The notes: generated by a model not told the origin, from the letters alone. DNA of 64,000 bases from Chloroflexota bacterium (GCA_026713485.1 JAPOOK010000003.1:4085-68084); one strand, 5' to 3'; counted from the stretch's first letter, positions 1-64,000 are shown. Numbers and translations: made by a program.

Positions 1-719
1 ACCTCCATCTCGAACTCGCCGAACGTGAAATTCGTTTTCGCCGTGCCCGTCACGCTGGCGCCGTCGAAAGTGGCGACTGTCTGCCACGCTACCGGCCGCG
101 TCACTTCACGCACAGTCAGATCGCCATAGATCGTGAACTCGGCATCGCCGGACGAAGGCAGCGGCCATTCAAGCCCGTCAACACTCGTGGCGACAAACAC
201 AATCTCTGGATAGGTCGCCGTCTGGATGGCATTGCGCTGCAGATAACGGTCTCGATTCTCCTCGTCGCTGCGCAGGCTCGCCGCATTCAGCACGATGCGT
301 GAACTCTCCGGCACAATCTCGCCGTCCGCCGAGAAGGTAAATGCGCCGGACACCTCAGATGTCTCGCCGATGGCGTCAAACGGCAGTTCAACGCTCGCGA
401 GTTCCTCACGAATTAGATAGCGGGCCAAGGACCCCTCTTGCAGTATTGCCGAAAGCCCTCCCGCCGGCGTCTCGACATCCGCCGAACCCCCACCCTCCGG
501 GGTAGATGCATCATCCTCACTTGCCGGCGTAGCGTCTGGCGCAGAGACTGTTGGGACGGCAGTCGCTGTGGCTGTTGCCGTCGGACTCTCGACGGTCTCG
601 CCGTCGCCGTCATCTGATTCACTGCCAGTGCCACACGCCGCGACCAGCAGAGCCAGCATCAGTGCGGCGAGCGCAATCAACGACAGAATTCGAGCAGAAA
701 GAAGGCCTTGCTTGTGCAT
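1..719 (-). CDS. YceI-family lipid/polyisoprenoid-binding lipoprotein (3' end beyond window)
   Basis: Read manually: ATG at 719, signal peptide ending LVAAC, Pro/Thr/Ala linker, then ARYLIREEL...LRSDEENRDRYL...YPEIVF...GDLTVREVTRPV, typical of YceI; open to the window edge. Confidence 0.8.
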   Translation of the reverse strand, partial: MHKQGLLSARILSLIALAALMLALLVAACGTGSESDDGDGETVESPTATATATAVPTVSAPDATPASEDDASTPEGGGSADVETPAGGLSAILQEGSLARYLIREELASVELPFDAIGETSEVSGAFTFSADGEIVPESSRIVLNAASLRSDEENRDRYLQRNAIQTATYPEIVFVATSVDGLEWPLPSSGDAEFTIYGDLTVREVTRPVAWQTVATFDGASVTGTAKTNFTFGEFEME

Positions 720-850
720 AGAATTACCTGATCCTCGTGTACTTGTGCAGCGTCTCGGATTCCAGCATACGAACACTGAACGCCCTATGCACGCGCCGCT
801 TTAGGTGACGCAGTAGCCTTCTGGTGGTTGAGGGGTAGAATTAACGAACG

Positions 851-1798
851 ATGACACTAACCGAGGCAACGACAACCTGCCGCCATTTCCTGTCCATAGC
901 CGACCTCTCCGCCGAGGAGATTCGCGCCGTTTTGGATGCCGCCAGCGCCATCCGGTCGGGAGAACTACGACCGGACGTGGCAGGCCGCAGCCTCGTGCTG
1001 CTGTTGGAGAAGCCGTCCCTGCGCACGCGTGTCAGCTTTGAGCTCGGGATGCGTAAGATGGGCGGCCACAGCCTCAGCATGCTGCCGCAGGAAGTAGGGC
1101 TCGGCGGACGTGAACCTCCGGAGGATGTGGCGCGCGTGCTCAGTCGCTACGCGGACGTGATCGCAGCCCGTGTGAACTCACACGACACGCTGGTTGAACT
1201 GGCAAACGCCGCCGATGTGCCTGTCATCAACGCGCTCTCGGAGATCGAGCATCCTTGCCAGATACTCGCCGACCTGCAGGCAATTCGCGAACACTTCGGC
1301 AGGTTGGAAGGCCTGACTATTGCGTTCATCGGTGACGGCAACAACGTCGCTGCCAGCCTCGCTCTCGGTTGCGCCCTCGTCGGCGCGGAGTTCCGCATCG
1401 CGTCGCCCGCCGGCTATGAGCTGCCCGGCGACATCGTGGCGCAAGCGACCAGGCTCGCCGGACAAGCTGGGCACGCCCCGCAACTGCTGTTGAAACCGGA
1501 AAACGCCGTTGACGGCGCGGATGTTGTTTACACAGACGTGTGGGCGAGCATGGGACAGGAGACAGAACGCGAACAGCGCACGCGTGATTTTCGGGGCTAC
1601 CAGGTATCCCCGAACCTCATGGAACTCGCCGACCCCAAAGCGGTCTTCATGCATGATTTGCCCGCGCATGAGGGCGAGGAGATTTCCGAAGGCATGCTCA
1701 CCCACCCGCAGTCGATAGTCTTCAACCAGGCCGAGAACCGCATGCATGCGCAGGCCGCGCTTATTGCCATGCTGCTCGGCGCAATCCCCTCTGCCTAA
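851..1798 (+). CDS. argF: Ornithine carbamoyltransferase
   Basis: SLRT carbamoyl-phosphate motif, HPCQ, DGNN, YTDVWASMG, HDLP, QAENR. Confidence 0.95.
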   Translation: MTLTEATTTCRHFLSIADLSAEEIRAVLDAASAIRSGELRPDVAGRSLVLLLEKPSLRTRVSFELGMRKMGGHSLSMLPQEVGLGGREPPEDVARVLSRYADVIAARVNSHDTLVELANAADVPVINALSEIEHPCQILADLQAIREHFGRLEGLTIAFIGDGNNVAASLALGCALVGAEFRIASPAGYELPGDIVAQATRLAGQAGHAPQLLLKPENAVDGADVVYTDVWASMGQETEREQRTRDFRGYQVSPNLMELADPKAVFMHDLPAHEGEEISEGMLTHPQSIVFNQAENRMHAQAALIAMLLGAIPSA

Positions 1799-1809
1799 TA
1801 GGAACTGCC

Positions 1810-3183
1810 ATGACTGCCCTCGTTGAAACACGCACCGGAGTACCGCGCGGCCTGCCGACGGTCGCCATCGTTGGTCGCCCCAACGTCGGCAAATCGTCAC
1901 TCTTCAACCGGATGGTCGCCGAGCGCATCGCCATCGTTGCCGATGAGCCGGGCACCACGCGGGACCGCGTCACCGCCTACGTCACTCGCGATGACCGCAC
2001 CCTTGCCCTCATCGATACTGGCGGACTCATCCTTGGTGAAGAGCAGGGCATGACCGGGGCGATCCGGGATCAGGTCGCCGTGGCGCTCAGCGAGGCGGAC
2101 GTGTTGCTTTTCGTCGTTGATGTAGACGCGGGACTCCTGCCCGCCGATGAGGAGGTGGCGGATCTCCTCCGCCGCGTCTCCAAGCCCGTCGTGCTCATTG
2201 CGAACAAGGCGGACAACCTTCAACGGGAGCGGCTCGCGGCAGAGTTCTACGAACTCGGTATTGGCGAACCAATCATCGTTAGCGCCCACCACGGGCGCGG
2301 CCTGAACGAGATGTGGGACGGCATCATGGCCGCCTTGCCGGACGTGGAGGCGCCACCCCCCGCGCCGCAGGGCTCGATCCCCGTCGCCATTGTGGGCCGA
2401 CCCAACGTCGGCAAATCCTCGCTTGTGAATGCCATCCTCGGCCAGGAACGGGCGATGGTGCAGGACGAGCCGGGAACCACGAGAGATGCCCTCGATACCC
2501 TATTCAAATACGAGAACCGCGAGTATCTGTTGATTGACACGGCCGGTATCCGACGACGCGGCCATATCGAGCGCGGCGTGGAGAAATTCAGCGTCGCCCG
2601 CGCCATGCAGGCTATCGAGCGCGCCGATGTCGCCGTCCTCGTCGTTGACGCCACGGAATACCTGACCGCGCAGGACCTTCACGTCGCCGGCTTCGTCCAG
2701 CAGGCGTACAAGGGCCTCGCGCTGGTCATAAACAAGTGGGATCTTGCGCAAGAGGACGAAATCGATCGGGCAGAGGTAGAGCAATTGGTGCGCGCCCGCC
2801 TAAGATTCTTCCCCTCCATGCCAATCATATTTACATCGGCCCTCCGTGGCCGCGGCGTGCGTGCCGTCCTTGACGCTGTCGCCCGCATCCAGATGGAGCG
2901 GATGACGCGTGTCACAACAGCCCAACTGAACCGCGCCCTCCTTGATGCGCTCGCCGCCCACCCGCCCCCCTCCTCCGGGCGCAGACGACTGCAGATCTAC
3001 TACGCAACTCAGGCGGAGGTGAATCCGCCCACATTCGTCTTTTTCTGCAATGACCCGACCCTGATTCATTTCTCCTACCGCCGCTATCTTGAGAATGCGC
3101 TGCGGAAACGGTTCGGATTTGAGGGCACCTCGATCCGCCTGGTGTTCCGCGGACGCAGCCGCGATGAGGGGGAGCCGGACTAA
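1810..3183 (+). CDS. der: Ribosome biogenesis GTPase Der/EngA
   Basis: Two GTPase domains (GRPNVGKSSL twice, DTGG/DTAG, NKAD/NKWD) and C-terminal KH-like domain. Confidence 0.97.
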   Translation: MTALVETRTGVPRGLPTVAIVGRPNVGKSSLFNRMVAERIAIVADEPGTTRDRVTAYVTRDDRTLALIDTGGLILGEEQGMTGAIRDQVAVALSEADVLLFVVDVDAGLLPADEEVADLLRRVSKPVVLIANKADNLQRERLAAEFYELGIGEPIIVSAHHGRGLNEMWDGIMAALPDVEAPPPAPQGSIPVAIVGRPNVGKSSLVNAILGQERAMVQDEPGTTRDALDTLFKYENREYLLIDTAGIRRRGHIERGVEKFSVARAMQAIERADVAVLVVDATEYLTAQDLHVAGFVQQAYKGLALVINKWDLAQEDEIDRAEVEQLVRARLRFFPSMPIIFTSALRGRGVRAVLDAVARIQMERMTRVTTAQLNRALLDALAAHPPPSSGRRRLQIYYATQAEVNPPTFVFFCNDPTLIHFSYRRYLENALRKRFGFEGTSIRLVFRGRSRDEGEPD

Positions 3184-3851
3184 TGGATTTTCTTGACGAA
3201 ATAACCCTCGCCGGCATCGCTCTCACGCTCGCCGCCGCCCTCGGCAGCTACCTGCTCGGCGCAGTGCCAATTGGCCTGCTCGTGGGCAAAGTTTTTGGAA
3301 GCGTTGACGTTCGAGAATCCGGCAGTGGTCGTACAGGGGCCACCAATGTCCTTCGGACGCTCGGGTGGAAAGCCGCCGTCCCCGTCGTCCTGCTCGACCT
3401 TTTCAAAGGGTCTGTAGCAGTGATTGCCAGCGGATTCATTGCGGACACGCCCGGCGAGGTTGCCGGCGCCGTGGCCGTTGTTGTGGGTCACAGCCGATCG
3501 GTCTTCATTGGGTTCGGCGGCGGCAGAGGCGTTATACCGGCAGGCGGTGCGGCGCTTGCCCTCGTCTGGCCCGCCGCAATCATCGGCACGATCGTCGGCA
3601 TCCTAATCATCGCCCTCACACGATACGTCTCGCTCGGCTCCCTGCTCGGCACTGCGACCTGCGTGGGCATCATGGTGGCGTTCGCCGTAATGGGCTTGGC
3701 GCCACCGTTATTGGACGCCGTCCCCTTTATCGTCGGACCGTTAGCCGTTGTGGGCGGCACGATCATCATCTACGCCCACCGCGACAACATCCAGCGCCTG
3801 ATCCGTGGCACCGAACGCCGATTCGGCCAACCGGCTGAACCGACTGCCTAG
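3183..3851 (+). CDS. plsY: Glycerol-3-phosphate acyltransferase PlsY
   Basis: YLLG, GSGRTGATN, DLFKG, GGGRGV, HRDNIQRL motifs; der-plsY-gpsA order. Confidence 0.93.
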   Translation: MDFLDEITLAGIALTLAAALGSYLLGAVPIGLLVGKVFGSVDVRESGSGRTGATNVLRTLGWKAAVPVVLLDLFKGSVAVIASGFIADTPGEVAGAVAVVVGHSRSVFIGFGGGRGVIPAGGAALALVWPAAIIGTIVGILIIALTRYVSLGSLLGTATCVGIMVAFAVMGLAPPLLDAVPFIVGPLAVVGGTIIIYAHRDNIQRLIRGTERRFGQPAEPTA

Positions 3852-3918
3852 CCAGTAGAGCCCTCCCTCTAGCCCTATATGGGACAATTAAGCGAATGCT
3901 TCCGGCAGGAGGTCTCGT

Positions 3919-4950
3919 GTGAGCGGGCAGACACAAAAGGCGGCGGTCATTGGCACCACCAGTTGGGGCACGACCCTTGCACTCCTGCTTGCGCGTGAGG
4001 GTGCAGATACACTCCTGTGGTCCCGTACTGAAGAGACTGCCCGCCGTATGAATGAGGCCGGCGAGAACGTCGACCGCCTCCCCGGCTTTCCCTTTCCCGA
4101 TAATCTGCACGTCACTCCGTACATGTCTCAGGCCGTTTCAGATGCAGACTTGATCATCGTCTGCGTGCCGTCCCCCACATTCCACCAGAACCTGCAACGC
4201 CTAAGGGAGGGCAACCCCTCACGCGATGTTCCCATCGTCAGTGCCACCAAAGGTCTCGACCGCGTTGACGGCTTACGTATGAGTGAAGTCTTTGCCCAGG
4301 AGATGGGGCAGGACGCCCTGCGCCAATACTGTGTCATCTCCGGACCCAACCTCTCTCATGAAGTCGCCGACGGGCTCCCGTCCTCTGCGGTTGTCGCATC
4401 TGCCACGGAGGAGATGGCGGAACGTGCCCAGGCGGCGCTGACGTCAAAAGTGTTTCGCGTCTACGCAAGCACAGACGTTCCCGGAGTCGAACTTGGCGGG
4501 TCATTGAAGAACATTGTGGCCATCGGGGCCGGAATGATTGACGGCATGGGATTTGGGGACAACGCCAAAGCCGCATTCATCGCGCGCGCCATCGCGGAGA
4601 TTACACGGCTTGGCATCGCAGCGGGCGCTCAGCCCCTGACGTTTAGTGGACTTGCCGGTGTAGGTGACCTCGTGGCTACGTGCTACAGCCGCCTGTCGCG
4701 TAATCGGTATGTGGGTGAGGAGCTGGGGCGCGGACGAAACATCGCGCAAATCATTGAAGACCTGAACGAGGTCTGTGAAGGCTACAACACCACGCCCGCC
4801 GCGATCCGCCTTGCCGAGCGTCTCAACGTAGAGACGCCCATCACGTTGGAGACTCACCGCGTCCTCCATGAGGGGCTGAATCCGCGCGAGGCGATAGAGT
4901 CCCTGATGGGACGTCCTGCCACCACCGAATTCCCCGGTGAAACGCTGTAG
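3919..4950 (+). CDS. gpsA: NAD(P)H-dependent glycerol-3-phosphate dehydrogenase
   Basis: N-terminal Rossmann motif, ATKG, SGPN, GGSLKN, GVGDLVATC-SRN. Confidence 0.95.
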   Translation: MSGQTQKAAVIGTTSWGTTLALLLAREGADTLLWSRTEETARRMNEAGENVDRLPGFPFPDNLHVTPYMSQAVSDADLIIVCVPSPTFHQNLQRLREGNPSRDVPIVSATKGLDRVDGLRMSEVFAQEMGQDALRQYCVISGPNLSHEVADGLPSSAVVASATEEMAERAQAALTSKVFRVYASTDVPGVELGGSLKNIVAIGAGMIDGMGFGDNAKAAFIARAIAEITRLGIAAGAQPLTFSGLAGVGDLVATCYSRLSRNRYVGEELGRGRNIAQIIEDLNEVCEGYNTTPAAIRLAERLNVETPITLETHRVLHEGLNPREAIESLMGRPATTEFPGETL

Positions 4951-5070
4951 CGAGCAGATACACGCGCCGCCCCACGGCATCCTGTACTATTAGAGGCAGT
5001 CACAGATTGCCGCGGCTTCTTACGCAGTCCCGCCCCGGCATACAAAAATGAATCGCGAAAAGAACCAACT

Positions 5071-6204
5071 TTGATACAGGTAGCCTCAATCGACCTGGAC
5101 GACTTATCTGCTGAGAGCAGAGGCGATCCCTCCGGGATGGGCGGACACATAGCGGCATTCCCACTGCGTGTCTTGCAGGGTTGGAACGGCGTTGCAGCTC
5201 TCGCGCTGCCAGACGAATATCGTGCCGTTCGCCACGTCGTCGTTCAGGGCATGGGCGGCTCCGCCATCGCGGGAGACATTGCCGCCGAGGCTGTGGACTC
5301 CCTTCGTGAGCCGGGGACGGCTGGGGCGCAGATCAGTGTCTTTAGGGACTACGGCGCCCACCCATCCGTCGGCCCTGACAGCCTCGTGGTCGTCATGAGT
5401 CACTCCGGTCGTACCGAAGAGGCGCTCTCAGGAGTGGAGGCCTCACGCCTGCGTGGGGCAAAGCTCATCGTGATGACCGGCGGCGGACAGCTTGGAGAGA
5501 CCGCCCGGGACATGGGCATCCCAATCGCCATGTTGCCGGAGAATGGCGGCCCCCCACGCACCTATCTCCCGTATGCGCTCGGCGCAATGCTGAGGATCTT
5601 TGTCGACCTCGGCATCGCTCTGCCTAACACGGAGCGTGCCTTGATCGATGCCGTCACCGAGCTCGAATCGCGGCAGCCGGACTTTGACGCCAGTTGCAAC
5701 CGAACCGAGAACGGCCGGGTCAATCCCGCCAAAGACTTGGCGCGTGCGCTTTCTGGCCGGATTCCCGTCATCGTCAGCGCGCGCGGCCTTGCTTCCGCCG
5801 CGCGCCGCTGGAAGACGCAAGTGAATGAGAACGCCAAGACACCCGCATGGACTGAAGAGTTGCCGGAGATGCATCACAATGCCATCGTCGGCTTTGAACA
5901 GACTAATCTCAGTGACAACCTCGCCATCGTCCTGCTTGGACCGCCGTCAACTGCGCCGAACAGCCTCCATGACCGCTATGCGATTTCCAGGCGAATCCTC
6001 AGAGACCTCGGCGTGCCCGTCCACTGGCCTGCCCTGAGCGGCGAGACTCCACTCGCGCGTCTCCTGGAGGCGGTATTGCTGGGCGACTACGTTAGCTACT
6101 ACATGGCGCTGGTGAATGGAATCGACCCCACACCCACAGTGCCGCTGGACAGCATCAAGGCGCAGATTCGCCGCTCGACCCAAAACGAAAACCATGGAGA
6201 ATAA
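5071..6204 (+). CDS. Bifunctional phosphoglucose/phosphomannose isomerase (SIS domain)
   Basis: GMGGSAI, SHSGRTEE, RRWKTQVNENAK, PEMHHN motifs. Confidence 0.85.
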   Translation: MIQVASIDLDDLSAESRGDPSGMGGHIAAFPLRVLQGWNGVAALALPDEYRAVRHVVVQGMGGSAIAGDIAAEAVDSLREPGTAGAQISVFRDYGAHPSVGPDSLVVVMSHSGRTEEALSGVEASRLRGAKLIVMTGGGQLGETARDMGIPIAMLPENGGPPRTYLPYALGAMLRIFVDLGIALPNTERALIDAVTELESRQPDFDASCNRTENGRVNPAKDLARALSGRIPVIVSARGLASAARRWKTQVNENAKTPAWTEELPEMHHNAIVGFEQTNLSDNLAIVLLGPPSTAPNSLHDRYAISRRILRDLGVPVHWPALSGETPLARLLEAVLLGDYVSYYMALVNGIDPTPTVPLDSIKAQIRRSTQNENHGE

Positions 6205-6216
6205 TCCTTCACTCTT

Positions 6217-6789
6217 ATGGCTACACGCATAGGCATCATCTCAGACACCCACATTCCAAGTTCAATTCCGGAGCTCTGGCCGGAGGTTGAGATTGTCTTC
6301 AAGGATGTCGATCTTATCCTCCATGCCGGAGACCTCATTACGACCGGCGTCGTGGACTGGCTGGAGCGCATTGCCCCGACGTACGCTGCCGAGGGCAACC
6401 ATGATTACGGCCTCAGCGAGGTCGATGAGCGTATCCGCCCCAAGTGGTTCATGGAAATCGAGGGTTACAAGCTGGGCCTCGTCCACATCATTGACGGCTG
6501 GGGCACCCGCACCGCCACAGATCTGGTGAAGACATATCTCGGGACTTTGGCGGACATCGTTGTCTGCGGCGACAGCCATTTCGAGTTCATCCGCAAAGAA
6601 GACGGAATGCTTATCATCAACGGCGGCAGCGCCACCTACCCCCACAACCGCGAGGCTCGCCTCGGCCATGTGGTACTGCTGGACGTTGAACGGGGCAAGG
6701 AACCCGAAGCCCGCATCATTGACCTGACCGAATACTCGATCGACGGCACGGACGGCCGAAACCGCTACTCCCGCGGAAGAACCCGATAA
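6217..6789 (+). CDS. YfcE-like metallophosphoesterase
   Basis: ISDTH, HAGD, GNHD, GDSH, INGGS. Confidence 0.85.
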   Translation: MATRIGIISDTHIPSSIPELWPEVEIVFKDVDLILHAGDLITTGVVDWLERIAPTYAAEGNHDYGLSEVDERIRPKWFMEIEGYKLGLVHIIDGWGTRTATDLVKTYLGTLADIVVCGDSHFEFIRKEDGMLIINGGSATYPHNREARLGHVVLLDVERGKEPEARIIDLTEYSIDGTDGRNRYSRGRTR

Positions 6790-6864
6790 CGACGGCGCGC
6801 GCCTACGCGCGCGCAATCATCATTGCTACGGACTAGGAGTCTAAGCAAGAAGCTCTAAAGAGTA

Positions 6865-6898
6865 CCCTCTCCCCCAAGGAGAGAGTTACGGTGATGGG
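6865..6898. repeat. Intergenic CCCTCTC..GAGAG palindromic repeat (REP-like family A)
   Basis: ccctctcccccaaggagagag...ggtgatggg; similar copies at 20160-20193 and 39682-39718. Confidence 0.45.
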
Positions 6899-6906
6899 CG
6901 GGAAAA

Positions 6907-7227
6907 CTAGTAGCGTGGGCGACCGCCGCCGCCTCCACCGCCGCCGCCTCCACCGCCGCCGCCTCCACCACCACCGCCGCCTTCGCGGCGATCGCGGGCC
7001 TCATTCACCGTCAACTGGCGGCCTTGGTGTTCGTGGCCGTTCAGCGCGCCGATGGCGACCTCTGCCTCAGAACCGTTCGGCATTTCCACGAATCCGAAAC
7101 CACGTGAGCGCATAGAGTATCGGTCAATGATTACCTGCGCTGAAGAGACCTCTCCGTGCTGCTGAAAAAGTTCCTGCAAATCCGAATCTGTCGCCTGAAA
7201 ACTCAGGTTTCCGACATATATCCTCAT
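6907..7227 (-). CDS. RRM-domain RNA-binding protein with poly-Gly tail
   Basis: IYVGNL (RNP2), RGFGFVEM (RNP1), long Gly run; ATG at 7227 preceded by GGGGAG SD. Confidence 0.93.
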   Translation of the reverse strand: MRIYVGNLSFQATDSDLQELFQQHGEVSSAQVIIDRYSMRSRGFGFVEMPNGSEAEVAIGALNGHEHQGRQLTVNEARDRREGGGGGGGGGGGGGGGGGGGGRPRY

Positions 7228-7377
7228 TCGTACCGTCTCCCCGTCTCTAGCTACTGCTATCCCAGACTCCAGCAAAGCCATTCCGTGAGGGGGCGGCCGG
7301 CAATCTGTTGTCGGAACCCGCTAAGTATACCGTGTACGAACCCATATAGCTCTCATTTTGACTGCCGGGTTACTCAA

Positions 7378-7550
7378 TTGACAGTGAGTATCAAGAGCTA
7401 ACTTCGGGAAAAGTCACGATTGTATTGAAAGCGAGTATCACTAAAGCAATAAGCCAATTCCATTGTCTGAGTGCGGCCAAGGCCATGTCTTCGCAGAAAG
7501 AGCAAGGACTTACACAGGAGACCGACACAAACTATTGAAAGTATGTATCA
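7378..7550. promoter_or_regulatory. Three copies of TTGA(A/C)AGnnnGTATCA upstream of the RRM gene
   Basis: TTGACAGTGAGTATCA 7378-7393, TTGAAAGCGAGTATCA 7425-7440, TTGAAAGTATGTATCA 7535-7550 in an AT-rich intergenic region. Confidence 0.5.
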
Positions 7551-7588
7551 ACACATGGAATTGGCCTGAAGTGAGGGCCGTGTGTCGG

Positions 7589-8410
7589 CTAACCTGCCGT
7601 CACCTCTCGCAAGAATTCCAGCAACGCGTCGTTGAACGCATCCGCAGTCTCCACGTTGGGAAAGTGACCTGCCCCCGGGAGAATAACGAGCTTCGACTGT
7701 GCAATGGCCCGGTGTATACGGACCGAGCCGCCCGGCGGCGTCAGGCGATCCTGGTCACCGCAGATGACAAGCACGGGGCACGTGAGTCCCGGGAGATCCG
7801 GCGCGACCGGGTGCGCACCGAGTTCAGGCCCTGAAATACGCACGCCCTCTGCGTACACCTCGGGAGCGTTGCGCTCCGCCGTCGCGGTGGTGAATGCCCT
7901 GATGTCTTCCAGGTTGGACTCGATGAAGGGATCGCCCCAACTGCGCTGCGGATCAAACGGAAGTGCGCCGATGCCCTGTTCCCGAACCGTCTTGAGCATC
8001 CCGTCCCATCCTGAGAGGTATTCCTGCTTGATCTCCGCGGACGTGTCCTGGATGACCAGCGACAGCGTCTGCTCCGGGTAATCGATCGCGAACTGCTGTG
8101 AAACAAGCCCGCCAAGAGAATGCCCATGGATATGCGCTGCGCCGATGCCGATCGCCTTGAGCAGCTCCGAAAGGTCCTTGGCGAGCGTCCATCGGGAATA
8201 CGCGCCGTCTGTAACCGGCACGCGCTCCGACTGACCAAATCCGCGCATGTCCCACAGCATCAGGTGGAATTCTGCGGAAAGCGCCTCAATCTGATTCTCG
8301 TACCCGCGCCCGTGACCGCCAAGCCCGTGCGTCATCACAAACGTCGGCTTTGACGAGTCCCCGAACAGCTCATAAAACAGCTCGACCCCATTTGCCTTGA
8401 TGTGCGGCAT
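7589..8410 (-). CDS. Alpha/beta hydrolase (enol-lactone hydrolase-like)
   Basis: HG, DMRGFGQS, GHSLGG nucleophile elbow, catalytic D (GDQD) and H (GAGH). Confidence 0.9.
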   Translation of the reverse strand: MPHIKANGVELFYELFGDSSKPTFVMTHGLGGHGRGYENQIEALSAEFHLMLWDMRGFGQSERVPVTDGAYSRWTLAKDLSELLKAIGIGAAHIHGHSLGGLVSQQFAIDYPEQTLSLVIQDTSAEIKQEYLSGWDGMLKTVREQGIGALPFDPQRSWGDPFIESNLEDIRAFTTATAERNAPEVYAEGVRISGPELGAHPVAPDLPGLTCPVLVICGDQDRLTPPGGSVRIHRAIAQSKLVILPGAGHFPNVETADAFNDALLEFLREVTAG

Positions 8411-8457
8411 GATTCAATCCTCCTTTTGCGCAGTGTCCTTGTTCAGAGCCCGGCGTT

Positions 8458-9564
8458 CTACCCCAAGTCCAGACGCAGATTCAGTCGCTGCGCCACATTC
8501 CTCAGATTCTCAACAGAGTCCATGTACAACGGTATGCCATTCCGCTTGCGATCCTCAATCGTCTCGGCCTCGATATCTCCCGGAACTAGCACACTCTCAA
8601 CGTCCGGCAGTGGCGGCGTCTCTCGCAGGGCAGTCATGTAGTCCGACATCGACTGCTTGAAACTGTCCGCATCCGCAAACGCGTCAATCCGCATCGCGCC
8701 AAAGAAATGGGCGGACTGATACCCACCCGCAACCCCGGATCCCGCAATCGCCAGCCCCGGCCCCATGCCGGACAGCACGCCGCAGAGGATGTCCACGATC
8801 ATCGCGAGGCCGTAGCCCTTGTATGACGAATGCTCCAGGTCGCTGCCCAACGGCAGGATGCGCCGCCCGCCCGGCCCGCGTGCCGGATTCCGCACAGGCT
8901 GCAGGTCATCCGTCAGGCCCCATCCCTCGGGAGCAAGCTTGCCCTGCCGATGATACGTGTCAAACTTTCCCGCCGAAACGACTGACGTTGCGGCATCAAA
9001 GACGAACGGCGTACCGTCCGCGGTTGGCGCGGCCATAGCGATTGGATTGGATCCAAGCCGCGGTTCCGCTCCGCCTGCCGGCAGCACGATCGGCCCGGTG
9101 TTCGTCATGCTGATGCCGATCATGTCGTGCTCGAGTGCCTGCGTCGCATACACGCCGGCGGCCCCAAAGTGGCGGCTGTTCGCCACCGTCACCCATCCGG
9201 AGCCGACCGCCCGCGCCTTCTCGATGGCAAGATTCATGGCGCGGACACCCACGCTGAGCCCTAGCCCTCCGTCGGCGTCTATGGTGGCCGTTGACGGTGA
9301 TTCCGCGCGCACAATCCACTCGGGACGCGCATTCACCAACTCGTTCTCAAGTGGAGTCAGATAGAAGCGGTCGAGCCGCGCCATACCATGCGAGCCGATG
9401 CCTCGCAGGTCCGCCTCGATGAGCGTGTTGGCGGCGTTGGCGGCGTCCTCATCTGAAACGCCAAGAGCAATGAATGCCGCCACGGCAAACTCCCGCAGCG
9501 TCATTTCCGGGACGCGGATTGTTTGAGCTAGGGCCTCAGTCGAACTCATGGCGGCAGGCGTCAT
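8458..9564 (-). CDS. Ldh-2 family oxidoreductase (type 2 malate/L-lactate dehydrogenase)
   Basis: ADLRGIGSHG, NSRHFGAAG, GSNPIA, DAATS, YKGYGL, VPGD; start may be 9549. Confidence 0.88.
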   Translation of the reverse strand: MTPAAMSSTEALAQTIRVPEMTLREFAVAAFIALGVSDEDAANAANTLIEADLRGIGSHGMARLDRFYLTPLENELVNARPEWIVRAESPSTATIDADGGLGLSVGVRAMNLAIEKARAVGSGWVTVANSRHFGAAGVYATQALEHDMIGISMTNTGPIVLPAGGAEPRLGSNPIAMAAPTADGTPFVFDAATSVVSAGKFDTYHRQGKLAPEGWGLTDDLQPVRNPARGPGGRRILPLGSDLEHSSYKGYGLAMIVDILCGVLSGMGPGLAIAGSGVAGGYQSAHFFGAMRIDAFADADSFKQSMSDYMTALRETPPLPDVESVLVPGDIEAETIEDRKRNGIPLYMDSVENLRNVAQRLNLRLDLG

Positions 9565-9612
9565 CAGTGACGGGGCGCTCTCATTGAGAACGCCCCGCGC
9601 CTGTCTGTTTCC

Positions 9613-10509
9613 TTAACCGGGGCGCGCCTCGCGCACGCGGCCCGCCATCTCCTGGTCAACTTCCTTTGGCCACGAGCGCTTGTTCGGATCCATGACCTTG
9701 ATGCTGTAGGATCCGATGCCCTCGATTTCGATGGTGCCCGTCTCGCCGTCCTGCAGCGGGCCGATTCCCTGGTGGTTGGTGCCAAGCGCAATAACGTCGC
9801 CGGGCAGCAGTGTCATTACCTTCGTCGCCCACTCGATCAACTCAGGGATCGTGTGCTCCAGGTCGCTCGTGTTGTAGTCGTGGCGTGGCTGATCGTCCAC
9901 CCAGTACTTGATATCAAGCTCGTGAGGGTTTTCGATCTCGTCCGCCGTGACGATGCACGGGCCCATCGGAGCGCACGTGTCATAGGACTTCTGGATCATC
10001 GTCGGCCCGCGGCCGATGCCGGCGCGGGGTGAGACGTCCATGAACGCCGTGTAGCCGAAGATGGAGTCCATCGCCTCCTCTTGCGGCACATGCTTGCTCC
10101 GCTTGCCGATGACGAGCGCCAACTCCGCCTCGTGGTGGCATATGGTGAAGGGCGTGTTTGGCAGTACGACGGTGTCGCCCGGGCCGATGATTGCCTCTGG
10201 CGACTTGAGGAACATGTCGATAGGGAAGGCGTCCCGATCCTGCCCTTCCTTATAGTTGCCGAAACAGCAGATGAGCTTGCGCGGTCGCGGCAGCGGCGCG
10301 CGCAGCTGCACCGTCGATACCGGCACCCCTCCACCGGAATCCGCGATGTCCTCAAGGTCATCGCGCACAGATGCAAAATCCTCAATGAGGTTGATCATCA
10401 CGTCCTCGACGTGAGGCCCCATGTAATCATCCGCCAGCCCGCCCAGCCCGATGACGTTGCCATCGACAAGCAGGCCGGGTCGGAAATCGTTGTACATCAC
10501 CAGTTTCAT
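9613..10509 (-). CDS. Fumarylacetoacetate hydrolase family protein
   Basis: GNY, FLKS, HEAELALVIGK, KSYDT-PMGP, GDVIALGT. Confidence 0.88.
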   Translation of the reverse strand: MKLVMYNDFRPGLLVDGNVIGLGGLADDYMGPHVEDVMINLIEDFASVRDDLEDIADSGGGVPVSTVQLRAPLPRPRKLICCFGNYKEGQDRDAFPIDMFLKSPEAIIGPGDTVVLPNTPFTICHHEAELALVIGKRSKHVPQEEAMDSIFGYTAFMDVSPRAGIGRGPTMIQKSYDTCAPMGPCIVTADEIENPHELDIKYWVDDQPRHDYNTSDLEHTIPELIEWATKVMTLLPGDVIALGTNHQGIGPLQDGETGTIEIEGIGSYSIKVMDPNKRSWPKEVDQEMAGRVREARPG

Positions 10510-10660
10510 TCCCATCCCCCTGTATGCGGTCATTCCGCTGTTAGTTCCGTTGCATCATACCGTGTCCGCGTCCCGCACGCGCCATCACAACCCCGCCCAC
10601 GCCCCTGGCTGTGGTGGAGTACCCTGCACGAACCCCACAACATACGAGGATTCCACGCGG

Positions 10661-10688
10661 TTATGCACTAGATAGACTGTTATGCACT
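10661..10688 (+). promoter_or_regulatory. Two DnaA-box-like direct repeats (TTATGCACT) at the dnaN promoter
   Basis: TTATGCACT at 10661-10669 and 10680-10688, one mismatch to TTWTNCACA; the second abuts a TTGACC -35 (10688-10693) with GATACT 18 bp downstream. Confidence 0.45.
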
Positions 10689-10773
10689 TGACCCAAGTCC
10701 GCTCAACGCGGGATACTCGCACCATATACGGGGGAAGACGGCTCGTTGGCCGTATTTTGGGAGAGACAATTCA

Positions 10774-11913
10774 ATGAAATTCTCGGTTCTCCAGGAGAAT
10801 CTTCAGCGCGGACTCACGACGGTCATGCCGGCGGTGGCAACACGGACAACGATGCCCATTACCACCCACGTCATGCTCCAGGCAGATGAATCCCGTCTGC
10901 GGCTTACCGCGACCAACCTTGAGCTCTCCATCTCCTGCTGGATCAGCGCCAGCGTGGAGACACAGGGCTCAGTGGCAATCCCCGCCCGCCTCTTCTCTGA
11001 CTACGTCTCCTCACTTCAGCGTGATCGTGTTGACCTTGATCTTGATGCGGGAACACGCCAGCTGAATATCATCTCCGGTCGATTCAACACTCATATGAGC
11101 GGGCTGGATGCCGACGATTTTCCGCCCACGCCCGTCGTCGATGACGGTATCAACGCGGAAGTGCCGCCGGATGTCCTGCGCGCGGGTATTGACCGCGTCA
11201 TCATCGCAGCCGCCACGGAGGATTCCCGCCCCGTGCTGACCGGCGTCCACACGTCCATCGAGGGCGACAGCATCACGATGGCCGCGGCGGACGGCTTCCG
11301 TCTCGCCGTTCAAACGACCAAGCTACCGCAAGAGGTCGGCGAAAGCGTCGATCTCATCATCCCTGCCAAATCCCTGCGCGAGCTCAACCGAATGCTGTCC
11401 GAGCAGGAAATGCCTGTCCGCGTCACCGTGAATCAGGCCAAGACGCAGGTCCAGTTCCACCTGAACAACATCGTCCTCGGCTCGCAGCTCATCCAGGGCA
11501 ACTTCCCCAACTATCGGCAGCTCATTCCGGAGTCGTCCAACACGAAAACATCGGTGGAAGTTGCGGACTTTCTCCGCGCCACGAAGACCGCCTCCGTCTT
11601 TGCCAAGGAGGGCAACGGCATCGTCCGCTTGTATATGACTCCCGGCGAGAACGAGATGGCAGGCACCATGCGGCTTGAGGCGCGCTCAGACCAGATCGGC
11701 GATCACGAGGGCGTGATTGATGCCAACATCGGTGGAGAGGAGGCGCACATCGCCTTCAATCACCGCTATTTGGAAGACGTGCTCGGCGTGCTGAACTCCA
11801 CGGCGACGCTTGAAGTCTCAGGCCCCTCCAGCCCGGGCACCATCCGCCCCGCGTCCACGGACGACGGCACGGAATACATCCACGTCGTCATGCCCATGTT
11901 CGTCCAGTGGTAG
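10774..11913 (+). CDS. dnaN: DNA polymerase III beta sliding clamp
   Basis: LTATNLE, SRPVLTGV, AADGFRLA, GNFPNY, IAFNHRY, VVMPM. Confidence 0.96.
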   Translation: MKFSVLQENLQRGLTTVMPAVATRTTMPITTHVMLQADESRLRLTATNLELSISCWISASVETQGSVAIPARLFSDYVSSLQRDRVDLDLDAGTRQLNIISGRFNTHMSGLDADDFPPTPVVDDGINAEVPPDVLRAGIDRVIIAAATEDSRPVLTGVHTSIEGDSITMAAADGFRLAVQTTKLPQEVGESVDLIIPAKSLRELNRMLSEQEMPVRVTVNQAKTQVQFHLNNIVLGSQLIQGNFPNYRQLIPESSNTKTSVEVADFLRATKTASVFAKEGNGIVRLYMTPGENEMAGTMRLEARSDQIGDHEGVIDANIGGEEAHIAFNHRYLEDVLGVLNSTATLEVSGPSSPGTIRPASTDDGTEYIHVVMPMFVQW

Positions 11914-11972
11914 AGCGGTAAAACGGGGCTCATTCCTCTTACGACAGCCCCCTGGCCGAGCCACCCCCGGGT

Positions 11973-12494
11973 CTATAGCGCGAACGGCATCCCCTGTAGG
12001 CCCTTGAGATACCGAATCTCGCCCAGGTGATAGTACGTGTGCCCAATGATGAAAGTCTGAAGCAGGCGTGCCAGCGTCCGATCCGGCCGCTCCTCGTCCA
12101 TCACGCGATCCAGGTCGTCGTCCGTCATACCTTCGAACGCCGCGGGGATTGTCGGCCCAACCTCCGTTCCGTAGGCGCGCAAAAGCTCAAGGCCGGGGCG
12201 AAAGTCGCCAACCTGGTCCGCTGTGAAACCGGTTCCTGTTCCCTCCCCGGCCGGCATGACGAACCTCTCGTGGTAGCCCTGCGCCGTCCAGATCGTCGGC
12301 TTTGGCTCCACGGGGATCGACTCATGGACTGCGTCATCCAGCGTGCGGGTGATGTGCCAGGCGATGAAAGCGATAGTCGTTGCGCCGGGAATCGGAGCGT
12401 AGTAGATGTGCTCCTCCGTCAGCGGTTCCAGTTCACGCAGGAGGCTCGTCTGGATCTCGCGCATCTCCCGGGTCAACACTTGTACGCCGTTCAT
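11973..12494 (-). CDS. DinB-family protein
   Basis: IAFIAWH...HTYYHLGEI metal-binding His pattern. Confidence 0.8.
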   Translation of the reverse strand: MNGVQVLTREMREIQTSLLRELEPLTEEHIYYAPIPGATTIAFIAWHITRTLDDAVHESIPVEPKPTIWTAQGYHERFVMPAGEGTGTGFTADQVGDFRPGLELLRAYGTEVGPTIPAAFEGMTDDDLDRVMDEERPDRTLARLLQTFIIGHTYYHLGEIRYLKGLQGMPFAL

Positions 12495-12512
12495 TACCTC
12501 ACCCCCGACTGA

Positions 12513-13661
12513 CTAGCGGAACGTGTTCTTGATCCAGTCCATGAGACCGCTGCCTTCGCGCTCGCCACCGCTCCCGTTCTCAGGCGCGGCCGGCAGAGTC
12601 GACGCTAGCTGCTCCAACAGTTGTCGCTGTTCATCAGTAAGTTGATCGGGCACGTGGACGGACGCAACCACAAAGAGGTCGCCGCGTGCGCGCTGATTCT
12701 TCGGATCGACAACGCCGCGGCCCTTAATCCTGAATGACTGCCCGGACTGCACCCCCGCCGGAATATGGAAAGGCTCGTCACCCTCCAGTGTGGGGATCGT
12801 GATTTCCGCCCCGAGCGCTGCCTGTGCGATATTGACGGGCACGCGGTGGAACAAGTGCCGTCCCTCCCGCTCAAACAGGGTGCTTGGCTTCACGTCCAAC
12901 TCGATATACAGATCCCCGGGCGGCCCGCCGTTTGCGCCGGCCTCACCCTCGCCGCCGAGACGAATCCGGTTGCCCGTGTCCACCCCCGGCGGCACGGTGA
13001 CGCGCACAGAGAGTTCTCGCTTGATCCGCCCGGCGCCATGGCACTCAGAGCATGGGTTCGTGATGACCTTGCCCTCGCCGTGGCACCGTCCGCAGGCGCT
13101 GATGTTCACGTACTGGCCGAAGATGCTCTGTTGGCTGCGACGAATCTCTCCGGACCCGTTGCAAGCGGAGCACGCCTCAGGCTGCGTGCCGGGTTCTGCC
13201 CCCCCGCCATTGCACGTCTGGCACAGCTCATTGCGAGAAACCTTGATGTCCTTCTCAACGCCACGGACCGCGTCCTCAAACGGCAGCTGCATCCGCATGG
13301 CGAGGTCATCGCCTCGCTGCGGTCCGCCGCGCCGCCCCTGACGCCCGCGTGCCCCGCCGAAGAACGCGTCAAAGATGTCGCCAAAGCCGCCGAATCCGGA
13401 GAACGCGTCTCCGTTGGCAAACCCGTCCGCGCCGTTCAGACCCGCGTGGCCGAAACGGTCATACGCGGCCCGTTTGCGTTCATCGCGCAGGACCTCGTAC
13501 GCCTCATTGATCTCCTTGAACTTCCGCTCTGCGTCCGCGGAACGATTGCGGTCCGGGTGGTGCTCAAAGGCGAGCCGCCGGAACGCCCGCTTCACATCCT
13601 CCGGGGATGCATCGCGCGCCAGCCCAAGAACGTCGTAATAGTCTTTTTTGTTCGTTGTCAT
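12513..13661 (-). CDS. dnaJ: Molecular chaperone DnaJ
   Basis: J domain with HPD, G/F region, four CxxCxGxG repeats, C-terminal domain. Confidence 0.97.
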
Positions 13662-13788
13662 GGCAGTAAAGCAGGAGTTGATCCGTGACGCCGCAGCACC
13701 CTCACCACATACGCCGCAACGCCGGCTGGGTCAGTTCCTCCAGTGTATACCACGCACGAATCTGTGGATTGGTCTGGCAGGTTGGCGC

Positions 13789-14517
13789 CTAGTCCTCGCC
13801 CTCCGGCACCAACTCGTGCTTCTTGTGAAAGATGCCGTACCCGATGATGATCAGCCACACGCCGCCCAGGGAGAGCAGTAAGTTGCTGATGGAGAGCAGC
13901 ACCCCAAAATCAACGTCGTGCAGGTGCTGGATCAGCACCAGGTTAATGACTTCCGCCACGCCCTTGAGTGCCAGCCCATACCCCGCAAGGACGAACAGAT
14001 TGAATTCCTGGAATCTCACTGCCACCCCGAGTCCGACGAGAATGCTGGCCACCGAGCCCAGCGCAAGGAATCCGAAGTGGACGCCAACCGTTGCCGCAAG
14101 AAGAGTCAGGCCCACGTCATCGCGCGTCGCCTGATCCATCCCCGGATACACGCCGTGCGTGATGACGTGTATTGCCATGTGCCGCATTCCCATCTCAATG
14201 ATGTAGATGCCCCAGGCGAAGATGGTTATGCCAACCCCAACCCGCAGCGCCATATCGGCAAGACCGGGCTTGCGCGGCAGACGCAGCAAGGACCACAACC
14301 CGAACGCCATCAGGATGATCCCAAGCATGGTGATGATGCCGGTCACATGTGTCAGGCTGTCGCTCTCCTTCCACACGTTCAGCAGGGCAAGGAAATCCGA
14401 TTGCTGGACACTGTCGATCAAGACTCCGCCGGGGGAAAACAACGTAGCTATAAACACCAGGATCATACCGACCATAAGTGCCAGGCCCGCAAATTGACTC
14501 GTTGACAGGGAATTCAT
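13789..14517 (-). CDS. Multi-pass membrane protein of unknown function
   Basis: About six hydrophobic segments; ATG at 14517 with GGAGG SD. Confidence 0.75.
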   Translation of the reverse strand: MNSLSTSQFAGLALMVGMILVFIATLFSPGGVLIDSVQQSDFLALLNVWKESDSLTHVTGIITMLGIILMAFGLWSLLRLPRKPGLADMALRVGVGITIFAWGIYIIEMGMRHMAIHVITHGVYPGMDQATRDDVGLTLLAATVGVHFGFLALGSVASILVGLGVAVRFQEFNLFVLAGYGLALKGVAEVINLVLIQHLHDVDFGVLLSISNLLLSLGGVWLIIIGYGIFHKKHELVPEGED

Positions 14518-14679
14518 ATGGCCTCCTAACAACGTTGCTGCACGGATCGGCTCACTGAGACAACAGTATCATCTGGGCTAAAGGAGTAAGTAGGTAGTTG
14601 ACAGAAGATGTGGCTGATAGTGATACCGACCTCGCGAAGAGGGCTTAGATGCTGAAAAGGATTAGTTGCCCCGAAATGC

Positions 14680-14922
14680 TCAGAGGCTATTTCGCCACTC
14701 GTCGAACGCCGCAACGTCCTCCGGCGACGCGTGCCGGATCAATGACATCAAACGATTCATAGCGGTAACCAACTCCTGCGCGTACGTGTCGCCGGAGTCC
14801 CCGTTCTTCAGCGGCGGCCTTTCAAGCCCGGATCGCAGCGAGTTCACCCGCTCCTGCGCCGCCTTTAGTGCCCGCAGCTGCGGCGAGTCTCCGCCCCCGG
14901 CCTCATGCTCCGGCGTGCTCAT
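14680..14922 (-). CDS. Hypothetical small helical protein
   Basis: 80-aa ORF downstream of and co-directional with the MBL gene; plausible amphipathic helices. Confidence 0.55.
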   Translation of the reverse strand: MSTPEHEAGGGDSPQLRALKAAQERVNSLRSGLERPPLKNGDSGDTYAQELVTAMNRLMSLIRHASPEDVAAFDEWRNSL

Positions 14923-14954
14923 GGCGTCGTTGATACCCGCTGGTCCTGCCGCGC

Positions 14955-15599
14955 CTATGACAGGTTGATCCGCGCCCCATCGCCGACGAACGGATTATGC
15001 CGCTTCTCGTCGTTGATCGTGGACACCTCCATGTGACCGGGTAGTACCCGCGTCTCCGGCGCCAGCGTATACAGGTGTGTCTCGATCGACTTGACGATCT
15101 CCGGCATCGATCCGCCGGGGAAATCCGTCCGACCGATGGAACCCTGGAAGAGCGTATCGCCCGTCAGCACTGCGTCCTCGTAGACGAAGCAGCTGCTCCC
15201 GGGAGTATGACCCGGCGTGTGCAGCACGCGGATCGCCGTCGTGCCCAACACCAGCTCCTGCTCGTGCTCAAGGTAGGCGTCCGCTATCGGAGAGGGCATC
15301 TCCGGCTTGCCCAGCCACCCGTCTCCCTCTGCCAGAGCCTCCAGCATGGCCTCATCCGGCTCGCCGATCATCAGTGCAGCGTCGGCTCCGTCCATTGCCA
15401 GCCCGTTGTCGAAGGTGTGGTCGGAATGGCCGTGCGTATTCAGCACATACTTGGGCAGCAAGCCATGCGACTTCATCCACACCAGCACCGGCCCCGTCCC
15501 CTTGGCCGGATCGACGATAGCCGCCTCCTTCGACGCCTCATCAAACACGATGTACGTGTTATTCCCCATCGGTCCCACAACGAATCTCTGAATAGGCAT
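14955..15599 (-). CDS. MBL-fold metallo-hydrolase (glyoxalase II-like)
   Basis: THGHSDH, HTPGHTPG, TGDTLF-GRTD, PGH; start at MPIQRF. Confidence 0.9.
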   Translation of the reverse strand: MPIQRFVVGPMGNNTYIVFDEASKEAAIVDPAKGTGPVLVWMKSHGLLPKYVLNTHGHSDHTFDNGLAMDGADAALMIGEPDEAMLEALAEGDGWLGKPEMPSPIADAYLEHEQELVLGTTAIRVLHTPGHTPGSSCFVYEDAVLTGDTLFQGSIGRTDFPGGSMPEIVKSIETHLYTLAPETRVLPGHMEVSTINDEKRHNPFVGDGARINLS

Positions 15600-15709
15600 A
15601 CAACTCACTCCCCAATCTCGATAGTGAAATTGTATCGCGCCACGGAACCATGAGCCCCCTTCGTCGAGAAAGAAACGAGGCGACACAGGTGCGTTACAAT
15701 ACCTCGGCC

Positions 15710-16699
15710 ATGGCCGTCTCTGTAGCCCGACCATCCAGACTGCGACTCCGCCGCCCCAGCGCCGAGGCCCTGGTCTGGATCTTGACCGCAGCCCTCCTTC
15801 TCACCGGCTCTCTCACGCCGGAACCCAACGCCGACATGCTGAGAGACGTCGGCTGGGGCATCCTGAGAATTTTGCCCGTCCTCGCCATAGCCTCCTTGCT
15901 CGCAGGTGCATTGACCCTCGGCAACTGGTCGGATCGAGCCCTCACGTGGGTGAACGGCGGCACCGCCCGTTCCGTATTGGTAGCCAGCCTCATCGGGGCA
16001 GTTACCCCGGTATGCGGCCTCGGTGTTCTTCCGCTCATCGCCTCCCTGCTACGTCGTGGAGTCCCACTCGCCCCCATCATGGCCTTCTGGGTGGCGTCAC
16101 CTGTCACCGATCCCAGCATGATGATCGTCACGGGAGGCATAATCGGCGTCGACTTCGCCATAGCGAAGACTATCGCCGCATTCTGCATCGGCCTGTTCGC
16201 GGGCATCGTCACGGCCGCCCTCCCCGGCTTCCGGGGCTCGGCCCATGACCTTATGCGCGCCGAAGCCCTTGAGCAATGTGAGACTAACGAAGCCGGCCGC
16301 TCTCAATTCTGGCCGGAGGTCGTCAGCAACTCCCGCCTCGTCCTCCGTTGGCTCGCCCTGGCCCTCGTCCTGGAGGTCTTTCTCCAGAGACTGGTCCCCG
16401 GCGAGTGGATCATGTCCCTCTTTGGTTCGGATGCCGGCGCATCCGTACCCCTTGCAGTCATGGTCGGAGCGCCCATGTACCTGGACGGCTACGCCGCGCT
16501 CCCCCTCGTACGCGGTCTCCTGGAAATGGGAATGAGCTTCGGCGCAGCCCTGGCCCTCATGGTCTCCGGCGCAGCCATCAGCCTCTACGCTGCTGTCGCC
16601 GTTGTCTCAGTTGTCCGCGCCCGAGTCTTCGCCCTCTACATCATCCTCGCCCTCATAGGCGCAACCATGGTCGGCTACACCGCCAACCTCGTCGTCTAG
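15710..16699 (+). CDS. Predicted permease (ArsP/DUF318-like)
   Basis: GAVTPVCG..VLP..L..RGVPLAPIMAFWVASP and GAPMYL..YAALP motifs; multi-TM. Confidence 0.8.
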   Translation: MAVSVARPSRLRLRRPSAEALVWILTAALLLTGSLTPEPNADMLRDVGWGILRILPVLAIASLLAGALTLGNWSDRALTWVNGGTARSVLVASLIGAVTPVCGLGVLPLIASLLRRGVPLAPIMAFWVASPVTDPSMMIVTGGIIGVDFAIAKTIAAFCIGLFAGIVTAALPGFRGSAHDLMRAEALEQCETNEAGRSQFWPEVVSNSRLVLRWLALALVLEVFLQRLVPGEWIMSLFGSDAGASVPLAVMVGAPMYLDGYAALPLVRGLLEMGMSFGAALALMVSGAAISLYAAVAVVSVVRARVFALYIILALIGATMVGYTANLVV

Positions 16700-16708
16700 G
16701 CCCCCAAG

Positions 16709-17008
16709 TCACCCCATCCCCACAACCTCCACCACGTGCGGCATGACCTCCGCGTCCGGGCGTGAGGTGTAGACGTACTCAGCGACGTTGTCCAACGTCC
16801 GACGGCACCCCGCCTCCGCCTGCCCCACGCATGACACGCCCAACAACGCCATGCGCGGCGAATCGTGTTCGCCAACCTCGCTGATGGAGACGTTGTAGCG
16901 GCGTTTGACGCGTTCGATGACGCTCTTGACCACCTGCCGCTTGTCCTTCAACGAACTCGCCTCATGCAGGCGCAACTCAAGAACGGTGTAACCGACAACG
17001 ATGGCCAT
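16709..17008 (-). CDS. DUF503 (YlxP-like) protein
   Basis: SLKDKRQVVKS...YNVSISEV signature. Confidence 0.88.
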   Translation of the reverse strand: MAIVVGYTVLELRLHEASSLKDKRQVVKSVIERVKRRYNVSISEVGEHDSPRMALLGVSCVGQAEAGCRRTLDNVAEYVYTSRPDAEVMPHVVEVVGMG

Positions 17009-17049
17009 GGGCCAAATGTTAAGACGCGAGGCTCTTAAGTTAAGCCGCG

Positions 17050-19698
17050 CTAGACGTCCAGGTTTTGGACCTCCTGCGCGTGCGTCCGGATGAAGTTCGC
17101 CCGAGGCCGGACCTCTTCGCCCATCAGCATCTCGAACAACTCTGCGGCCTGCTGCGCGTCCTCAATCTCAACCTTGAACAGCGTCCGTGATTCCGGGTCC
17201 AGCGTGGTCTCCCACAACTGCGTGGGGTTCATCTCTCCCAGACCCTTGTACCGCTGGATGCCCACGCCCCGCGTCGACACGTCCTCAACGATCTCCGTGA
17301 GGTCGATCATCGAGTTCAGCCGTCCCACAGCGCGCTCCCGCTTGTACACCGTCCCAACCCTGGGCAGGTGATCGCTGAGCGCCGTGGCCAGCTCCGTCAT
17401 TCGTTGCGCCGCGTCCTCGTTGAAGAAATCGTGATCAAGTCGCAGCGTGCGGCCGCTCTCCGTATCCTGAATCAGGATGTACGTCTCGTTCTTGGCAGGG
17501 AATGTGGTATCCGCGTCAACATCGTCCGTTGATGCCTCGTCCTGCGCCTCGGTGGGCTCGCCTCCGAAATCGAGCAGCGACGGCTGCTGCGCGTCCGGCA
17601 TCCCGGTGGGCGTCGTTGGCGCGGGCGGCGGCGCGATGGGCGTATCGTCGTACTGGAACTCCAGGATCCGCACATTGCCCAGGTCCTGAAGCGCCCGCAT
17701 CAGCTCCTGCAGCGTCTCTTCGGTGGAAAGATCACGCTCGCCCGTGCGCACGGTCAGCGCCGTCGCCGTCAGCAGCGGCCACGGATAGCCCGTCGACTGC
17801 AGGTCGTTCATTGCCCGCCCCAGCCGTTGTACGGACGGCAGCACGTCTCGCACCTGCGCCTCCGTGTAGAGGATCTCCGTGTCTTGTTCCGAGCTCTCGC
17901 GGATCGTCAGGTCTTTGAGCGCCTGGTTGGTCAGCGTGTCGTTCTTCTCCTGGTCTGAATACAGCCAGTGAATGTCATTGCGGCCGATTTGTACGCGGTA
18001 CAGGGGGGGCTGCGCGATGTAGATATTGCCCGCGCGGAGCAGTGGCTGGAAATGCCGATAGAACAGCGTCAGCAGCAGGGTGCGGATATGCGCCCCGTCC
18101 ACGTCCGCGTCCGTCATGATGATGACCTTCTTGTAGCGCAGCTTGGAGAGGTCCAGACCGTCGTTCTCGTCGATCTCTGCCTCTTCTGCGCCGTTGCCGT
18201 TCCCATTCGCGTGGCCGTTGATGCCGCCGAAACCGACGCCCAACGCCGACGCGATGGCCTTGATCTCTTCGTGGCCGTACACCTTGTCGAGCCGTGCCTT
18301 TTGAACGTTCAGGATCTTGCCGCGCAGGGGCAGGATGGCCTGGAAGCGCCGATCACGCCCGCCCTTGGCGGAACCGCCGGCGGAATCACCTTCAACGAGG
18401 AAGATCTCGCAATTGTCGGGATTCTTGTCGGAGCAGTCGGCCAGCTTGCCGGGGAGGGTGGTGGACTCAAGCAGGCCCTTGCGCTGCACGCTCTCCTTGG
18501 CCTTGCGCGCGGCTTCCCGCGCGACGGCGGTATTCCTGCACTTCTCCAGGATGCGACGCGCGTCCTGCGGATGCTCCTCCAGGTACGTGGACAGACCCTC
18601 GGCCAACGTGCTCTCAACCTGGTTCTTTACCTCCGCGTTGCCCAGCTTGCCCTTGGTCTGTCCCTCGAACTGCGGCTCAGCAAGCTTGACGCTGATAACT
18701 GCCGCGATGCCTTCGCGCACGTCCTCGCCCTGCAGGTTGCTGTCGCCGTCCTTGATGAGCTTGAACTTGCGGCCATAGTCATTCATCGCGCGGGTCAACG
18801 CCGCGCGGAAACCGGTCAGGTGCGTCCCGCCGTCCACCGTGTGGATGCAGTTTGCAAATCCGAAAACGTTCTCCTGGAAACCGTCGTTGTACTGGAGAGC
18901 AACCTCGACGTGTGTGCCGTCGATGTCCCTCTCCACGTAGATGGGCGTTTGGTGCATTGCCGTCCGCGCCGAGTTCATGTGGCGCACCAGCGATTGGATC
19001 CCGCCCTCGAAATAGAAAGTCGTCTCGTTCTCCGTCCGCTCATCGACGAAACGAATCTCCAGCCCCGGGTTCAGGTACGCCATCTCCCGGAACCGCGCCG
19101 CCAGCGTGGGGAACTCAAACGACGTGTCCTGCATGAAAATCTGCGGGTCCGGCCTGAACCAGACCGTGGTGCCCGTATCGTCCGCAGGGCCGATGGGCTC
19201 AACCGGCGCCACCGCGTCGCCCCGCGAGTATTCCTGCATGTATGTCTTCCCGTCGCGCCGCACCTCCGCCCGCAGGCTTTCCGCGAGCGCATTCACGACC
19301 GACGCGCCGACGCCGTGCAGTCCGCCGGACACCTTGTACCCGCCGCCGCCGAACTTGCCGCCCGCGTGCAGCGTGGTCATCACGGTCTCGAGGCCGGTCA
19401 GGCCCGTCTGCGGATGCTTGTCAATCGGCACGCCGCGACCGTTGTCGTCGATGCGCGCTGAGCCATCAGCAAGAATTGTCACGATAATACGATCGCAGTA
19501 GCCCGCCATCGCCTCGTCGACGGCATTGTCGACGATCTCATAGATCAGGTGGTGCAAGCCCCGCTCATCGGTGGAGCCGATGTACATGCCGGGGCGGCGG
19601 CGCACCGCCTCAAGCCCCTCGAGGACCTCGATATTGCGTGACGTGTACTCGGACGTGTCAGTCGCGGCTGCATCGCGCCGTTCCGACCGTTCTACCAT
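17050..19698 (-). CDS. gyrB: DNA gyrase subunit B with large C-terminal-region insert
   Basis: GHKL motifs (EIVDNAVDE, DNGRG, GGKFG, GGLHGVG), EGDSAGG, PLRGK, MTDADVDG, QRYKGLGEM. Confidence 0.95.
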   Translation of the reverse strand: MVERSERRDAAATDTSEYTSRNIEVLEGLEAVRRRPGMYIGSTDERGLHHLIYEIVDNAVDEAMAGYCDRIIVTILADGSARIDDNGRGVPIDKHPQTGLTGLETVMTTLHAGGKFGGGGYKVSGGLHGVGASVVNALAESLRAEVRRDGKTYMQEYSRGDAVAPVEPIGPADDTGTTVWFRPDPQIFMQDTSFEFPTLAARFREMAYLNPGLEIRFVDERTENETTFYFEGGIQSLVRHMNSARTAMHQTPIYVERDIDGTHVEVALQYNDGFQENVFGFANCIHTVDGGTHLTGFRAALTRAMNDYGRKFKLIKDGDSNLQGEDVREGIAAVISVKLAEPQFEGQTKGKLGNAEVKNQVESTLAEGLSTYLEEHPQDARRILEKCRNTAVAREAARKAKESVQRKGLLESTTLPGKLADCSDKNPDNCEIFLVEGDSAGGSAKGGRDRRFQAILPLRGKILNVQKARLDKVYGHEEIKAIASALGVGFGGINGHANGNGNGAEEAEIDENDGLDLSKLRYKKVIIMTDADVDGAHIRTLLLTLFYRHFQPLLRAGNIYIAQPPLYRVQIGRNDIHWLYSDQEKNDTLTNQALKDLTIRESSEQDTEILYTEAQVRDVLPSVQRLGRAMNDLQSTGYPWPLLTATALTVRTGERDLSTEETLQELMRALQDLGNVRILEFQYDDTPIAPPPAPTTPTGMPDAQQPSLLDFGGEPTEAQDEASTDDVDADTTFPAKNETYILIQDTESGRTLRLDHDFFNEDAAQRMTELATALSDHLPRVGTVYKRERAVGRLNSMIDLTEIVEDVSTRGVGIQRYKGLGEMNPTQLWETTLDPESRTLFKVEIEDAQQAAELFEMLMGEEVRPRANFIRTHAQEVQNLDV

Positions 19699-20089
19699 CT
19701 AGTTCACCCCTTTAGTGAGCGGCAATAATGCGAGTCCAGGGTGGTCGCAGGTTCACTATATGTACGTTGCCTATATGCGTACCGCGAACCGCCGCGTCTG
19801 TCGCCTGCCTCTTCCCGCGCCTTTGCGTCCGATCCACACCCTTCCGCAGAGCCGGTTCAGATACGTGTCCACGCCTGTCGTAGATACGGCCGCTACCTGC
19901 ATCTATTCTACCAGAAATTCAGATTCCGTTCAGAAAAGAGCAAGGCTGGCAGGATACCACAAGAACGACGTGCCCACGCCGCCCACGGGCATGCTCTTAA
20001 CGCTTCGCCTGACATCCCGGCGACCGCCGCCGCCCGCGTTCACCCAGAGCGCAGGGAAGGAGTCAAAGCCTCGCGTGTGTCCCACCGCC

Positions 20090-20114
20090 GTCATTCCCGC
20101 GAAAACGGGAATCT
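20090..20114. repeat. dRS3/REP-like palindrome GTC-ATTCCC-N8-GGGAAT (family B)
   Basis: gtcattcccgcgaaaacgggaatct; related copies at 34463, 44683, 44748. Confidence 0.7.
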
Positions 20115-20159
20115 TGAACACGGGGTGCAACCGGCGCCGGAATCGCCAACCGTAGGCTG

Positions 20160-20193
20160 CCCTCTCTTGTCGAGAGAGGGCGAGGGTGAGGGG
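20160..20193. repeat. REP-like palindrome (family A)
   Basis: ccctctcttgtcgagagagggcgagggtgagggg. Confidence 0.55.
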
Positions 20194-20210
20194 TAAGTCT
20201 GCGGAGCAGC

Positions 20211-20882
20211 CTACTCGTCGCCCGAGGACTCCTCTGCGGATGCAGCGGCCTCTGCTGCGCCTTCCTCCAGCTCGGCCTCTGCCTCAGCGTCCTCAGCCGC
20301 CATGGCCGCCGTGACGCGTGAGTGGGTCGCCCGAACGATGATCGTCTCGCCGTCAGTCAGGACCTCAACGCCCTCCGGCGCCGCGATGTCCGAAACGTAC
20401 AGCGCCGTCTCCAACTCCTCCAGCTCGGACACATCCAACTCCATTGCCGACGGGATGTTGGCGGGCAGGCACTCGATGGTCACCTCGTGTGTCAGGTGCG
20501 TGATGACCGCCCCCGGCAGCCGCGCCGCGGGCGCGTCGCCAACCAGGTGCACCGGAACCGTCGTCTGCACGGCCCGGTTCATTTCCACGATATAAAAGTC
20601 AGCGTGCATGATTGCGCGCGTCACCGGGTGGCGCTGAAGGGTCCGCAGCAGAGTCTGGTGCTTCTCCCCGTCGATGGTCAGCTCAACAAGTGAACCGCGA
20701 CCGCCGTCCGTGACCAGCCTGTCCAGTGCCCGACTCTCGGCCTGGAAGCTGACGGACTCTGCGCCGCGGCCATAGAGATTGGCCGGAGTAATGCCCTCAC
20801 GCCGGAGCGCTTTCACATGGCGACCCAGAGCCTCTCGTCGCTCGCCCTCAAGGGTCAGTGTCGTTCCATTGGTGCTTGTCAT
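20211..20882 (-). CDS. rplY: 50S ribosomal protein L25/Ctc (long form)
   Basis: LRREGITPANLYG, QRHPVT..HADF, beta C-terminal domain, acidic tail. Confidence 0.93.
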   Translation of the reverse strand: MTSTNGTTLTLEGERREALGRHVKALRREGITPANLYGRGAESVSFQAESRALDRLVTDGGRGSLVELTIDGEKHQTLLRTLQRHPVTRAIMHADFYIVEMNRAVQTTVPVHLVGDAPAARLPGAVITHLTHEVTIECLPANIPSAMELDVSELEELETALYVSDIAAPEGVEVLTDGETIIVRATHSRVTAAMAAEDAEAEAELEEGAAEAAASAEESSGDE

Positions 20883-20951
20883 GGTTGTTCAGCCTTGTCT
20901 GTGCCTGCTGCGCCGCCGACAATGTTCTGCGGCGTCAAAATAAACTCTACT

Positions 20952-20969
20952 TTGTGACTTTTGACACAA
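20952..20969. promoter_or_regulatory. Rex/CRP-like palindrome between rplY and the sulfite oxidase gene
   Basis: TTGTGACTTTTGACACAA versus TTGTGAAnnnnTTCACAA. Confidence 0.35.
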
Positions 20970-21065
20970 TATCGTAGCTATAAGCCCCTGGTACGGTCAA
21001 GCTCGCTCGGCTGAACGCATACGGCACAATGTTGAAGTGAGTCAGATGCCCTATAAGAGACCCCA

Positions 21066-22322
21066 ATGACGAACGAAGACACGAAGCACGCCGCGGCAAA
21101 ACCGGACGACGAGTCGCTATGGAGGTATGCCAGAGCGACAGGAATGGACCGGCGGGAATTCCTGCGCCTGCTGATTGTTGGCGGCAGTGCGCTTGTCATC
21201 GCTGCATGCTCCGGCAACCTCTTCAAGGGGGAATCGGCTGCCCCGACGCTAACTCCCGTGGGCCAGCGGCTGTTTTTCAAGGATCCTTCCCCGTTTATCG
21301 CTCGCGACGAAGTCGGCCTGGAAGCCCGGCTGGAGAATATGCAGGGCCTGATTACGCCCAACGAGTACTTCTTCGTCCGAAACAACGGACCAACACCCGT
21401 CGTCGATGTGTCCAATTGGCAACTGTCTATAGAAGGCGATGCGATAGCGGAGCCGCTACAACTCTCATTCGAGGAATTGCAGCGCTTGCCCAGCAGAACG
21501 TACATCTCCTACCTGGAATGTGCGGGAAATCACCGCGCTATGTTCGGTATCCTGCAGGGCCGACAATCCTCGGGGACGCAATGGGCGACAGGCGCGATTG
21601 GGAACGGAGAGTGGACCGGAGTGTCGCTGCGAGACGTGTTGACGCTCGCCGGTATCGATGATGCTGCGGTGAGTGTGTTGCTGGTTGGCCTGGATACCGA
21701 AGCCCCTGAAAATGGCTTTCGCTATGTCTTGCCCGTCGACAAGGCGATGAATGCTGACACAGTGTTGGCCTACTCGCTGAACGGCGAGCCTCTGCCGAAG
21801 GATCATGGCTTTCCTCTCCGCGCCGTCGTGCCGGGCTGGGTCGGCAGTTCCCACATCAAATGGCTGGGTCGCATCGTCGTGTCCTCAGAGAAACTGTGGA
21901 CGCGCAACAACACAACTTCGTACGTCCTCATCGGAGACGACTACCCACCGGAAGGCGAAGCCTGCGGCAAGCCCGTGACGATGCAGGTCATTAAGAGCGC
22001 GCTTGCACTGCCATGGCCGGCGCAACTGGAGAAAGGCCAACATCACATACACGGCTACGCGCACTCGCCCGCCGGCCCTATCTCTCGGGTTGAGTGGAGC
22101 GCGGATAGCGGGCGAACGTGGCGTGCCGCCGATCTGACTACCCCCCAGCCCGACTTTTCATGGGTCAAGTTTGAGTTCACATGGGATGCCGAGGCAGGCG
22201 AGCACACGATCATGACTCGCGCCACCGACTCTGCCGGCAACACCCAGCCCAATCACGTGCCCTTCAACGAGAAGGGCTATCTCTTCAACCAGCCCCTTCC
22301 GCACCCCATCCGCGTGGCGTAA
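21066..22322 (+). CDS. Sulfite oxidase-family molybdopterin enzyme, probable Tat lipoprotein
   Basis: DRREFL twin-arginine motif, VIAAC lipobox, FFVRN, LECAGN Mo-ligand Cys, DHGFPLRAVVPGWVG, KWL, Ig-like dimerisation domain. Confidence 0.88.
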   Translation: MTNEDTKHAAAKPDDESLWRYARATGMDRREFLRLLIVGGSALVIAACSGNLFKGESAAPTLTPVGQRLFFKDPSPFIARDEVGLEARLENMQGLITPNEYFFVRNNGPTPVVDVSNWQLSIEGDAIAEPLQLSFEELQRLPSRTYISYLECAGNHRAMFGILQGRQSSGTQWATGAIGNGEWTGVSLRDVLTLAGIDDAAVSVLLVGLDTEAPENGFRYVLPVDKAMNADTVLAYSLNGEPLPKDHGFPLRAVVPGWVGSSHIKWLGRIVVSSEKLWTRNNTTSYVLIGDDYPPEGEACGKPVTMQVIKSALALPWPAQLEKGQHHIHGYAHSPAGPISRVEWSADSGRTWRAADLTTPQPDFSWVKFEFTWDAEAGEHTIMTRATDSAGNTQPNHVPFNEKGYLFNQPLPHPIRVA

Positions 22323-22327
22323 CGCTT

Positions 22328-23875
22328 CTACGCCGCCGCACCCAGCTCACGCGGCCGATACTGAAGGGCCTCGCTAAGGTGGCGAGATGTGATGGTTGGC
22401 TCTTCTGCCAGGTCCGCAATCGTCCGTGCCAGCTTGAGAATGCGGTGGAAGCCTCGGGCACTTAAGTGCAGTTGCTGCATCGCCGCTCGCAGAAGCCCAT
22501 GCGACGCATCATCCAACCCGCAATACTCCCGCACCTCCACTGGCCCCATGTCCGCGTTGGTCAACACGCCGGGCGAACTGCCGAAGCGCGCACGTTGTCG
22601 CGTCCGCGCTTCCTCCACGCGGCTCCGCACGACCGCTGACGTCTCACCTATCCGGTCATCTGTCAGCTTCTCGTACTCCACGCGCGGCACATCCACAAAG
22701 ATGTCGATGCGGTCCAGCAGCGGCCCGCTGATGCGGCGCTGGTAGCGGTCAATGGTCGACGGGCTGCAAGAACACGCCTTCACAACGTCCCCGTAGAACC
22801 CGCACGGGCAAGGGTTCATCGCGCCGACAAGCATGAAATTCGCCGGGAAGGTGATCGAGCCCTGGGCGCGACTTATCGTGACCGCCTTGTCCTCCAGCGG
22901 CTGCCGCAGGACCTCCAGGATGTGGTGTCCGAACTCAGGCATCTCATCGAGGAACAGGACACCGCGATGGGAAAGCGTGATCTCGCCCGGCCGCGGCCAA
23001 TGTCCACCGCCCACCAGCCCCGCGTTGGAAACTGTGTAGTGCGGGGACCGGAACGGACGGGCAGAGATGAGTGGTCGCTCCGGCGGCAGCAGGCCTGCCA
23101 CGCTGTAGATCTTCGTCACGTCCAGTGATTCATCCCGCGTCATCGTTGGGAGAACGGAAGGCAGGCAGCGCGCGAGCAGCGTCTTTCCACTCCCCGGCGG
23201 CCCCATCATCACCAGGTTGTGGCCGCCCGCCGCCGCAACCTCTAAAGCCCGTTTCACGTTCTCCTGCCCGCGGACGAGCGACATATCAAATCCGTCGATG
23301 GTTGCCGTTCCGCCCGGGTCTGCCGGCGGCTCCGTCTGATAGAACGGGCGGAACGACTGTTCACCGCTGATGTGCTCTACAAGTTCCCGCAGGTTGCCCG
23401 CAGGCAGCACCTCGATGCCGTCGACGAGCGCAGCCTCCGGCGCGTCGACAGCCGGAACAACGATCTGCGTTAGGCCGCCCTCTCTCGCCAGCGCCGTCAT
23501 CGGCAACACGCCCTGCGTGTGGCGCACTTGCCCCTCAAGCGAAAGCTCGCCAAGGAAACCGACCTCATCCAGCGAGAATTGTGCCCCTGCCTGCCCGGAG
23601 CCGATCAGGATACCGGCCGCTATGGGCAGATCGTAAGATGTTCCGTTCTTCTTGAGATCCGCGGGGGCGAGGGAGACTGTGATCCGACGCTGCGGAAACT
23701 CAAACCCGGAATTCCTGATTGCCGCGCGAACACGCTCCCGGGCCTCCTGGACGGCCGTGTCCGGCAGCCCCACAATCGTGAAAGCGGGCAGCCCGGGCGC
23801 GATGTCCACCTCCACCTCAACTATCGAACCCTCAAGACCAACAACCGCGCAGCTGCGCACCTGTGCCAACGTCAT
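22328..23875 (-). CDS. comM: ComM/YifB Mg-chelatase-like AAA+ ATPase
   Basis: IVGLPDTAVQEARERV, GPPGSGKT, RPFRSPH, FLDEMPEF, NPCPCG, SARG..RILKLARTIADL. Confidence 0.92.
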   Translation of the reverse strand: MTLAQVRSCAVVGLEGSIVEVEVDIAPGLPAFTIVGLPDTAVQEARERVRAAIRNSGFEFPQRRITVSLAPADLKKNGTSYDLPIAAGILIGSGQAGAQFSLDEVGFLGELSLEGQVRHTQGVLPMTALAREGGLTQIVVPAVDAPEAALVDGIEVLPAGNLRELVEHISGEQSFRPFYQTEPPADPGGTATIDGFDMSLVRGQENVKRALEVAAAGGHNLVMMGPPGSGKTLLARCLPSVLPTMTRDESLDVTKIYSVAGLLPPERPLISARPFRSPHYTVSNAGLVGGGHWPRPGEITLSHRGVLFLDEMPEFGHHILEVLRQPLEDKAVTISRAQGSITFPANFMLVGAMNPCPCGFYGDVVKACSCSPSTIDRYQRRISGPLLDRIDIFVDVPRVEYEKLTDDRIGETSAVVRSRVEEARTRQRARFGSSPGVLTNADMGPVEVREYCGLDDASHGLLRAAMQQLHLSARGFHRILKLARTIADLAEEPTITSRHLSEALQYRPRELGAAA

Positions 23876-24053
23876 ACCAACACCTCCGACTAGCGCGCCA
23901 AATTCACCGATAACGAACGCGCGTTCTGACGACGGTACCATGCCTTGTGCGGCATTGCAACATGCGTTCGGAAACATTCCTGCATTCCCGTGCCGCCATC
24001 ACGAACTGGAGTACCATGGAATTGGCAAAGCCCCAGGCATAAAGGCAAGCATC

Positions 24054-24185
24054 ATGATCTTTGGATATGACTACACCCACTGGCTCGTCATCGGCTCCCT
24101 GGCGCTGCTGACGGCCGCTCCTGTCATCGGTATCGCCGCCGGCTTCATCATGAGCAGGCTCAGGCGCCGCCGCGCCGCACAGTAG
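24054..24185 (+). CDS. Small single-pass membrane protein (43 aa)
   Basis: MIFGYDYTHWLVIGSLALLTAAPVIGIAAGFIMSRLRRRRAAQ: hydrophobic helix followed by a basic tail. Confidence 0.5.
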   Translation: MIFGYDYTHWLVIGSLALLTAAPVIGIAAGFIMSRLRRRRAAQ

Positions 24186-24252
24186 GAATTCGTCTCGGCT
24201 GGTAGAGCGGCGGCCCCCGATAAGGCATGGACGGAAGCGGAAGGAACAATCC

Positions 24253-24726
24253 GTGACGCACATACTGCTGGCGGTGGACGGATCCGGCCAGGATGTGTCG
24301 TCCGTGGAGTGGTTGGGCAAGCTGTTCAGCGGCGTAGCGGCCACCGTCCAAATCACCGTGCTTCACGTTGCTCACCTCAGGATGCCCGGGCCATCCTCCA
24401 TTCGGCTCGGATTCGTCCCGCGCCTTCCGTCCCGTGAAGACCTCGAAGGCATTGAACAGCAGGCTCGTACGGAGGCGGACGAGATTGTCAGTTCAGTCAA
24501 GGAAGACCTTGAGGGCTACGGCTTCACGGTGACTACCATGGTGGAATGGGGCCCGACGCCGGATGTGATTCTCGAGGTGGCCGAGGCAAACGGCTGTGAC
24601 ATCATTGCGATAGGTCGCCACGGCGCAGGCAAGGTGAGCGATCTCATCGCGGGCAGTGTCTCGGGCCGCGTCATACGCCGTGCCAGCGTCCCCGTCCTCA
24701 TCTTGCGAGCTGATTCGCCGGAGTAG
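24253..24726 (+). CDS. Universal stress protein
   Basis: ILLAVDGS, DIIAIGRHG, GSVSGRVIRRASVPVLI. Confidence 0.9.
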   Translation: MTHILLAVDGSGQDVSSVEWLGKLFSGVAATVQITVLHVAHLRMPGPSSIRLGFVPRLPSREDLEGIEQQARTEADEIVSSVKEDLEGYGFTVTTMVEWGPTPDVILEVAEANGCDIIAIGRHGAGKVSDLIAGSVSGRVIRRASVPVLILRADSPE

Positions 24727-24737
24727 TTTTCGCGCGT

Positions 24738-25091
24738 CTAGGTAGAGGCCGGTTCCTCGAACCGTTCGATAACCTCGAACTCCAGCGCGTAGACCTCCAC
24801 TTCGTCCACGGGGCTGTTGAACTTCTTCCCCTCGCTGAACTGCTCGATCCACGCCGCCTTGTCCGGCCAGCCCTCGGCCAGAGCCTCCTCCCGCGTCATA
24901 TCGCCGATGCGCTGCTTCCACACTCGCGTGACGAGAATCTTGGCAAACGGTTTCTCACCGGTCATCGGCGGGCGGCGATAGAGCAGGTGCTCTGCGCCCT
25001 CTTTCGCCCGCGCCCGTGCCCACAGCTTGCGCGCCTGTGATTTCTCGCCCCGCAGAATCAGTTGAGCACTCGGTTCCTTGAACAAAATCAT
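24738..25091 (-). CDS. ASCH-domain protein
   Basis: ILRGEKSQAR..., MTREEALAEG, VYALEF pattern of ASCH/YqfB-like fold. Confidence 0.75.
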   Translation of the reverse strand: MILFKEPSAQLILRGEKSQARKLWARARAKEGAEHLLYRRPPMTGEKPFAKILVTRVWKQRIGDMTREEALAEGWPDKAAWIEQFSEGKKFNSPVDEVEVYALEFEVIERFEEPAST

Positions 25092-25170
25092 GCGGATACT
25101 ATACAGGCGTGGCAGGCCGTCCGGTGGTCACGCCGCAATAAACGGCATTTGACACAGTTGGGAGGTAGTC

Positions 25171-25503
25171 GTGCAGCAGTTTCTCGTGCTGACCGTGGGT
25201 CGCGCTTTGGACCCGCAGGATGGAGATGAACAAACACAGGCATATATGGGTGAGTGGCAGGCGTGGCTGGGCGGCTTGGTGGCTTCCGGCGCGTTGGACT
25301 CCGGCAGACCTCTGGAGCCCGGCGGCAAGGTGGTCGATAAAGATGGCGTCAAAGACTATGTGCCCGAGGAAATTGGCATTGGCGGCTATCTGATCATCAA
25401 CGCGGAATCCTTGCAGGACGCTGCGAAGATTGCGCAGGGTTCGCCGCACGTCGCCATCGGTGGAAGTGCAATCATCCGTCCCTGCCTCAGCGTCCCCCAA
25501 TAA
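25171..25503 (+). CDS. YciI-like dimeric alpha-beta barrel protein
   Basis: W.AW, G.PL, IGGYLIINAESLQDAAKIA..SP, G...IRP. Confidence 0.8.
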   Translation: MQQFLVLTVGRALDPQDGDEQTQAYMGEWQAWLGGLVASGALDSGRPLEPGGKVVDKDGVKDYVPEEIGIGGYLIINAESLQDAAKIAQGSPHVAIGGSAIIRPCLSVPQ

Positions 25504-25526
25504 GGCCAGCGCGGCCTCGCAACCGG

Positions 25527-25742
25527 CTATGTGTAGATCGCAATAACGACGGCCTCAGTGGGGTCGGACGGGTCTGACGCGAAGGCCACGATGCAGGATC
25601 GGCCGGCCAGTAATTCCGAGGACGGGATGGCCCGGCTGACACGCGCCCCCGTCAGCCACGTCGGCACACTCCCGTCCAACTGAACGTCCGCCGTGAATGA
25701 CGACGAATAGAATTCCTTGAGTGTGCCGCGCCTTAGCTCCAT
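25527..25742 (-). CDS. Hypothetical small beta protein (possible OB fold), last gene of the capsid operon
   Basis: Starts 2 nt after the stop of the 661-aa gene with GGAG SD; strand pattern GTLKEF..TADVQL..GRSCIVAF..AVVIAIY. Confidence 0.7.
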   Translation of the reverse strand: MELRRGTLKEFYSSSFTADVQLDGSVPTWLTGARVSRAIPSSELLAGRSCIVAFASDPSDPTEAVVIAIYT

Positions 25743-25744
25743 GC

Positions 25745-27730
25745 CTACACTCCGCCCAGCTCAATGTCCTGCTGATATACCGGCTGAGACGTGCCGATGT
25801 CGTAACGTGTCCTCAGACCTGCAACCCGCAGCCGCTCGGATGCCCACCCTACTGACGGCGCGGTGACGGACACGACGTCATGCAGTTGCTGCCCGGCGTT
25901 CACGGGAACTGTGATGCGCGCAAACGGCTGCAGCACGCCGCGTGACCGAAGCTCGGCGTCTGCTCTCGTGGCCACAACCTCCGGCGTAGTCAGAGAGCGA
26001 TCAACGACCTGCACCAGGAGACTGCCCACAGATTCCATCTCCCGCTGATTGACTGATTCGGCGATTGCTCCGTGCCCGTAGACTTGCACATGGTTGACAG
26101 GGGAAAGGGCGGATGAACGCGCGACGTCCAGCAGCGCATGGTCGCCTGGCTCCCCATAGAAATAGACGGCAGGGTCAGTCTCACGCGTACGGATTGCCTC
26201 GAGCACGCCATCTGAGAAACGCAGAACATCCGGCACGCGGGACATCAGGCGGGTGATGGCAACCGCAAGGCTCTCGTTCGGGGAGATTGTGATGGCGGGA
26301 TAGGTGGCCACGATGGCGGGGCTTGAGCGTGCGAGCGTCGTGGACATACCCGCCATCGTGAGCAGTTGGCTCAGGATGTTCCACACAGATGCCGTGTGCG
26401 CGGGCCACGTGAGTTGACGCCGCGCCCGCATTTTGGCCATAAACCACCACGGGTCCTCCGCCTCAAGCACCGTTACAAGGCTGCCCCGCCGCGTCTCGCG
26501 CCTTACCTCCCGCACCCAGTAGCGTTGCGCCTGGCCCGTCTCACGCCCCGTGCCTGTTTCATATCCCCACGCAATGCTGAGTTCGTGACCCAATGGGCCG
26601 GAGCCCACGGTAACTGACGAATCAAGCTGTGGCCCCTCTGCCAATACGAGTGTTACCGAAGCTCCGCGAGGGGTCTCTTTCATGTCCGCGGCTATGACAG
26701 ACCCGGAAATATCGATCGACGGCGTACCGATGTGCGCTCGCCACACCTCGGACGGTGTCGTCAGCCACGCAAAGGAGGCCTCGGCGGCCAAGGCAGGCCC
26801 TGTGCCTCCAATCTGGCCGAACGGCGTGGACTCGCGCCAACGATGGTCGCGAAAGCGCGCGCCCGCCGAAGCATGCGTTGTCATCGTCTGTGAGTAGCCG
26901 GCCGCTCCGCCATATGCCTCGACGAAGCTGATGCGTGGCCCGTCCGCCGCGCAGACGCCGGGATCCCGATACGTCACATCAGCACCCGGCGCCGAGGCGA
27001 TCACTTCACGCAGCATCGACCATGTTCCCGCCGTCTGAGATGAACCCGCGCCAAGGTTGCACGTCCATACACCTGACGATCTGTTTGACAGTGTCCCGCA
27101 CGCCACAACCGCCCAATCGCCGTCGATGTGACCGCAGGCGATGCCGTCCACTGTCCTCAACGAGTTGGTCCAAGCGGAGGGCGACGACCATGTTCCTGCC
27201 GTTCTTGTAATCGAGCGAACGATGCCCGTTGACTCCGCGTAGAGCAGCAATGCTCCGCCGCCCGCGCCGGACGCCGCCGCAAGCGATGTGACGTTCGCCG
27301 CCGCCGTTGCGACCGTGCGCGGCGAGCCAAACGTCAAACCGTCGTCTCGGCTCGTCCGCTCGCGGATCGTCCTCTGATTGGCTGCAACGTCAAGGACATG
27401 GATCTGTCCGTCAATCTCAGTGACTGCCACGCCTCCGGAGGCGGCCGTCTCCCCAAGGTTCTGCCACATTCCGAACTGCGAATCCGGTCCGGGAGAGGCG
27501 ATTCGCTGGACAAAGAGGCCGTTCGGGTTTGCCTGGGCACGGATGCGAATGAGTGAGCCGCCGGACGTTATGACGGCGGCATGTGGTCCGACCGGCTCCT
27601 GCCCGGAGGTAAGCCGTTCCCACCGGAGCTGCGTCACACCGCCCCACCGCTCTGCGAGCATGGCGTGCACGTATGGAACCGCCGCACGGTCGCGCTGAGC
27701 AGCCAACAGTGATTCAGATAGAGAATGCAT
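25745..27730 (-). CDS. Putative virion tail/hub-like protein (N-terminal beta-propeller-like, C-terminal hub-like)
   Basis: 661 aa; Asp-box-like SRDDGLTF; C-terminal VNHVQVYG, ITVPVNAGQQLHDVVSV..RVAGL resembling phage tail hub ends; lies in the capsid operon. Confidence 0.55.
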   Translation of the reverse strand: MHSLSESLLAAQRDRAAVPYVHAMLAERWGGVTQLRWERLTSGQEPVGPHAAVITSGGSLIRIRAQANPNGLFVQRIASPGPDSQFGMWQNLGETAASGGVAVTEIDGQIHVLDVAANQRTIRERTSRDDGLTFGSPRTVATAAANVTSLAAASGAGGGALLLYAESTGIVRSITRTAGTWSSPSAWTNSLRTVDGIACGHIDGDWAVVACGTLSNRSSGVWTCNLGAGSSQTAGTWSMLREVIASAPGADVTYRDPGVCAADGPRISFVEAYGGAAGYSQTMTTHASAGARFRDHRWRESTPFGQIGGTGPALAAEASFAWLTTPSEVWRAHIGTPSIDISGSVIAADMKETPRGASVTLVLAEGPQLDSSVTVGSGPLGHELSIAWGYETGTGRETGQAQRYWVREVRRETRRGSLVTVLEAEDPWWFMAKMRARRQLTWPAHTASVWNILSQLLTMAGMSTTLARSSPAIVATYPAITISPNESLAVAITRLMSRVPDVLRFSDGVLEAIRTRETDPAVYFYGEPGDHALLDVARSSALSPVNHVQVYGHGAIAESVNQREMESVGSLLVQVVDRSLTTPEVVATRADAELRSRGVLQPFARITVPVNAGQQLHDVVSVTAPSVGWASERLRVAGLRTRYDIGTSQPVYQQDIELGGV

Positions 27731-27774
27731 CTTTGGTCACCAGGGAGTTGATAGTACTGCCGAGTCCGGACGGC

Positions 27775-28392
27775 CTAGAGTTCGCCGTCGTCTTCCGGGT
27801 GGAAGAGCTTTCGCGGGCGAAAGCCGGAACGCCGGCCGATTCGCGCCAGCTGCAGCTCAAAATCTGCCATCCGCTCCTCCGCCCAAGTCAGGTACTGCCG
27901 CCACACGTCCTGTCCGCCGACGTTGAGACGATTGACCGCGTACGCTGCCCATTCCAGCGCTGCGTACGCTGCCGCGCCGGTGATTACCAGCTCCTCCAGC
28001 GCCTCAGGTAGCGTGGACGCGGAGTCCGTCAGCCGATGAAGCGCCCCGTAATAGACAGTGACGCTCTCGCCGGCATTCGGCTCGCCGGGCAGGTTCAACA
28101 AAAGGGTGTCGCCCCATTGGTTGAAGCGCACGCGGGACGGTGGATGCCTGCCCACGGGATATTCGACGGCCTCAACGACAACGCGATCAGTCAGGTCCGC
28201 AACCGAAACCTCCCGGCTTCCGTCTGTCAGTCCTCTTGAGACCGTCTTCTCATGCGGCGCGACCTTGGAGACCTTGGCCAGCGCTCGCTCGATGTGGCGA
28301 TTCAATACATCGTCTGTCCAGCGATAGCTGTTGGCGTCCTCATCGTGCAGATCGCGCCGCACGCGCTCTCGCACCTGTCCCAGCGTGCTCAT
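27775..28392 (-). CDS. Putative phage head-tail adaptor-like protein
   Basis: MSTLGQVRERVRRDLHD...WTDDVLNRHIERAL...TLPEALEELVITGAAAYA, a helical-ended adaptor-like pattern; directly follows the capsid gene. Confidence 0.6.
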   Translation of the reverse strand: MSTLGQVRERVRRDLHDEDANSYRWTDDVLNRHIERALAKVSKVAPHEKTVSRGLTDGSREVSVADLTDRVVVEAVEYPVGRHPPSRVRFNQWGDTLLLNLPGEPNAGESVTVYYGALHRLTDSASTLPEALEELVITGAAAYAALEWAAYAVNRLNVGGQDVWRQYLTWAEERMADFELQLARIGRRSGFRPRKLFHPEDDGEL

Positions 28393-28438
28393 TTTCCGTC
28401 CTTCTATCCCGGGCCGAGTCCTAAAAGATTCCTGGTTG

Positions 28439-28467
28439 GTCGTCCCCGCAGGAACGCGGGGGCCGAC
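28439..28467 (-). terminator. GC-rich stem-loop between capsid and adaptor genes (no U-tract; attenuator or mRNA stabiliser)
   Basis: gtcgtccccgca-ggaac-gcgggggccgac inverted repeat. Confidence 0.45.
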
Positions 28468-28504
28468 TGTGGGTGTTCTTCTGAAGTAATCGCGAACCGG
28501 GAAA

Positions 28505-29395
28505 TCAGTTGCGAACCCCGGTAAGCTTGGCGAGCTTCGCCGTGTTGAAAAGGGCAAGGCTTACGTACCACTTCACGCGCGTCCGGCGTGCATCCTTTGT
28601 CTCCAGGTTGCCAACGCGTTCCACCTGCAACCCCCCGGGGGATGTAAGCCCGACGAGACTGCCCTCACCGGCTTGAAAGGCGAATACCGTGGAGCAGTCC
28701 GCGCTGGTCCCAACCGTCTGGGCATCGGAGATCCAATCATTCACGCCCACCGGGATGCCGTCGTAGTACTGCACCATCTGGCCGAGCTCATCGCGGTCGG
28801 ACACCACGATTCCGGAACCGGACGCGCGGGCGAGCGAGTTGAGCTTGCGACGTGAGCGGCGGCTCATCAGGATCATGTCCGGCTTCCCGCCCTTGACCGT
28901 GTCGATGAGTTCATCGAGCTTGTCGAGGGTCAGCGCGCCGCCGTTCTGACCCATCGTGAGGGCCTGATCGCCCGTCGCCAGGATATCGACGCCATCGAAC
29001 GAGTCTTCGTCCGTATCCGCGTTCCCGTTGATGAACGTGTCCTCGAACTTGTGCTGGATGGCACGTGCTTTCAACTGCACAACAGCCGCCTCAAGGTCCT
29101 GGATGTTGGATCGTGTCGTCGCAAGGTAATTGTCCACGTCCGCATCGCCGCCCAGGATGGAGAGCGTCGCCGTCAACTGGGTGAACGTCGGCGTACTCTC
29201 CGCCCACGAATCGCCAACGCTGTAGAAACTGACCGTCGGCGCGGCCTTTTCCCTGTTGTAGGTGAGACCGTTCCCGACAATCTCGATGAAGGGCAGCGAT
29301 TGGAGAACAGGGCTGTCCTTGATCACGGTTTCTATCACGCCCTGCAACAGGACGTCGTTGGAGAGCTTGGCTGCTTCCGTCAATGTGAGGGCCAT
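28505..29395 (-). CDS. Phage-type major capsid protein (HK97 fold, epsilon15 gp7/BPP-1-like)
   Basis: MALTLTEAAKL...VLQSLPFIEI.GN.LTYNRE, LSILGGDADVD, FINGN..SFDGV, LDKLDELID, YDGIPV, RTRVKWYV; strong GGGAGGTGA SD before ATG at 29395. Confidence 0.85.
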   Translation of the reverse strand: MALTLTEAAKLSNDVLLQGVIETVIKDSPVLQSLPFIEIVGNGLTYNREKAAPTVSFYSVGDSWAESTPTFTQLTATLSILGGDADVDNYLATTRSNIQDLEAAVVQLKARAIQHKFEDTFINGNADTDEDSFDGVDILATGDQALTMGQNGGALTLDKLDELIDTVKGGKPDMILMSRRSRRKLNSLARASGSGIVVSDRDELGQMVQYYDGIPVGVNDWISDAQTVGTSADCSTVFAFQAGEGSLVGLTSPGGLQVERVGNLETKDARRTRVKWYVSLALFNTAKLAKLTGVRN

Positions 29396-29543
29396 TCGAT
29401 TCACCTCCCTGGGTGTGCTGTCAGAGCCGTATTCAATGGACGAAAGATAAGAACACCCGTACTTATCCCGCAACTCTATGTGGCACATTCATATGTCCTG
29501 TCGTGTTGCCGTCATCACATATGGGGAGTACCCTTTTCCCTAT

Positions 29544-30887
29544 ATGCAGGACTTAATGCCGGTAATGGGTGTGCTTGCCGGGGCGTTGCTTATCGCCGTA
29601 GCAGTGCTGGAATGGCGCATGAAATTCTTTAGCAACCTCTTTCGCGGAATGTCTGAGCCCGGCAGGAACGAATCGCCGCCGGACACAGCTGTTGCTGACG
29701 TTGCCGATTCCGAGGAAGTTCATGCGGAGGTGGAGCAGGACTTCTGGCGTAGCTTTGAGCGGCAGATTGCCTCTGCCGAGCGGCGCGGGGACAACGAGGA
29801 AGCTGAGCGCCTCCGCCGGATGTATGAATCGCATGAAGAGGCATGGCGCGCCCAGCGGGCGCTAAGGAGCCGAGCCCCTTCTTCGCGGGATGCCGCCTCG
29901 CCAAATGCGTTGCAGGCGCACCTGCGACCGGAGGTGCGTCTCTTGCTGGAGCGTTCTGAAGTTCTCGAAACTTTCTCGGCGCAGGACTGGGTGTTCCGTG
30001 GCAACGCCTACCTCGCTATTGGCGAGGATGACCGAGCGGCGGCCGCATACAGGCAGGCGCTGCGGGAACTGCCGGAAGACCCCCAGATTCGTTTGCTATA
30101 CGCCGTCTCGTTGCAGCGGGACGGTGAATTACGCGAATCCCTTCAGATTTATGATGCGTTGGCGTCCGCGAGCGGGGAAAACGAACCGGCGATCCTGGCC
30201 GGCCGTGGTAACGTCCTTGCTGAGATGGACAGATTTGAAGATGCCATTCGGGACTTCGATTCCGTGTTGCGCATCAACGGACAGGACGGCGACACAATCT
30301 ATGACCGCGCTCGGGCCCTATCTGATTCCGGCCGGCTTGATGATGCCATCGTCGGCTTTGAGAGCGCCCGAACATACCTGTCCGACAACCCCGATCTGCA
30401 CAACGATCTCGGCAACGCGCTTGCCCTCGTGGGTCGCAATGACGAGGCCCTGCAGTCCTATGATCGGGCCATCAACCTTCGCCCTGCCTTTGCCCGCGCC
30501 CACTACAACCGTGGCGTTACCTACTCCCGCATGGGGCAGTTTGAAGACGCGGCAGACGCCTTTGAGCGTTGCCTGCGTCTTCGGTTAGACATCCCGGAAG
30601 CACACTACGGTCGGGGTGTCGCCCTTGCACGACTCGAACAGTTTCGAGATGCCGTTGCCGCATTCGACCGCGCGGTCGTCTTGCGCCCCGGCTTTGCGGA
30701 CGCTCTCTTCCACAAGGCCAGGGCACAAAGCCGACTTGGCCAGACGACAGAGGCATTTGAAGCTCTGCGACAGGCGGTGACTGCCTCTCCCCCTTTGCGT
30801 GTACAAGCCAGGACGGAAACGGACTTTGGCGCGTTGTACTCGGACCCGGACATCGCGTCACGGTTTGAACAACTGATTGCATCGTGA
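29544..30887 (+). CDS. Membrane-anchored TPR-repeat protein
   Basis: N-terminal TM helix, coiled region, many TPRs (GNALALVG..EALQSYDRAINLRP), C-terminal ARTETDFGALYSDP cap; start uncertain (29478-29566). Confidence 0.85.
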   Translation: MQDLMPVMGVLAGALLIAVAVLEWRMKFFSNLFRGMSEPGRNESPPDTAVADVADSEEVHAEVEQDFWRSFERQIASAERRGDNEEAERLRRMYESHEEAWRAQRALRSRAPSSRDAASPNALQAHLRPEVRLLLERSEVLETFSAQDWVFRGNAYLAIGEDDRAAAAYRQALRELPEDPQIRLLYAVSLQRDGELRESLQIYDALASASGENEPAILAGRGNVLAEMDRFEDAIRDFDSVLRINGQDGDTIYDRARALSDSGRLDDAIVGFESARTYLSDNPDLHNDLGNALALVGRNDEALQSYDRAINLRPAFARAHYNRGVTYSRMGQFEDAADAFERCLRLRLDIPEAHYGRGVALARLEQFRDAVAAFDRAVVLRPGFADALFHKARAQSRLGQTTEAFEALRQAVTASPPLRVQARTETDFGALYSDPDIASRFEQLIAS

Positions 30888-31531
30888 AGACGCTTGCCGT
30901 CAGCATCGTCGTGGTGCTCATCTCGACGGTTCTTGGCATCCTGCACCTTGTCGGCCTGATCACAATCCCCTTTTCAGACATCGGCAGCGGCATCGTGACG
31001 GGCTTTATCCCGGTAGCCATCACACTCGTCGCGTTCACAGCCCTGGTCATACTGGCGCTCACCCTCCGCAACCAGGCGGAACTGCGAAACAGGGAGCTTG
31101 AATACGAGGAGGCTGCAGCCGAGGTTGACGCCGTGCGCCGACAAGGGGAGTTGGTCAACGCCATCCGCCTGCGTCTTTCTGCGGACACGGAGGATAGTGA
31201 AGAGGAACGACAGGAACTGGCCGCAGAGTTGGTGACCGCCGCAGAGCGCTACCACACCGTCCTTCGCGGATTCATCCGCGCCCGCCCGGAGATTGCTCGC
31301 ATTGAACGGGACGCCATTGCGTCCTATCTGGCCGAGGCGGAAGCTGAGCTGCGGCGCCTCCGCGCGGATAGCTCCGCGGCATTTGAGGACATCCCGATTG
31401 TCTCTCCATTCACCGTTCCGGACTCTCCAACCCAAGGGCCTGGACCAATTGATGGTGATGCCTCGCCCCCCGGTAACTCCATTGGCGATGTCCTATCGGA
31501 AGGCGCAGACAACGGGAGACGGCGAGCGTGA
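30884..31531 (+). CDS. Two-TM membrane protein with coiled coil
   Basis: Two hydrophobic helices then an Ala/Glu/Arg helical region; GTGA overlaps with both neighbours. Confidence 0.75.
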   Translation: MKTLAVSIVVVLISTVLGILHLVGLITIPFSDIGSGIVTGFIPVAITLVAFTALVILALTLRNQAELRNRELEYEEAAAEVDAVRRQGELVNAIRLRLSADTEDSEEERQELAAELVTAAERYHTVLRGFIRARPEIARIERDAIASYLAEAEAELRRLRADSSAAFEDIPIVSPFTVPDSPTQGPGPIDGDASPPGNSIGDVLSEGADNGRRRA

Positions 31532-33300
31532 GCCTGCCGCCCCTCCTCGATCTCCGGGGCACCGCCATTGAACTCCTTGACATGCCCCCGGACTGGCCAC
31601 GCGGCGATGACTGGATCGATGCCGACATCCTCGCCTCCCGCCTACCTGACGCCGCCGAGCAGATCGGTATCCTCCTGTACCATCTCCTCGAACAGGCTTC
31701 TGATGACAAGAACACATCGGACTGGCTCCTTGAGGGACGCGCGTGGGCAAGCACCGGCGATTGGCTTCGTGCCCTCGTCGCCTATGAATACGCGCTTGAT
31801 GGAGCAACCGACAAGCAGGCCCCGGATATCTGGTATCTGCGCGGACTGGCGCTCATGCGACAGTGGCAGTTCGATGCGGCCGTTGAATCGTTCGATTTTG
31901 CGCGCCAGAATCGCAAGATCATCGGCAAAGTGTTCTATGCAAGCGGCGTGTCCCTCTTGGCGCTGGCCAGACCGCAGGATGCCCTACGCGCATTCGATAG
32001 GGTCATCGCCGCTGACTCAGACAACGTGGCCGCCATCACAGGACGCGCCGCGGCGCTGGCGGAACTGAGTCGATTTGACGATGCTCTACTGGCCATGGAG
32101 AGTATTCTGCGGCTTGGCTCTGACCATCCCGCTCGCGTCCTCAACAACCGCGGCAACGCACTCGTCCGGCTGCGTCGTATCGAGCCTGCCTTCGCCAGCT
32201 ATCGACGTGCGATTGAAATCGATCCGAACCTGATCGAGCCGAAGGTCAACTCCGGCAACGTCTTCATGCTGGCCGGCCAGCCTCAGCAAGCGCTGACATC
32301 GTTCCAGGAGGCGCTGCACGATCATGAACCCCTGCCTGGGTTGCACGCGAACGTTGCCGCCGCCCTGACGGAGCTGGAACGTTACGATGAGGCGATTGCG
32401 GCATGTGACCGCGCCATCGCCCTTGAGCCCGGCCACGCTCGCTCCCTGTCCACCAAGGGTCGAGCCCTGCTGGCCGTCGGCCGGGCTGAGGACGCCCTCG
32501 TTGCGCTGCAGGACGCCCTTCTCAGGCGACCTGATTACATCGAAGCGCTCGTCTATCGCGGCCTCGTCCTCAATCAGCTCGATCGGCTCGATGACGCACT
32601 CGGCACGTTCAACCTCGCGCTCCAATTGGCGGAACGACATCCGGACGCCCACCACGGACGTGGCATCGTCCTATACCGCAAGGACTTGCTGGGTGACGCG
32701 CTTAGCGAGTTTGAGCGCGCCGTGGCCATTGAGCCTCGCCACGCAGACGCGGAGAACAGCCGCGGCAACGCCTACATGGAGTTGCAGGACTATGCCGCGG
32801 CGCTGGAATCATACAACCGCGTCCTCACGTTGCGTCCTGATGACCCGGACGCGCTGAACAACCGTGGCAACGCGCTCGCGCAGATGCGCCGCACCATGGA
32901 GGCCATCGATTCATTTGATACCGCGCTCCGTGTCGACCCGAATCACGCTGATGCCCTCTACAACAGGGGCGTTGCCTTCGCCGACGTGGGGATGCTCACG
33001 CAGGCGCTCGACTCACTGAACGCATCGGTGCAGGCGCGCCCCGACGATTCCTCGGAGGCCCTGTTCTGGTACGCACGTGTGCTTGGGCGGCAGGGACGAG
33101 CGGAACTGGCACTGAACGCCCTGCGTGCTGCCGTCGCCTCCAACGAGGAAGTCAGGAGCTGGATCTGGGGCCAGGAAGATTTCGACTCACTAGAAAACGA
33201 TTCCCTCTGGGGCCGCCACTATCAGGCCCTGCTCAGAGGCCGCGAAACGCGGAGCACAACGGGCAACGGCCAACAAGACAACGGGACTAACGCGAAATAG
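31528..33300 (+). CDS. TPR-repeat protein
   Basis: More than ten TPRs (NNRGNAL, YNRGVAF); C-terminal IWGQEDFDSLEND cap. Confidence 0.88.
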   Translation: MSLPPLLDLRGTAIELLDMPPDWPRGDDWIDADILASRLPDAAEQIGILLYHLLEQASDDKNTSDWLLEGRAWASTGDWLRALVAYEYALDGATDKQAPDIWYLRGLALMRQWQFDAAVESFDFARQNRKIIGKVFYASGVSLLALARPQDALRAFDRVIAADSDNVAAITGRAAALAELSRFDDALLAMESILRLGSDHPARVLNNRGNALVRLRRIEPAFASYRRAIEIDPNLIEPKVNSGNVFMLAGQPQQALTSFQEALHDHEPLPGLHANVAAALTELERYDEAIAACDRAIALEPGHARSLSTKGRALLAVGRAEDALVALQDALLRRPDYIEALVYRGLVLNQLDRLDDALGTFNLALQLAERHPDAHHGRGIVLYRKDLLGDALSEFERAVAIEPRHADAENSRGNAYMELQDYAAALESYNRVLTLRPDDPDALNNRGNALAQMRRTMEAIDSFDTALRVDPNHADALYNRGVAFADVGMLTQALDSLNASVQARPDDSSEALFWYARVLGRQGRAELALNALRAAVASNEEVRSWIWGQEDFDSLENDSLWGRHYQALLRGRETRSTTGNGQQDNGTNAK

Positions 33301-33330
33301 CAGGTGCGTAGGATCTAGCCAGCTCCCCCA

Positions 33331-33483
33331 TCACCCCTCGCCGCGCCCACGTTCCAGGGCAACGCTAAGCGCGATTCCGATGGCCGTGCCCAACACAATC
33401 CCTACCCACAACGGCCCCACCGTCAGGCCGATGAACAACCCGACGCCAATCCCAATGACGATGCCGACAACGGTCAGCGCCAC
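33331..33483 (-). CDS. Small Gly-rich two-helix membrane protein
   Basis: VALTVVGIVIGIGVGLFIG...GIVLGTAIGIAL GxxxG zipper; GTG start 7 nt after TAAGGT -10-like element (alternative start 33522). Confidence 0.6.
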   Translation of the reverse strand: MALTVVGIVIGIGVGLFIGLTVGPLWVGIVLGTAIGIALSVALERGRGEG

Positions 33484-33540
33484 GCCGGCAACCTTAGAAG
33501 ACTCTGCCGGAGCGCATGGCAATGCGAGGAGAGAAGAACC

Positions 33541-34452
33541 CTATCCCCCGCTCTCCCGCGCCGCCGCCTCTTCCTCCGCCGTCCGGCCGTGGTAGCGAGC
33601 GTCGCGCTCATTGCGGAACGCCTCCCAGCCGCGGTCCTGCAGCACCTGCAGCCTCTCTCGAGTCTCATCGTCCTGCTGCGATGATGCCCACAGATCGGCA
33701 AAGGCCTCGTCATCGCGATAGTTGAGCGCCGTGCGGAACCCGCCAACCTCATACGAGCGGTTGATCAGCATCTTGTTCATCCGCACCGTCGCCGCAGGCA
33801 GTGCCGCGAGCCTCCGCGCGATGTCCATCGCCGTGTCCATCACCTTGTCCGCAGGCGCGACGCGATTCACCAACCCCATGGATAAGGCCTCCTGCGCGTC
33901 GACCATATCCCCCAGCAGCAGGATCTCCTTCGCGCGCTTGAGTGTCACCACGTACGGCGTCATCAACACCGGCGGGCCGTAGCCGTGCCGAATCTGGATC
34001 TCGCCCACCTTCGCGTCTTCCGCCAGCACTGTGAAATCGCACACGCCGGCCAACTCGAATGCCAGCCCGATGGCGTAACCGTGCACTGCGGCGATGACCG
34101 GTTTGCCCAGTTCCCATACCGTGATGTGCGCCGCGCCGGGCGTCGCGCGCTCCAATGAATCATCGTTGGCCAGGATGCGGCGGGACGACTCTGTAATATC
34201 GCCGCCCGCGGAGAACGCGCGACCCGCGCCGCGAATAATCACTGCGCGCACGGCATCGTCCGCGTCCGCCTGTGCGAGGGCCTCTTTCAGCGCCTGCGTC
34301 AACGCGCCGTTGATGGCATTCAGCACGCCGGGCCGATGCAGCGTCACGATGGCGATGCTGCCATCCTCTGCAGTTTCATACAGGACGGGCTGACCGCCGC
34401 TCTCATCATCAACAGGCTCCGGCGGGCCGCTCGGCCGATTTTCTTGTGTCAT
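33541..34452 (-). CDS. Enoyl-CoA hydratase/isomerase family protein
   Basis: LHRP..LNA, GAGRAFSAGGD, KPVIAAVHGYAIG, AQEAL.MGLVNRV. Confidence 0.9.
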   Translation of the reverse strand: MTQENRPSGPPEPVDDESGGQPVLYETAEDGSIAIVTLHRPGVLNAINGALTQALKEALAQADADDAVRAVIIRGAGRAFSAGGDITESSRRILANDDSLERATPGAAHITVWELGKPVIAAVHGYAIGLAFELAGVCDFTVLAEDAKVGEIQIRHGYGPPVLMTPYVVTLKRAKEILLLGDMVDAQEALSMGLVNRVAPADKVMDTAMDIARRLAALPAATVRMNKMLINRSYEVGGFRTALNYRDDEAFADLWASSQQDDETRERLQVLQDRGWEAFRNERDARYHGRTAEEEAAARESGG

Positions 34453-34462
34453 TATTTCCCCC

Positions 34463-34488
34463 GTCAATCCCGCGAAAGCGGGAATCCA
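34463..34488. repeat. dRS3/REP-like palindrome (family B)
   Basis: gtcaatcccgcgaaagcgggaatcca. Confidence 0.65.
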
Positions 34489-34524
34489 GATATGTTGGCG
34501 TGTCGCGATTGTAGCAGGGACGTG

Positions 34525-35076
34525 CTAATCCACGTTCCCACCAATCCCCTTCACGTCCACCGCAATACCCGCCACCAGCAAATTCACCTTGTCCGCCCGC
34601 GCTGCGAAGACTTGGTTCACCCGCCCGAGGGCATCCTGAAACGCGCGGCCCAACACCGTCGGAGGCACGACGCCTTGCCCCACCTCGTTCGTCACGACGA
34701 TCCATTCCGCATCAGAAGCCTCATAGGCCGCAAGCAGCCGCTCCGCCTCAGCAACTATGTGCTTCTCCACGTCCGCTTGCCCCTCCAAATCCAGGAGAAG
34801 GTTGCTGACCCAAAGCGTCAGGCAGTCGAGCAGCAGGGCGTCATGAGCAACGTCGATGCTCGCAATGGCCTCCGTGACAGCGCGAGGCTCTTCCAGTGTG
34901 TGCCAGGTAGTAGGGCGATTCCGCTTGTGGTTCTCGATGCGCCGCTGCATCTCATCGTCCAGCGCCTCCGCCGTCGCGACAAACAGAACCCGCTCATGCC
35001 GTCCGGTGAGCTTCTCCGCAAGAGCGCTCTTGCCCGAACGCGCTCCGCCGATGATGAGTGTCAGTCCCGCGCCCAT
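34525..35076 (-). CDS. cobU: Adenosylcobinamide kinase/cobinamide-phosphate guanylyltransferase
   Basis: GGARSGKS, DDEMQRRIENHK, LLDCLTLW, VTNEVG.GVVP. Confidence 0.95.
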   Translation of the reverse strand: MGAGLTLIIGGARSGKSALAEKLTGRHERVLFVATAEALDDEMQRRIENHKRNRPTTWHTLEEPRAVTEAIASIDVAHDALLLDCLTLWVSNLLLDLEGQADVEKHIVAEAERLLAAYEASDAEWIVVTNEVGQGVVPPTVLGRAFQDALGRVNQVFAARADKVNLLVAGIAVDVKGIGGNVD

Positions 35077-35085
35077 CACGTACCC

Positions 35086-35919
35086 CTATGGCGCATATGA
35101 ATCATCCCCGAAGCCAAGGTCGATGCCCTGTGCGAGCCATAGAGGTTCAAGCGGCAGAATATTCCCCAACACAATCAGTGACGCCGCCACGAGCATCGCC
35201 ATTGTCGCCAGCTCATTCACCGCGCCGTACACGTCTCCGGTCACGCCGCCGAGCCGACTTGTCGCGAATTGACCCACCACCAGTGCCACTGCGCCCGCCA
35301 CAATGAGCAGGACGACGCCCGTCGGCCCTGCTAGAACGACGGCCGCCACAGCCGCGATCACCGTCGCGATGAGCGTCTGTGCCCGCGTCCCGCCCTGCAA
35401 AAGCGCCGAACCAAGCCCGCCCTCACTCCGCGCATACGGAAACGCCGACATCGTCACCACCATCGCCCACCGCGAGAGGCAGGGGATGATTAGCAGCGCC
35501 CAAAAACGCCCCGGTGGCCAGAGAGAGACGATGGCGGCAAAGCTGATCAGATAGAGGCACAGTACACCCGCCACAGCGAACGATCCGACCCTCGGATCCC
35601 GCATGATCTCCAGCCGCCGCTCGGGATTCGCGCCGCCAAATAGCCCGTCGCACGTGTCCATGAATCCGTCCAGATGGAGCCCCCGCGTGATGACTACAAG
35701 AAAGACAATCAACAGCGCCGCGAGCAGCAGGGAAGGGAATCCGGCGCCTGTCAGCGTCCAGAACCCCTCACGCAGGACGTAATCAAAGCCCGTCAGCAGC
35801 CCGCCGATGCCGAGCCCAACCACGGGAAACCACATACGCGACCACGCGAGCGAACCCTCGCCCACACGTGGCATCGGGACGATCGTGAGAAACCCAATGG
35901 CGGCGAAGAGTCCCCTCAT
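35086..35919 (-). CDS. cobS: Adenosylcobinamide-GDP ribazoletransferase (cobalamin synthase)
   Basis: FLT, GLHLDGFMDTCDG, LEIMRDPRVG, GGVTGDVYGA..E. Confidence 0.95.
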   Translation of the reverse strand: MRGLFAAIGFLTIVPMPRVGEGSLAWSRMWFPVVGLGIGGLLTGFDYVLREGFWTLTGAGFPSLLLAALLIVFLVVITRGLHLDGFMDTCDGLFGGANPERRLEIMRDPRVGSFAVAGVLCLYLISFAAIVSLWPPGRFWALLIIPCLSRWAMVVTMSAFPYARSEGGLGSALLQGGTRAQTLIATVIAAVAAVVLAGPTGVVLLIVAGAVALVVGQFATSRLGGVTGDVYGAVNELATMAMLVAASLIVLGNILPLEPLWLAQGIDLGFGDDSYAP

Positions 35920-36992
35920 GGCTCGTCCGCCGGCCCGGACACCCCCGCCTCATCGAAAGTTGCCATATCCGACAGCGTGGCGGCTGCCGCCACGATTATC
36001 GGCATAGCAAGCGCCGCGCCCGTTCCCTCACCCAGCCGCATATACAAATCAAGTAGAGGCGTCAGTCCGAGATGCTCGAGCGCGACGCGGTGCCCCCGCT
36101 CGGCGGACAGGTGAGCAGCAATCATATAGTCCCGTGCCGACGGAGCGATGGCATTGGCTATGAGCGCCGCCGCCCCTGAAATAAACCCGTCCAGCACAAC
36201 CGGCCTCCCATACGCCGCCGCCCCAATCACCACCCCCGCCAACACACCAATCTCAAACCCGCCCACTCCAGCCAGAACCGCGAGGCCGTCCGCAGGATCC
36301 GGCTTATTGACCTCAAGCGCCGTCTGGATAACCACTACCTTGTGCTCAAGTCCCGCCGCGGGACGCCCCGCACCTTCACCTGCCGTCTCCTCCGGCAGCA
36401 GGCCGGTGATAGCTGAAGTGATGGCCGCGGACGCCGTCGTGTTGCCGATGCCCATGTCGCCCGTGCCGATGAGGTCGGCACCGGACTCCACGCATTCCTG
36501 CGCAAGGCCAATACCCGCTTCAACGCACGCCAGTGCCTGCTCACGAGTCATAGCTGGACCCTGAGACATATCTGCGGTGCCACGCCCGATGCCAAGCGTC
36601 CTCAGGTCAGGGTGGGGCGGCAACTCCGTCGCGACACCCGCATCGACGATGACCTGCCGGATGCCCAACTGCCGACACATCACATTGATAGCCGCGCCGC
36701 CCGACAAGAAATTGAGAACCATCTGCGCCGTCACGTCCTGCGGGTAAGCGGTCACCCCCTGCGCCACGACGCCATGATCCGCCGCCGCAATGAGAATTGC
36801 CTTATCCCGAATCCGCGGCTGTTCTGTCCGCAGCATCCCCGCAAGCCGTATGGACAACTCTTCTAACTGCCCGAGACTCCCCGGCGGCTTGGTTAGGGTG
36901 GCCTGCCGCGCCGCCGCCCGGCTCATCGCCTCCGCGTCCGCGGGGCGAATCTCGGCAACCGCTTGCTCAAGGGACAGGGCAGGGCGCGTCAT
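35916..36992 (-). CDS. cobT: Nicotinate-nucleotide-dimethylbenzimidazole phosphoribosyltransferase
   Basis: TKPPGSLGQLE, AADHGV, GDMGIGNTT, LDGFI, RLGEGTGA. Confidence 0.96.
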   Translation of the reverse strand: MTRPALSLEQAVAEIRPADAEAMSRAAARQATLTKPPGSLGQLEELSIRLAGMLRTEQPRIRDKAILIAAADHGVVAQGVTAYPQDVTAQMVLNFLSGGAAINVMCRQLGIRQVIVDAGVATELPPHPDLRTLGIGRGTADMSQGPAMTREQALACVEAGIGLAQECVESGADLIGTGDMGIGNTTASAAITSAITGLLPEETAGEGAGRPAAGLEHKVVVIQTALEVNKPDPADGLAVLAGVGGFEIGVLAGVVIGAAAYGRPVVLDGFISGAAALIANAIAPSARDYMIAAHLSAERGHRVALEHLGLTPLLDLYMRLGEGTGAALAMPIIVAAAATLSDMATFDEAGVSGPADEP

Positions 36993-36995
36993 TGC

Positions 36996-37583
36996 TCAGA
37001 ACTCGATGCCCGGCTGAGCGCGGATGCCCTGCTCATTGAACGGATGCTTGATCTCCCGCATCTCCGTCACCAGGTCGGCGTACTCAACCAATTCGTCCGG
37101 CGCATTCCGCCCCGTGATGATCACGTGCATCATCTCCGGCCGCTGTTTCAGAACGTCGATCACGCCGTTGACGTCTATCCACCCGTACGCCAGCGGGTAC
37201 GTGAACTCATCGAGGATGATTAACTCTCGTTCGCCTGCGAGAATCGCATTGCTTGCTTCGTCCCATTGCGCTCTCGCCATGTCCGCAGACGCGTCGATAT
37301 CCTTGCTCAGCCACGTGAAGCCGTCGCCCATCGCGCTCCAGGGGATGTCCAGCTTGTCCGCCGCGCGACTCTCTCCGAAACGTGAGCCGGTGTGCTTGAT
37401 GAACTGGAACACCTCGGCATTCATGCCGCGCCCCCACGAGCGAAACAACACGCCAAGCGCGGCCGTCGTCTTACCCTTCCCATCGCCCGTATTCACGATG
37501 ACAAGGCCCTTGCGGTTCGCAGAGCTCCCCCGCCGCGCTCCTCGCTGGGGTGCCTGCGTAGGATCGGCGTCCTGTTCTGTCAT
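36996..37583 (-). CDS. cobO: Cob(I)yrinic acid a,c-diamide adenosyltransferase (CobO/BtuR)
   Basis: NTGDGKGKTTAALG, QFIK, ILDE, ITGR, ADLVTEM..KHP, GIEF. Confidence 0.93.
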   Translation of the reverse strand: MTEQDADPTQAPQRGARRGSSANRKGLVIVNTGDGKGKTTAALGVLFRSWGRGMNAEVFQFIKHTGSRFGESRAADKLDIPWSAMGDGFTWLSKDIDASADMARAQWDEASNAILAGERELIILDEFTYPLAYGWIDVNGVIDVLKQRPEMMHVIITGRNAPDELVEYADLVTEMREIKHPFNEQGIRAQPGIEF

Positions 37584-37808
37584 TCCCTCCCCCGTCATCC
37601 GCGCGCCCTTCCTGCAAGCGCACCAGTAGGATACCCCTCTCCGCGCATTGAACACGCATAGCCGGAACGCGATGTGCCGAGGTCTCGGACAATCCAACTC
37701 CGATCGCGAACTCCGAAAAACCTTGCGCCCCCGCCGTCAATACGCCACTATTTCCCTGTCTGACGTGATTGAGCCCACGTCACCAGAAAAAGGGGTAAGG
37801 AGAAGACG

Positions 37809-38900
37809 ATGACATCAAACAACGACTCAGAATTTGAATGGGGCCCAACGCGGGAATTCGTCGGCAAGGACATCATGCTCGAGCCAAAGACCGGCATTGA
37901 TGCTGTTGAGCAGAGCGGGATCCGGCGACAGATGGAAGTGCTCGAGTTCGACTGCCCGTTGCACTTCGATGAGGCCGTTGCCCGCAAGTACGGCTACGAT
38001 GGCATCTTTGCGCCTGCGCACATGATTCAGGTCTTCCAGCAGGGGTCCATGTGGGAGCCGGGGATGGGGTCAATCTGGCCGACCGATGACCCGCATTATT
38101 CCAACTCAGGAACGGGCCGCGCGGGCAAGACCCTGCAGGTTCCCTCGCCCGGCACCGCCGGCTTCGTCACGGACCTTGAGGTAGAGACACTCAAGCCGCT
38201 GTACATCGGCGATCGCGTCTCGCAAGTCTCCCAAGTACTTCTTGACGTCAACCCGCGCAAGACACGAGTCGGCGACGGCGCATTCCTGCGATACGAGTAC
38301 AAGTGGGAGAACCAGGGCGGCGACTCCGTTGGCCGACAGATAATGGTCAGCTACACTTATGTCCCCAATCCCCAGGCCGGCGCTGCCGCAGCTGCGGCAG
38401 GTGGTGATGGTGAGAAACCCGCACGTGTCATCGAACCCCGCGCGAATCCGACAATCGACTGGGATTTTCAGCGCTACTGGGAGGACGTGAACGAGGGCGA
38501 TGAAGTCCCCGCCGTCCACTATCCGCTGACAGTGCAGCGCATGGTCATGGCCGCGGGCGCGAATCGCGACTTCAACGCCATCCACCACAACACCCATGTG
38601 GCCCAGGAGGGCGGCGCGGCGGACATGTACGCCATGAACTACTTCCACAACGGCATGTGGGAGCGCGTCGCGAGAGAGTTCATTGGTCTTGGCGGCAAGA
38701 TCAAGCAGATCGGCTCATTCCGCATGCGCGTATTCAGCACCGTCGGCGATACCGTCGTCACGGGCGGCACTGTCAAGCGCAAGTGGCAGGAGAACGGTGA
38801 GAACCTTGTCGAGCTGGAGTTGACCTCGGTGCTGTCCACCAACGGCAACACCTCCGTCGGCCCCGGCCCCGTCATCGCCACCATGCCAAGCAAGGGCTAA
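37809..38900 (+). CDS. Double-hotdog MaoC-family dehydratase
   Basis: PLHFDEAVAR..YDGIFAP and PLYIGD in the first domain; RYWEDV.EGD and AAGANRDFNAIHH hydratase-2 motif in the second. Confidence 0.8.
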   Translation: MTSNNDSEFEWGPTREFVGKDIMLEPKTGIDAVEQSGIRRQMEVLEFDCPLHFDEAVARKYGYDGIFAPAHMIQVFQQGSMWEPGMGSIWPTDDPHYSNSGTGRAGKTLQVPSPGTAGFVTDLEVETLKPLYIGDRVSQVSQVLLDVNPRKTRVGDGAFLRYEYKWENQGGDSVGRQIMVSYTYVPNPQAGAAAAAAGGDGEKPARVIEPRANPTIDWDFQRYWEDVNEGDEVPAVHYPLTVQRMVMAAGANRDFNAIHHNTHVAQEGGAADMYAMNYFHNGMWERVAREFIGLGGKIKQIGSFRMRVFSTVGDTVVTGGTVKRKWQENGENLVELELTSVLSTNGNTSVGPGPVIATMPSKG

Positions 38901-38942
38901 TCGACGACCAACCACATAGTCCCGACAAAGCAGCAAGAAAGC

Positions 38943-38982
38943 AGCCCCCGCCCTCCATAGAGAGGGCGGGGGCGCTTGTTTA
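38943..38982. terminator. Probable bidirectional intrinsic terminator
   Basis: gcccccgccctc-cataga-gagggcgggggc stem between convergent genes, followed by TTGTTT. Confidence 0.65.
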
Positions 38983-39669
38983 TTGAGCTCGCCCCACCGA
39001 TGACGCCATAAACTCACCCACGCGCCGGCCCAGATTCATCTCCTCGCCCCACCAGAAATGGTCAGTCTGCGTCGCGATGTAGATCTCAGTCGAGCCCGGC
39101 AGCATCCCTGCTAAACCTCGCACGCGTTCAACCGTCGCAAAGTTGTCCGCTTCGCCTGTCGCGATGAGCTTCGGCATTGTGAGAGCCGAAAGAGCCTCCT
39201 GCGATGCGTCATCCCCGATTGCCGGTGAGATTAGCGCCAACGCCGCCAGCCCCACTGCTCCACGCGCCGCGCCGAGCGCCACGCCGCCACCGAATGAATA
39301 CCCTGCCAATCCGACGCGCATCTCATTGGGCAACTCATCCGCGACCGTCCCTGTCGCCAGCGCCTCAAGCGCGGCAAGCGTGTCCTCCTGTTCGCCGATG
39401 CCGTTGTCGTACGCGCCTCCGCTGCGCCCCGCGCCGCGGAAATTGAATCGCAGCGCCGCGAGCCCATAAGCCACGATGGACGAAGAAACGGCCATCACCA
39501 CGTTGTTCGTCATCTCTCCGCCATACTGCGGATGCGGATGACAGATCACGACACCTGCCGTCGGCGTCGCCGCCCCCTCATCGGGCAGGTCAAGCTGCCC
39601 CTCCAGCACAATCCCGCCGCTTGAATCGATGCGAACACTCCGCGTGCGAATGGTCCTGGCCTCCTCCAT
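38980..39669 (-). CDS. Alpha/beta hydrolase (HPHP-type)
   Basis: CHPHPQYGG.M.N, RFNFRG.G.S.G, GYSFGG, D..H triad. Confidence 0.88.
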   Translation of the reverse strand: MEEARTIRTRSVRIDSSGGIVLEGQLDLPDEGAATPTAGVVICHPHPQYGGEMTNNVVMAVSSSIVAYGLAALRFNFRGAGRSGGAYDNGIGEQEDTLAALEALATGTVADELPNEMRVGLAGYSFGGGVALGAARGAVGLAALALISPAIGDDASQEALSALTMPKLIATGEADNFATVERVRGLAGMLPGSTEIYIATQTDHFWWGEEMNLGRRVGEFMASSVGRAQ

Positions 39670-39681
39670 GTCACCGGTTTT

Positions 39682-39718
39682 CCCTCCCCAATTGTGGGGG
39701 TGGGTCAGGGTTGGGGGG
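39682..39718. repeat. REP-like palindrome (family A, degenerate)
   Basis: ccctccccaattgtgggggtgggtcagggttgggggg. Confidence 0.4.
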
Positions 39719-39795
39719 TGCCCATCCCTAGCACAAACTTAGCATTACGAGCCCTTTACGCGCCCTTCCCCCACCCCTCTAATAGCCATCGCCCG

Positions 39796-39818
39796 TATAA
39801 TTGTGATGGACTTCACGA
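39796..39818 (+). promoter_or_regulatory. TATAAT -10 overlapped by a Rex/CRP-like operator upstream of fpr
   Basis: TATAAT 39796-39801 then TTGTGATGGACTTCACGA 39801-39818. Confidence 0.55.
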
Positions 39819-39849
39819 ACACCACAACCAACGCGTTGGAGAGGAATGA

Positions 39850-40611
39850 ATGGTCAGCACACAAGAAAGCTCTCGCCCGGTACGCCGACTACAGCCGCAG
39901 ATGGCAACGGCCCGCATCGTCGAACGACAGAACCTCACGGAGGATCTTTGGCTCATCAAGCTGGAGCCGTCGATACCGTTCCCCTTTAAGCCAGGGCAGT
40001 ACTGCACCATCGGCGCGGAGGACATTGAGCGGCCGTACTCCATAGTGTCGTCACCGGAAGAGCCGCTGATCGAGTTGTTCGTTGAGCTTGTGCCGCCGCC
40101 GGACGGCCAGCTCACGCCGGTTCTCTACAACCTGGACGTTGGCGCGGAACTGACCCTGCGCCCCAAGCCCAAGGGCATCTTCACGCTTGATCGCACCGCC
40201 AAGACGCATGTGTTCGTCTCGACGGTCACCGGAGTCGCGCCAACCGTCAGCATCCTGCGCCACGCCCTGATGACAGGTGAACACGGCGAAAGGGAGTTTC
40301 ACGTCCTCGACGGCGGGAGCTACGTTGATGAACTCGCGTACCGTGACGAGCTGCAAGAACTCGCCGATATGTACGACTTCATCCACTTCACACCCACCGT
40401 TAGCCGACCGAACGATGAGCGCAACGCCGGCTGGACGGGCGCGACAGGCCGCGTCAACACCCTCGTCGAGGACTACCTGCAGGACAACAACATCGACCCG
40501 GAGACATCCATCGTCTACGCCTGCGGCCACCCCGGCATGATCGAGGATGTCAAAGAGCGCATGGAACGTGTCGGCTACCGCTTCAAGGAAGAGCGCTTCT
40601 GGAAGGACTAA
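39850..40611 (+). CDS. fpr: Ferredoxin/flavodoxin-NADP+ reductase
   Basis: FKPGQY, RPYSIVS, G.LT, TGVAP, TVSR, YACGHPGM, ERFW. Confidence 0.85.
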   Translation: MVSTQESSRPVRRLQPQMATARIVERQNLTEDLWLIKLEPSIPFPFKPGQYCTIGAEDIERPYSIVSSPEEPLIELFVELVPPPDGQLTPVLYNLDVGAELTLRPKPKGIFTLDRTAKTHVFVSTVTGVAPTVSILRHALMTGEHGEREFHVLDGGSYVDELAYRDELQELADMYDFIHFTPTVSRPNDERNAGWTGATGRVNTLVEDYLQDNNIDPETSIVYACGHPGMIEDVKERMERVGYRFKEERFWKD

Positions 40612-40620
40612 TCTAAGCGC

Positions 40621-42975
40621 TTAGTCCCCCAACAGCATCTCCAGCAACAGACGCGCCCCTCGCTTGTCCAGCATCTCGTTGTTGTTGCCGCACTTGGGCG
40701 ACTGCACGCATGAAGGGCAGCCCTCCTCGCACGGGCATTCATTGAGCATCGTTAGCGTCTCCTGCCACAGTTCGCGCAGCACATCGTAGCCCCGCTCCGC
40801 AATGCCCACGCCGCCCGGGATGCCGTCATAGATGAAGATGGTCGCCTCTTTCGTGTCCGGATGGTGCGGCGTCGATAGCCCGCCGATGTCGTTCCGGTCG
40901 CACAGCGCGAACAGCGGCAGCAGGCTGATGCAGGCATGTTCACAAGCGTGCAGCGCGCTTGCGACGAATGCGTCGGCAAGAGCGGAGGCTTCCTTTTCGT
41001 TCGTAGACGTGGGCGCGTGCTCTCTGAGCTTGTCGGTCAGGTTCTCTGGCACCGTCCACCACAGCCCAACCGTCTCAAAGCTTCGCGGTGGAAGATCCAG
41101 GTACCCGCGAGACAGCACGTCATTGCGATCATGTCGGCGACGATTGAATCCGTAGACAGTTCGCGTCACGTCCACGTGCCCGACGGATGCCTTCACCGGC
41201 CCTTCAGACCTCTCCCGATCCGTCTTGAGCACGGTCATGTCCGTGTCAGCCATTGATGTTGTGTAGTACTCGACGTTCGTGCGCTGTAGCATGGCATTCC
41301 TGGACGTCAGGTTCAGCTCACTTATAAGGAACTGCTCGCCGCGGTGCAGGTACACCGCGCCCTCATGCGCGTAGGCAAACGCGTGCTCCTCCGCGATGGT
41401 CTCCAGCACTGCGCCCGTCCTCTCCTCAACGAGCACATAGTTGTCCCCGGATGTTGAACGTAGGGAGACATCGCTCGCCGGATGGGCGCCAGCCTTGGGA
41501 TGCGCGTGCCACAACTCTGCGCCGCGACGCTTGCGTCCGATCAGATAGCTCTCCTGCGTGAGCCGTTCCAATGCCGCCGAGACCACCCCGTCGCCGCCAA
41601 ACAGCTCGGCGTCGCCCTGTATCTCGCCGATGGGCGCCTCAACCGCCGCGCACACCAGGTGTGGGTCGAGGATGCGCGGATTCGTGGTGGAGATACGCGC
41701 GTGCTCCATGCCGCGCCGAAACAAAATATCCGGGTGCCGCGCCAGGTACTGCTCCAGCGGGTTGTCGTAGACGACCATGATGGACAGGCCGCGCTCACCT
41801 CGCCGCCCGGACCGCCCCGACTGCTGAAACGTGGACGCAAGCGAACCCGGGTAGCCGTTCAGCACCGTCGCGTCCAGATGGCCGATGTCGATGCCCAGTT
41901 CCAGCGCGTTTGTCGTCACGACGCCCGTCAACTCGCCGCTGGATAGCTTGGCCTCGATCTCCCGCCGCTCCTCTGGCACATAGCCCGCTCGGTAGGAACT
42001 CACCTGCGTATTGCCCGCTCCGTAGCGCTGCAGATTCTCCTCCGAGATCCGATACATCAACTCCGCCGCTTGCCGCGTCCGAACGAATGAAAGCGTTCTG
42101 GTACCGGTCGAGACAAGCCATGAGAACAGTTCCGCCCCCTCAACAAGCACGCTGCGGCGTATCGAGTTCGCATCGTCGATGATTGGCGGATTCCACAGCG
42201 CGAATTCCCTGCCGGCGGTCGGCGCGCCGTCGTCCGTTATTGCCGTCATGGGCAGGCCTGTCAGCGCCTCCGCGTGCTCTTTCGGGTTGCCGAGCGTGGC
42301 CGATGTGACGATGAATTGCGGGTTTGCCCCGTAGCGACGGCAGATGCGACGCAGCCGCCGTATCAGCATCGCGATGTGGGAACCAAAGACGCCCCGGTAC
42401 ATGTGCCCCTCGTCGATGACCACGAATCGCAGCCGACGCAGGAACCGTGACCACAACCTGTGGTTGGGCAGGATGCCGACGTGCAGCATCTCCGGGTTGG
42501 TGAGCAGCAAGCGCGCATTCTTGCGGACGGCAGCGCGCTCATGCTGCGGCGTGTCGCCGTCGTAGGTGGCGGCGGGAGGCCGCACAGGCAGGGGCGCGGT
42601 CAGTTCATTAAGGGCCCGGAGCTGGTCTTGGGCGAGGGCCTTGGCCGGAAAGAGAAACAGAGCCGTCGCGCCCATGCGGGATGAATCGGCGCAGGCGTTC
42701 AGGACGGGGACGTTGTAGCAGAGGCTCTTGCCGGACGCCGTGCCCGTCGCAACGACCACATTCTTGCCCTCAAGAAGCGCGTCAATGGCCTCAGCCTGGT
42801 GGGTGTAGAAACGGTCGATTTCACGCATCTGCAGGGCGTGTTGGAGAAGCGGATTCAGAGACGCGCTAAGCCGACCGTACGCCGCCGAACTGTGCGGCAT
42901 CGACTCCACGTGAACGATCTGCCCCGCGTACCCATCGCGCGAGCGCATATCATCAAGGAAAGCCTGCGTATCCAC
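40621..42975 (-). CDS. DEAD/DEAH helicase with DUF1998 Zn domain (MrfA/YprA/Hrq1-like)
   Basis: TASGKSLCY, TNPEMLH, DEGH, SAT, ALELGIDIG, QQSGRSGRR, CPCEEGCPSC..SPKC; GTG start at 42975. Confidence 0.92.
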   Translation of the reverse strand: MDTQAFLDDMRSRDGYAGQIVHVESMPHSSAAYGRLSASLNPLLQHALQMREIDRFYTHQAEAIDALLEGKNVVVATGTASGKSLCYNVPVLNACADSSRMGATALFLFPAKALAQDQLRALNELTAPLPVRPPAATYDGDTPQHERAAVRKNARLLLTNPEMLHVGILPNHRLWSRFLRRLRFVVIDEGHMYRGVFGSHIAMLIRRLRRICRRYGANPQFIVTSATLGNPKEHAEALTGLPMTAITDDGAPTAGREFALWNPPIIDDANSIRRSVLVEGAELFSWLVSTGTRTLSFVRTRQAAELMYRISEENLQRYGAGNTQVSSYRAGYVPEERREIEAKLSSGELTGVVTTNALELGIDIGHLDATVLNGYPGSLASTFQQSGRSGRRGERGLSIMVVYDNPLEQYLARHPDILFRRGMEHARISTTNPRILDPHLVCAAVEAPIGEIQGDAELFGGDGVVSAALERLTQESYLIGRKRRGAELWHAHPKAGAHPASDVSLRSTSGDNYVLVEERTGAVLETIAEEHAFAYAHEGAVYLHRGEQFLISELNLTSRNAMLQRTNVEYYTTSMADTDMTVLKTDRERSEGPVKASVGHVDVTRTVYGFNRRRHDRNDVLSRGYLDLPPRSFETVGLWWTVPENLTDKLREHAPTSTNEKEASALADAFVASALHACEHACISLLPLFALCDRNDIGGLSTPHHPDTKEATIFIYDGIPGGVGIAERGYDVLRELWQETLTMLNECPCEEGCPSCVQSPKCGNNNEMLDKRGARLLLEMLLGD

Positions 42976-43005
42976 TCCCGCGCCTACCGTACCCTTCCCG
43001 CCGCT

Positions 43006-43123
43006 GTCATTCCTGCACCCATCCCCTCCGTTCACCCTGAGCCTGTCGAAGGGATCCTGAATGGGGTGCCGCCTCCGCCATTCCTGCACCCCTGCCTGTC
43101 ATTCCGAGCGCTGCGAGGAATCT
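43006..43123. repeat. Composite cluster of REP-like elements
   Basis: cattcctgcaccc twice, ccgttcaccctgagcctgtcgaaggg, gtcattccgagcgctgcgaggaatct. Confidence 0.7.
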
Positions 43124-43379
43124 AAAGCCCCCGTTCCGCTCCCTCATTCTGACACACCCGTTCGACGCAGCGAGGGGGGGCGCGTTGACAGCCTTACCCG
43201 CCGCTAGCAGAATGAACGAGCCACGGAAGGAGCGGTTCCGATATACCGCTAGCGCAAGTCGATTTTTGCGTGAAATTCGCGTGGAGACGTGGCTGACCAT
43301 GTCTCCTCGCGGACTTGCGCAGCCCGCTGCCTTCCGTGGCAAACGAAGTCAACGTCTGCACACCGCGAGGGGGCACTTG

Positions 43380-44246
43380 ATGAAGCGGGTCTTACTTATT
43401 GTCGCCATTTCCTTCTTTGCACTGGTTGGGCTCTGCACTGTCCTTGTTATCGCCGTAGGACCGTCAACCGAATCAAGCCCTGAGCCTTCGGACAACCGCA
43501 CAACAACGCGAACTACGACCCAAGAGCAGGATAGGGCGACAGCGGAGCCACGCCCGACGTCCACGCCCGAACCTAGTCCTACCCCCACGCCGACAGCTAC
43601 ACCCCTGCCTGGTCCAGTGGCGATCAACGAATTTGCCGGTGGCGCAGAGAATCTAGGAGAGACTCTTCAGTACGGTGCCCTCTTAGAAACTGATGGGCCA
43701 GAACCAGAGATGGGCACCTGCTTCGCATCGTTTGTGGTGGGGGCTCCACCCTTGGCAGACAGGATTGCAGGGCACATAGAGATAACTGAGCCCACAAGCC
43801 TAAGGATTCCGGAAGATGGCCTATTGGAAGGAGAGTTCGAACCCATATGGCAATTCAATACGAACTTTTGCCAACCTTGGCGGATTGTTGAAGCGGGAAT
43901 AGAATCTGGCGGCAGCCAAGAACGCGTTACGGTGGAAGGGCAACAAATGTCTGAATCCGTTGCCACCGCCGTTGCAGAAGCAGAAGAACGGAGAAGAGGA
44001 TTCCATTGCCTCAGTCCATGGGACGGAAACCATGACGGGCTTGAGGCTCTGATTAGGGACAATCTGAACGATCCGGGGAGCATGGATACGGTCGTAACAC
44101 GGATCACCCCTGCCGATGAAGACGGGTATCACACGGTCGCATTGGAATTTACAGCCGAAAATGCCTTTGGTGGCAGAGTCAGATTGACAGGATACGGCCT
44201 TGTCAACAATGAGACTTGTGAGGCCACTCTAATTGGAATCGAGTAG
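43380..44246 (+). CDS. Membrane-anchored secreted hypothetical protein
   Basis: N-terminal TM/signal, Pro/Thr linker, C-terminal SPWDGNH..LNDPGS..FTAENAFGG domain; visibly more A/T-ending codons than neighbours. Confidence 0.75.
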   Translation: MKRVLLIVAISFFALVGLCTVLVIAVGPSTESSPEPSDNRTTTRTTTQEQDRATAEPRPTSTPEPSPTPTPTATPLPGPVAINEFAGGAENLGETLQYGALLETDGPEPEMGTCFASFVVGAPPLADRIAGHIEITEPTSLRIPEDGLLEGEFEPIWQFNTNFCQPWRIVEAGIESGGSQERVTVEGQQMSESVATAVAEAEERRRGFHCLSPWDGNHDGLEALIRDNLNDPGSMDTVVTRITPADEDGYHTVALEFTAENAFGGRVRLTGYGLVNNETCEATLIGIE

Positions 44247-44255
44247 AAGCCCTTA

Positions 44256-44570
44256 TTACTCCCTCTCCAGCGGCCTCACCGCGTCCACCTTGCTGCCGAT
44301 GCGCTCACTCGCCACTTCAAGATCGTATTGTGATTGCAGGCCCATCCAGAGTTCCGAGGACGTGTTGAAGAACTTGCCCAGTAGCATGGCCGTCTCAGCC
44401 GTGATCGCTCTCTCGCCGCGCACGATCGCATGAATCCGCCGAGGGTCAACGCCAATCGACTTTGCGAGGCGATACTTAGTCATACCCAGCGGCTTTAGGA
44501 ACTCTTCATCCAGGATTTCGCCGGGGTGGATCGGGGGCATCTTTTCTGCGTCTTCGTCTATCTCCCACAT
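44256..44570 (-). CDS. higA: HigA-family addiction-module antitoxin (Xre HTH)
   Basis: PIHPGEIL.EEFLKPLG, LAK.IGV, G.RAITAETA..L..FF, WMGLQ..YDL; AGGAGG SD before ATG at 44570. Confidence 0.9.
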   Translation of the reverse strand: MWEIDEDAEKMPPIHPGEILDEEFLKPLGMTKYRLAKSIGVDPRRIHAIVRGERAITAETAMLLGKFFNTSSELWMGLQSQYDLEVASERIGSKVDAVRPLERE

Positions 44571-44682
44571 GAATACAATCCTCCTGCTCTCATTGTAGTG
44601 ACCAGGGGACACCTTGGATTCTTCAGCCGTGCTCACAATGACACCCCGCCCCCGTCCGCTATCATCTTCAGAGAAGTCCCGA

Positions 44683-44772
44683 TGGATTCCGGCTTTCGCC
44701 GGAATGAGGGGAATGGCGAAACGGCGTTTGATTCGCGATTACGATTCAGATTCCCGCCTGCGCGGGAATGAC
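44683..44772. repeat. Pair of dRS3/REP-like palindromes (family B)
   Basis: tggattccggctttcgccggaatga (44683-44707) and agattcccgcctgcgcgggaatgac (44748-44772). Confidence 0.72.
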
Positions 44773-44795
44773 GTGTTTGTGGGAGGGCGTTAGAA

Positions 44796-46166
44796 ATTCT
44801 TGATAGACGGCGGATTAGGGAGGCGCACGAGGAGACCCGCAATACGCTTGCGCGGCGCGGCGATGCAGAGGCGCTCGCTCTGTTGGATGAAGTCGCCTCG
44901 CTCGATGGGGAGTGGCGCGCGTCGCAGGCGCGCGCCGATGAGCTCCGCGCTCAACTCAACACCCACTCCAAGACGTTTGGGATGCTGCGTGGGCGGGCCG
45001 GGCGGGGCGACCTGATCGCCGATGACATCCTGTCCACCGCCGGTGTCGCGGAACTGCTCGGCGACCGAACGAGTGGTACCGCCGATGAGCTTATCGACTC
45101 ACTCCAGGCCGAGTTAAGAAAATTCTCTGAAGAGGTGGATGAGGCCACAAAGCGCACGTCTGACCTCGATGACCAGATAACCCAGCGCCTCAGCTATCTG
45201 CCTAACCTCCCAGACCCGTCCGTGCCGGACGGCGAGTCTGAGGATGACAACATCGTTTCCCGGCAGTGGGGCGAACCTCGCGAGTATGATTTCGAGCCGC
45301 AACCGCATTGGGACCTCGGCCCTGCATTGGGCATCATCGACTTTGAACGCGGTGTGCGCATTGCGGGCTCCCGCTTCTACGTGTTGACCGGCTCGGCATC
45401 CAAGCTCCAGCGCTCGTTGATCCAGTGGATGCTGGATGTGCATACAAGGGAGCACGGCTACCGGGAAGTCTATCCACCCTTCGTTTCGACCCAGGAGACG
45501 CTGTTTGCCAGCGGTCAGCTACCCAAGTTCAAAGACAATGTGTACCGCGATGAGGATGATGATGTCTGGCTTGTCCCGACGGCGGAGGTGCCGCTGACGT
45601 CCATGCATCGCGGCGAGATCCTTGAGCCGGGCATGCTGCCCATCAACTACGTTGCTTACACTCCGTCGTTCCGTCGTGAGCAGATGTCCGCAGGGCGGGA
45701 TATCCGCGGCATCAAGCGCGGCCACCAGTTCGACAAGGTGGAGATCTACAAGTTCACGGAGCCCGAAAACTCCCTTGAGGAGCTTGAGGTCCTGCTGGGG
45801 CACGCCGAGTCCATCCTGCGTCGCCTTGAGTTGCCATACCGCATCGTCGAGTTGTGCGCAGGCGACTTGGGACAGGCGTCGGCCAAGACGTATGACATCG
45901 AGGTGTGGGCGCCCGGCTGCGGGGAGTGGCTGGAGGTATCAAGCTGCTCCACAACGACCGACTACCAGGCGCGGCGGGCGAACATCAGGTATCGGCGGGA
46001 GGCGGGGGCGCGCCCACAGTTTGTGCATACGCTCAACGGCTCCGGACTCGCGCTGCCCCGCGTCATGATCGCCATCATGGAGACCTACCAGCGCGCGGAC
46101 GGCACCATTGAGATACCGGAAGCCCTGCGCCCCTACACAGGATTCGCGGAGATTACCCGGGAATAG
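44796..46166 (+). CDS. serS: Serine--tRNA ligase (apparent ATT start)
   Basis: PTAEVP, FRRE, RGHQFDKVE, YDIEVW, EVSSCS, TLNGSGLA; frame open upstream of the TTG to (I)LDRRRIRE...LARRG, the canonical SerRS N-terminus. Confidence 0.95.
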   Translation: MLDRRRIREAHEETRNTLARRGDAEALALLDEVASLDGEWRASQARADELRAQLNTHSKTFGMLRGRAGRGDLIADDILSTAGVAELLGDRTSGTADELIDSLQAELRKFSEEVDEATKRTSDLDDQITQRLSYLPNLPDPSVPDGESEDDNIVSRQWGEPREYDFEPQPHWDLGPALGIIDFERGVRIAGSRFYVLTGSASKLQRSLIQWMLDVHTREHGYREVYPPFVSTQETLFASGQLPKFKDNVYRDEDDDVWLVPTAEVPLTSMHRGEILEPGMLPINYVAYTPSFRREQMSAGRDIRGIKRGHQFDKVEIYKFTEPENSLEELEVLLGHAESILRRLELPYRIVELCAGDLGQASAKTYDIEVWAPGCGEWLEVSSCSTTTDYQARRANIRYRREAGARPQFVHTLNGSGLALPRVMIAIMETYQRADGTIEIPEALRPYTGFAEITRE

Positions 46167-46225
46167 AACCTCAGCCGCCACCCCCGCTGGTAGTACCATA
46201 TGTGAACGGAAAGGGGTGGGGATTG

Positions 46226-47371
46226 ATGCGAATCGGCGTGCTGACTGAAACTGCGCTTCGCGAGGCTCGCGTTGCGCTTGCGCCGCCGTCCGTCGCCCGA
46301 TTCACCCGCACCGGAATTGATGTCCTTATTGAGTCGGCAGCCGGTGAGCGCGCTTTCTTCACCAATGACGCATACAGCGAGGCAGGGGCGGAGATTGCCC
46401 CGGATGCCGCAAGCGTCTATGCCAACGCGGATGTCATAGCCAAGGTCGCCGCGCCGTCTGTTGGAGAAATTGAGTCGCTGCGTGACGGCCAGATCCTGAT
46501 TGCCGTTCTTCAGCCGCTGACGAGCCACGAGCTAGTTCACGCGCTTGCATCGAGCAGCGTCACGTCGTTCAGCCTTGATGCCATTCCCCGCATCGCCCGG
46601 GCGCAGCCGCTGGACGTGCTTTCGTCACAGGCGTCCGTCGCCGGATACAAGGCGGCGGTCATGGCTGCCGACACTCTCGGCAAGCACCTGCCAATGATGA
46701 CGACGGCGGCAGGGACCATGCCGCCTGCGCGGGGACTTGTTCTCGGAGCGGGAGTGGCGGGGCTGCAGGCTATCGCGACGGGGCGGCGGCTCGGAGCAAT
46801 CATGTCCGCCTTTGACGTGCGCCCCGCAGTGAAGGAGCAAGTGCAGAGCCTCGGCGCGACGTTCATCGAGGACGAGGAGCTGCAGCGAGCACAGGCCGAG
46901 ACGGCTGGTGGGTACGCAAGAGAACAGACGCAGGAGGAGCGCGATCGCTCGCAGGCACTCGTGAGGCGTCATGTCGGCGCGTCCGACTTCGTTATAACCA
47001 CAGCGCTTGTACCGGGCCGTCCCGCGCCGAAGCTCATCACACGGGAGATGGTTGAGGACATGCAGCCGGGCTCCGTCATCGTAGATCTTGCCGCGGAGAC
47101 GGGCGGAAACTGTGAACTGACGATGCCCGGTGAGGTGATCAACTATAAGGGCGTCATCATCAACGGACCCGTCAACGTGCCGTCCTCCATGCCCGTCCAT
47201 GCCAGCCTCATGTACTCCCGCAACGTCCAGAGCTTCCTGGATCTGCTCATCAAGGACGGCGAAATCGCGATTGATATGGATGACGTGATCCTGCGAGATT
47301 CACTCATCACGCAGGGCGGTGAGATCGTCCATGAAGCCACCCGCGAAGCAATGCAGGGCTCGGCGGCGTAA
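46226..47371 (+). CDS. pntA: NAD(P) transhydrogenase subunit alpha part 1
   Basis: EARVAL.P, PRIARAQ..DVLSSQA..AGYKA, GAGVAGLQAI, GGYA, DLAAETGGNC. Confidence 0.93.
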   Translation: MRIGVLTETALREARVALAPPSVARFTRTGIDVLIESAAGERAFFTNDAYSEAGAEIAPDAASVYANADVIAKVAAPSVGEIESLRDGQILIAVLQPLTSHELVHALASSSVTSFSLDAIPRIARAQPLDVLSSQASVAGYKAAVMAADTLGKHLPMMTTAAGTMPPARGLVLGAGVAGLQAIATGRRLGAIMSAFDVRPAVKEQVQSLGATFIEDEELQRAQAETAGGYAREQTQEERDRSQALVRRHVGASDFVITTALVPGRPAPKLITREMVEDMQPGSVIVDLAAETGGNCELTMPGEVINYKGVIINGPVNVPSSMPVHASLMYSRNVQSFLDLLIKDGEIAIDMDDVILRDSLITQGGEIVHEATREAMQGSAA

Positions 47372-47395
47372 CGCGCCACAAGGAGGCTGACGACA

Positions 47396-47701
47396 GTGCT
47401 TGAGGGTGGACTACTAATCGCGATCTACGTCTTTGTGCTTGCCGGATTCATCGGCTTTGAGGTCATCACGAAGGTGCCGCCAACACTCCACACGCCTCTC
47501 ATGTCCGGCGCGAATGCCATTTCAGGCATCACCATCATCGGCGCGCTGCTCATCGTCGGGTCGAGCGACGGCCTGTTGACGCAGATACTGGGCGTCGCGG
47601 CCCTCATCCTTGCCACCATCAACGTCGTGGGCGGATTCATGGTCACCGACCGGATGCTGCGCATGTTCCGGCGCGATCGCGGACGGGAGCGGTCGTCATG
47701 A
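47396..47701 (+). CDS. NAD(P) transhydrogenase subunit alpha part 2
   Basis: VPPTLHTPLMSGANAISG, INVVGGF.VT.RML. Confidence 0.93.
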   Translation: MLEGGLLIAIYVFVLAGFIGFEVITKVPPTLHTPLMSGANAISGITIIGALLIVGSSDGLLTQILGVAALILATINVVGGFMVTDRMLRMFRRDRGRERSS

Positions 47702-49104
47702 CGCTCGATCTCGACTTAGACATCATCATCCTGTCCGCCTACCTGGTGTCGGCGGCTCTCTTCATCCTCGGACTGCGCTACATGGGCTCGCCCGCAACCG
47801 CCCGGTTCGGCAACACGCTGGGCGCGTCCGGCATGTTGCTGGCGATCATCGTGACGCTCATCAACGAGGAGATTCTCAGGTACGAGCTCATCATTGCCGG
47901 TGTGTTGGTCGGCGGCGTCATCGGCGTGTTTTTTGCCCGGCAGGTCAAGATGACGGCGATGCCGCAGATGGTCGCCGTCTTCAACGGCTTCGGCGGCGGG
48001 GCATCCGCCCTCATCGCCGTGTCCGAGTATTTCCGACTCTATGACGCGGGCACGGAGATGTCCTTGGACACCTCCGTGACCATCATGCTTGGCGTTCTCA
48101 TCGGCACCATAACGCTTTCCGGCAGCGCCATTGCGACGGGTAAGCTGCAGGAGGTCATCACGGGGCGCGCCATTCGCCTGCCCTTGCAAAATATTTTGAG
48201 CGCTATCCTGTTCGCGGTCATCATCGGACTTGCGGTCAGCCAGATTGCCTTTGAAGCCAACCCGATCCCGTTTGTAGCGCTGATTGCCCTCTGCCTCGTG
48301 CTGGGCGTCCTGCTGGTGATGCCCATCGGCGGGGCGGATATGCCCGTCGTCATTTCTCTGCTCAACTCCTACTCAGGGCTTGCCGCCGCTGCGGCCGGAT
48401 TCGTGATTGGAAACCCGATACTTATTATCGCGGGCGCGCTTGTCGGCGCGGCGGGATTCATCCTGACGCAGATCATGACGCGGGCCATGCACCGCTCCCT
48501 CGCCAACGTCATGTTCGGCGCTTTCGGCGCGGGCGGCGGAGGAGCCGCGGCGAGCGGCGTTGCGGAAGGCGCGACGGTGCGAACAGGTTCTCCCGAAGAC
48601 CTGGGAGTCCTGCTTGCGTATGCGGATTCGGTCATCGTCGTGCCGGGCTACGGTTTGGCTGTCGCGCAGGCGCAGCGGCAGGTGCGCGATCTTGCCGACC
48701 TGCTTGAAGATCGCGGTGTGGACGTGCGCTATGCCATTCACCCCGTCGCAGGCCGGATGCCGGGGCACATGAACGTGCTGCTGGCGGAAGTGGACGTCCC
48801 CTATGACCGCCTTTATGACCTTGACCAGATCAATGACGAGTTTGAGCGCACGGACGTGGCAATTGTGGTGGGCGCGAATGACGTGACGAACCCGTCCGCC
48901 AGAGAGGTCACGGACAGCCCGATCTACGGCATGCCAATCCTCAACGTGGACCATGCCCGCAACATCATCGTGCTAAAGCGCTCGATGAGCCCGGGTTTTG
49001 CGGGCATCGACAACCCACTGTTCTACAACGAGAAAACGTCTATGCTGTTTGCCGACGCCAAGGACGGTCTCAACCGCCTAATAGAAGCCGTGCAGGAGAA
49101 CTGA
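47698..49104 (+). CDS. pntB: NAD(P) transhydrogenase subunit beta
   Basis: MTAMPQMV, IGGADMPVVISLLNSYSG, VPGYGLAVAQAQ, HPVAGRMPGHMNV. Confidence 0.96.
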   Translation: MTLDLDLDIIILSAYLVSAALFILGLRYMGSPATARFGNTLGASGMLLAIIVTLINEEILRYELIIAGVLVGGVIGVFFARQVKMTAMPQMVAVFNGFGGGASALIAVSEYFRLYDAGTEMSLDTSVTIMLGVLIGTITLSGSAIATGKLQEVITGRAIRLPLQNILSAILFAVIIGLAVSQIAFEANPIPFVALIALCLVLGVLLVMPIGGADMPVVISLLNSYSGLAAAAAGFVIGNPILIIAGALVGAAGFILTQIMTRAMHRSLANVMFGAFGAGGGGAAASGVAEGATVRTGSPEDLGVLLAYADSVIVVPGYGLAVAQAQRQVRDLADLLEDRGVDVRYAIHPVAGRMPGHMNVLLAEVDVPYDRLYDLDQINDEFERTDVAIVVGANDVTNPSAREVTDSPIYGMPILNVDHARNIIVLKRSMSPGFAGIDNPLFYNEKTSMLFADAKDGLNRLIEAVQEN

Positions 49105-49126
49105 CGCGCGGCGGTCAGGTCTGACC

Positions 49127-50473
49127 ATGACAGCAACAGTGACGCCGCCCTCACGGGAACAGAGGCCCAAGACGCCATTCCTGGTACGGCGCTCTCCAAT
49201 CTTCTACGGCTGGGTCATCGTCGGCCTCACGTTCTCGACGAGCATGGTCACGGCAGGCATCAGCGGCTACGGCCTCTCATTCTTCGTCGTTCCGATGAGC
49301 GAGGCTTTGGGCGTCACGCGGGCGGAGTTCTCCTCCATCACCCTGTTCCGGCTCGCAGCCATACCACTCTTGCCTCTGCTTGGGCTGCTCGTGGACAAAC
49401 GCGAAGGCCCCCGTCTTGTGATCGTGTTCGGCAGCGCGGCAGCCGGCCTTTCCCTCGTTGCGTCCTCGTTCGTCCAGAACATGCTTCAGTTCTACCTGAC
49501 GTTCGGCATCTTCTTTGGGGTCGCGATGATGGCGATGGGAGGGCAGCTTGTCGGCCCCGCCGTCCTTGCAAAGTGGTTCGTCAAGCGGCGCGCCCGTGTA
49601 ATGGCCATCAGCGCCATCGGCATCTCCGGCGGCGGCTTTGTCATCGCCCCCATCGCCGGTCAACTCGTCGAGCAGTTTGGCTGGCGCGACGCGTGGGTGA
49701 TTCTCGGTATCGGCATGATCCTCATCATCACGCCTGCCGCCGCCCTGTTTATGCGCAGGCAGCCGAGCGACGTCGGCCTTGTGCCGGACGGTATTCCACA
49801 AGCGAACCCGGCGCGTGAAGGCATGACGGCTGAAGAGGCCGCCGCCCTGTCGTCAAGCGAACCCTACGAGTACCCATGGACCGTGCGAGAGGCGGCGCGC
49901 ACCGGTGCTTTCTGGGCGCTGCTGGCCGCGCAGGTGTTGTCCCTCGCCTCACTGATGCCGATTCTCTTCCACCAGGTAGCGTATATGCAGGACAAGGGTT
50001 TCGACCTTGGGGATGCGACCCTCGCGGCGACGATACTGGCCGGGTTCGCCATCCTGGGCAAGATTGTGTACGGCGCGATCGTGGAGCGCGTCCATGTGCG
50101 ATGGGTCTTGGCGATGTCGATGATTCCCGCCGGGCTTTCAGTTCTTTTCCTCGTTGGTAGCGCAAGCCTGGAAATGCTGCTGGTCTATGCCGTTGTGCAC
50201 GGTCTGACGATGGGCGGATTCATGCCTTTAATGAACGTGGCGCTCGCCCAGTACTTTGGACGGCAGCACATGGGGGCGATACGGGGCGCATTCACGCCTC
50301 TCGCTAATATCGTGGGCGCGGTCAGCCCGTTCGGCGCCGGCCTGATGTTTGAGCGGTTCGGGAACTATGACATTTCCTTTGTTCTGGCCGGCGCGGGCTG
50401 GTTCTTCGGCGGCGTCATCGTCCTGCTGGCACGGGAGCCGCGGGAACCGACAGTTGTTGCGAAGACGCTATAA
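49127..50473 (+). CDS. MFS transporter
   Basis: FYGW, about 12 TM segments, KWFVKRR, YFGRQHMGAI.G. Confidence 0.9.
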   Translation: MTATVTPPSREQRPKTPFLVRRSPIFYGWVIVGLTFSTSMVTAGISGYGLSFFVVPMSEALGVTRAEFSSITLFRLAAIPLLPLLGLLVDKREGPRLVIVFGSAAAGLSLVASSFVQNMLQFYLTFGIFFGVAMMAMGGQLVGPAVLAKWFVKRRARVMAISAIGISGGGFVIAPIAGQLVEQFGWRDAWVILGIGMILIITPAAALFMRRQPSDVGLVPDGIPQANPAREGMTAEEAAALSSSEPYEYPWTVREAARTGAFWALLAAQVLSLASLMPILFHQVAYMQDKGFDLGDATLAATILAGFAILGKIVYGAIVERVHVRWVLAMSMIPAGLSVLFLVGSASLEMLLVYAVVHGLTMGGFMPLMNVALAQYFGRQHMGAIRGAFTPLANIVGAVSPFGAGLMFERFGNYDISFVLAGAGWFFGGVIVLLAREPREPTVVAKTL

Positions 50474-50508
50474 TCGCTAGCGTCGGTGCTACGACAAGTG
50501 AATACATT

Positions 50509-51846
50509 GTGACCGCAGAAAATCCCCCCCGGCCTCGCAGAACGCCTTTTCCCGTTCGCAATATCCCATTCTTCTACGGGTGGGTGATTCTCGGCATCAC
50601 GTTCTCCAGCAACATGATCACGGCCGGTATCAACGGCTATGGAATCTCGTTTTTCGTCGTGCCGATGAGCGAGGCTCTTGATGTAACCCGTGCCGAGTTC
50701 TCGGCTATCTCCCTGTTCCGCCTCGCCGCCATTCCCGTCATCCCGATAGTCGGAATGATGCTCGACAAGCGCGAGGGCCCGCGTTATGTGGTGATATTTG
50801 CCAGTATCGCCGCGGGCCTTGCCCTAATTGCCGCCGCATATGTGCAGGCAATATGGCAGTTCTACATCGTCTTTGGCATCGTGTTCGGCATCGTTGCGAC
50901 CACCATGAACTGGCAGCTTCTGGGCGCGGCAATCCTGGCCAAGTGGTTTGTCAGGATGCGTGGCCGCGTCATGGCAATCAGCACGGTCGGGATATCGACG
51001 GGCGGATTCGTCATCGCCCCAATCGCCGGCCTGCTCATTGACACAATCGGATGGCGCGGGGCCTGGGCAATTCTTGGCATCGGTATTCTGGTCGTTCTTA
51101 CACCCATAGCCATCATCTTTATGCGGCGGCAGCCGAGTGACGTTGGGCTGGTTCCGGACGGGATCCCGCAAGAAGCGGTACGTGATGAAGCAGCGACCGG
51201 CGCCGGAGGCGTCACGGTTGCTGGCGGCGAACCGTATGAGTATCCGTGGACGGTTCGCGAGGCCCTGGGAACAGCGGCCTTTTGGGCAATGCTTGCCGCG
51301 CAGGCGCTCGGTCAAGCCGCGCTTTTTGGAGTCCTCTTTCACCAGGTTGCGTATATGCAGGACAAGGGACTCAGCGTTGCCGATGCGACCCTCATCGCTA
51401 CCGTGCTTGCAGGCGTCGCGATTCCCAGCAAGATGATCTACGGCTTCCTGGCCGAGCGATTCCCGCCGCGGATGATGCTGGCGGCAGCGATGATTCCGGC
51501 AGGCTTCTTCCTGCTGCTGTTGGTGGTGGCCGCGAACCGTGAGGTGCTGCTTGTTTATGCCGTTCTTTATGGCCTCACCATGGGCGGGTTCATTCCTATG
51601 GTCAATGTTGCTCTCGCGCAGTACTTTGGCCGCGAGCACATGGGCGCGATCCGGGGAGTCGCGACACCTATAGCCAACATTGCCGGTTCTTCAGGCCCGT
51701 TCGCCGTTGGTCTCATGTGGCAATGGCTTGGAGATTACGATGTCTCGTTCGTGTTGCTCGGCGTCTTCTGGGCCATCGGCGGCCTATTTGTGCTAACGGC
51801 GAGACAACCAAGAGCGCCGGCAGAATCGCCCGTCCCCTCCGCTTGA
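50509..51846 (+). CDS. MFS transporter (paralog of upstream gene)
   Basis: Shares long identical blocks with the upstream MFS (FFVVPMSEAL, FMRRQPSDVGLVPDGIPQ, EPYEYPWTVREA, FHQVAYMQDKG). Confidence 0.9.
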   Translation: MTAENPPRPRRTPFPVRNIPFFYGWVILGITFSSNMITAGINGYGISFFVVPMSEALDVTRAEFSAISLFRLAAIPVIPIVGMMLDKREGPRYVVIFASIAAGLALIAAAYVQAIWQFYIVFGIVFGIVATTMNWQLLGAAILAKWFVRMRGRVMAISTVGISTGGFVIAPIAGLLIDTIGWRGAWAILGIGILVVLTPIAIIFMRRQPSDVGLVPDGIPQEAVRDEAATGAGGVTVAGGEPYEYPWTVREALGTAAFWAMLAAQALGQAALFGVLFHQVAYMQDKGLSVADATLIATVLAGVAIPSKMIYGFLAERFPPRMMLAAAMIPAGFFLLLLVVAANREVLLVYAVLYGLTMGGFIPMVNVALAQYFGREHMGAIRGVATPIANIAGSSGPFAVGLMWQWLGDYDVSFVLLGVFWAIGGLFVLTARQPRAPAESPVPSA

Positions 51847-51896
51847 CCCCTCATCCCGTCGTTCCAATACTGATATGGCGCTCTGCGCTTAAACGC

Positions 51897-51984
51897 GGAG
51901 GGGTGGCCGAGAGGACGAAGGCGGCTGTCTTGAAAACAGCTTTGCGGTAACCCTGCAACGCGGGTTCGAATCCCGCCCCCTCCG
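51897..51984 (+). tRNA. tRNA-Ser (anticodon TGA), long variable arm, CCA not encoded
   Basis: GGAGGGG/CCCCTCC acceptor stem, GCTGT-CTTGAAA-ACAGC anticodon arm, GGTTCGAATCC T arm, discriminator G. Confidence 0.95.
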
Positions 51985-52106
51985 CTTGTTTTAAAGTTCG
52001 CGATTCCACCCTGGGTTGGCCTAATCGTCTGATTTCCGCGTTCCGGCGCCGGCGGTCCGGTGTTTTCCCTGTTTCCCTCTGGCATGGATTGCGCGAATGA
52101 GGTTTT

Positions 52107-52179
52107 GGATTCTTCGATTCCGCTGCGCTGCGCTCAGAATGACAGGCGGTGGTGGCAGCACTGCGCCCGGAATGGCGGA
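52107..52179. repeat. REP-like composite element related to 43077-43123 (inverted)
   Basis: gattc..cgctcagaatgacaggc...ggaatggcgga resembles the reverse complement of the 43.1-kb element. Confidence 0.55.
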
Positions 52180-52283
52180 TGGTGGTGGCTTGCGTAGTTT
52201 CTATGTCCTGCGTAGAGGTGGTCGTGGGGCGGGAAGAGTTGAGGTTGTGCGATGGATGGTCGCGGAACTCGGGCGGTCAAGAA

Positions 52284-54374
52284 TTAGCCCGCGTCGAACC
52301 TGTCGGGGAGCATCGCTATGCTGGGAACGTCTATCGTGAACTCGTATTCGCCGTTCACCGCCTCGACCTCGTAGGAGCAGCCGTTGAGTCCGTCCCGCCA
52401 GACGAAATCGTAAGAACGAAGCTCGAAGCTCCCTGGTGCGACAGTTGCAGTGATCCTGTTCGTTATACTAAAGCCGGAGTCTACGGTCGCTTGGAGAAGC
52501 AGATCCCCGGAGGACAGTTCTTCAACCTGGATGGCATCTCTGTATGTATGAGAGAGGATCTCCGCGATGCTGCCGGGGTCGGTGAAGCGGCCCAAATTGG
52601 CTACGGCTTTGTCTTTCACATCATTGCCCGTCCATATAGGCCACGGGGTTTCCGGCAATCTGATTACGTCCGTGTCGTCGTTGTAGAAGCGCATGGCGCC
52701 CTTATTGACGTACCTCTCATACGTACCCCACTCGAGGGGGTACGAGTCGCCATTGTCACAGTTGTTGGAGATCCTGAGTGTGAACCGTGCAGGTGCCGCA
52801 ATGAGCCGTTGCCAGATACCTCTCGCAGTGGCATAGGGGTCGATCGGAGGGTCCAGCAGGTCATCTGCGAACACGACAATCTCTGCGACTTTTGAGATGT
52901 GCATTCCCGGCCGTATGAGCGGGTGCGAGTACAGCGTCACAAGGTCCCTGTCCATCCTGTTCATCTGGGGGGGTGTCCCCAATCCGACGTTGCCCATGAT
53001 GCTGCTCAACTGCTTCCTGTGCACCATGTCAGCCAGCGCATGCAGCGCCTCATGCATGGTTATGCCCTTGGCGCGTAGGAGCTCGCGCCTATCATCCGGG
53101 GCGTCGTCGATCTTCCAGACGGTGAATGAGGCATCCTCGATGACGTTATCCGAGACCGAGTCCTTCCATGCGCAGCCTCCGGAGTCCGTGCAGGATGCAA
53201 TCTGATCGTTGGGAGGGATGCCTACATATGCCTTGAGCTGTGCGTCCTTCTTGTCGGTCACCCATTGGAATTCGAGGTTCATCAAGCGAGACAGCTCAGT
53301 CAACGTATCACGCAGTATGTCAATGTAGAGGTCTTCCCCGGCGGGGTCCGCCCATACCTTGACAGGCTGATCGATCGCCCATTTCCTGACCGTCTCGAGC
53401 GCCCAACCCCCGCACCCCCCGATTCTGTCGCCTTCTGCCTCATAAGTGAACTGCCCCGGGCGATCGCTGAAGCATTCCCAGACATCGCGATCGACGCCGA
53501 GGATACGTTCAGGGACCTTGAAGACCTGTTGTGGGCCGCCATCGCTGCCCTCGACCCACGCTTGCAGCGTCACCCCCATAGGGACCCGCAAGGGGAGCGT
53601 GTGGTCAGTAGGACCGTAGCCGTCCGGCAATGAGACGGCCGTCTGCTCTCCGCAGTTGGTCAGCAGATCGTTGTGCCTGTAACAGGCTACGGTGACCCGT
53701 ACAGGATGTGTCCTTGGTTGATACCCGCTGTTCTCCAATGTCATCGTGGCCTCGACGCTTGCCGTGCCATCCGACCAGTATCCCAATAGACTCGTTCGAA
53801 CGCCGAGTGCGTAGTCGAGGGGCTGCTTGGCGGGCACGTCGATCGTCACGTGAAATGCGGCATCGTCCGTCCACGCTTGCTCGCTGCCGATGACACGCAG
53901 GAAGCCGATGATGTCGCTGGCTCCCTGCTGAAGTCTCAACTCCATGCGGATATGTTCGCTGGCTCCAGGGGGAACCTCGTTAAACTCCACGTTTCCCGGA
54001 CAATCACGGCCATCAGGGCATACCACGCCGACCTCCACTTGGCTGAAGGGCTGATCGCTCCGGTTTTCCAATCCGAGGACGAGGTGAACGGTCGCGTAGC
54101 CATCTGAATCGTAGCTGCCAATGTTCGTTGACTCGACCGACACTACGAGGACTTCAGGGTCCGGCGTCGGTGTCGGGGAGGGAGTAGGAGAAGAGGTGGG
54201 CGAGAAAGTGGCAGTTGGAGAGGGGCTGGGTGAGAAAGTGGCGGTTGGAGAAGGGCTGGTGGTGTTAGTGCCGGTCGGGGATGGTGCAACTGGCTCATCG
54301 GAACACCCGGCTAGCAGTACAGTCATGAGGATTACGCTACCGATCAGACGAACTGCGGAGGTACGGGACATCAT
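52284..54374 (-). CDS. Large secreted lipoprotein with metzincin-like Zn-protease motif
   Basis: LAGC lipobox, Ser/Pro/Thr linker, two Ig-like segments, HEALHALADMVH plus SSIMG Met-turn; start uncertain (54374-54458). Confidence 0.7.
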   Translation of the reverse strand: MMSRTSAVRLIGSVILMTVLLAGCSDEPVAPSPTGTNTTSPSPTATFSPSPSPTATFSPTSSPTPSPTPTPDPEVLVVSVESTNIGSYDSDGYATVHLVLGLENRSDQPFSQVEVGVVCPDGRDCPGNVEFNEVPPGASEHIRMELRLQQGASDIIGFLRVIGSEQAWTDDAAFHVTIDVPAKQPLDYALGVRTSLLGYWSDGTASVEATMTLENSGYQPRTHPVRVTVACYRHNDLLTNCGEQTAVSLPDGYGPTDHTLPLRVPMGVTLQAWVEGSDGGPQQVFKVPERILGVDRDVWECFSDRPGQFTYEAEGDRIGGCGGWALETVRKWAIDQPVKVWADPAGEDLYIDILRDTLTELSRLMNLEFQWVTDKKDAQLKAYVGIPPNDQIASCTDSGGCAWKDSVSDNVIEDASFTVWKIDDAPDDRRELLRAKGITMHEALHALADMVHRKQLSSIMGNVGLGTPPQMNRMDRDLVTLYSHPLIRPGMHISKVAEIVVFADDLLDPPIDPYATARGIWQRLIAAPARFTLRISNNCDNGDSYPLEWGTYERYVNKGAMRFYNDDTDVIRLPETPWPIWTGNDVKDKAVANLGRFTDPGSIAEILSHTYRDAIQVEELSSGDLLLQATVDSGFSITNRITATVAPGSFELRSYDFVWRDGLNGCSYEVEAVNGEYEFTIDVPSIAMLPDRFDAG

Positions 54375-54519
54375 CACCAACATTACGGTGGCAATCCGTA
54401 GATTATTGGCCCTTAACGTATTACATAATACCACCTGCATCCCCTCTGAATCCCGCACGAAGCCGGCCTCTTCGACTATCCCTCCGCTTGCGCGGTTTCC
54501 GTGTCCTGTATGACACTAC

Positions 54520-54537
54520 TCGTGAAAGAACTCACAG
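54520..54537 (+). promoter_or_regulatory. Rex/CRP-like operator upstream of sucC
   Basis: TCGTGAAAGAACTCACAG. Confidence 0.45.
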
Positions 54538-54555
54538 GGTGGGGGGCCTAGATAT

Positions 54556-55710
54556 ATGAAGATTCACGAATACCAGGCGAAAGAGGTGCTCAAGTCGTTC
54601 GGTGTTGCCGTGCCAAACGGGCGCGTCGCGAGCACCGCTGATGAGGCGCGTGCCATCGCGGAAGAGCTCGGCGGCAGAGCAGTCGTCAAGGCGCAGGTTC
54701 ACGCGGGTGGTCGCGGCAAGGCAGGCGGCGTTAAGGTCGTCGGTAGCCCGGATGAGGCGGCAGAGTTCGCCGCCGGTCTGCTCGGCTCCAACCTCGTCAC
54801 CGCGCAGACCGGCCCGCAGGGCGTGCCCGTCAACACCGTTCTCGTTGAGGAGCCCGTCGACATTGCGCAGGAGCTCTACCTGAGTGTGACGGTGGACGGG
54901 GCGGCTAAGTCGCCCGTTATCATCGCCTCAGCTGCGGGCGGCATGGAGATCGAGGAGATCGCCGAGGAGTCGCCTGAGAAGATCACACAGGTCCACATCG
55001 ATCCGCTAATCGGCTACCAGCCGTTCGTTGGTCGTCGTGTCGCGACGGCTCTCGGCCTGGATGCTGCTCTGGCGCGTCCCTTTGGGGCGCTGCTTGGCGG
55101 CATCGTCAACGCATTCCAGAATAAGGACCTCAACCTTGTTGAGATCAACCCGCTCGTCGTCACCGGCGATGGGGCTCTTCTGGCCGCTGACGGCAAGATC
55201 GACACCGACGAGAACAGCCACTTCCGCCATCGTGACCTTGCTGAGCTGCGTGATGCCGACCAGGAGGACCCGCTCGAGCGGAATGCCAATGACAAGGGCG
55301 TGCAGTACGTGAAGCTGGACGGCGACGTTGGCTGCATGGTGAACGGCGCGGGACTTGCGATGGCAACGATGGACGTTATCGCGCAGGTTGGCCACGCGCC
55401 CGCCAACTTCCTGGACGTTGGCGGCGGCGGCACCGAGGAGCAGGTTGCAGAGGCCTTCAAGATCATCGTCTCAGACCCGGATGTTAAGAAGGTCCTGATC
55501 AACGTCTTTGGCGGCATCCTGCGCTGTGACGTTCTGGCGAACGGCATCGTCTCCGCCTACAAGGAAGTCGACGTGAACGTCCCCATCATCGTGCGGATGA
55601 CCGGCACGAACTCTGAGGAGGGCGCGGAGATCCTGCGCAACTCGGACATCACTGTCGCCGTGGCGGCCGATCTCAACGATGCAGCCACCAAGGTCGCAGA
55701 AATCAACTAG
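54556..55710 (+). CDS. sucC: Succinate--CoA ligase beta subunit
   Basis: MKIHEYQAK, KAQVHAGGRGKAGGVK, EINPL, NGAGLAMATMD, NFLDVGGG, GGILRCD. Confidence 0.97.
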   Translation: MKIHEYQAKEVLKSFGVAVPNGRVASTADEARAIAEELGGRAVVKAQVHAGGRGKAGGVKVVGSPDEAAEFAAGLLGSNLVTAQTGPQGVPVNTVLVEEPVDIAQELYLSVTVDGAAKSPVIIASAAGGMEIEEIAEESPEKITQVHIDPLIGYQPFVGRRVATALGLDAALARPFGALLGGIVNAFQNKDLNLVEINPLVVTGDGALLAADGKIDTDENSHFRHRDLAELRDADQEDPLERNANDKGVQYVKLDGDVGCMVNGAGLAMATMDVIAQVGHAPANFLDVGGGGTEEQVAEAFKIIVSDPDVKKVLINVFGGILRCDVLANGIVSAYKEVDVNVPIIVRMTGTNSEEGAEILRNSDITVAVAADLNDAATKVAEIN

Positions 55711-55772
55711 GGTTTTCCGCGAACGTAATTCAAACTGACAATTCCACAAAAATATTTGGGAGAACTGAATAA

Positions 55773-56663
55773 ATGAGCATTCTTGTTGGCGAAGAGACCC
55801 GCGTGCTGGTTCAAGGCATGAGCGGCCGTGAGGGAACGTTCCAGACCGAGCGGTGCATCGCCTTTGGCACCAATGTCGTGGCGGGCGTGACACCCGGACG
55901 CGGCGGCACTACGCACATCGAGCGCCCCATGTATGACTCCGTTCGCGATGCGGTTGAGCAGGAAGGCGCGAATGTGTCCCTCATCTTCGTTCCGGCCGCG
56001 TTCGCAACGGACGCGCTGCTTGAAGCCGCTGACGGCGGTGTCGATTTGATTGTCTGTATCACGGACGGCCTGCCGACGCTGGATATGGCGCAGGTGGCGC
56101 AGTACCTGACCAAGAAAAGCGTACGCCTTATCGGCCCCAACTGCCCCGGTCTGACGAGTGTGGCGGAGAAGCAGAAGGTCGGCATCATTCCCGGCAACAT
56201 CCACGCGGAGGGCCGCATCGGCGTCGTCTCCCGCTCCGGCACGCTGACATATGAGGCCGTTTCGCAGCTGACTGCATTAGGCATCGGGCAGTCCACGTGC
56301 GTGGGCGTTGGCGGCGATCCCATCATCGGCATGAGGCACCGGGACATCCTTGAGCTATTCGAGAACGATCCGGACACGGACGCAGTCGTGCTCATTGGTG
56401 AGATTGGCGGCACGGCGGAGCAGGAAGCAGCGGACTACATCAAGAATCACATGAGCAAGCCGGTGACGGGGTTCATTGCGGGCGCGACTGCGCCTCCCGG
56501 ACGCCGCATGGGGCACGCGGGCGCAATCATCACGGGCACGGCGGCGACGGCAGAGGCCAAGAAACAGGCCCTGCGAGATGCCGGCTGCTACGTGTCAGAC
56601 AGCCCGGGACAGATCGGCATCACCGTTCAGCGCATGTTGACGGAGCGGAGGATTTCCGCCTAG
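55773..56663 (+). CDS. sucD: Succinate--CoA ligase alpha subunit
   Basis: [33 protein letters not shown] phospho-His motif. Confidence 0.97.
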
Positions 56664-56697
56664 TTGGCCGGAACAGCTAACTTTTGCGCAGTGGTAT

Positions 56698-56715
56698 TCG
56701 TTACTTAATTCACAA
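56698..56715 (+). promoter_or_regulatory. Rex/CRP-like operator upstream of the RND gene
   Basis: TCGTTACTTAATTCACAA (perfect right half-site). Confidence 0.35.
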
Positions 56716-56748
56716 ACCGGCCTGCTGTTCCTGGAAAACTCTCAACAC

Positions 56749-59427
56749 ATGCTGCTGACCCGCCTCGCGCTGTTTCTTCGGCTTGTCCTGACGCCGTTCG
56801 GCGCCGTTATTGCATTCGTCGAGTCGCTTTTTGAGCGTTACGGCATGATTCCCACCCGTCTTGCTCTGCGCGTGCGGATCATAACGCTCATCCTTCTTCT
56901 GGCTCTCATCGTGGGTGGTATCTGGTCGTACACGCGGCTGCAGGTCGAGTATCTGCCGTCGGTGGATTTCCCTTTGGTCACGGTCGTCACGTTTTACCCG
57001 GGGGCGAGCCCCGATACCGTCCTTGAGGATGTGACGATTCCGATCGAGAAGATCCTGCAGGAGCAGGAGGACGTAAAACTTGTTCAGTCCACCTCGGCGC
57101 TCAATCTGTCGGTCGTCTCTGCGGAGTTCGCGTTCGGCACGGACACGGCGGCGATTGAGGAGGCCGTGCAGGGGGAGGTTGACCAACTCCAGCTGCCACC
57201 ACCCGTCGGCACGCCGAACGTTGGGCGGCTGAACTTTGAACAGTTCCCGGTGCTGCAGGTGTCGGCGAGGAGCAATCTGCCGCCAGAGGAGCTGCAAACG
57301 ATTGTGGAACGCGACATTCTCCCGCGGCTGAGGGAAGTTCCGGGCGTCGAGAGCGCGGACATTCCCGCCAACGCGGGCGGGAAAGGCGTTATCAGCCGGA
57401 CGAACGGGCAGCCGAGCCTGACCATCGATGTGGTCAAAGGGGCTGACGACAACACGGTCCAGGTGGTGAACGCCGCGCTTGCGGAGCTGGACGACATCAA
57501 GGCGGGGCTGCCGGCCGACATCCAGTTCACGGAGATTTCCAACCAGGGGCCGGAGATCCAGGATTCCATCGACTCGCTGGGCCGGGAGGTGGCGCTTGGG
57601 GCATTCTTGGCCATCCTGGTGATTCTTGGGTTCCTGCTGAGCGTCCGTCCGACGTTTGTCACAGGTATCTCTATCCCTGCCAGCCTTCTTGCGGGCATCA
57701 TCGTCATGAACCTACAGGGGATGAGCCTTAACGTGGTCACGCTTGGCGCTTTAGCCATCGCCGCAGGACGAGTGGTAGATGACTCCATCGTCGTGATGGA
57801 GAATATCTATCGACACATCCAGGATGGCGAGGACCGGCTGCACGCCGCGTTTGAAGGTACGAAAGAGGTCGCCCTGCCCATCACCATCGCAACTATGACG
57901 ACGATTGCCGTCTTTGCGCCGCTTGGGTTTATCGGCGGCATCGTAAGCGAATTCTTCTTGCCGTTCGCGCTTGTGATTACCTATGCGCTGCTGGCCTCCC
58001 TGCTTGTGGCGTTGACCGCGGTGCCAGTGCTGGCAAGCCTCCTAATCAAGAGGCACGCGACGGACACGGCTGAGGAGGTTCTTTCCCGGCGAATTATCCG
58101 TATCTACACGCCGTTGATCACCTGGGCGCTGGGGCATCGGCTTTACACGATCCTCGGCGCAATCCTCCTGTTCGCGGGCAGCATGTCACTGCTCGCCAAC
58201 ATCCCCATCGGATTCCTGCCGGGGAGCGTGCAGAATGTCCTGAGCATTGAGATAGACACGCCTCCCACCACCAGCCCGGATGTTGTTGCCGGCTATCTGA
58301 ATGAGGCGGAGGCACAGCTCGAGGAACTGCGGCTCGCCGGAGACGTTGAGGCGTATACATCGCAAGTTGGTGGCGGCTTCGGGTTCGGCGGGCCGGGCGG
58401 CGGCCTGACGACCATCAACATGTCGGCCCGCTTGGCGGAAGACGTAGACGCGCTGGCGATGTCTGATCGGCTGCAGGAGGCGTTTTCCGGCCCCGACCGC
58501 ACGGTCTTTATCGAACAGGCGCAGGGCGGCGGGCCGCCGGCGGGCGGACTAGAGGTCCGGCTGATCAGCGAGGACTACTTGCGGCTCATCGAGGCGTCCG
58601 ACAGACTCATTGGCCCGGTGGCCGAGCTTGACGGCGTCATCAACGTCCGTTCCGATGCCATAGAAATTTCTGGGTCGAACCCACTCGGCGCTGCGTTTAT
58701 TCCCATCACTCGCATCGATGGGCGGCGCACGGTGACAATCTCCGGCGTCATCACGGCGCAGGACACGAGGGCTGTGAGCGCAGAGATCGACCGTATAGTC
58801 GACGAGGTGGGGCTGCCGCCGGGTGTGGAGCGCGAGACGGGCGGTGTGTTCAGCGACATCCAAGAGGTCTTCACGCAGATGGTCATCGCCATGGGCATCG
58901 GCGCAGTGCTCGTCTATGCGGTGATGTTCGTGGCGCAGCGTTCATTCATAACTCCAATGATTATCCTGATCGCCGTGCCGCTGGCGTTCACGGGCGCAAT
59001 AACCGCATTGTTCCTCACCGGACGGGCGCTCAGCCTGCCGGGTCTGATGGGACTGCTGATGCTGATCGGATTGGTCGTCACCAACGCCGTCGTCCTGATC
59101 GCCTTTGTGGACCAAGTGCGGGGACGCGGCGCGCGTATTCGTGACGCACTTATCCAGGGCGGGCAAGCGCGCATCCGCCCCATCCTGATGACGGCGCTGA
59201 CGACGAGCTTTGTGTTGCTGCCCCTCGCGCTTGAGGAGGGCCAGTCCAGCGGTATTATCGGCGCGGAGCTGGCCACGGTAATCATCGGCGGCCTGATGAC
59301 ATCCACTGTGCTCACGCTTGTCGTGATTCCCGTCGTCTACCGCCTCCTGCGGCGAGAGAATCGCGAATTGCCGGACACGCCACTCACAGGGAGGCAAGGC
59401 GTCGCCCCGGCGGGCGGCACTGAGTAA
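56749..59427 (+). CDS. AcrB/SwrC-type RND transporter, shortened
   Basis: YPGASP, GRVVDDSIVVMENI, GLVVTNA, RIRPILMTALT; 892 aa; alternative start 56845. Confidence 0.92.
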   Translation: MLLTRLALFLRLVLTPFGAVIAFVESLFERYGMIPTRLALRVRIITLILLLALIVGGIWSYTRLQVEYLPSVDFPLVTVVTFYPGASPDTVLEDVTIPIEKILQEQEDVKLVQSTSALNLSVVSAEFAFGTDTAAIEEAVQGEVDQLQLPPPVGTPNVGRLNFEQFPVLQVSARSNLPPEELQTIVERDILPRLREVPGVESADIPANAGGKGVISRTNGQPSLTIDVVKGADDNTVQVVNAALAELDDIKAGLPADIQFTEISNQGPEIQDSIDSLGREVALGAFLAILVILGFLLSVRPTFVTGISIPASLLAGIIVMNLQGMSLNVVTLGALAIAAGRVVDDSIVVMENIYRHIQDGEDRLHAAFEGTKEVALPITIATMTTIAVFAPLGFIGGIVSEFFLPFALVITYALLASLLVALTAVPVLASLLIKRHATDTAEEVLSRRIIRIYTPLITWALGHRLYTILGAILLFAGSMSLLANIPIGFLPGSVQNVLSIEIDTPPTTSPDVVAGYLNEAEAQLEELRLAGDVEAYTSQVGGGFGFGGPGGGLTTINMSARLAEDVDALAMSDRLQEAFSGPDRTVFIEQAQGGGPPAGGLEVRLISEDYLRLIEASDRLIGPVAELDGVINVRSDAIEISGSNPLGAAFIPITRIDGRRTVTISGVITAQDTRAVSAEIDRIVDEVGLPPGVERETGGVFSDIQEVFTQMVIAMGIGAVLVYAVMFVAQRSFITPMIILIAVPLAFTGAITALFLTGRALSLPGLMGLLMLIGLVVTNAVVLIAFVDQVRGRGARIRDALIQGGQARIRPILMTALTTSFVLLPLALEEGQSSGIIGAELATVIIGGLMTSTVLTLVVIPVVYRLLRRENRELPDTPLTGRQGVAPAGGTE

Positions 59428-59433
59428 GACCGC

Positions 59434-60258
59434 TCACCCCTCGCCGAATAGCCCATTCTCCATGTCTTCAGAGTCGGAAACCGGCGGTATCAGCCGGGCG
59501 TAGACCTCACGAGGCGCGAGGTGGCGGCGGAGTCTCGGCGAAAGCAACTCCCATCGCCGCATCCACCATGCTCCTTCTCTAAGTGCCGTCGTGTAGCACC
59601 GTGCGGCTTCCAGCCGTTGTGCCAGGACACCCCGCACATCAATGGTCGTCGTTGGCCGCTGCGACTCCTGTGCGATCCGCAGGGCGTCACGCACGTCGTC
59701 CAGGTTCTTTCGCCGCGTCAACCGTCCGATACGCAGTCCAGCCGCGAGTTGTCGCCGACCAAAGACTGCAGCGTAGAGGCGCGGCGCGGTGACGCCCGTC
59801 ATCGATCCGACGGCCTGCAGGGTGGCCGCTCCGGTGAGGATGTGGTTGAGGTTGCCGGTGGCGCCGGTCGCGTCGAAGGTTATGACGACGTCGGGGCGGA
59901 GTCCACGGAGTTCGGCGCGAATCGCATTGGTGAGATGGGGAAGGGTTCCCTCGCCCAGTGCCCCCGCCTGCGCCGGGGATTCGGAGCGGTCAGGAGCGGA
60001 GAGGAACGTGTTGGCGGTGATGCCGAGAGTGTTGGCTGCAGCTTCGAGTTCAGAGAGGCGTTGCGGCGTTGGCCTGCCGTCCGGCTCCGGGCCGAAAGGG
60101 CCGTATATGACATGAACATGGTGGCCGCGTGATGCGTAGAGCGCCAGTGTGCCGCCGATGATGAACGTCTCATCGTCCGGGTGGGCAAGGACGGCGACGA
60201 TGGTGCGCGGTGTCGTCTCAACCTGCTCAGAGCGGCCGTTTGAGCCTGTCTGCGTCAT
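59434..60258 (-). CDS. PIG-L/LmbE-family deacetylase-like protein
   Basis: AHPDDE, R..EL..A...LG, RPDVVITFD; second motif degenerate (NLNH). Confidence 0.82.
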   Translation of the reverse strand: MTQTGSNGRSEQVETTPRTIVAVLAHPDDETFIIGGTLALYASRGHHVHVIYGPFGPEPDGRPTPQRLSELEAAANTLGITANTFLSAPDRSESPAQAGALGEGTLPHLTNAIRAELRGLRPDVVITFDATGATGNLNHILTGAATLQAVGSMTGVTAPRLYAAVFGRRQLAAGLRIGRLTRRKNLDDVRDALRIAQESQRPTTTIDVRGVLAQRLEAARCYTTALREGAWWMRRWELLSPRLRRHLAPREVYARLIPPVSDSEDMENGLFGEG

Positions 60259-60377
60259 GCCGTGAGGCCGTTCATCGTGCCCCGCGCATTCGGTGTGCGG
60301 GACGCCTATAATGGACGGAACCCCAACCGGTTTCCGAAACAAGCATCGGACGGGAGGGGCCATCGAGGGGAGGCAAA

Positions 60378-61283
60378 ATGCGGATCGGCGGATTTGAAGT
60401 ACAGGAACCACTGCCGGAATTACGTGATCCGCACATATTCGCCATCCTCCAGCCGTGGATCGATGTCGGCTCGGTGGGCACGCTCACCCTCGGCACGCTT
60501 GAGTCACAGTTTAACGCCACGGAGTTGGGTCGGCTCGCCCGCCCCAGCCAGTTCTATGACCTGACGCGCTACCGCCCTATGCTCTATCGCCGCGGTGGAG
60601 AGCGGGTCGTGGAGATTCCGAATACCATCGTGCGATATGCGCAGGGGGATGGCGGCAACGATTTCGTCTTCCTGCACATCCTTGAGCCGCATTCCAACGG
60701 CGAGGATTTTGTAGAGTCCCTGCTGGAGTTGGCGGATCGGTTGAACGTGCAGCGTTACTGCCAGGTGGGGGCGATGTACGGCTCCACCCCGCACACCCGA
60801 CCGCTGCTGGCAAGCGGCCAGGCGTCTGATCCCAACGTGCAGACCATTCTTGAGCGCGCAGGTGTGCGCTCATCCAACTATGAGGGCCCGACCAGCATGA
60901 TGGCCATCGCCACGCAGGAGCTGGTCAAGCGCGGCGTCGAAACACTCTCGGCTCTGATCCAGCTGCCTCCCTACGCGCGGCTGGAGGAGGATCATCGCGG
61001 GCAGGAAAAGCTGTTGAAACTCCTCTCACCCATCTACAGCTTCCAGATACCGGACCTCACCAAGATTGAGCAGGACGGCGACAGGCAGTACGCGGAGATT
61101 GACCGGATGGCGCAGCGGGAGCCGCGCGTCCGCTCCCTCGTCAAACAGCTAGAAGAGGCCTACGACAGCGAGGTGGGGTCAAACCAGGGCGAGATCGGCG
61201 AGATGGACGAACAGCAGGAGCCGCCTCGCCTGGCGCCGGACGTGGAGGACTTCCTGCGGGAGCTGGAGCGGCGCGACGAGTAG
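60378..61283 (+). CDS. PAC2 (proteasome assembly chaperone-like) family protein
   Basis: W.DVG.VG, FYDLTRYRP, EPH, PHTRP, YEGPTS, LPPY, VKQLEEAYD, VEDFLR. Confidence 0.85.
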   Translation: MRIGGFEVQEPLPELRDPHIFAILQPWIDVGSVGTLTLGTLESQFNATELGRLARPSQFYDLTRYRPMLYRRGGERVVEIPNTIVRYAQGDGGNDFVFLHILEPHSNGEDFVESLLELADRLNVQRYCQVGAMYGSTPHTRPLLASGQASDPNVQTILERAGVRSSNYEGPTSMMAIATQELVKRGVETLSALIQLPPYARLEEDHRGQEKLLKLLSPIYSFQIPDLTKIEQDGDRQYAEIDRMAQREPRVRSLVKQLEEAYDSEVGSNQGEIGEMDEQQEPPRLAPDVEDFLRELERRDE

Positions 61284-61317
61284 TGTTTGATCGTGCTGTC
61301 GGGGTGGGACAGTTGGC

Positions 61318-62010
61318 ATGAGGCGTTACCAAATACGGCGTTCCGGGCGCATTGTGCCGGGCGCTATTCTCATTGCGCTGGGTTTGATTTTCCTTGCGGG
61401 CAACCTGTGGTCGTTTGACCTGTGGGAGATCCTGGGGCCGGTGGTGCTGATTGCACTGGGGCTCGTATGGATCGTACGTGGGCCGTTGTGGCTGGGTGTA
61501 GTGAGCCTCGCCGCAGGCGGAATCTTTCTGGCGGATACTCTGGGTGCACGCGTCGACATGGGGACGTATTGGCCGGTGCTGATCGTCGCGCTGGGAGTCG
61601 GCATCCTGCTGGAGCGGAACAACGTGGGCAGAAGACGGGCAGTCCCTATCCCCGACGCGCCAGAGATTCTCACGGACGACGAGAGCACGATCGACGTGTC
61701 CGCGACGTTTTCAGGCGCGAACAGGACGGTCACGTCGCAGTCATTTGCAGGCGGTTCCGTAGCGGCAACGTTTGGGAGCGTTGAGATTGACCTGCGGCAA
61801 GCGAAGCTGCATGAGAACGGGGCGGACCTCCAGGTGTCCGCGACGTTTGGCGGTGTCACGCTCCACGTCCCGCGCGATTGGGTCATCCATCAGAACGGTT
61901 CCTCGGTCCTGTCCGGCGTTGACGATGTGCGCAGCAATCACCCGACGGAGGGGCCTGTGCTGCGCCTACGAACGTCATCGACACTTGGGAGCGTAACCAT
62001 CGAGGACTAG
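61318..62010 (+). CDS. LiaF/DUF2154-like membrane protein
   Basis: Four TM helices with WPVLIVALG, then F.GG.V.ATFGSVEIDLR and VP.DW.I beta domain. Confidence 0.78.
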   Translation: MRRYQIRRSGRIVPGAILIALGLIFLAGNLWSFDLWEILGPVVLIALGLVWIVRGPLWLGVVSLAAGGIFLADTLGARVDMGTYWPVLIVALGVGILLERNNVGRRRAVPIPDAPEILTDDESTIDVSATFSGANRTVTSQSFAGGSVAATFGSVEIDLRQAKLHENGADLQVSATFGGVTLHVPRDWVIHQNGSSVLSGVDDVRSNHPTEGPVLRLRTSSTLGSVTIED

Positions 62011-62159
62011 TTTTCTCGGCCCGTGATCTGTCCTGAGTGACCTCTTGGTTTGGTTCGCCGCGTTCCGACTATGGCGGCACTTCACGACTCCGGATACTAT
62101 TTTCATACCAACCCTCAGGCATGCTTCGACGAGAATGACGTGGAAGAGTAGGAGGGGTC

Positions 62160-62888
62160 ATGGATTCGAATAGAGCGGGGACGCCGGCTCTCGTTGTGTG
62201 GGCGCAGATCATCGCGATGATGGTCCTGGGCATGGTGTTTGCGCTGGGCCTTGGCTATTTCTTCTCTGATGAGCCGCTGACCAGATTCGTGAGCATCGGC
62301 CTGGTATTCGGACTGTCAAGCGTCGCGTCTGTGCGAAAACGGCACCTAGCGAGCCTGATGGTCTTCGTCGGCGGTCTGATCTGGTTTCTCCAGTTGGTCG
62401 TCTGGGACGACATGACCTGGTTGTCGTTGGTGGGCTGGGCGCTCGTCGTCGCAGGCCTCATCGTATGGGCTTTGTTTAGCCACCGTGGCGGGAGCGACGG
62501 CGCGTCCGACACAGATGATGGAGAACGGGTTACCGGTACCAGCGTGGAAGAGACTGCCGAGGACGAGATTCGCTTCAATGGGACCGCCGCCAGCGCCAAG
62601 CGTATCGTAACGTCACAGGCATTCCGTGGCGGCGAGGTGTCCGTGTCTCTCGGCGCGCTTGAAATCGACCTGACTCCTGCCCAGTTGGCGGAGGACGGCG
62701 CAACCCTCGCGCTCTCATCTCAGATGGGTAATGTCGTTCTGCGCGTCCCCGGTGATTGGGTAGTTGAGATCAACGGCGACTTCAAGTTGGGCACCGTCAA
62801 TGACGAACGCTCCACCCAACCAACTGAAGGGCCGCAGTTGAGGCTCAACGTCAACACGACGATGGGCGCTGTCCACATCACCGACTAG
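62160..62888 (+). CDS. LiaF/DUF2154-like membrane protein (paralog)
   Basis: Four TM helices and C-terminal VTSQAFRGGEV..LG.LEIDL..VPGDWVV domain homologous to the upstream gene. Confidence 0.75.
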   Translation: MDSNRAGTPALVVWAQIIAMMVLGMVFALGLGYFFSDEPLTRFVSIGLVFGLSSVASVRKRHLASLMVFVGGLIWFLQLVVWDDMTWLSLVGWALVVAGLIVWALFSHRGGSDGASDTDDGERVTGTSVEETAEDEIRFNGTAASAKRIVTSQAFRGGEVSVSLGALEIDLTPAQLAEDGATLALSSQMGNVVLRVPGDWVVEINGDFKLGTVNDERSTQPTEGPQLRLNVNTTMGAVHITD

Positions 62889-62923
62889 GAGAGAGAGGTC
62901 GTGGCCGCCTTCCCTGAGGCGAG

Positions 62924-64000
62924 CTAGCCCAGATCAGGAGCGCGCGCGTGCCAGTCTGTGGTCTGTTGGTAGGCGTGGCCAACGTTGAAGGCGGTCTGTT
63001 CGTCCCAGGCTTTGGTGACGATCTGCATTCCGGCGGGCAGGCCGGATGAGTCGAATCCGATGGGGACGCTGAGGGCAGGCATTCCCGTGAGGTTGAACGG
63101 GAAGAGGTTGCGCGTTCGGAGGAATGAGGCCTCCTCCTCGCCGTCGCCCACCTGCACCATGATCTGGCCGAGCTTGGCGGCGGTATACGGCACGGTCGGC
63201 ATCACAAGAACGTCGTAGCGCTGCAGGGCGCTTCGGACGGACTCTTCCCACACGGCGCGGGCTGTCTGGGCGTTCACATAGTCCATGGCGGGGATGGCAT
63301 AGCCGGGGATGAGCCGATCAAGGATGGCGTAGCCGTACTCGCCGCCCCGGCCCTCTTGAATCCATTTGTGGTGATAGGCGGCAGCCTCTGCGGGGAGGAT
63401 GGTGGCAAATAGGGCGGGTAAGACGTCCGTGTGGTCCAGAACCACGTCCTCGAGCTGAATTCCCATCCCGCGCAGAACATCATACGCCTGCTCATTGAGC
63501 TGGGCGACCTCCGGAACGATGGGCTCCCAGAAGTAGCCACGGACGATGCCGGCTCGGATGCGGCTCACGTCCGCATCAAGATTTGCGGCGTAGTCCGGGA
63601 CGGGCAGTCGTGACGTCGTTTCGTCCTTGGTGTCGTGGCCGGAGATGGCGCTCAGGACAAGCGCGGCATCCTCAACGCTGCGAGCGAGTGGGCCTGCATG
63701 GTCGAGCGTCCATGCCAACGGGACGACTCCGAAGCGGCTGACCCGGCCAAAGGACGGCTTGATGCCGGTGACGCCGTTGAAGTGGGAGGGGTTGCGTATG
63801 GAGGCGGCGGTGTCAGTGCCAAGGGCCGCGTACGCGAGCCGCGCCGCGACGACCGCGCCGGATCCGCCGCTGGAGCCGCCGGAGCTGCGCTCCTGGTCCC
63901 ACGGGTTGTGCGTGACGCCGTAGTGGGTGTTCTCCGTGGTGCCGCCAAATGCGAACTCGTCCATGTTGGCGCGGCCGATGATGATCGCGCCCGCTCGCCG
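62924..64000 (-). CDS. Amidase-signature (GatA-like) amidase; 5' end beyond window
   Basis: GGSSGGS, GTDTAASIRNP, GIKPSFGRVS, G.PALSVP; frame open to 64000 (AIIIGRANMDEF). Confidence 0.92.
   Translation of the reverse strand, partial: RRAGAIIIGRANMDEFAFGGTTENTHYGVTHNPWDQERSSGGSSGGSGAVVAARLAYAALGTDTAASIRNPSHFNGVTGIKPSFGRVSRFGVVPLAWTLDHAGPLARSVEDAALVLSAISGHDTKDETTSRLPVPDYAANLDADVSRIRAGIVRGYFWEPIVPEVAQLNEQAYDVLRGMGIQLEDVVLDHTDVLPALFATILPAEAAAYHHKWIQEGRGGEYGYAILDRLIPGYAIPAMDYVNAQTARAVWEESVRSALQRYDVLVMPTVPYTAAKLGQIMVQVGDGEEEASFLRTRNLFPFNLTGMPALSVPIGFDSSGLPAGMQIVTKAWDEQTAFNVGHAYQQTTDWHARAPDLG

What the first reader, a model, noticed from the sequence alone, without database searches (positions are those of the whole stretch)
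25527..29395. Stand-alone four-gene phage structural operon: candidate domesticated GTA-like particle or capsid nanocompartment
Seen: four intact co-directional ORFs (capsid 296 aa, adaptor-like 205 aa, 661 aa, 71 aa) with short spacers and host-like codon style. They are flanked by YciI/ASCH/USP genes and a divergent TPR operon. No integrase, terminase, portal, scaffold/protease, tape measure, lysis or replication gene and no pseudogene debris is recognisable in the window. Known: decaying prophages usually leave fragments and att sites, whereas gene transfer agents (RcGTA, BaGTA) and encapsulins are intact, host-maintained HK97-fold systems, and GTA genes can be split across loci. Inference: a host-domesticated particle system in a Chloroflexota-like lineage, with packaging genes elsewhere or absent.
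Basis: partly seen in the sequence, partly recalled or inferred. Interest (0 to 1): 0.85.

Follow-up and report, generated by a model that had tools for sequence, protein, structure and literature searches.

The report
Split, host-kept phage particle genes
These four genes are the head, neck and stubby tail-tip part of a phage-derived DNA-packaging particle that Dehalococcoidia bacteria have inherited and kept intact for a very long time, with its other genes scattered elsewhere in the chromosome, much like a gene transfer agent.

Summary
Four intact minus-strand genes at 25527-29395 sit alone among housekeeping genes. They encode an HK97-type capsid, a head-tail adaptor, a 661-aa fusion of a beta-propeller with a gp27/Mu-gp44-type tail hub, and a 71-aa OB-fold protein.

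The missing genes are elsewhere in the same genome. TerS, TerL, a small HTH protein and the portal lie on contig C22. A lone scaffold-like gene lies on C52.

All three loci are single-copy in 22 of 22 genomes of the genus. In single-contig genomes they lie 47-116 kb and 5-281 kb from the capsid. A rare promoter element (TGTGNCA[CT]-N6-TTG[AC]) precedes all three loci in this genome and recurs at them in most genus genomes examined.

dN/dS is 0.07-0.16, the same range as the host flanks. The capsid is found in 172 of 301 Dehalococcoidia genomes, and its tree follows host families (24 label changes, the minimum possible).

No integrase, replication or lysis gene was recognised beside the loci. 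The nearest cultured phages are about 43% identical.

Best reading: a domesticated, vertically inherited, GTA-like particle system. Particle production and DNA transfer are untested. The nanocompartment reading is rejected. No report of it was found in print.

The parts
28505..29395 (-). Major capsid protein, 296 aa, HK97-type (phrog_212 family)
   Evidence: phrog_212 6.2e-71; Pfam Phage_capsid/GP7/SU10_MCP. It is the only PF05065 match in the genome. Found in 22/22 genus genomes at 83-100% identity. dN/dS 0.073.
27775..28392 (-). Head-tail adaptor, 205 aa
   Evidence: PF24175 SU10_adaptor 5.3e-09, above the cut-off. Weak match to PDB 7wmp_m 'adaptor protein gp12', E 0.28. Always lies between capsid and the 661-aa gene in relatives. 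dN/dS 0.100.
25745..27730 (-). 661-aa tail-tip protein. Residues ~1-334 form a beta-propeller with a BNR/Asp-box motif, resembling lectins. Residues ~335-661 form a gp27 / Mu gp44 / gpD / VgrG-type baseplate hub.
   Evidence: AlphaFold2 model on 92 sequences: pLDDT 94.9, pTM 0.91. Foldseek against PDB: Mu gp44 1wru TMt 0.70, 3d37 0.72, 8fqc_C1 0.72, E 1e-13 to 1e-16; Photorhabdus propeller lectins E ~1e-10. Profile against PDB sequences: sialidase BNR 2e-05. The family has 721 representative clusters. dN/dS 0.177 for the propeller and 0.131 for the hub.
25527..25742 (-). 71-aa five-stranded OB-fold protein, read as a needle-less spike base or plug under the hub
   Evidence: AlphaFold2 pLDDT 92.7. 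Foldseek: the top hits are the generic OB-fold of IF1 (7.6e-04). P2 gpV 3qr8 (7.8e-03), Mu baseplate chain 9ki1_V (1.0e-02) and T4 gp5 1wth_A (1.2e-02) are also listed. It follows the hub gene in the relatives where it was found. dN/dS 0.128. The role is inferred from position plus fold.
29470..29487 (-). Promoter element TGTGCCAC-N6-TTGC, about 90 nt upstream of the capsid ATG, shared with the two other loci of the system
   Evidence: Pattern TGTGNCA[CT]-N6-TTG[AC] gives 6 hits in the 1.9-Mb genome (expected ~2.4). Three of them lie upstream of the capsid operon, the scaffold gene and the TerS operon. One hit at the same place in 14/16 genus capsid loci, 6/6 scaffold loci (G000's own included) and 3/5 TerS loci (G000's own included). 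No hit in 1.085 Mb of loci from other families.

Best explanation
The four genes are the head, neck and tail-tip operon of a phage-derived DNA-packaging particle that Dehalococcoidia carry as chromosomal genes of their own. It is a GTA-like system.

In this genome the gene set is split over at least three loci:
1. capsid - adaptor - hub/propeller - OB-fold plug (the window);
2. a small membrane protein - 60-aa protein - TerS-like - 109-aa protein - TerL - small HTH protein - SPP1-type portal (G000:C22:~3000-7580);
3. a lone scaffold-like gene (G000:C52:19710-20243).

Proposed working (inferred):
- A common regulator switches on the three promoters through the shared TGTGNCA[CT] element.
- Scaffold and portal nucleate an HK97-fold head.
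- TerS and TerL fill it with DNA.
- The adaptor closes the portal.
- A trimer of the 661-aa protein docks its gp27-like hub onto the adaptor as a stubby, tube-less tail.
- The 71-aa OB-fold protein plugs the hub.
- The beta-propellers bind a surface glycan of a recipient cell.

The loci lie tens to hundreds of kb apart and nothing for replication or integration is attached. The particle therefore cannot carry its own full gene set in this genus, and whatever it packages would mostly be host DNA.

Shown: gene identities and folds, the split, single copy, synteny, purifying selection, host-congruent phylogeny, the shared promoter element.

Inferred: that particles are made, what they contain, and that they deliver DNA.
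For: Identity of the parts.

Packaging locus in the same genome: portal PF05133 1.1e-14 and phrog_64 5.8e-27; TerL Terminase_6C 4.5e-05 and phrog_5909 1.5e-09. These are 49-60% identical to the TerL and portal that sit beside the capsid in other Dehalococcoidia. TerL has 140 invariant columns over 11 sequences, among them an ARQGGKNE stretch. I recall that stretch as a Walker-A-like motif; no tool labelled it.

Scaffold locus: a 178-aa acidic protein with heptad-like, coiled-coil-looking repeats (by eye). It is 31-42% identical to the ORF directly upstream of the capsid in 9 full clusters. Its flanks are RelA/SpoT, S20 and a NucS-like gene.

Genus level:
- Capsid 22/22, TerL 22/22, scaffold 22/22, each as one gene.
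- Same host flanks at the capsid locus in 16/16 and 5/5 loci.
- Rex-o208-[TerS..portal] in 4/4 loci.
- TerL lies 47-116 kb from the capsid in 8 single-contig placements. The scaffold lies 4.8-281 kb away in those I worked out (positions).

Selection: dN/dS 0.073, 0.100, 0.155 and 0.128, against 0.047-0.171 for host flanks, with similar dS.

Shared promoter element.

Class level:
- Capsid in 172/301 genomes; 157 of those 172 have a single match.
- TerL in 205/301.
- 162 of the 172 capsid-positive genomes also have TerL (my hand comparison of the tables).
- The same families are empty for both genes: f24 0/17, f26 0/7.

Capsid tree: 79 rows, 25 host families, 24 label changes (the minimum possible). 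Shuffled labels average 64.6, and 0 of 200 shuffles are as low.

No integrase, recombinase, replication or lysin Pfam family in the 64 non-core ORFs (the ORFs already identified as module genes by similarity were left out) of 4 full clusters. None beside the three G000 loci. The genome's 4 tyrosine recombinases lie on other contigs. No tape-measure family was found.

The closest relatives in IMG/VR are 4-16 kb fragments with the same gene order. The best cultured phages are 40-44% identical.

GC and GC3 of four full clusters in relatives range widely (GC 0.53-0.69); host genome GC was not computed.
Against: - No particle, packaged DNA or transfer has been observed, and no RNA run holds the stretch.
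- 129 of 301 class genomes lack the capsid at E <= 1e-10. This fits repeated loss but also gain.
- Conservation of flanking genes within other families is uneven: strong in f22, f29, f7 and one f52 pair, near zero in f17, f32, f60 and within genus g84. Movement of the cluster over long times is therefore not excluded.
- In many families the roughly ten genes are contiguous in about 10 kb. A head of the size used by the nearest phages (43-60 kb genomes) could hold all of them. A satellite-like, self-transmitting life in those lineages cannot be ruled out.
- Family f38 falls into two capsid clades and f70 is unresolved.
- Genus g24 carries 4-6 TerL paralogues.
- No lysis gene or regulator has been identified.
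- The head size (T number) is unknown.
- The promoter element was defined from the loci it is then counted at. Only its rarity elsewhere and its conservation across species are independent.
Confidence: 0.6

Rival explanations
1. It is a selfish element: a capsid-forming phage satellite or a defective prophage lineage specific to Dehalococcoidia. It still moves, perhaps borrowing lysis or further tail parts from a helper phage. The genus of the window merely holds a fragmented, dying copy.
For: Contiguous ~10-kb clusters occur in many families and would fit into one head. Host flanks vary between families and within some of them. IMG/VR lists more than 511 such stretches as viral. There are extra TerL paralogues in g24. 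One HTH_17 (excisionase-like family) ORF lies inside one cluster, L183.
Against: No integrase, primase or replication family was found in 4 of 4 annotated full clusters or beside the G000 loci. 157 of 172 capsid-positive genomes have a single capsid match. The capsid tree tracks host families. In the genus all three fragments are intact in 22/22 genomes, with dN/dS 0.07-0.16 and a conserved common promoter element. That is not what decay looks like.
Confidence: 0.13
2. It is a domesticated particle with a job other than gene transfer. Examples would be a phage decoy or superinfection block, a vehicle for releasing DNA or nutrients into a biofilm or sponge host, or a killing particle aimed at competitors through the hub and propeller.
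For: The evidence for domestication is the same as for the best explanation. The tail tip is unusual: a hub fused to a lectin-like propeller, with no tube. The genus is found mainly in sponge metagenome runs.
Against: TerS, TerL and portal are retained under constraint, which argues that DNA packaging matters. No toxin or effector domain was seen in the cluster.
Confidence: 0.17
3. It is an encapsulin-like nanocompartment: a capsid shell used to enclose cargo enzymes.
For: An HK97-type capsid stands apart from the packaging genes within the window.
Against: Portal and large terminase co-occur with the capsid: 162 of 172 capsid-positive genomes have TerL (hand comparison). Adaptor, hub and scaffold are present. 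The capsid matches phage major head families, and no cargo gene is adjacent.
Confidence: 0.02
4. It is an inert leftover of an old prophage, conserved only by chance or by linkage.
For: Few genes remain and no lysis or regulatory genes were recognised.
Against: All ORFs are intact in 22/22 genus genomes. dN/dS is 0.07-0.16 at dS ~0.8-1.1. Retention is class-wide. A conserved promoter element is shared by three unlinked loci.
Confidence: 0.03

Closest known systems
RcGTA-type gene transfer agents of Alphaproteobacteria (Rhodobacter capsulatus, Caulobacter)
   Same: Phage-derived head and packaging genes kept by the host. Inheritance follows the host, with purifying selection. No replication or integration genes. 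Genes are spread over several loci. [quoted passage not shown]
   Different: A different phylum and a different ancestral phage. No sequence comparison with RcGTA was run. No tape-measure family was found here, and no tube or protease gene was recognised. From recall, RcGTA has a protease, a tail tube and a tape measure. The tail here is only adaptor + hub/propeller + OB-fold protein. No regulator or lysis genes are identified, and there are no experimental data.
VSH-1 of Brachyspira and BaGTA of Bartonella (independent GTAs, VSH-1 with a divided genome)
   Same: Independent domestications outside the RcGTA lineage, with divided gene sets. They are cited in PMC11841831 (passages and reference list seen).
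   Different: No homology was tested. Those agents were shown experimentally to package and transfer DNA. This one has not been.
Head modules of siphoviruses such as Pseudomonas phages Ab18 and PaMx11, Streptomyces phage Rowa and Clostridium phage FA70
   Same: The capsid is 40-44% identical over its full length. The order is the same, TerS-TerL-portal-...-scaffold-capsid-...-adaptor, as in the full clusters of Dehalococcoidia.
   Different: Those are complete 43-60 kb phages with head-closure, tail terminator, tube, tape measure, lysis and replication genes. All of these are missing here.
Capsid-forming phage-inducible chromosomal islands (cf-PICI; recalled, no paper read)
   Same: A small cluster encoding its own terminase, portal, capsid and connector, without a full tail.
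   Different: From recall, cf-PICIs carry an integrase, a regulator and replication genes, and they are mobile. None of these families was found here. In the window's genus the genes are dispersed and fixed in place.
gp27 / Mu gp44 / P2 gpD / VgrG baseplate hubs with gp5 / gpV / gp45 OB-fold spikes
   Same: The C-terminal half of the 661-aa protein has this fold (TMt 0.64-0.72). The gene after it encodes an OB-fold, as in hub-spike gene pairs.
   Different: Known hubs cap a tail tube in long-tailed phages, tailocins, eCIS and T6SS. Here there is no tube or sheath gene. The hub is fused to an N-terminal propeller, and the OB-fold protein has no needle domain.
Encapsulins
   Same: An HK97-type shell protein in a host genome.
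   Different: Encapsulins have no portal, terminase, adaptor or tail parts. This system has them.

Membership tests
Gene transfer agent (functional class) | Phage-derived structural and packaging genes resident in the host chromosome and inherited with the host | tested here: met
   22/22 genus genomes have syntenic, single-copy loci. The capsid tree follows 25 host families with the minimum 24 changes.
Gene transfer agent (functional class) | No capacity for self-propagation: no replication or integration genes, and a gene set not transferable as a unit | tested here: met
   In this genus the loci lie 47-116 kb (TerL) and up to 281 kb (scaffold) from the capsid. No integrase or replication family lies beside them. 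For families with contiguous ~10-kb clusters this feature is inconclusive.
Gene transfer agent (functional class) | Genes maintained by selection on the host | tested here: met
   dN/dS 0.073-0.155, within the range of flanking host genes (0.047-0.171), at dS ~0.8-1.1.
Gene transfer agent (functional class) | Particles are produced and contain more or less random host DNA | not testable with these tools
   Only anecdote. A run labelled viral metagenome holds contigs of a ~94-95% relative across the whole 18-37 kb stretch, host flanks included. This cannot be told apart from cellular carry-over.
Gene transfer agent (functional class) | Particles deliver DNA to recipient cells | not testable with these tools
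   None.
Gene transfer agent (functional class) | Expression under host control as one regulon | tested here: inconclusive
   The promoter element is shared by the three loci and conserved in the genus. The regulator is unknown. A small HTH gene between TerL and portal is a candidate.
HK97-type major capsid protein (PF05065 / phrog_212) | Profile match above the curated cut-off over the whole protein | tested here: met
   PF05065 35.9 bits (cut-off 24.2). phrog_212 6.2e-71 over residues 1-296.
gp27 / gp44 / gpD baseplate hub | Hub fold | tested here: met
   Foldseek E 1e-13 to 1e-16 and TMt 0.64-0.72 to 1wru, 3d37, 9ki1_G and 8fqc_C1, on a model with pLDDT 94.9. Sequence-profile support is weak (1wru E 0.096). 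Trimer formation was not tested.
Central spike OB-fold domain (gp5 / gpV / gp45 N-terminal domain) | OB-fold that sits under the hub | tested here: inconclusive
   The OB-fold is clear (pLDDT 92.7). The best matches are generic (IF1). gpV, a Mu baseplate chain and gp5 appear at E 0.008-0.012. No Pfam match.
Integrated prophage, intact or defective | Integrase and att sites, lysis, replication or lysogeny genes, or their debris, beside the structural genes | tested here: not met
   None in the window, at C22 or C52, or in 4 full clusters of relatives.
Encapsulin nanocompartment | Shell protein without portal or terminase, with an adjacent cargo gene | tested here: not met
   Portal and TerL are present in the genome and co-occur across the class. 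No cargo-like neighbour.
Capsid-forming phage satellite (cf-PICI-like) | Integrase plus replication module next to the packaging and capsid genes (features recalled) | tested here: not met
   No such Pfam families in 64 non-core ORFs of 4 full clusters or at the G000 loci.

The most novel reading that the evidence does not exclude
Dehalococcoidia carry an ancient, independently evolved gene transfer agent of a new build. It has a scaffold-assembled HK97 head whose whole 'tail' is an adaptor, a propeller-bearing gp27-like hub and an OB-fold plug. It is encoded by about ten genes that the host has scattered and wired to a common promoter. It would be a major route of gene exchange in this hard-to-culture class, which includes organohalide respirers, SAR202-like marine lineages and sponge symbionts. 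It could also serve as a natural DNA-delivery vehicle for organisms that lack genetic tools.
Probability: 0.4. Interest if true: 0.88.

Novelty: new variant of a known kind. Interest (0 to 1): 0.8.

Why it matters
According to the review passages I read (PMC11841831), experimentally known GTAs come from only a few lineages: Alphaproteobacteria, Bartonella, Brachyspira, Desulfovibrio and Methanococcus. The same review asks whether such agents are outliers or widespread.

A class-wide, vertically inherited system in Chloroflexota would add an independent origin. It has a clear comparative signature: a split gene set, a shared promoter, and a phylogeny that follows the host. It also has a tail design not described for GTAs.

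It makes a long-standing question testable, namely how Dehalococcoidia exchange genes. It also names concrete proteins for EM, proteomics and virome read-mapping.

Practically, many 'viral' contigs of this type in IMG/VR (more than 511 relatives) may be host genes rather than phages.

Tried and rejected
- Complex prediction, hub domain (residues 335-661) with the 71-aa protein: no verdict, score 0.00. It says nothing either way.
- The look-up of sequencing runs: no RNA holder listed, so expression could not be examined.
- Read laying: contigs only. The virome-labelled run covers host flanks as well as the module, which is not discriminating.
- Pfam and PHROG on the 661-aa and 71-aa proteins: nothing.
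- PDB sequence search with the 71-aa profile: nothing meaningful.
- The adaptor against PDB sequences: only E 0.28.
- DUF6941 homologue on C27. It lies beside the cluster in one relative only and next to hydantoinase genes in G000. Dropped as unrelated.
- ORFs 's77' and 's175' on C22 are probably off-frame artefacts of high GC. The real small gene there is the HTH frame at L040:4332-4640.
- Promoter pattern: the three further genome hits (C29 twice, C40) have no clear downstream gene. Rfam gives only a sub-threshold CcsR1 hit.
- The pattern is absent from loci of other families, so it is a genus-level signal only.
- Literature: searches found no description of a GTA or a conserved phage-like cluster in Dehalococcoidia. 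Subscription journals and supplements were not searchable.

Full report
THE OBSERVATION

Four minus-strand ORFs lie at 28505-29395 (296 aa), 27775-28392 (205 aa), 25745-27730 (661 aa) and 25527-25742 (71 aa), separated by short spacers.

- The first is a major capsid protein: phrog_212 6.2e-71, with Pfam Phage_capsid, GP7 and SU10_MCP above their cut-offs.
- The second is a head-tail adaptor: PF24175 SU10_adaptor 5.3e-09.
- The other two match no Pfam or PHROG family.

All other ORFs of 80 aa or more in the 64-kb window were scanned. They are housekeeping or metabolic genes (gyrB, dnaN, dnaJ, L25, ComM, USP, ASCH, two TPR proteins, cobalamin genes, serS, transhydrogenase, sucCD and others) or have no match. 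None is phage-like.

Composition is flat and the GC3 of the module equals that of its neighbours. The only tRNA is 22 kb away, and no att-like repeats flank the module. Only the 'YciI' label of the neighbouring 133-aa ORF is not.

THE TWO UNKNOWN PROTEINS

The 661-aa protein belongs to a large family: 721 representative clusters at E <= 0.001. A model built on 92 sequences is very confident (pLDDT 94.9, pTM 0.91).

- Its C-terminal half (~335-661) has the fold of the baseplate hub of long-tailed phages and contractile systems. Matches include Mu gp44 (1wru) TMt 0.70, Neisseria tail protein 3d37 0.72, and Milano, P1, PVC, eCIS and VgrG hubs, at E 1e-13 to 1e-16.
- Its N-terminal half is a beta-propeller. 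It resembles Photorhabdus propeller lectins (E ~1e-10) and carries a BNR/Asp-box signature (2e-05).

The 71-aa protein is a five-stranded OB-fold (pLDDT 92.7). Its best structural matches are generic (IF1). The OB-fold domains of P2 gpV, a Mu baseplate chain and T4 gp5 are also listed at E ~0.01. Because it directly follows a hub gene, I read it as a needle-less spike base or plug. That is inference from position plus fold.

THE REST OF THE SYSTEM IS IN THE SAME GENOME

In more distant Dehalococcoidia the capsid is preceded by a ~130-190-aa ORF and an SPP1-type portal. Further upstream lie a ~460-aa and a ~120-aa protein.

Searching those against the window's own genome (1.9 Mb, 72 contigs, 91% complete) gave a second locus on contig C22:
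- portal at 2998-4335 (PF05133 1.1e-14; phrog_64 5.8e-27);
- a small HTH gene;
- TerL at 4792-6240 (Terminase_6C 4.5e-05; phrog_5909 1.5e-09);
- a 109-aa protein;
- a TerS-like protein;
- a 60-aa protein;
- an 83-aa membrane protein.

All are co-directional. The flanks are DUF805 on one side and Rex and ATP synthase genes on the other.

The search also gave a third locus on contig C52. It is a lone 178-aa acidic protein with coiled-coil-looking repeats (by eye), 31-42% identical to the ORF directly upstream of the capsid in nine full clusters. It lies between RelA/SpoT, S20 and a phosphoesterase on one side and a NucS-like gene on the other. I call it the scaffold from its position and character. 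No family names it.

The genome holds no second capsid and no tape-measure family. Its four tyrosine recombinases lie on other contigs.

CONSERVATION IN THE GENUS

Capsid, TerL and scaffold are each present as one gene in 22 of 22 genomes of the genus.

- The capsid locus has the same neighbours (TPR operon on one side; the four-gene module in 16/16, ComM within the stretch in 14/16) in 16 of 16 loci from genome contigs and in 5 of 5 loci fetched by handle.
- The packaging locus has Rex-o208-[TerS..portal] in 4 of 4 loci.
- In single-contig placements TerL lies 47-116 kb from the capsid (G004, G018, G013, G007, G008, G021, G009, G014).
- The scaffold lies 169-281 kb away in G008, G007, G013, G018, G021 and G014, but 37 kb in G009 and 4.8 kb in G016 (positions).
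- In G016 the scaffold sits directly behind the TPR operon on the same strand. This suggests how the split arose.

Pairwise dN/dS over 17 genomes is 0.073 (capsid), 0.100 (adaptor), 0.155 (661 aa; 0.177 propeller, 0.131 hub) and 0.128 (71 aa). Seven flanking host genes give 0.047-0.171, at comparable dS.

A COMMON PROMOTER ELEMENT

About 90 nt upstream of the capsid ATG, about 72 nt upstream of the scaffold ATG, and upstream of the first gene of the TerS operon lies TGTGNCA[CT]-N6-TTG[AC]. It has a near-palindromic ATGTGnCACAT core abutting a -35-like hexamer, with a -10-like hexamer about 17 nt further on.

- The pattern occurs 6 times in the whole genome on both strands (about 2.4 expected from composition). 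Three of the six are these promoters.
- Across the genus it occurs once per ~20-kb locus and always at that place: 14 of 16 capsid loci, 6 of 6 scaffold loci and 3 of 5 TerS loci (both counts include G000's own).
- It is absent from 1.085 Mb of loci of other families.

The pattern was derived from these loci, so the independent evidence is its rarity elsewhere and its conservation between species. It argues that three unlinked loci form one regulon. The regulator is unknown. The small HTH protein (HTH_23 / sigma-70 region 4-like) is a candidate.

DISTRIBUTION BEYOND THE GENUS

Record titles of relatives name Dehalococcoidia or Chloroflexota MAGs throughout the best 80 of at least 568 loci.

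In an even sample of the class:
- The capsid profile matches 172 of 301 genomes (134 of 223 high-quality ones). 157 of the 172 have a single match.
- The TerL profile matches 205 of 301.
- By my hand comparison of the two tables, 162 of the 172 capsid-positive genomes also have TerL.
- Both genes are found, or not found, in the same families: g1 16/16 for both; f17 15/17 and 16/17; f22 11/12 and 12/12; f24 0/17 for both; f26 0/7 for both.
- These tallies include one unpublished genome (G260). Without it they are 171/300 and 204/300.

Outside the class, 14 of 222 sampled Chloroflexota genomes carry a more distant capsid.

Gene order is conserved: TerS-(109 aa)-TerL-HTH-portal-[0-5 kb of other genes]-scaffold-capsid-(0-3 small genes)-adaptor-(small gene)-hub-plug. 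It is broken at different points in different lineages. 8 of 64 non-genus loci, and 25 of 60, show a portal (in one search, TerL as well) within the fetched stretch. Many have only the capsid-to-plug part. Family f55 has only scaffold-capsid at that place.

A capsid tree of 79 genomes from 25 host families needs 24 changes of the family label, the minimum possible. Shuffled labels average 64.6, and 0 of 200 shuffles are as low. 13 of the 15 largest families are each one side of a branch; f38 is split in two and f70 is unresolved. I picked the genomes from the hit list by family before building the tree.

WHAT IS NOT THERE

In four full clusters, 64 non-core ORFs (the ORFs already identified as module genes by similarity were not rescanned) gave no integrase, recombinase, replication, protease, tube, sheath, tape-measure or lysin family. 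The flanks are host metabolic genes. GC content of these loci ranges from 0.53 to 0.69 across four full clusters in relatives; I did not compare it with host genome GC.

The nearest cultured phages are complete siphoviruses only 40-44% identical in the capsid. The more than 511 relatives in IMG/VR are, in the best 80, fragments of 4-16 kb with the same gene order. They are not larger phage genomes.

INTERPRETATION

- The phylogeny follows the host.
- The closest homologues are not inside complete phages.
- dN/dS is far below 1.
- There is no adjacent prophage.
- Terminase, portal and scaffold exist elsewhere, as predicted.

A retained TerS-TerL-portal set argues for DNA packaging and against a nanocompartment. 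In the window's genus the gene set spans up to ~280 kb, so the particle cannot carry itself. That is the defining logic of a GTA. The GTA review I read in passages says GTAs look like remnant phages and are often encoded at several loci hundreds of kb apart (PMC11841831).

The tail design is unusual: a hub fused to a propeller, with a plug but no tube. I propose, as inference only, that a hub trimer docks directly on the adaptor.

RESERVATIONS

- Nothing shows that particles are made or what they hold.
- 129 of 301 class genomes lack the capsid.
- Flank conservation inside other families is uneven.
- Where the ten genes are contiguous they would fit in one head, so a satellite-like life is not excluded there.
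- One genus (g24) has 4-6 solo TerL paralogues, 79-84% identical in DNA.
- No lysis gene was recognised. The 83-aa membrane protein at the head of the TerS operon is only a guess for a holin.

PRIOR DESCRIPTION

Seven full-text searches found no report of a GTA or a conserved phage-like cluster in Dehalococcoidia. Subscription journals and supplementary files were outside reach.

VERDICT

It is a domesticated, split, co-regulated phage-derived particle system that is conserved across a bacterial class. It is best described as a new GTA-like variant, with its function still to be shown.

Noticed in passing
G048 (L121-L124) and other genomes of family f22, genus g24: These genomes have 4-6 strong TerL matches each but a single capsid. 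In G048 the extra copies are solo TerL paralogues, 79-84% identical in DNA, without a portal beside them.
   Followed up: partly
window 29478-33300 (+); L051 5056-5760: A TPR / 215-aa / TPR operon runs divergently from the capsid operon, and its annotated start overlaps the capsid promoter element. In G016 the scaffold gene lies directly downstream of this operon on the same strand. The TPR genes may be linked to the system in this genus.
   Followed up: partly
G000:C29:36993 and 37034 (+); G000:C40:68289 (-): Three further copies of the promoter pattern, two of them in tandem 41 nt apart beside a cysteine-desulfurase-like gene. There is no clear downstream ORF, and only a sub-threshold Rfam CcsR1 hit.
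   Followed up: partly
G082, G105, G156 (family f49, genus g54; closed 1.4-1.5 Mb genomes): TerL is present (with one TGA inside the match in G156), but no capsid match at E <= 1e-10 or 1e-30. This may be a lineage that has lost most of the system.
   Followed up: no
window 18000-37000, run X19: A run labelled viral metagenome holds contigs of a ~94-95% identical relative across the whole stretch, housekeeping flanks included, at even depth. This could be cellular carry-over or packaged host DNA.
   Followed up: partly
window 43185-44636: A 353-aa ORF with low GC3 (0.53, against ~0.75 around it) and no Pfam match sits next to an HTH_3 protein, in the lowest-GC stretch of the window. It may be a small foreign insert.
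   Followed up: no
L040 7699-8325 (+) = G000:C22: A 208-aa protein lies divergent from the TerS operon. It has an N-terminal hydrophobic stretch that looks like a signal peptide (by eye) and a Pro/Thr-rich tail, and it is kept in that place in 4/4 genus loci.
   Followed up: no
window 17050-19698 (-): GyrB is long (882 aa). Its Toprim match spans residues 431-563 for a 96-position profile, which suggests an insertion.
   Followed up: no
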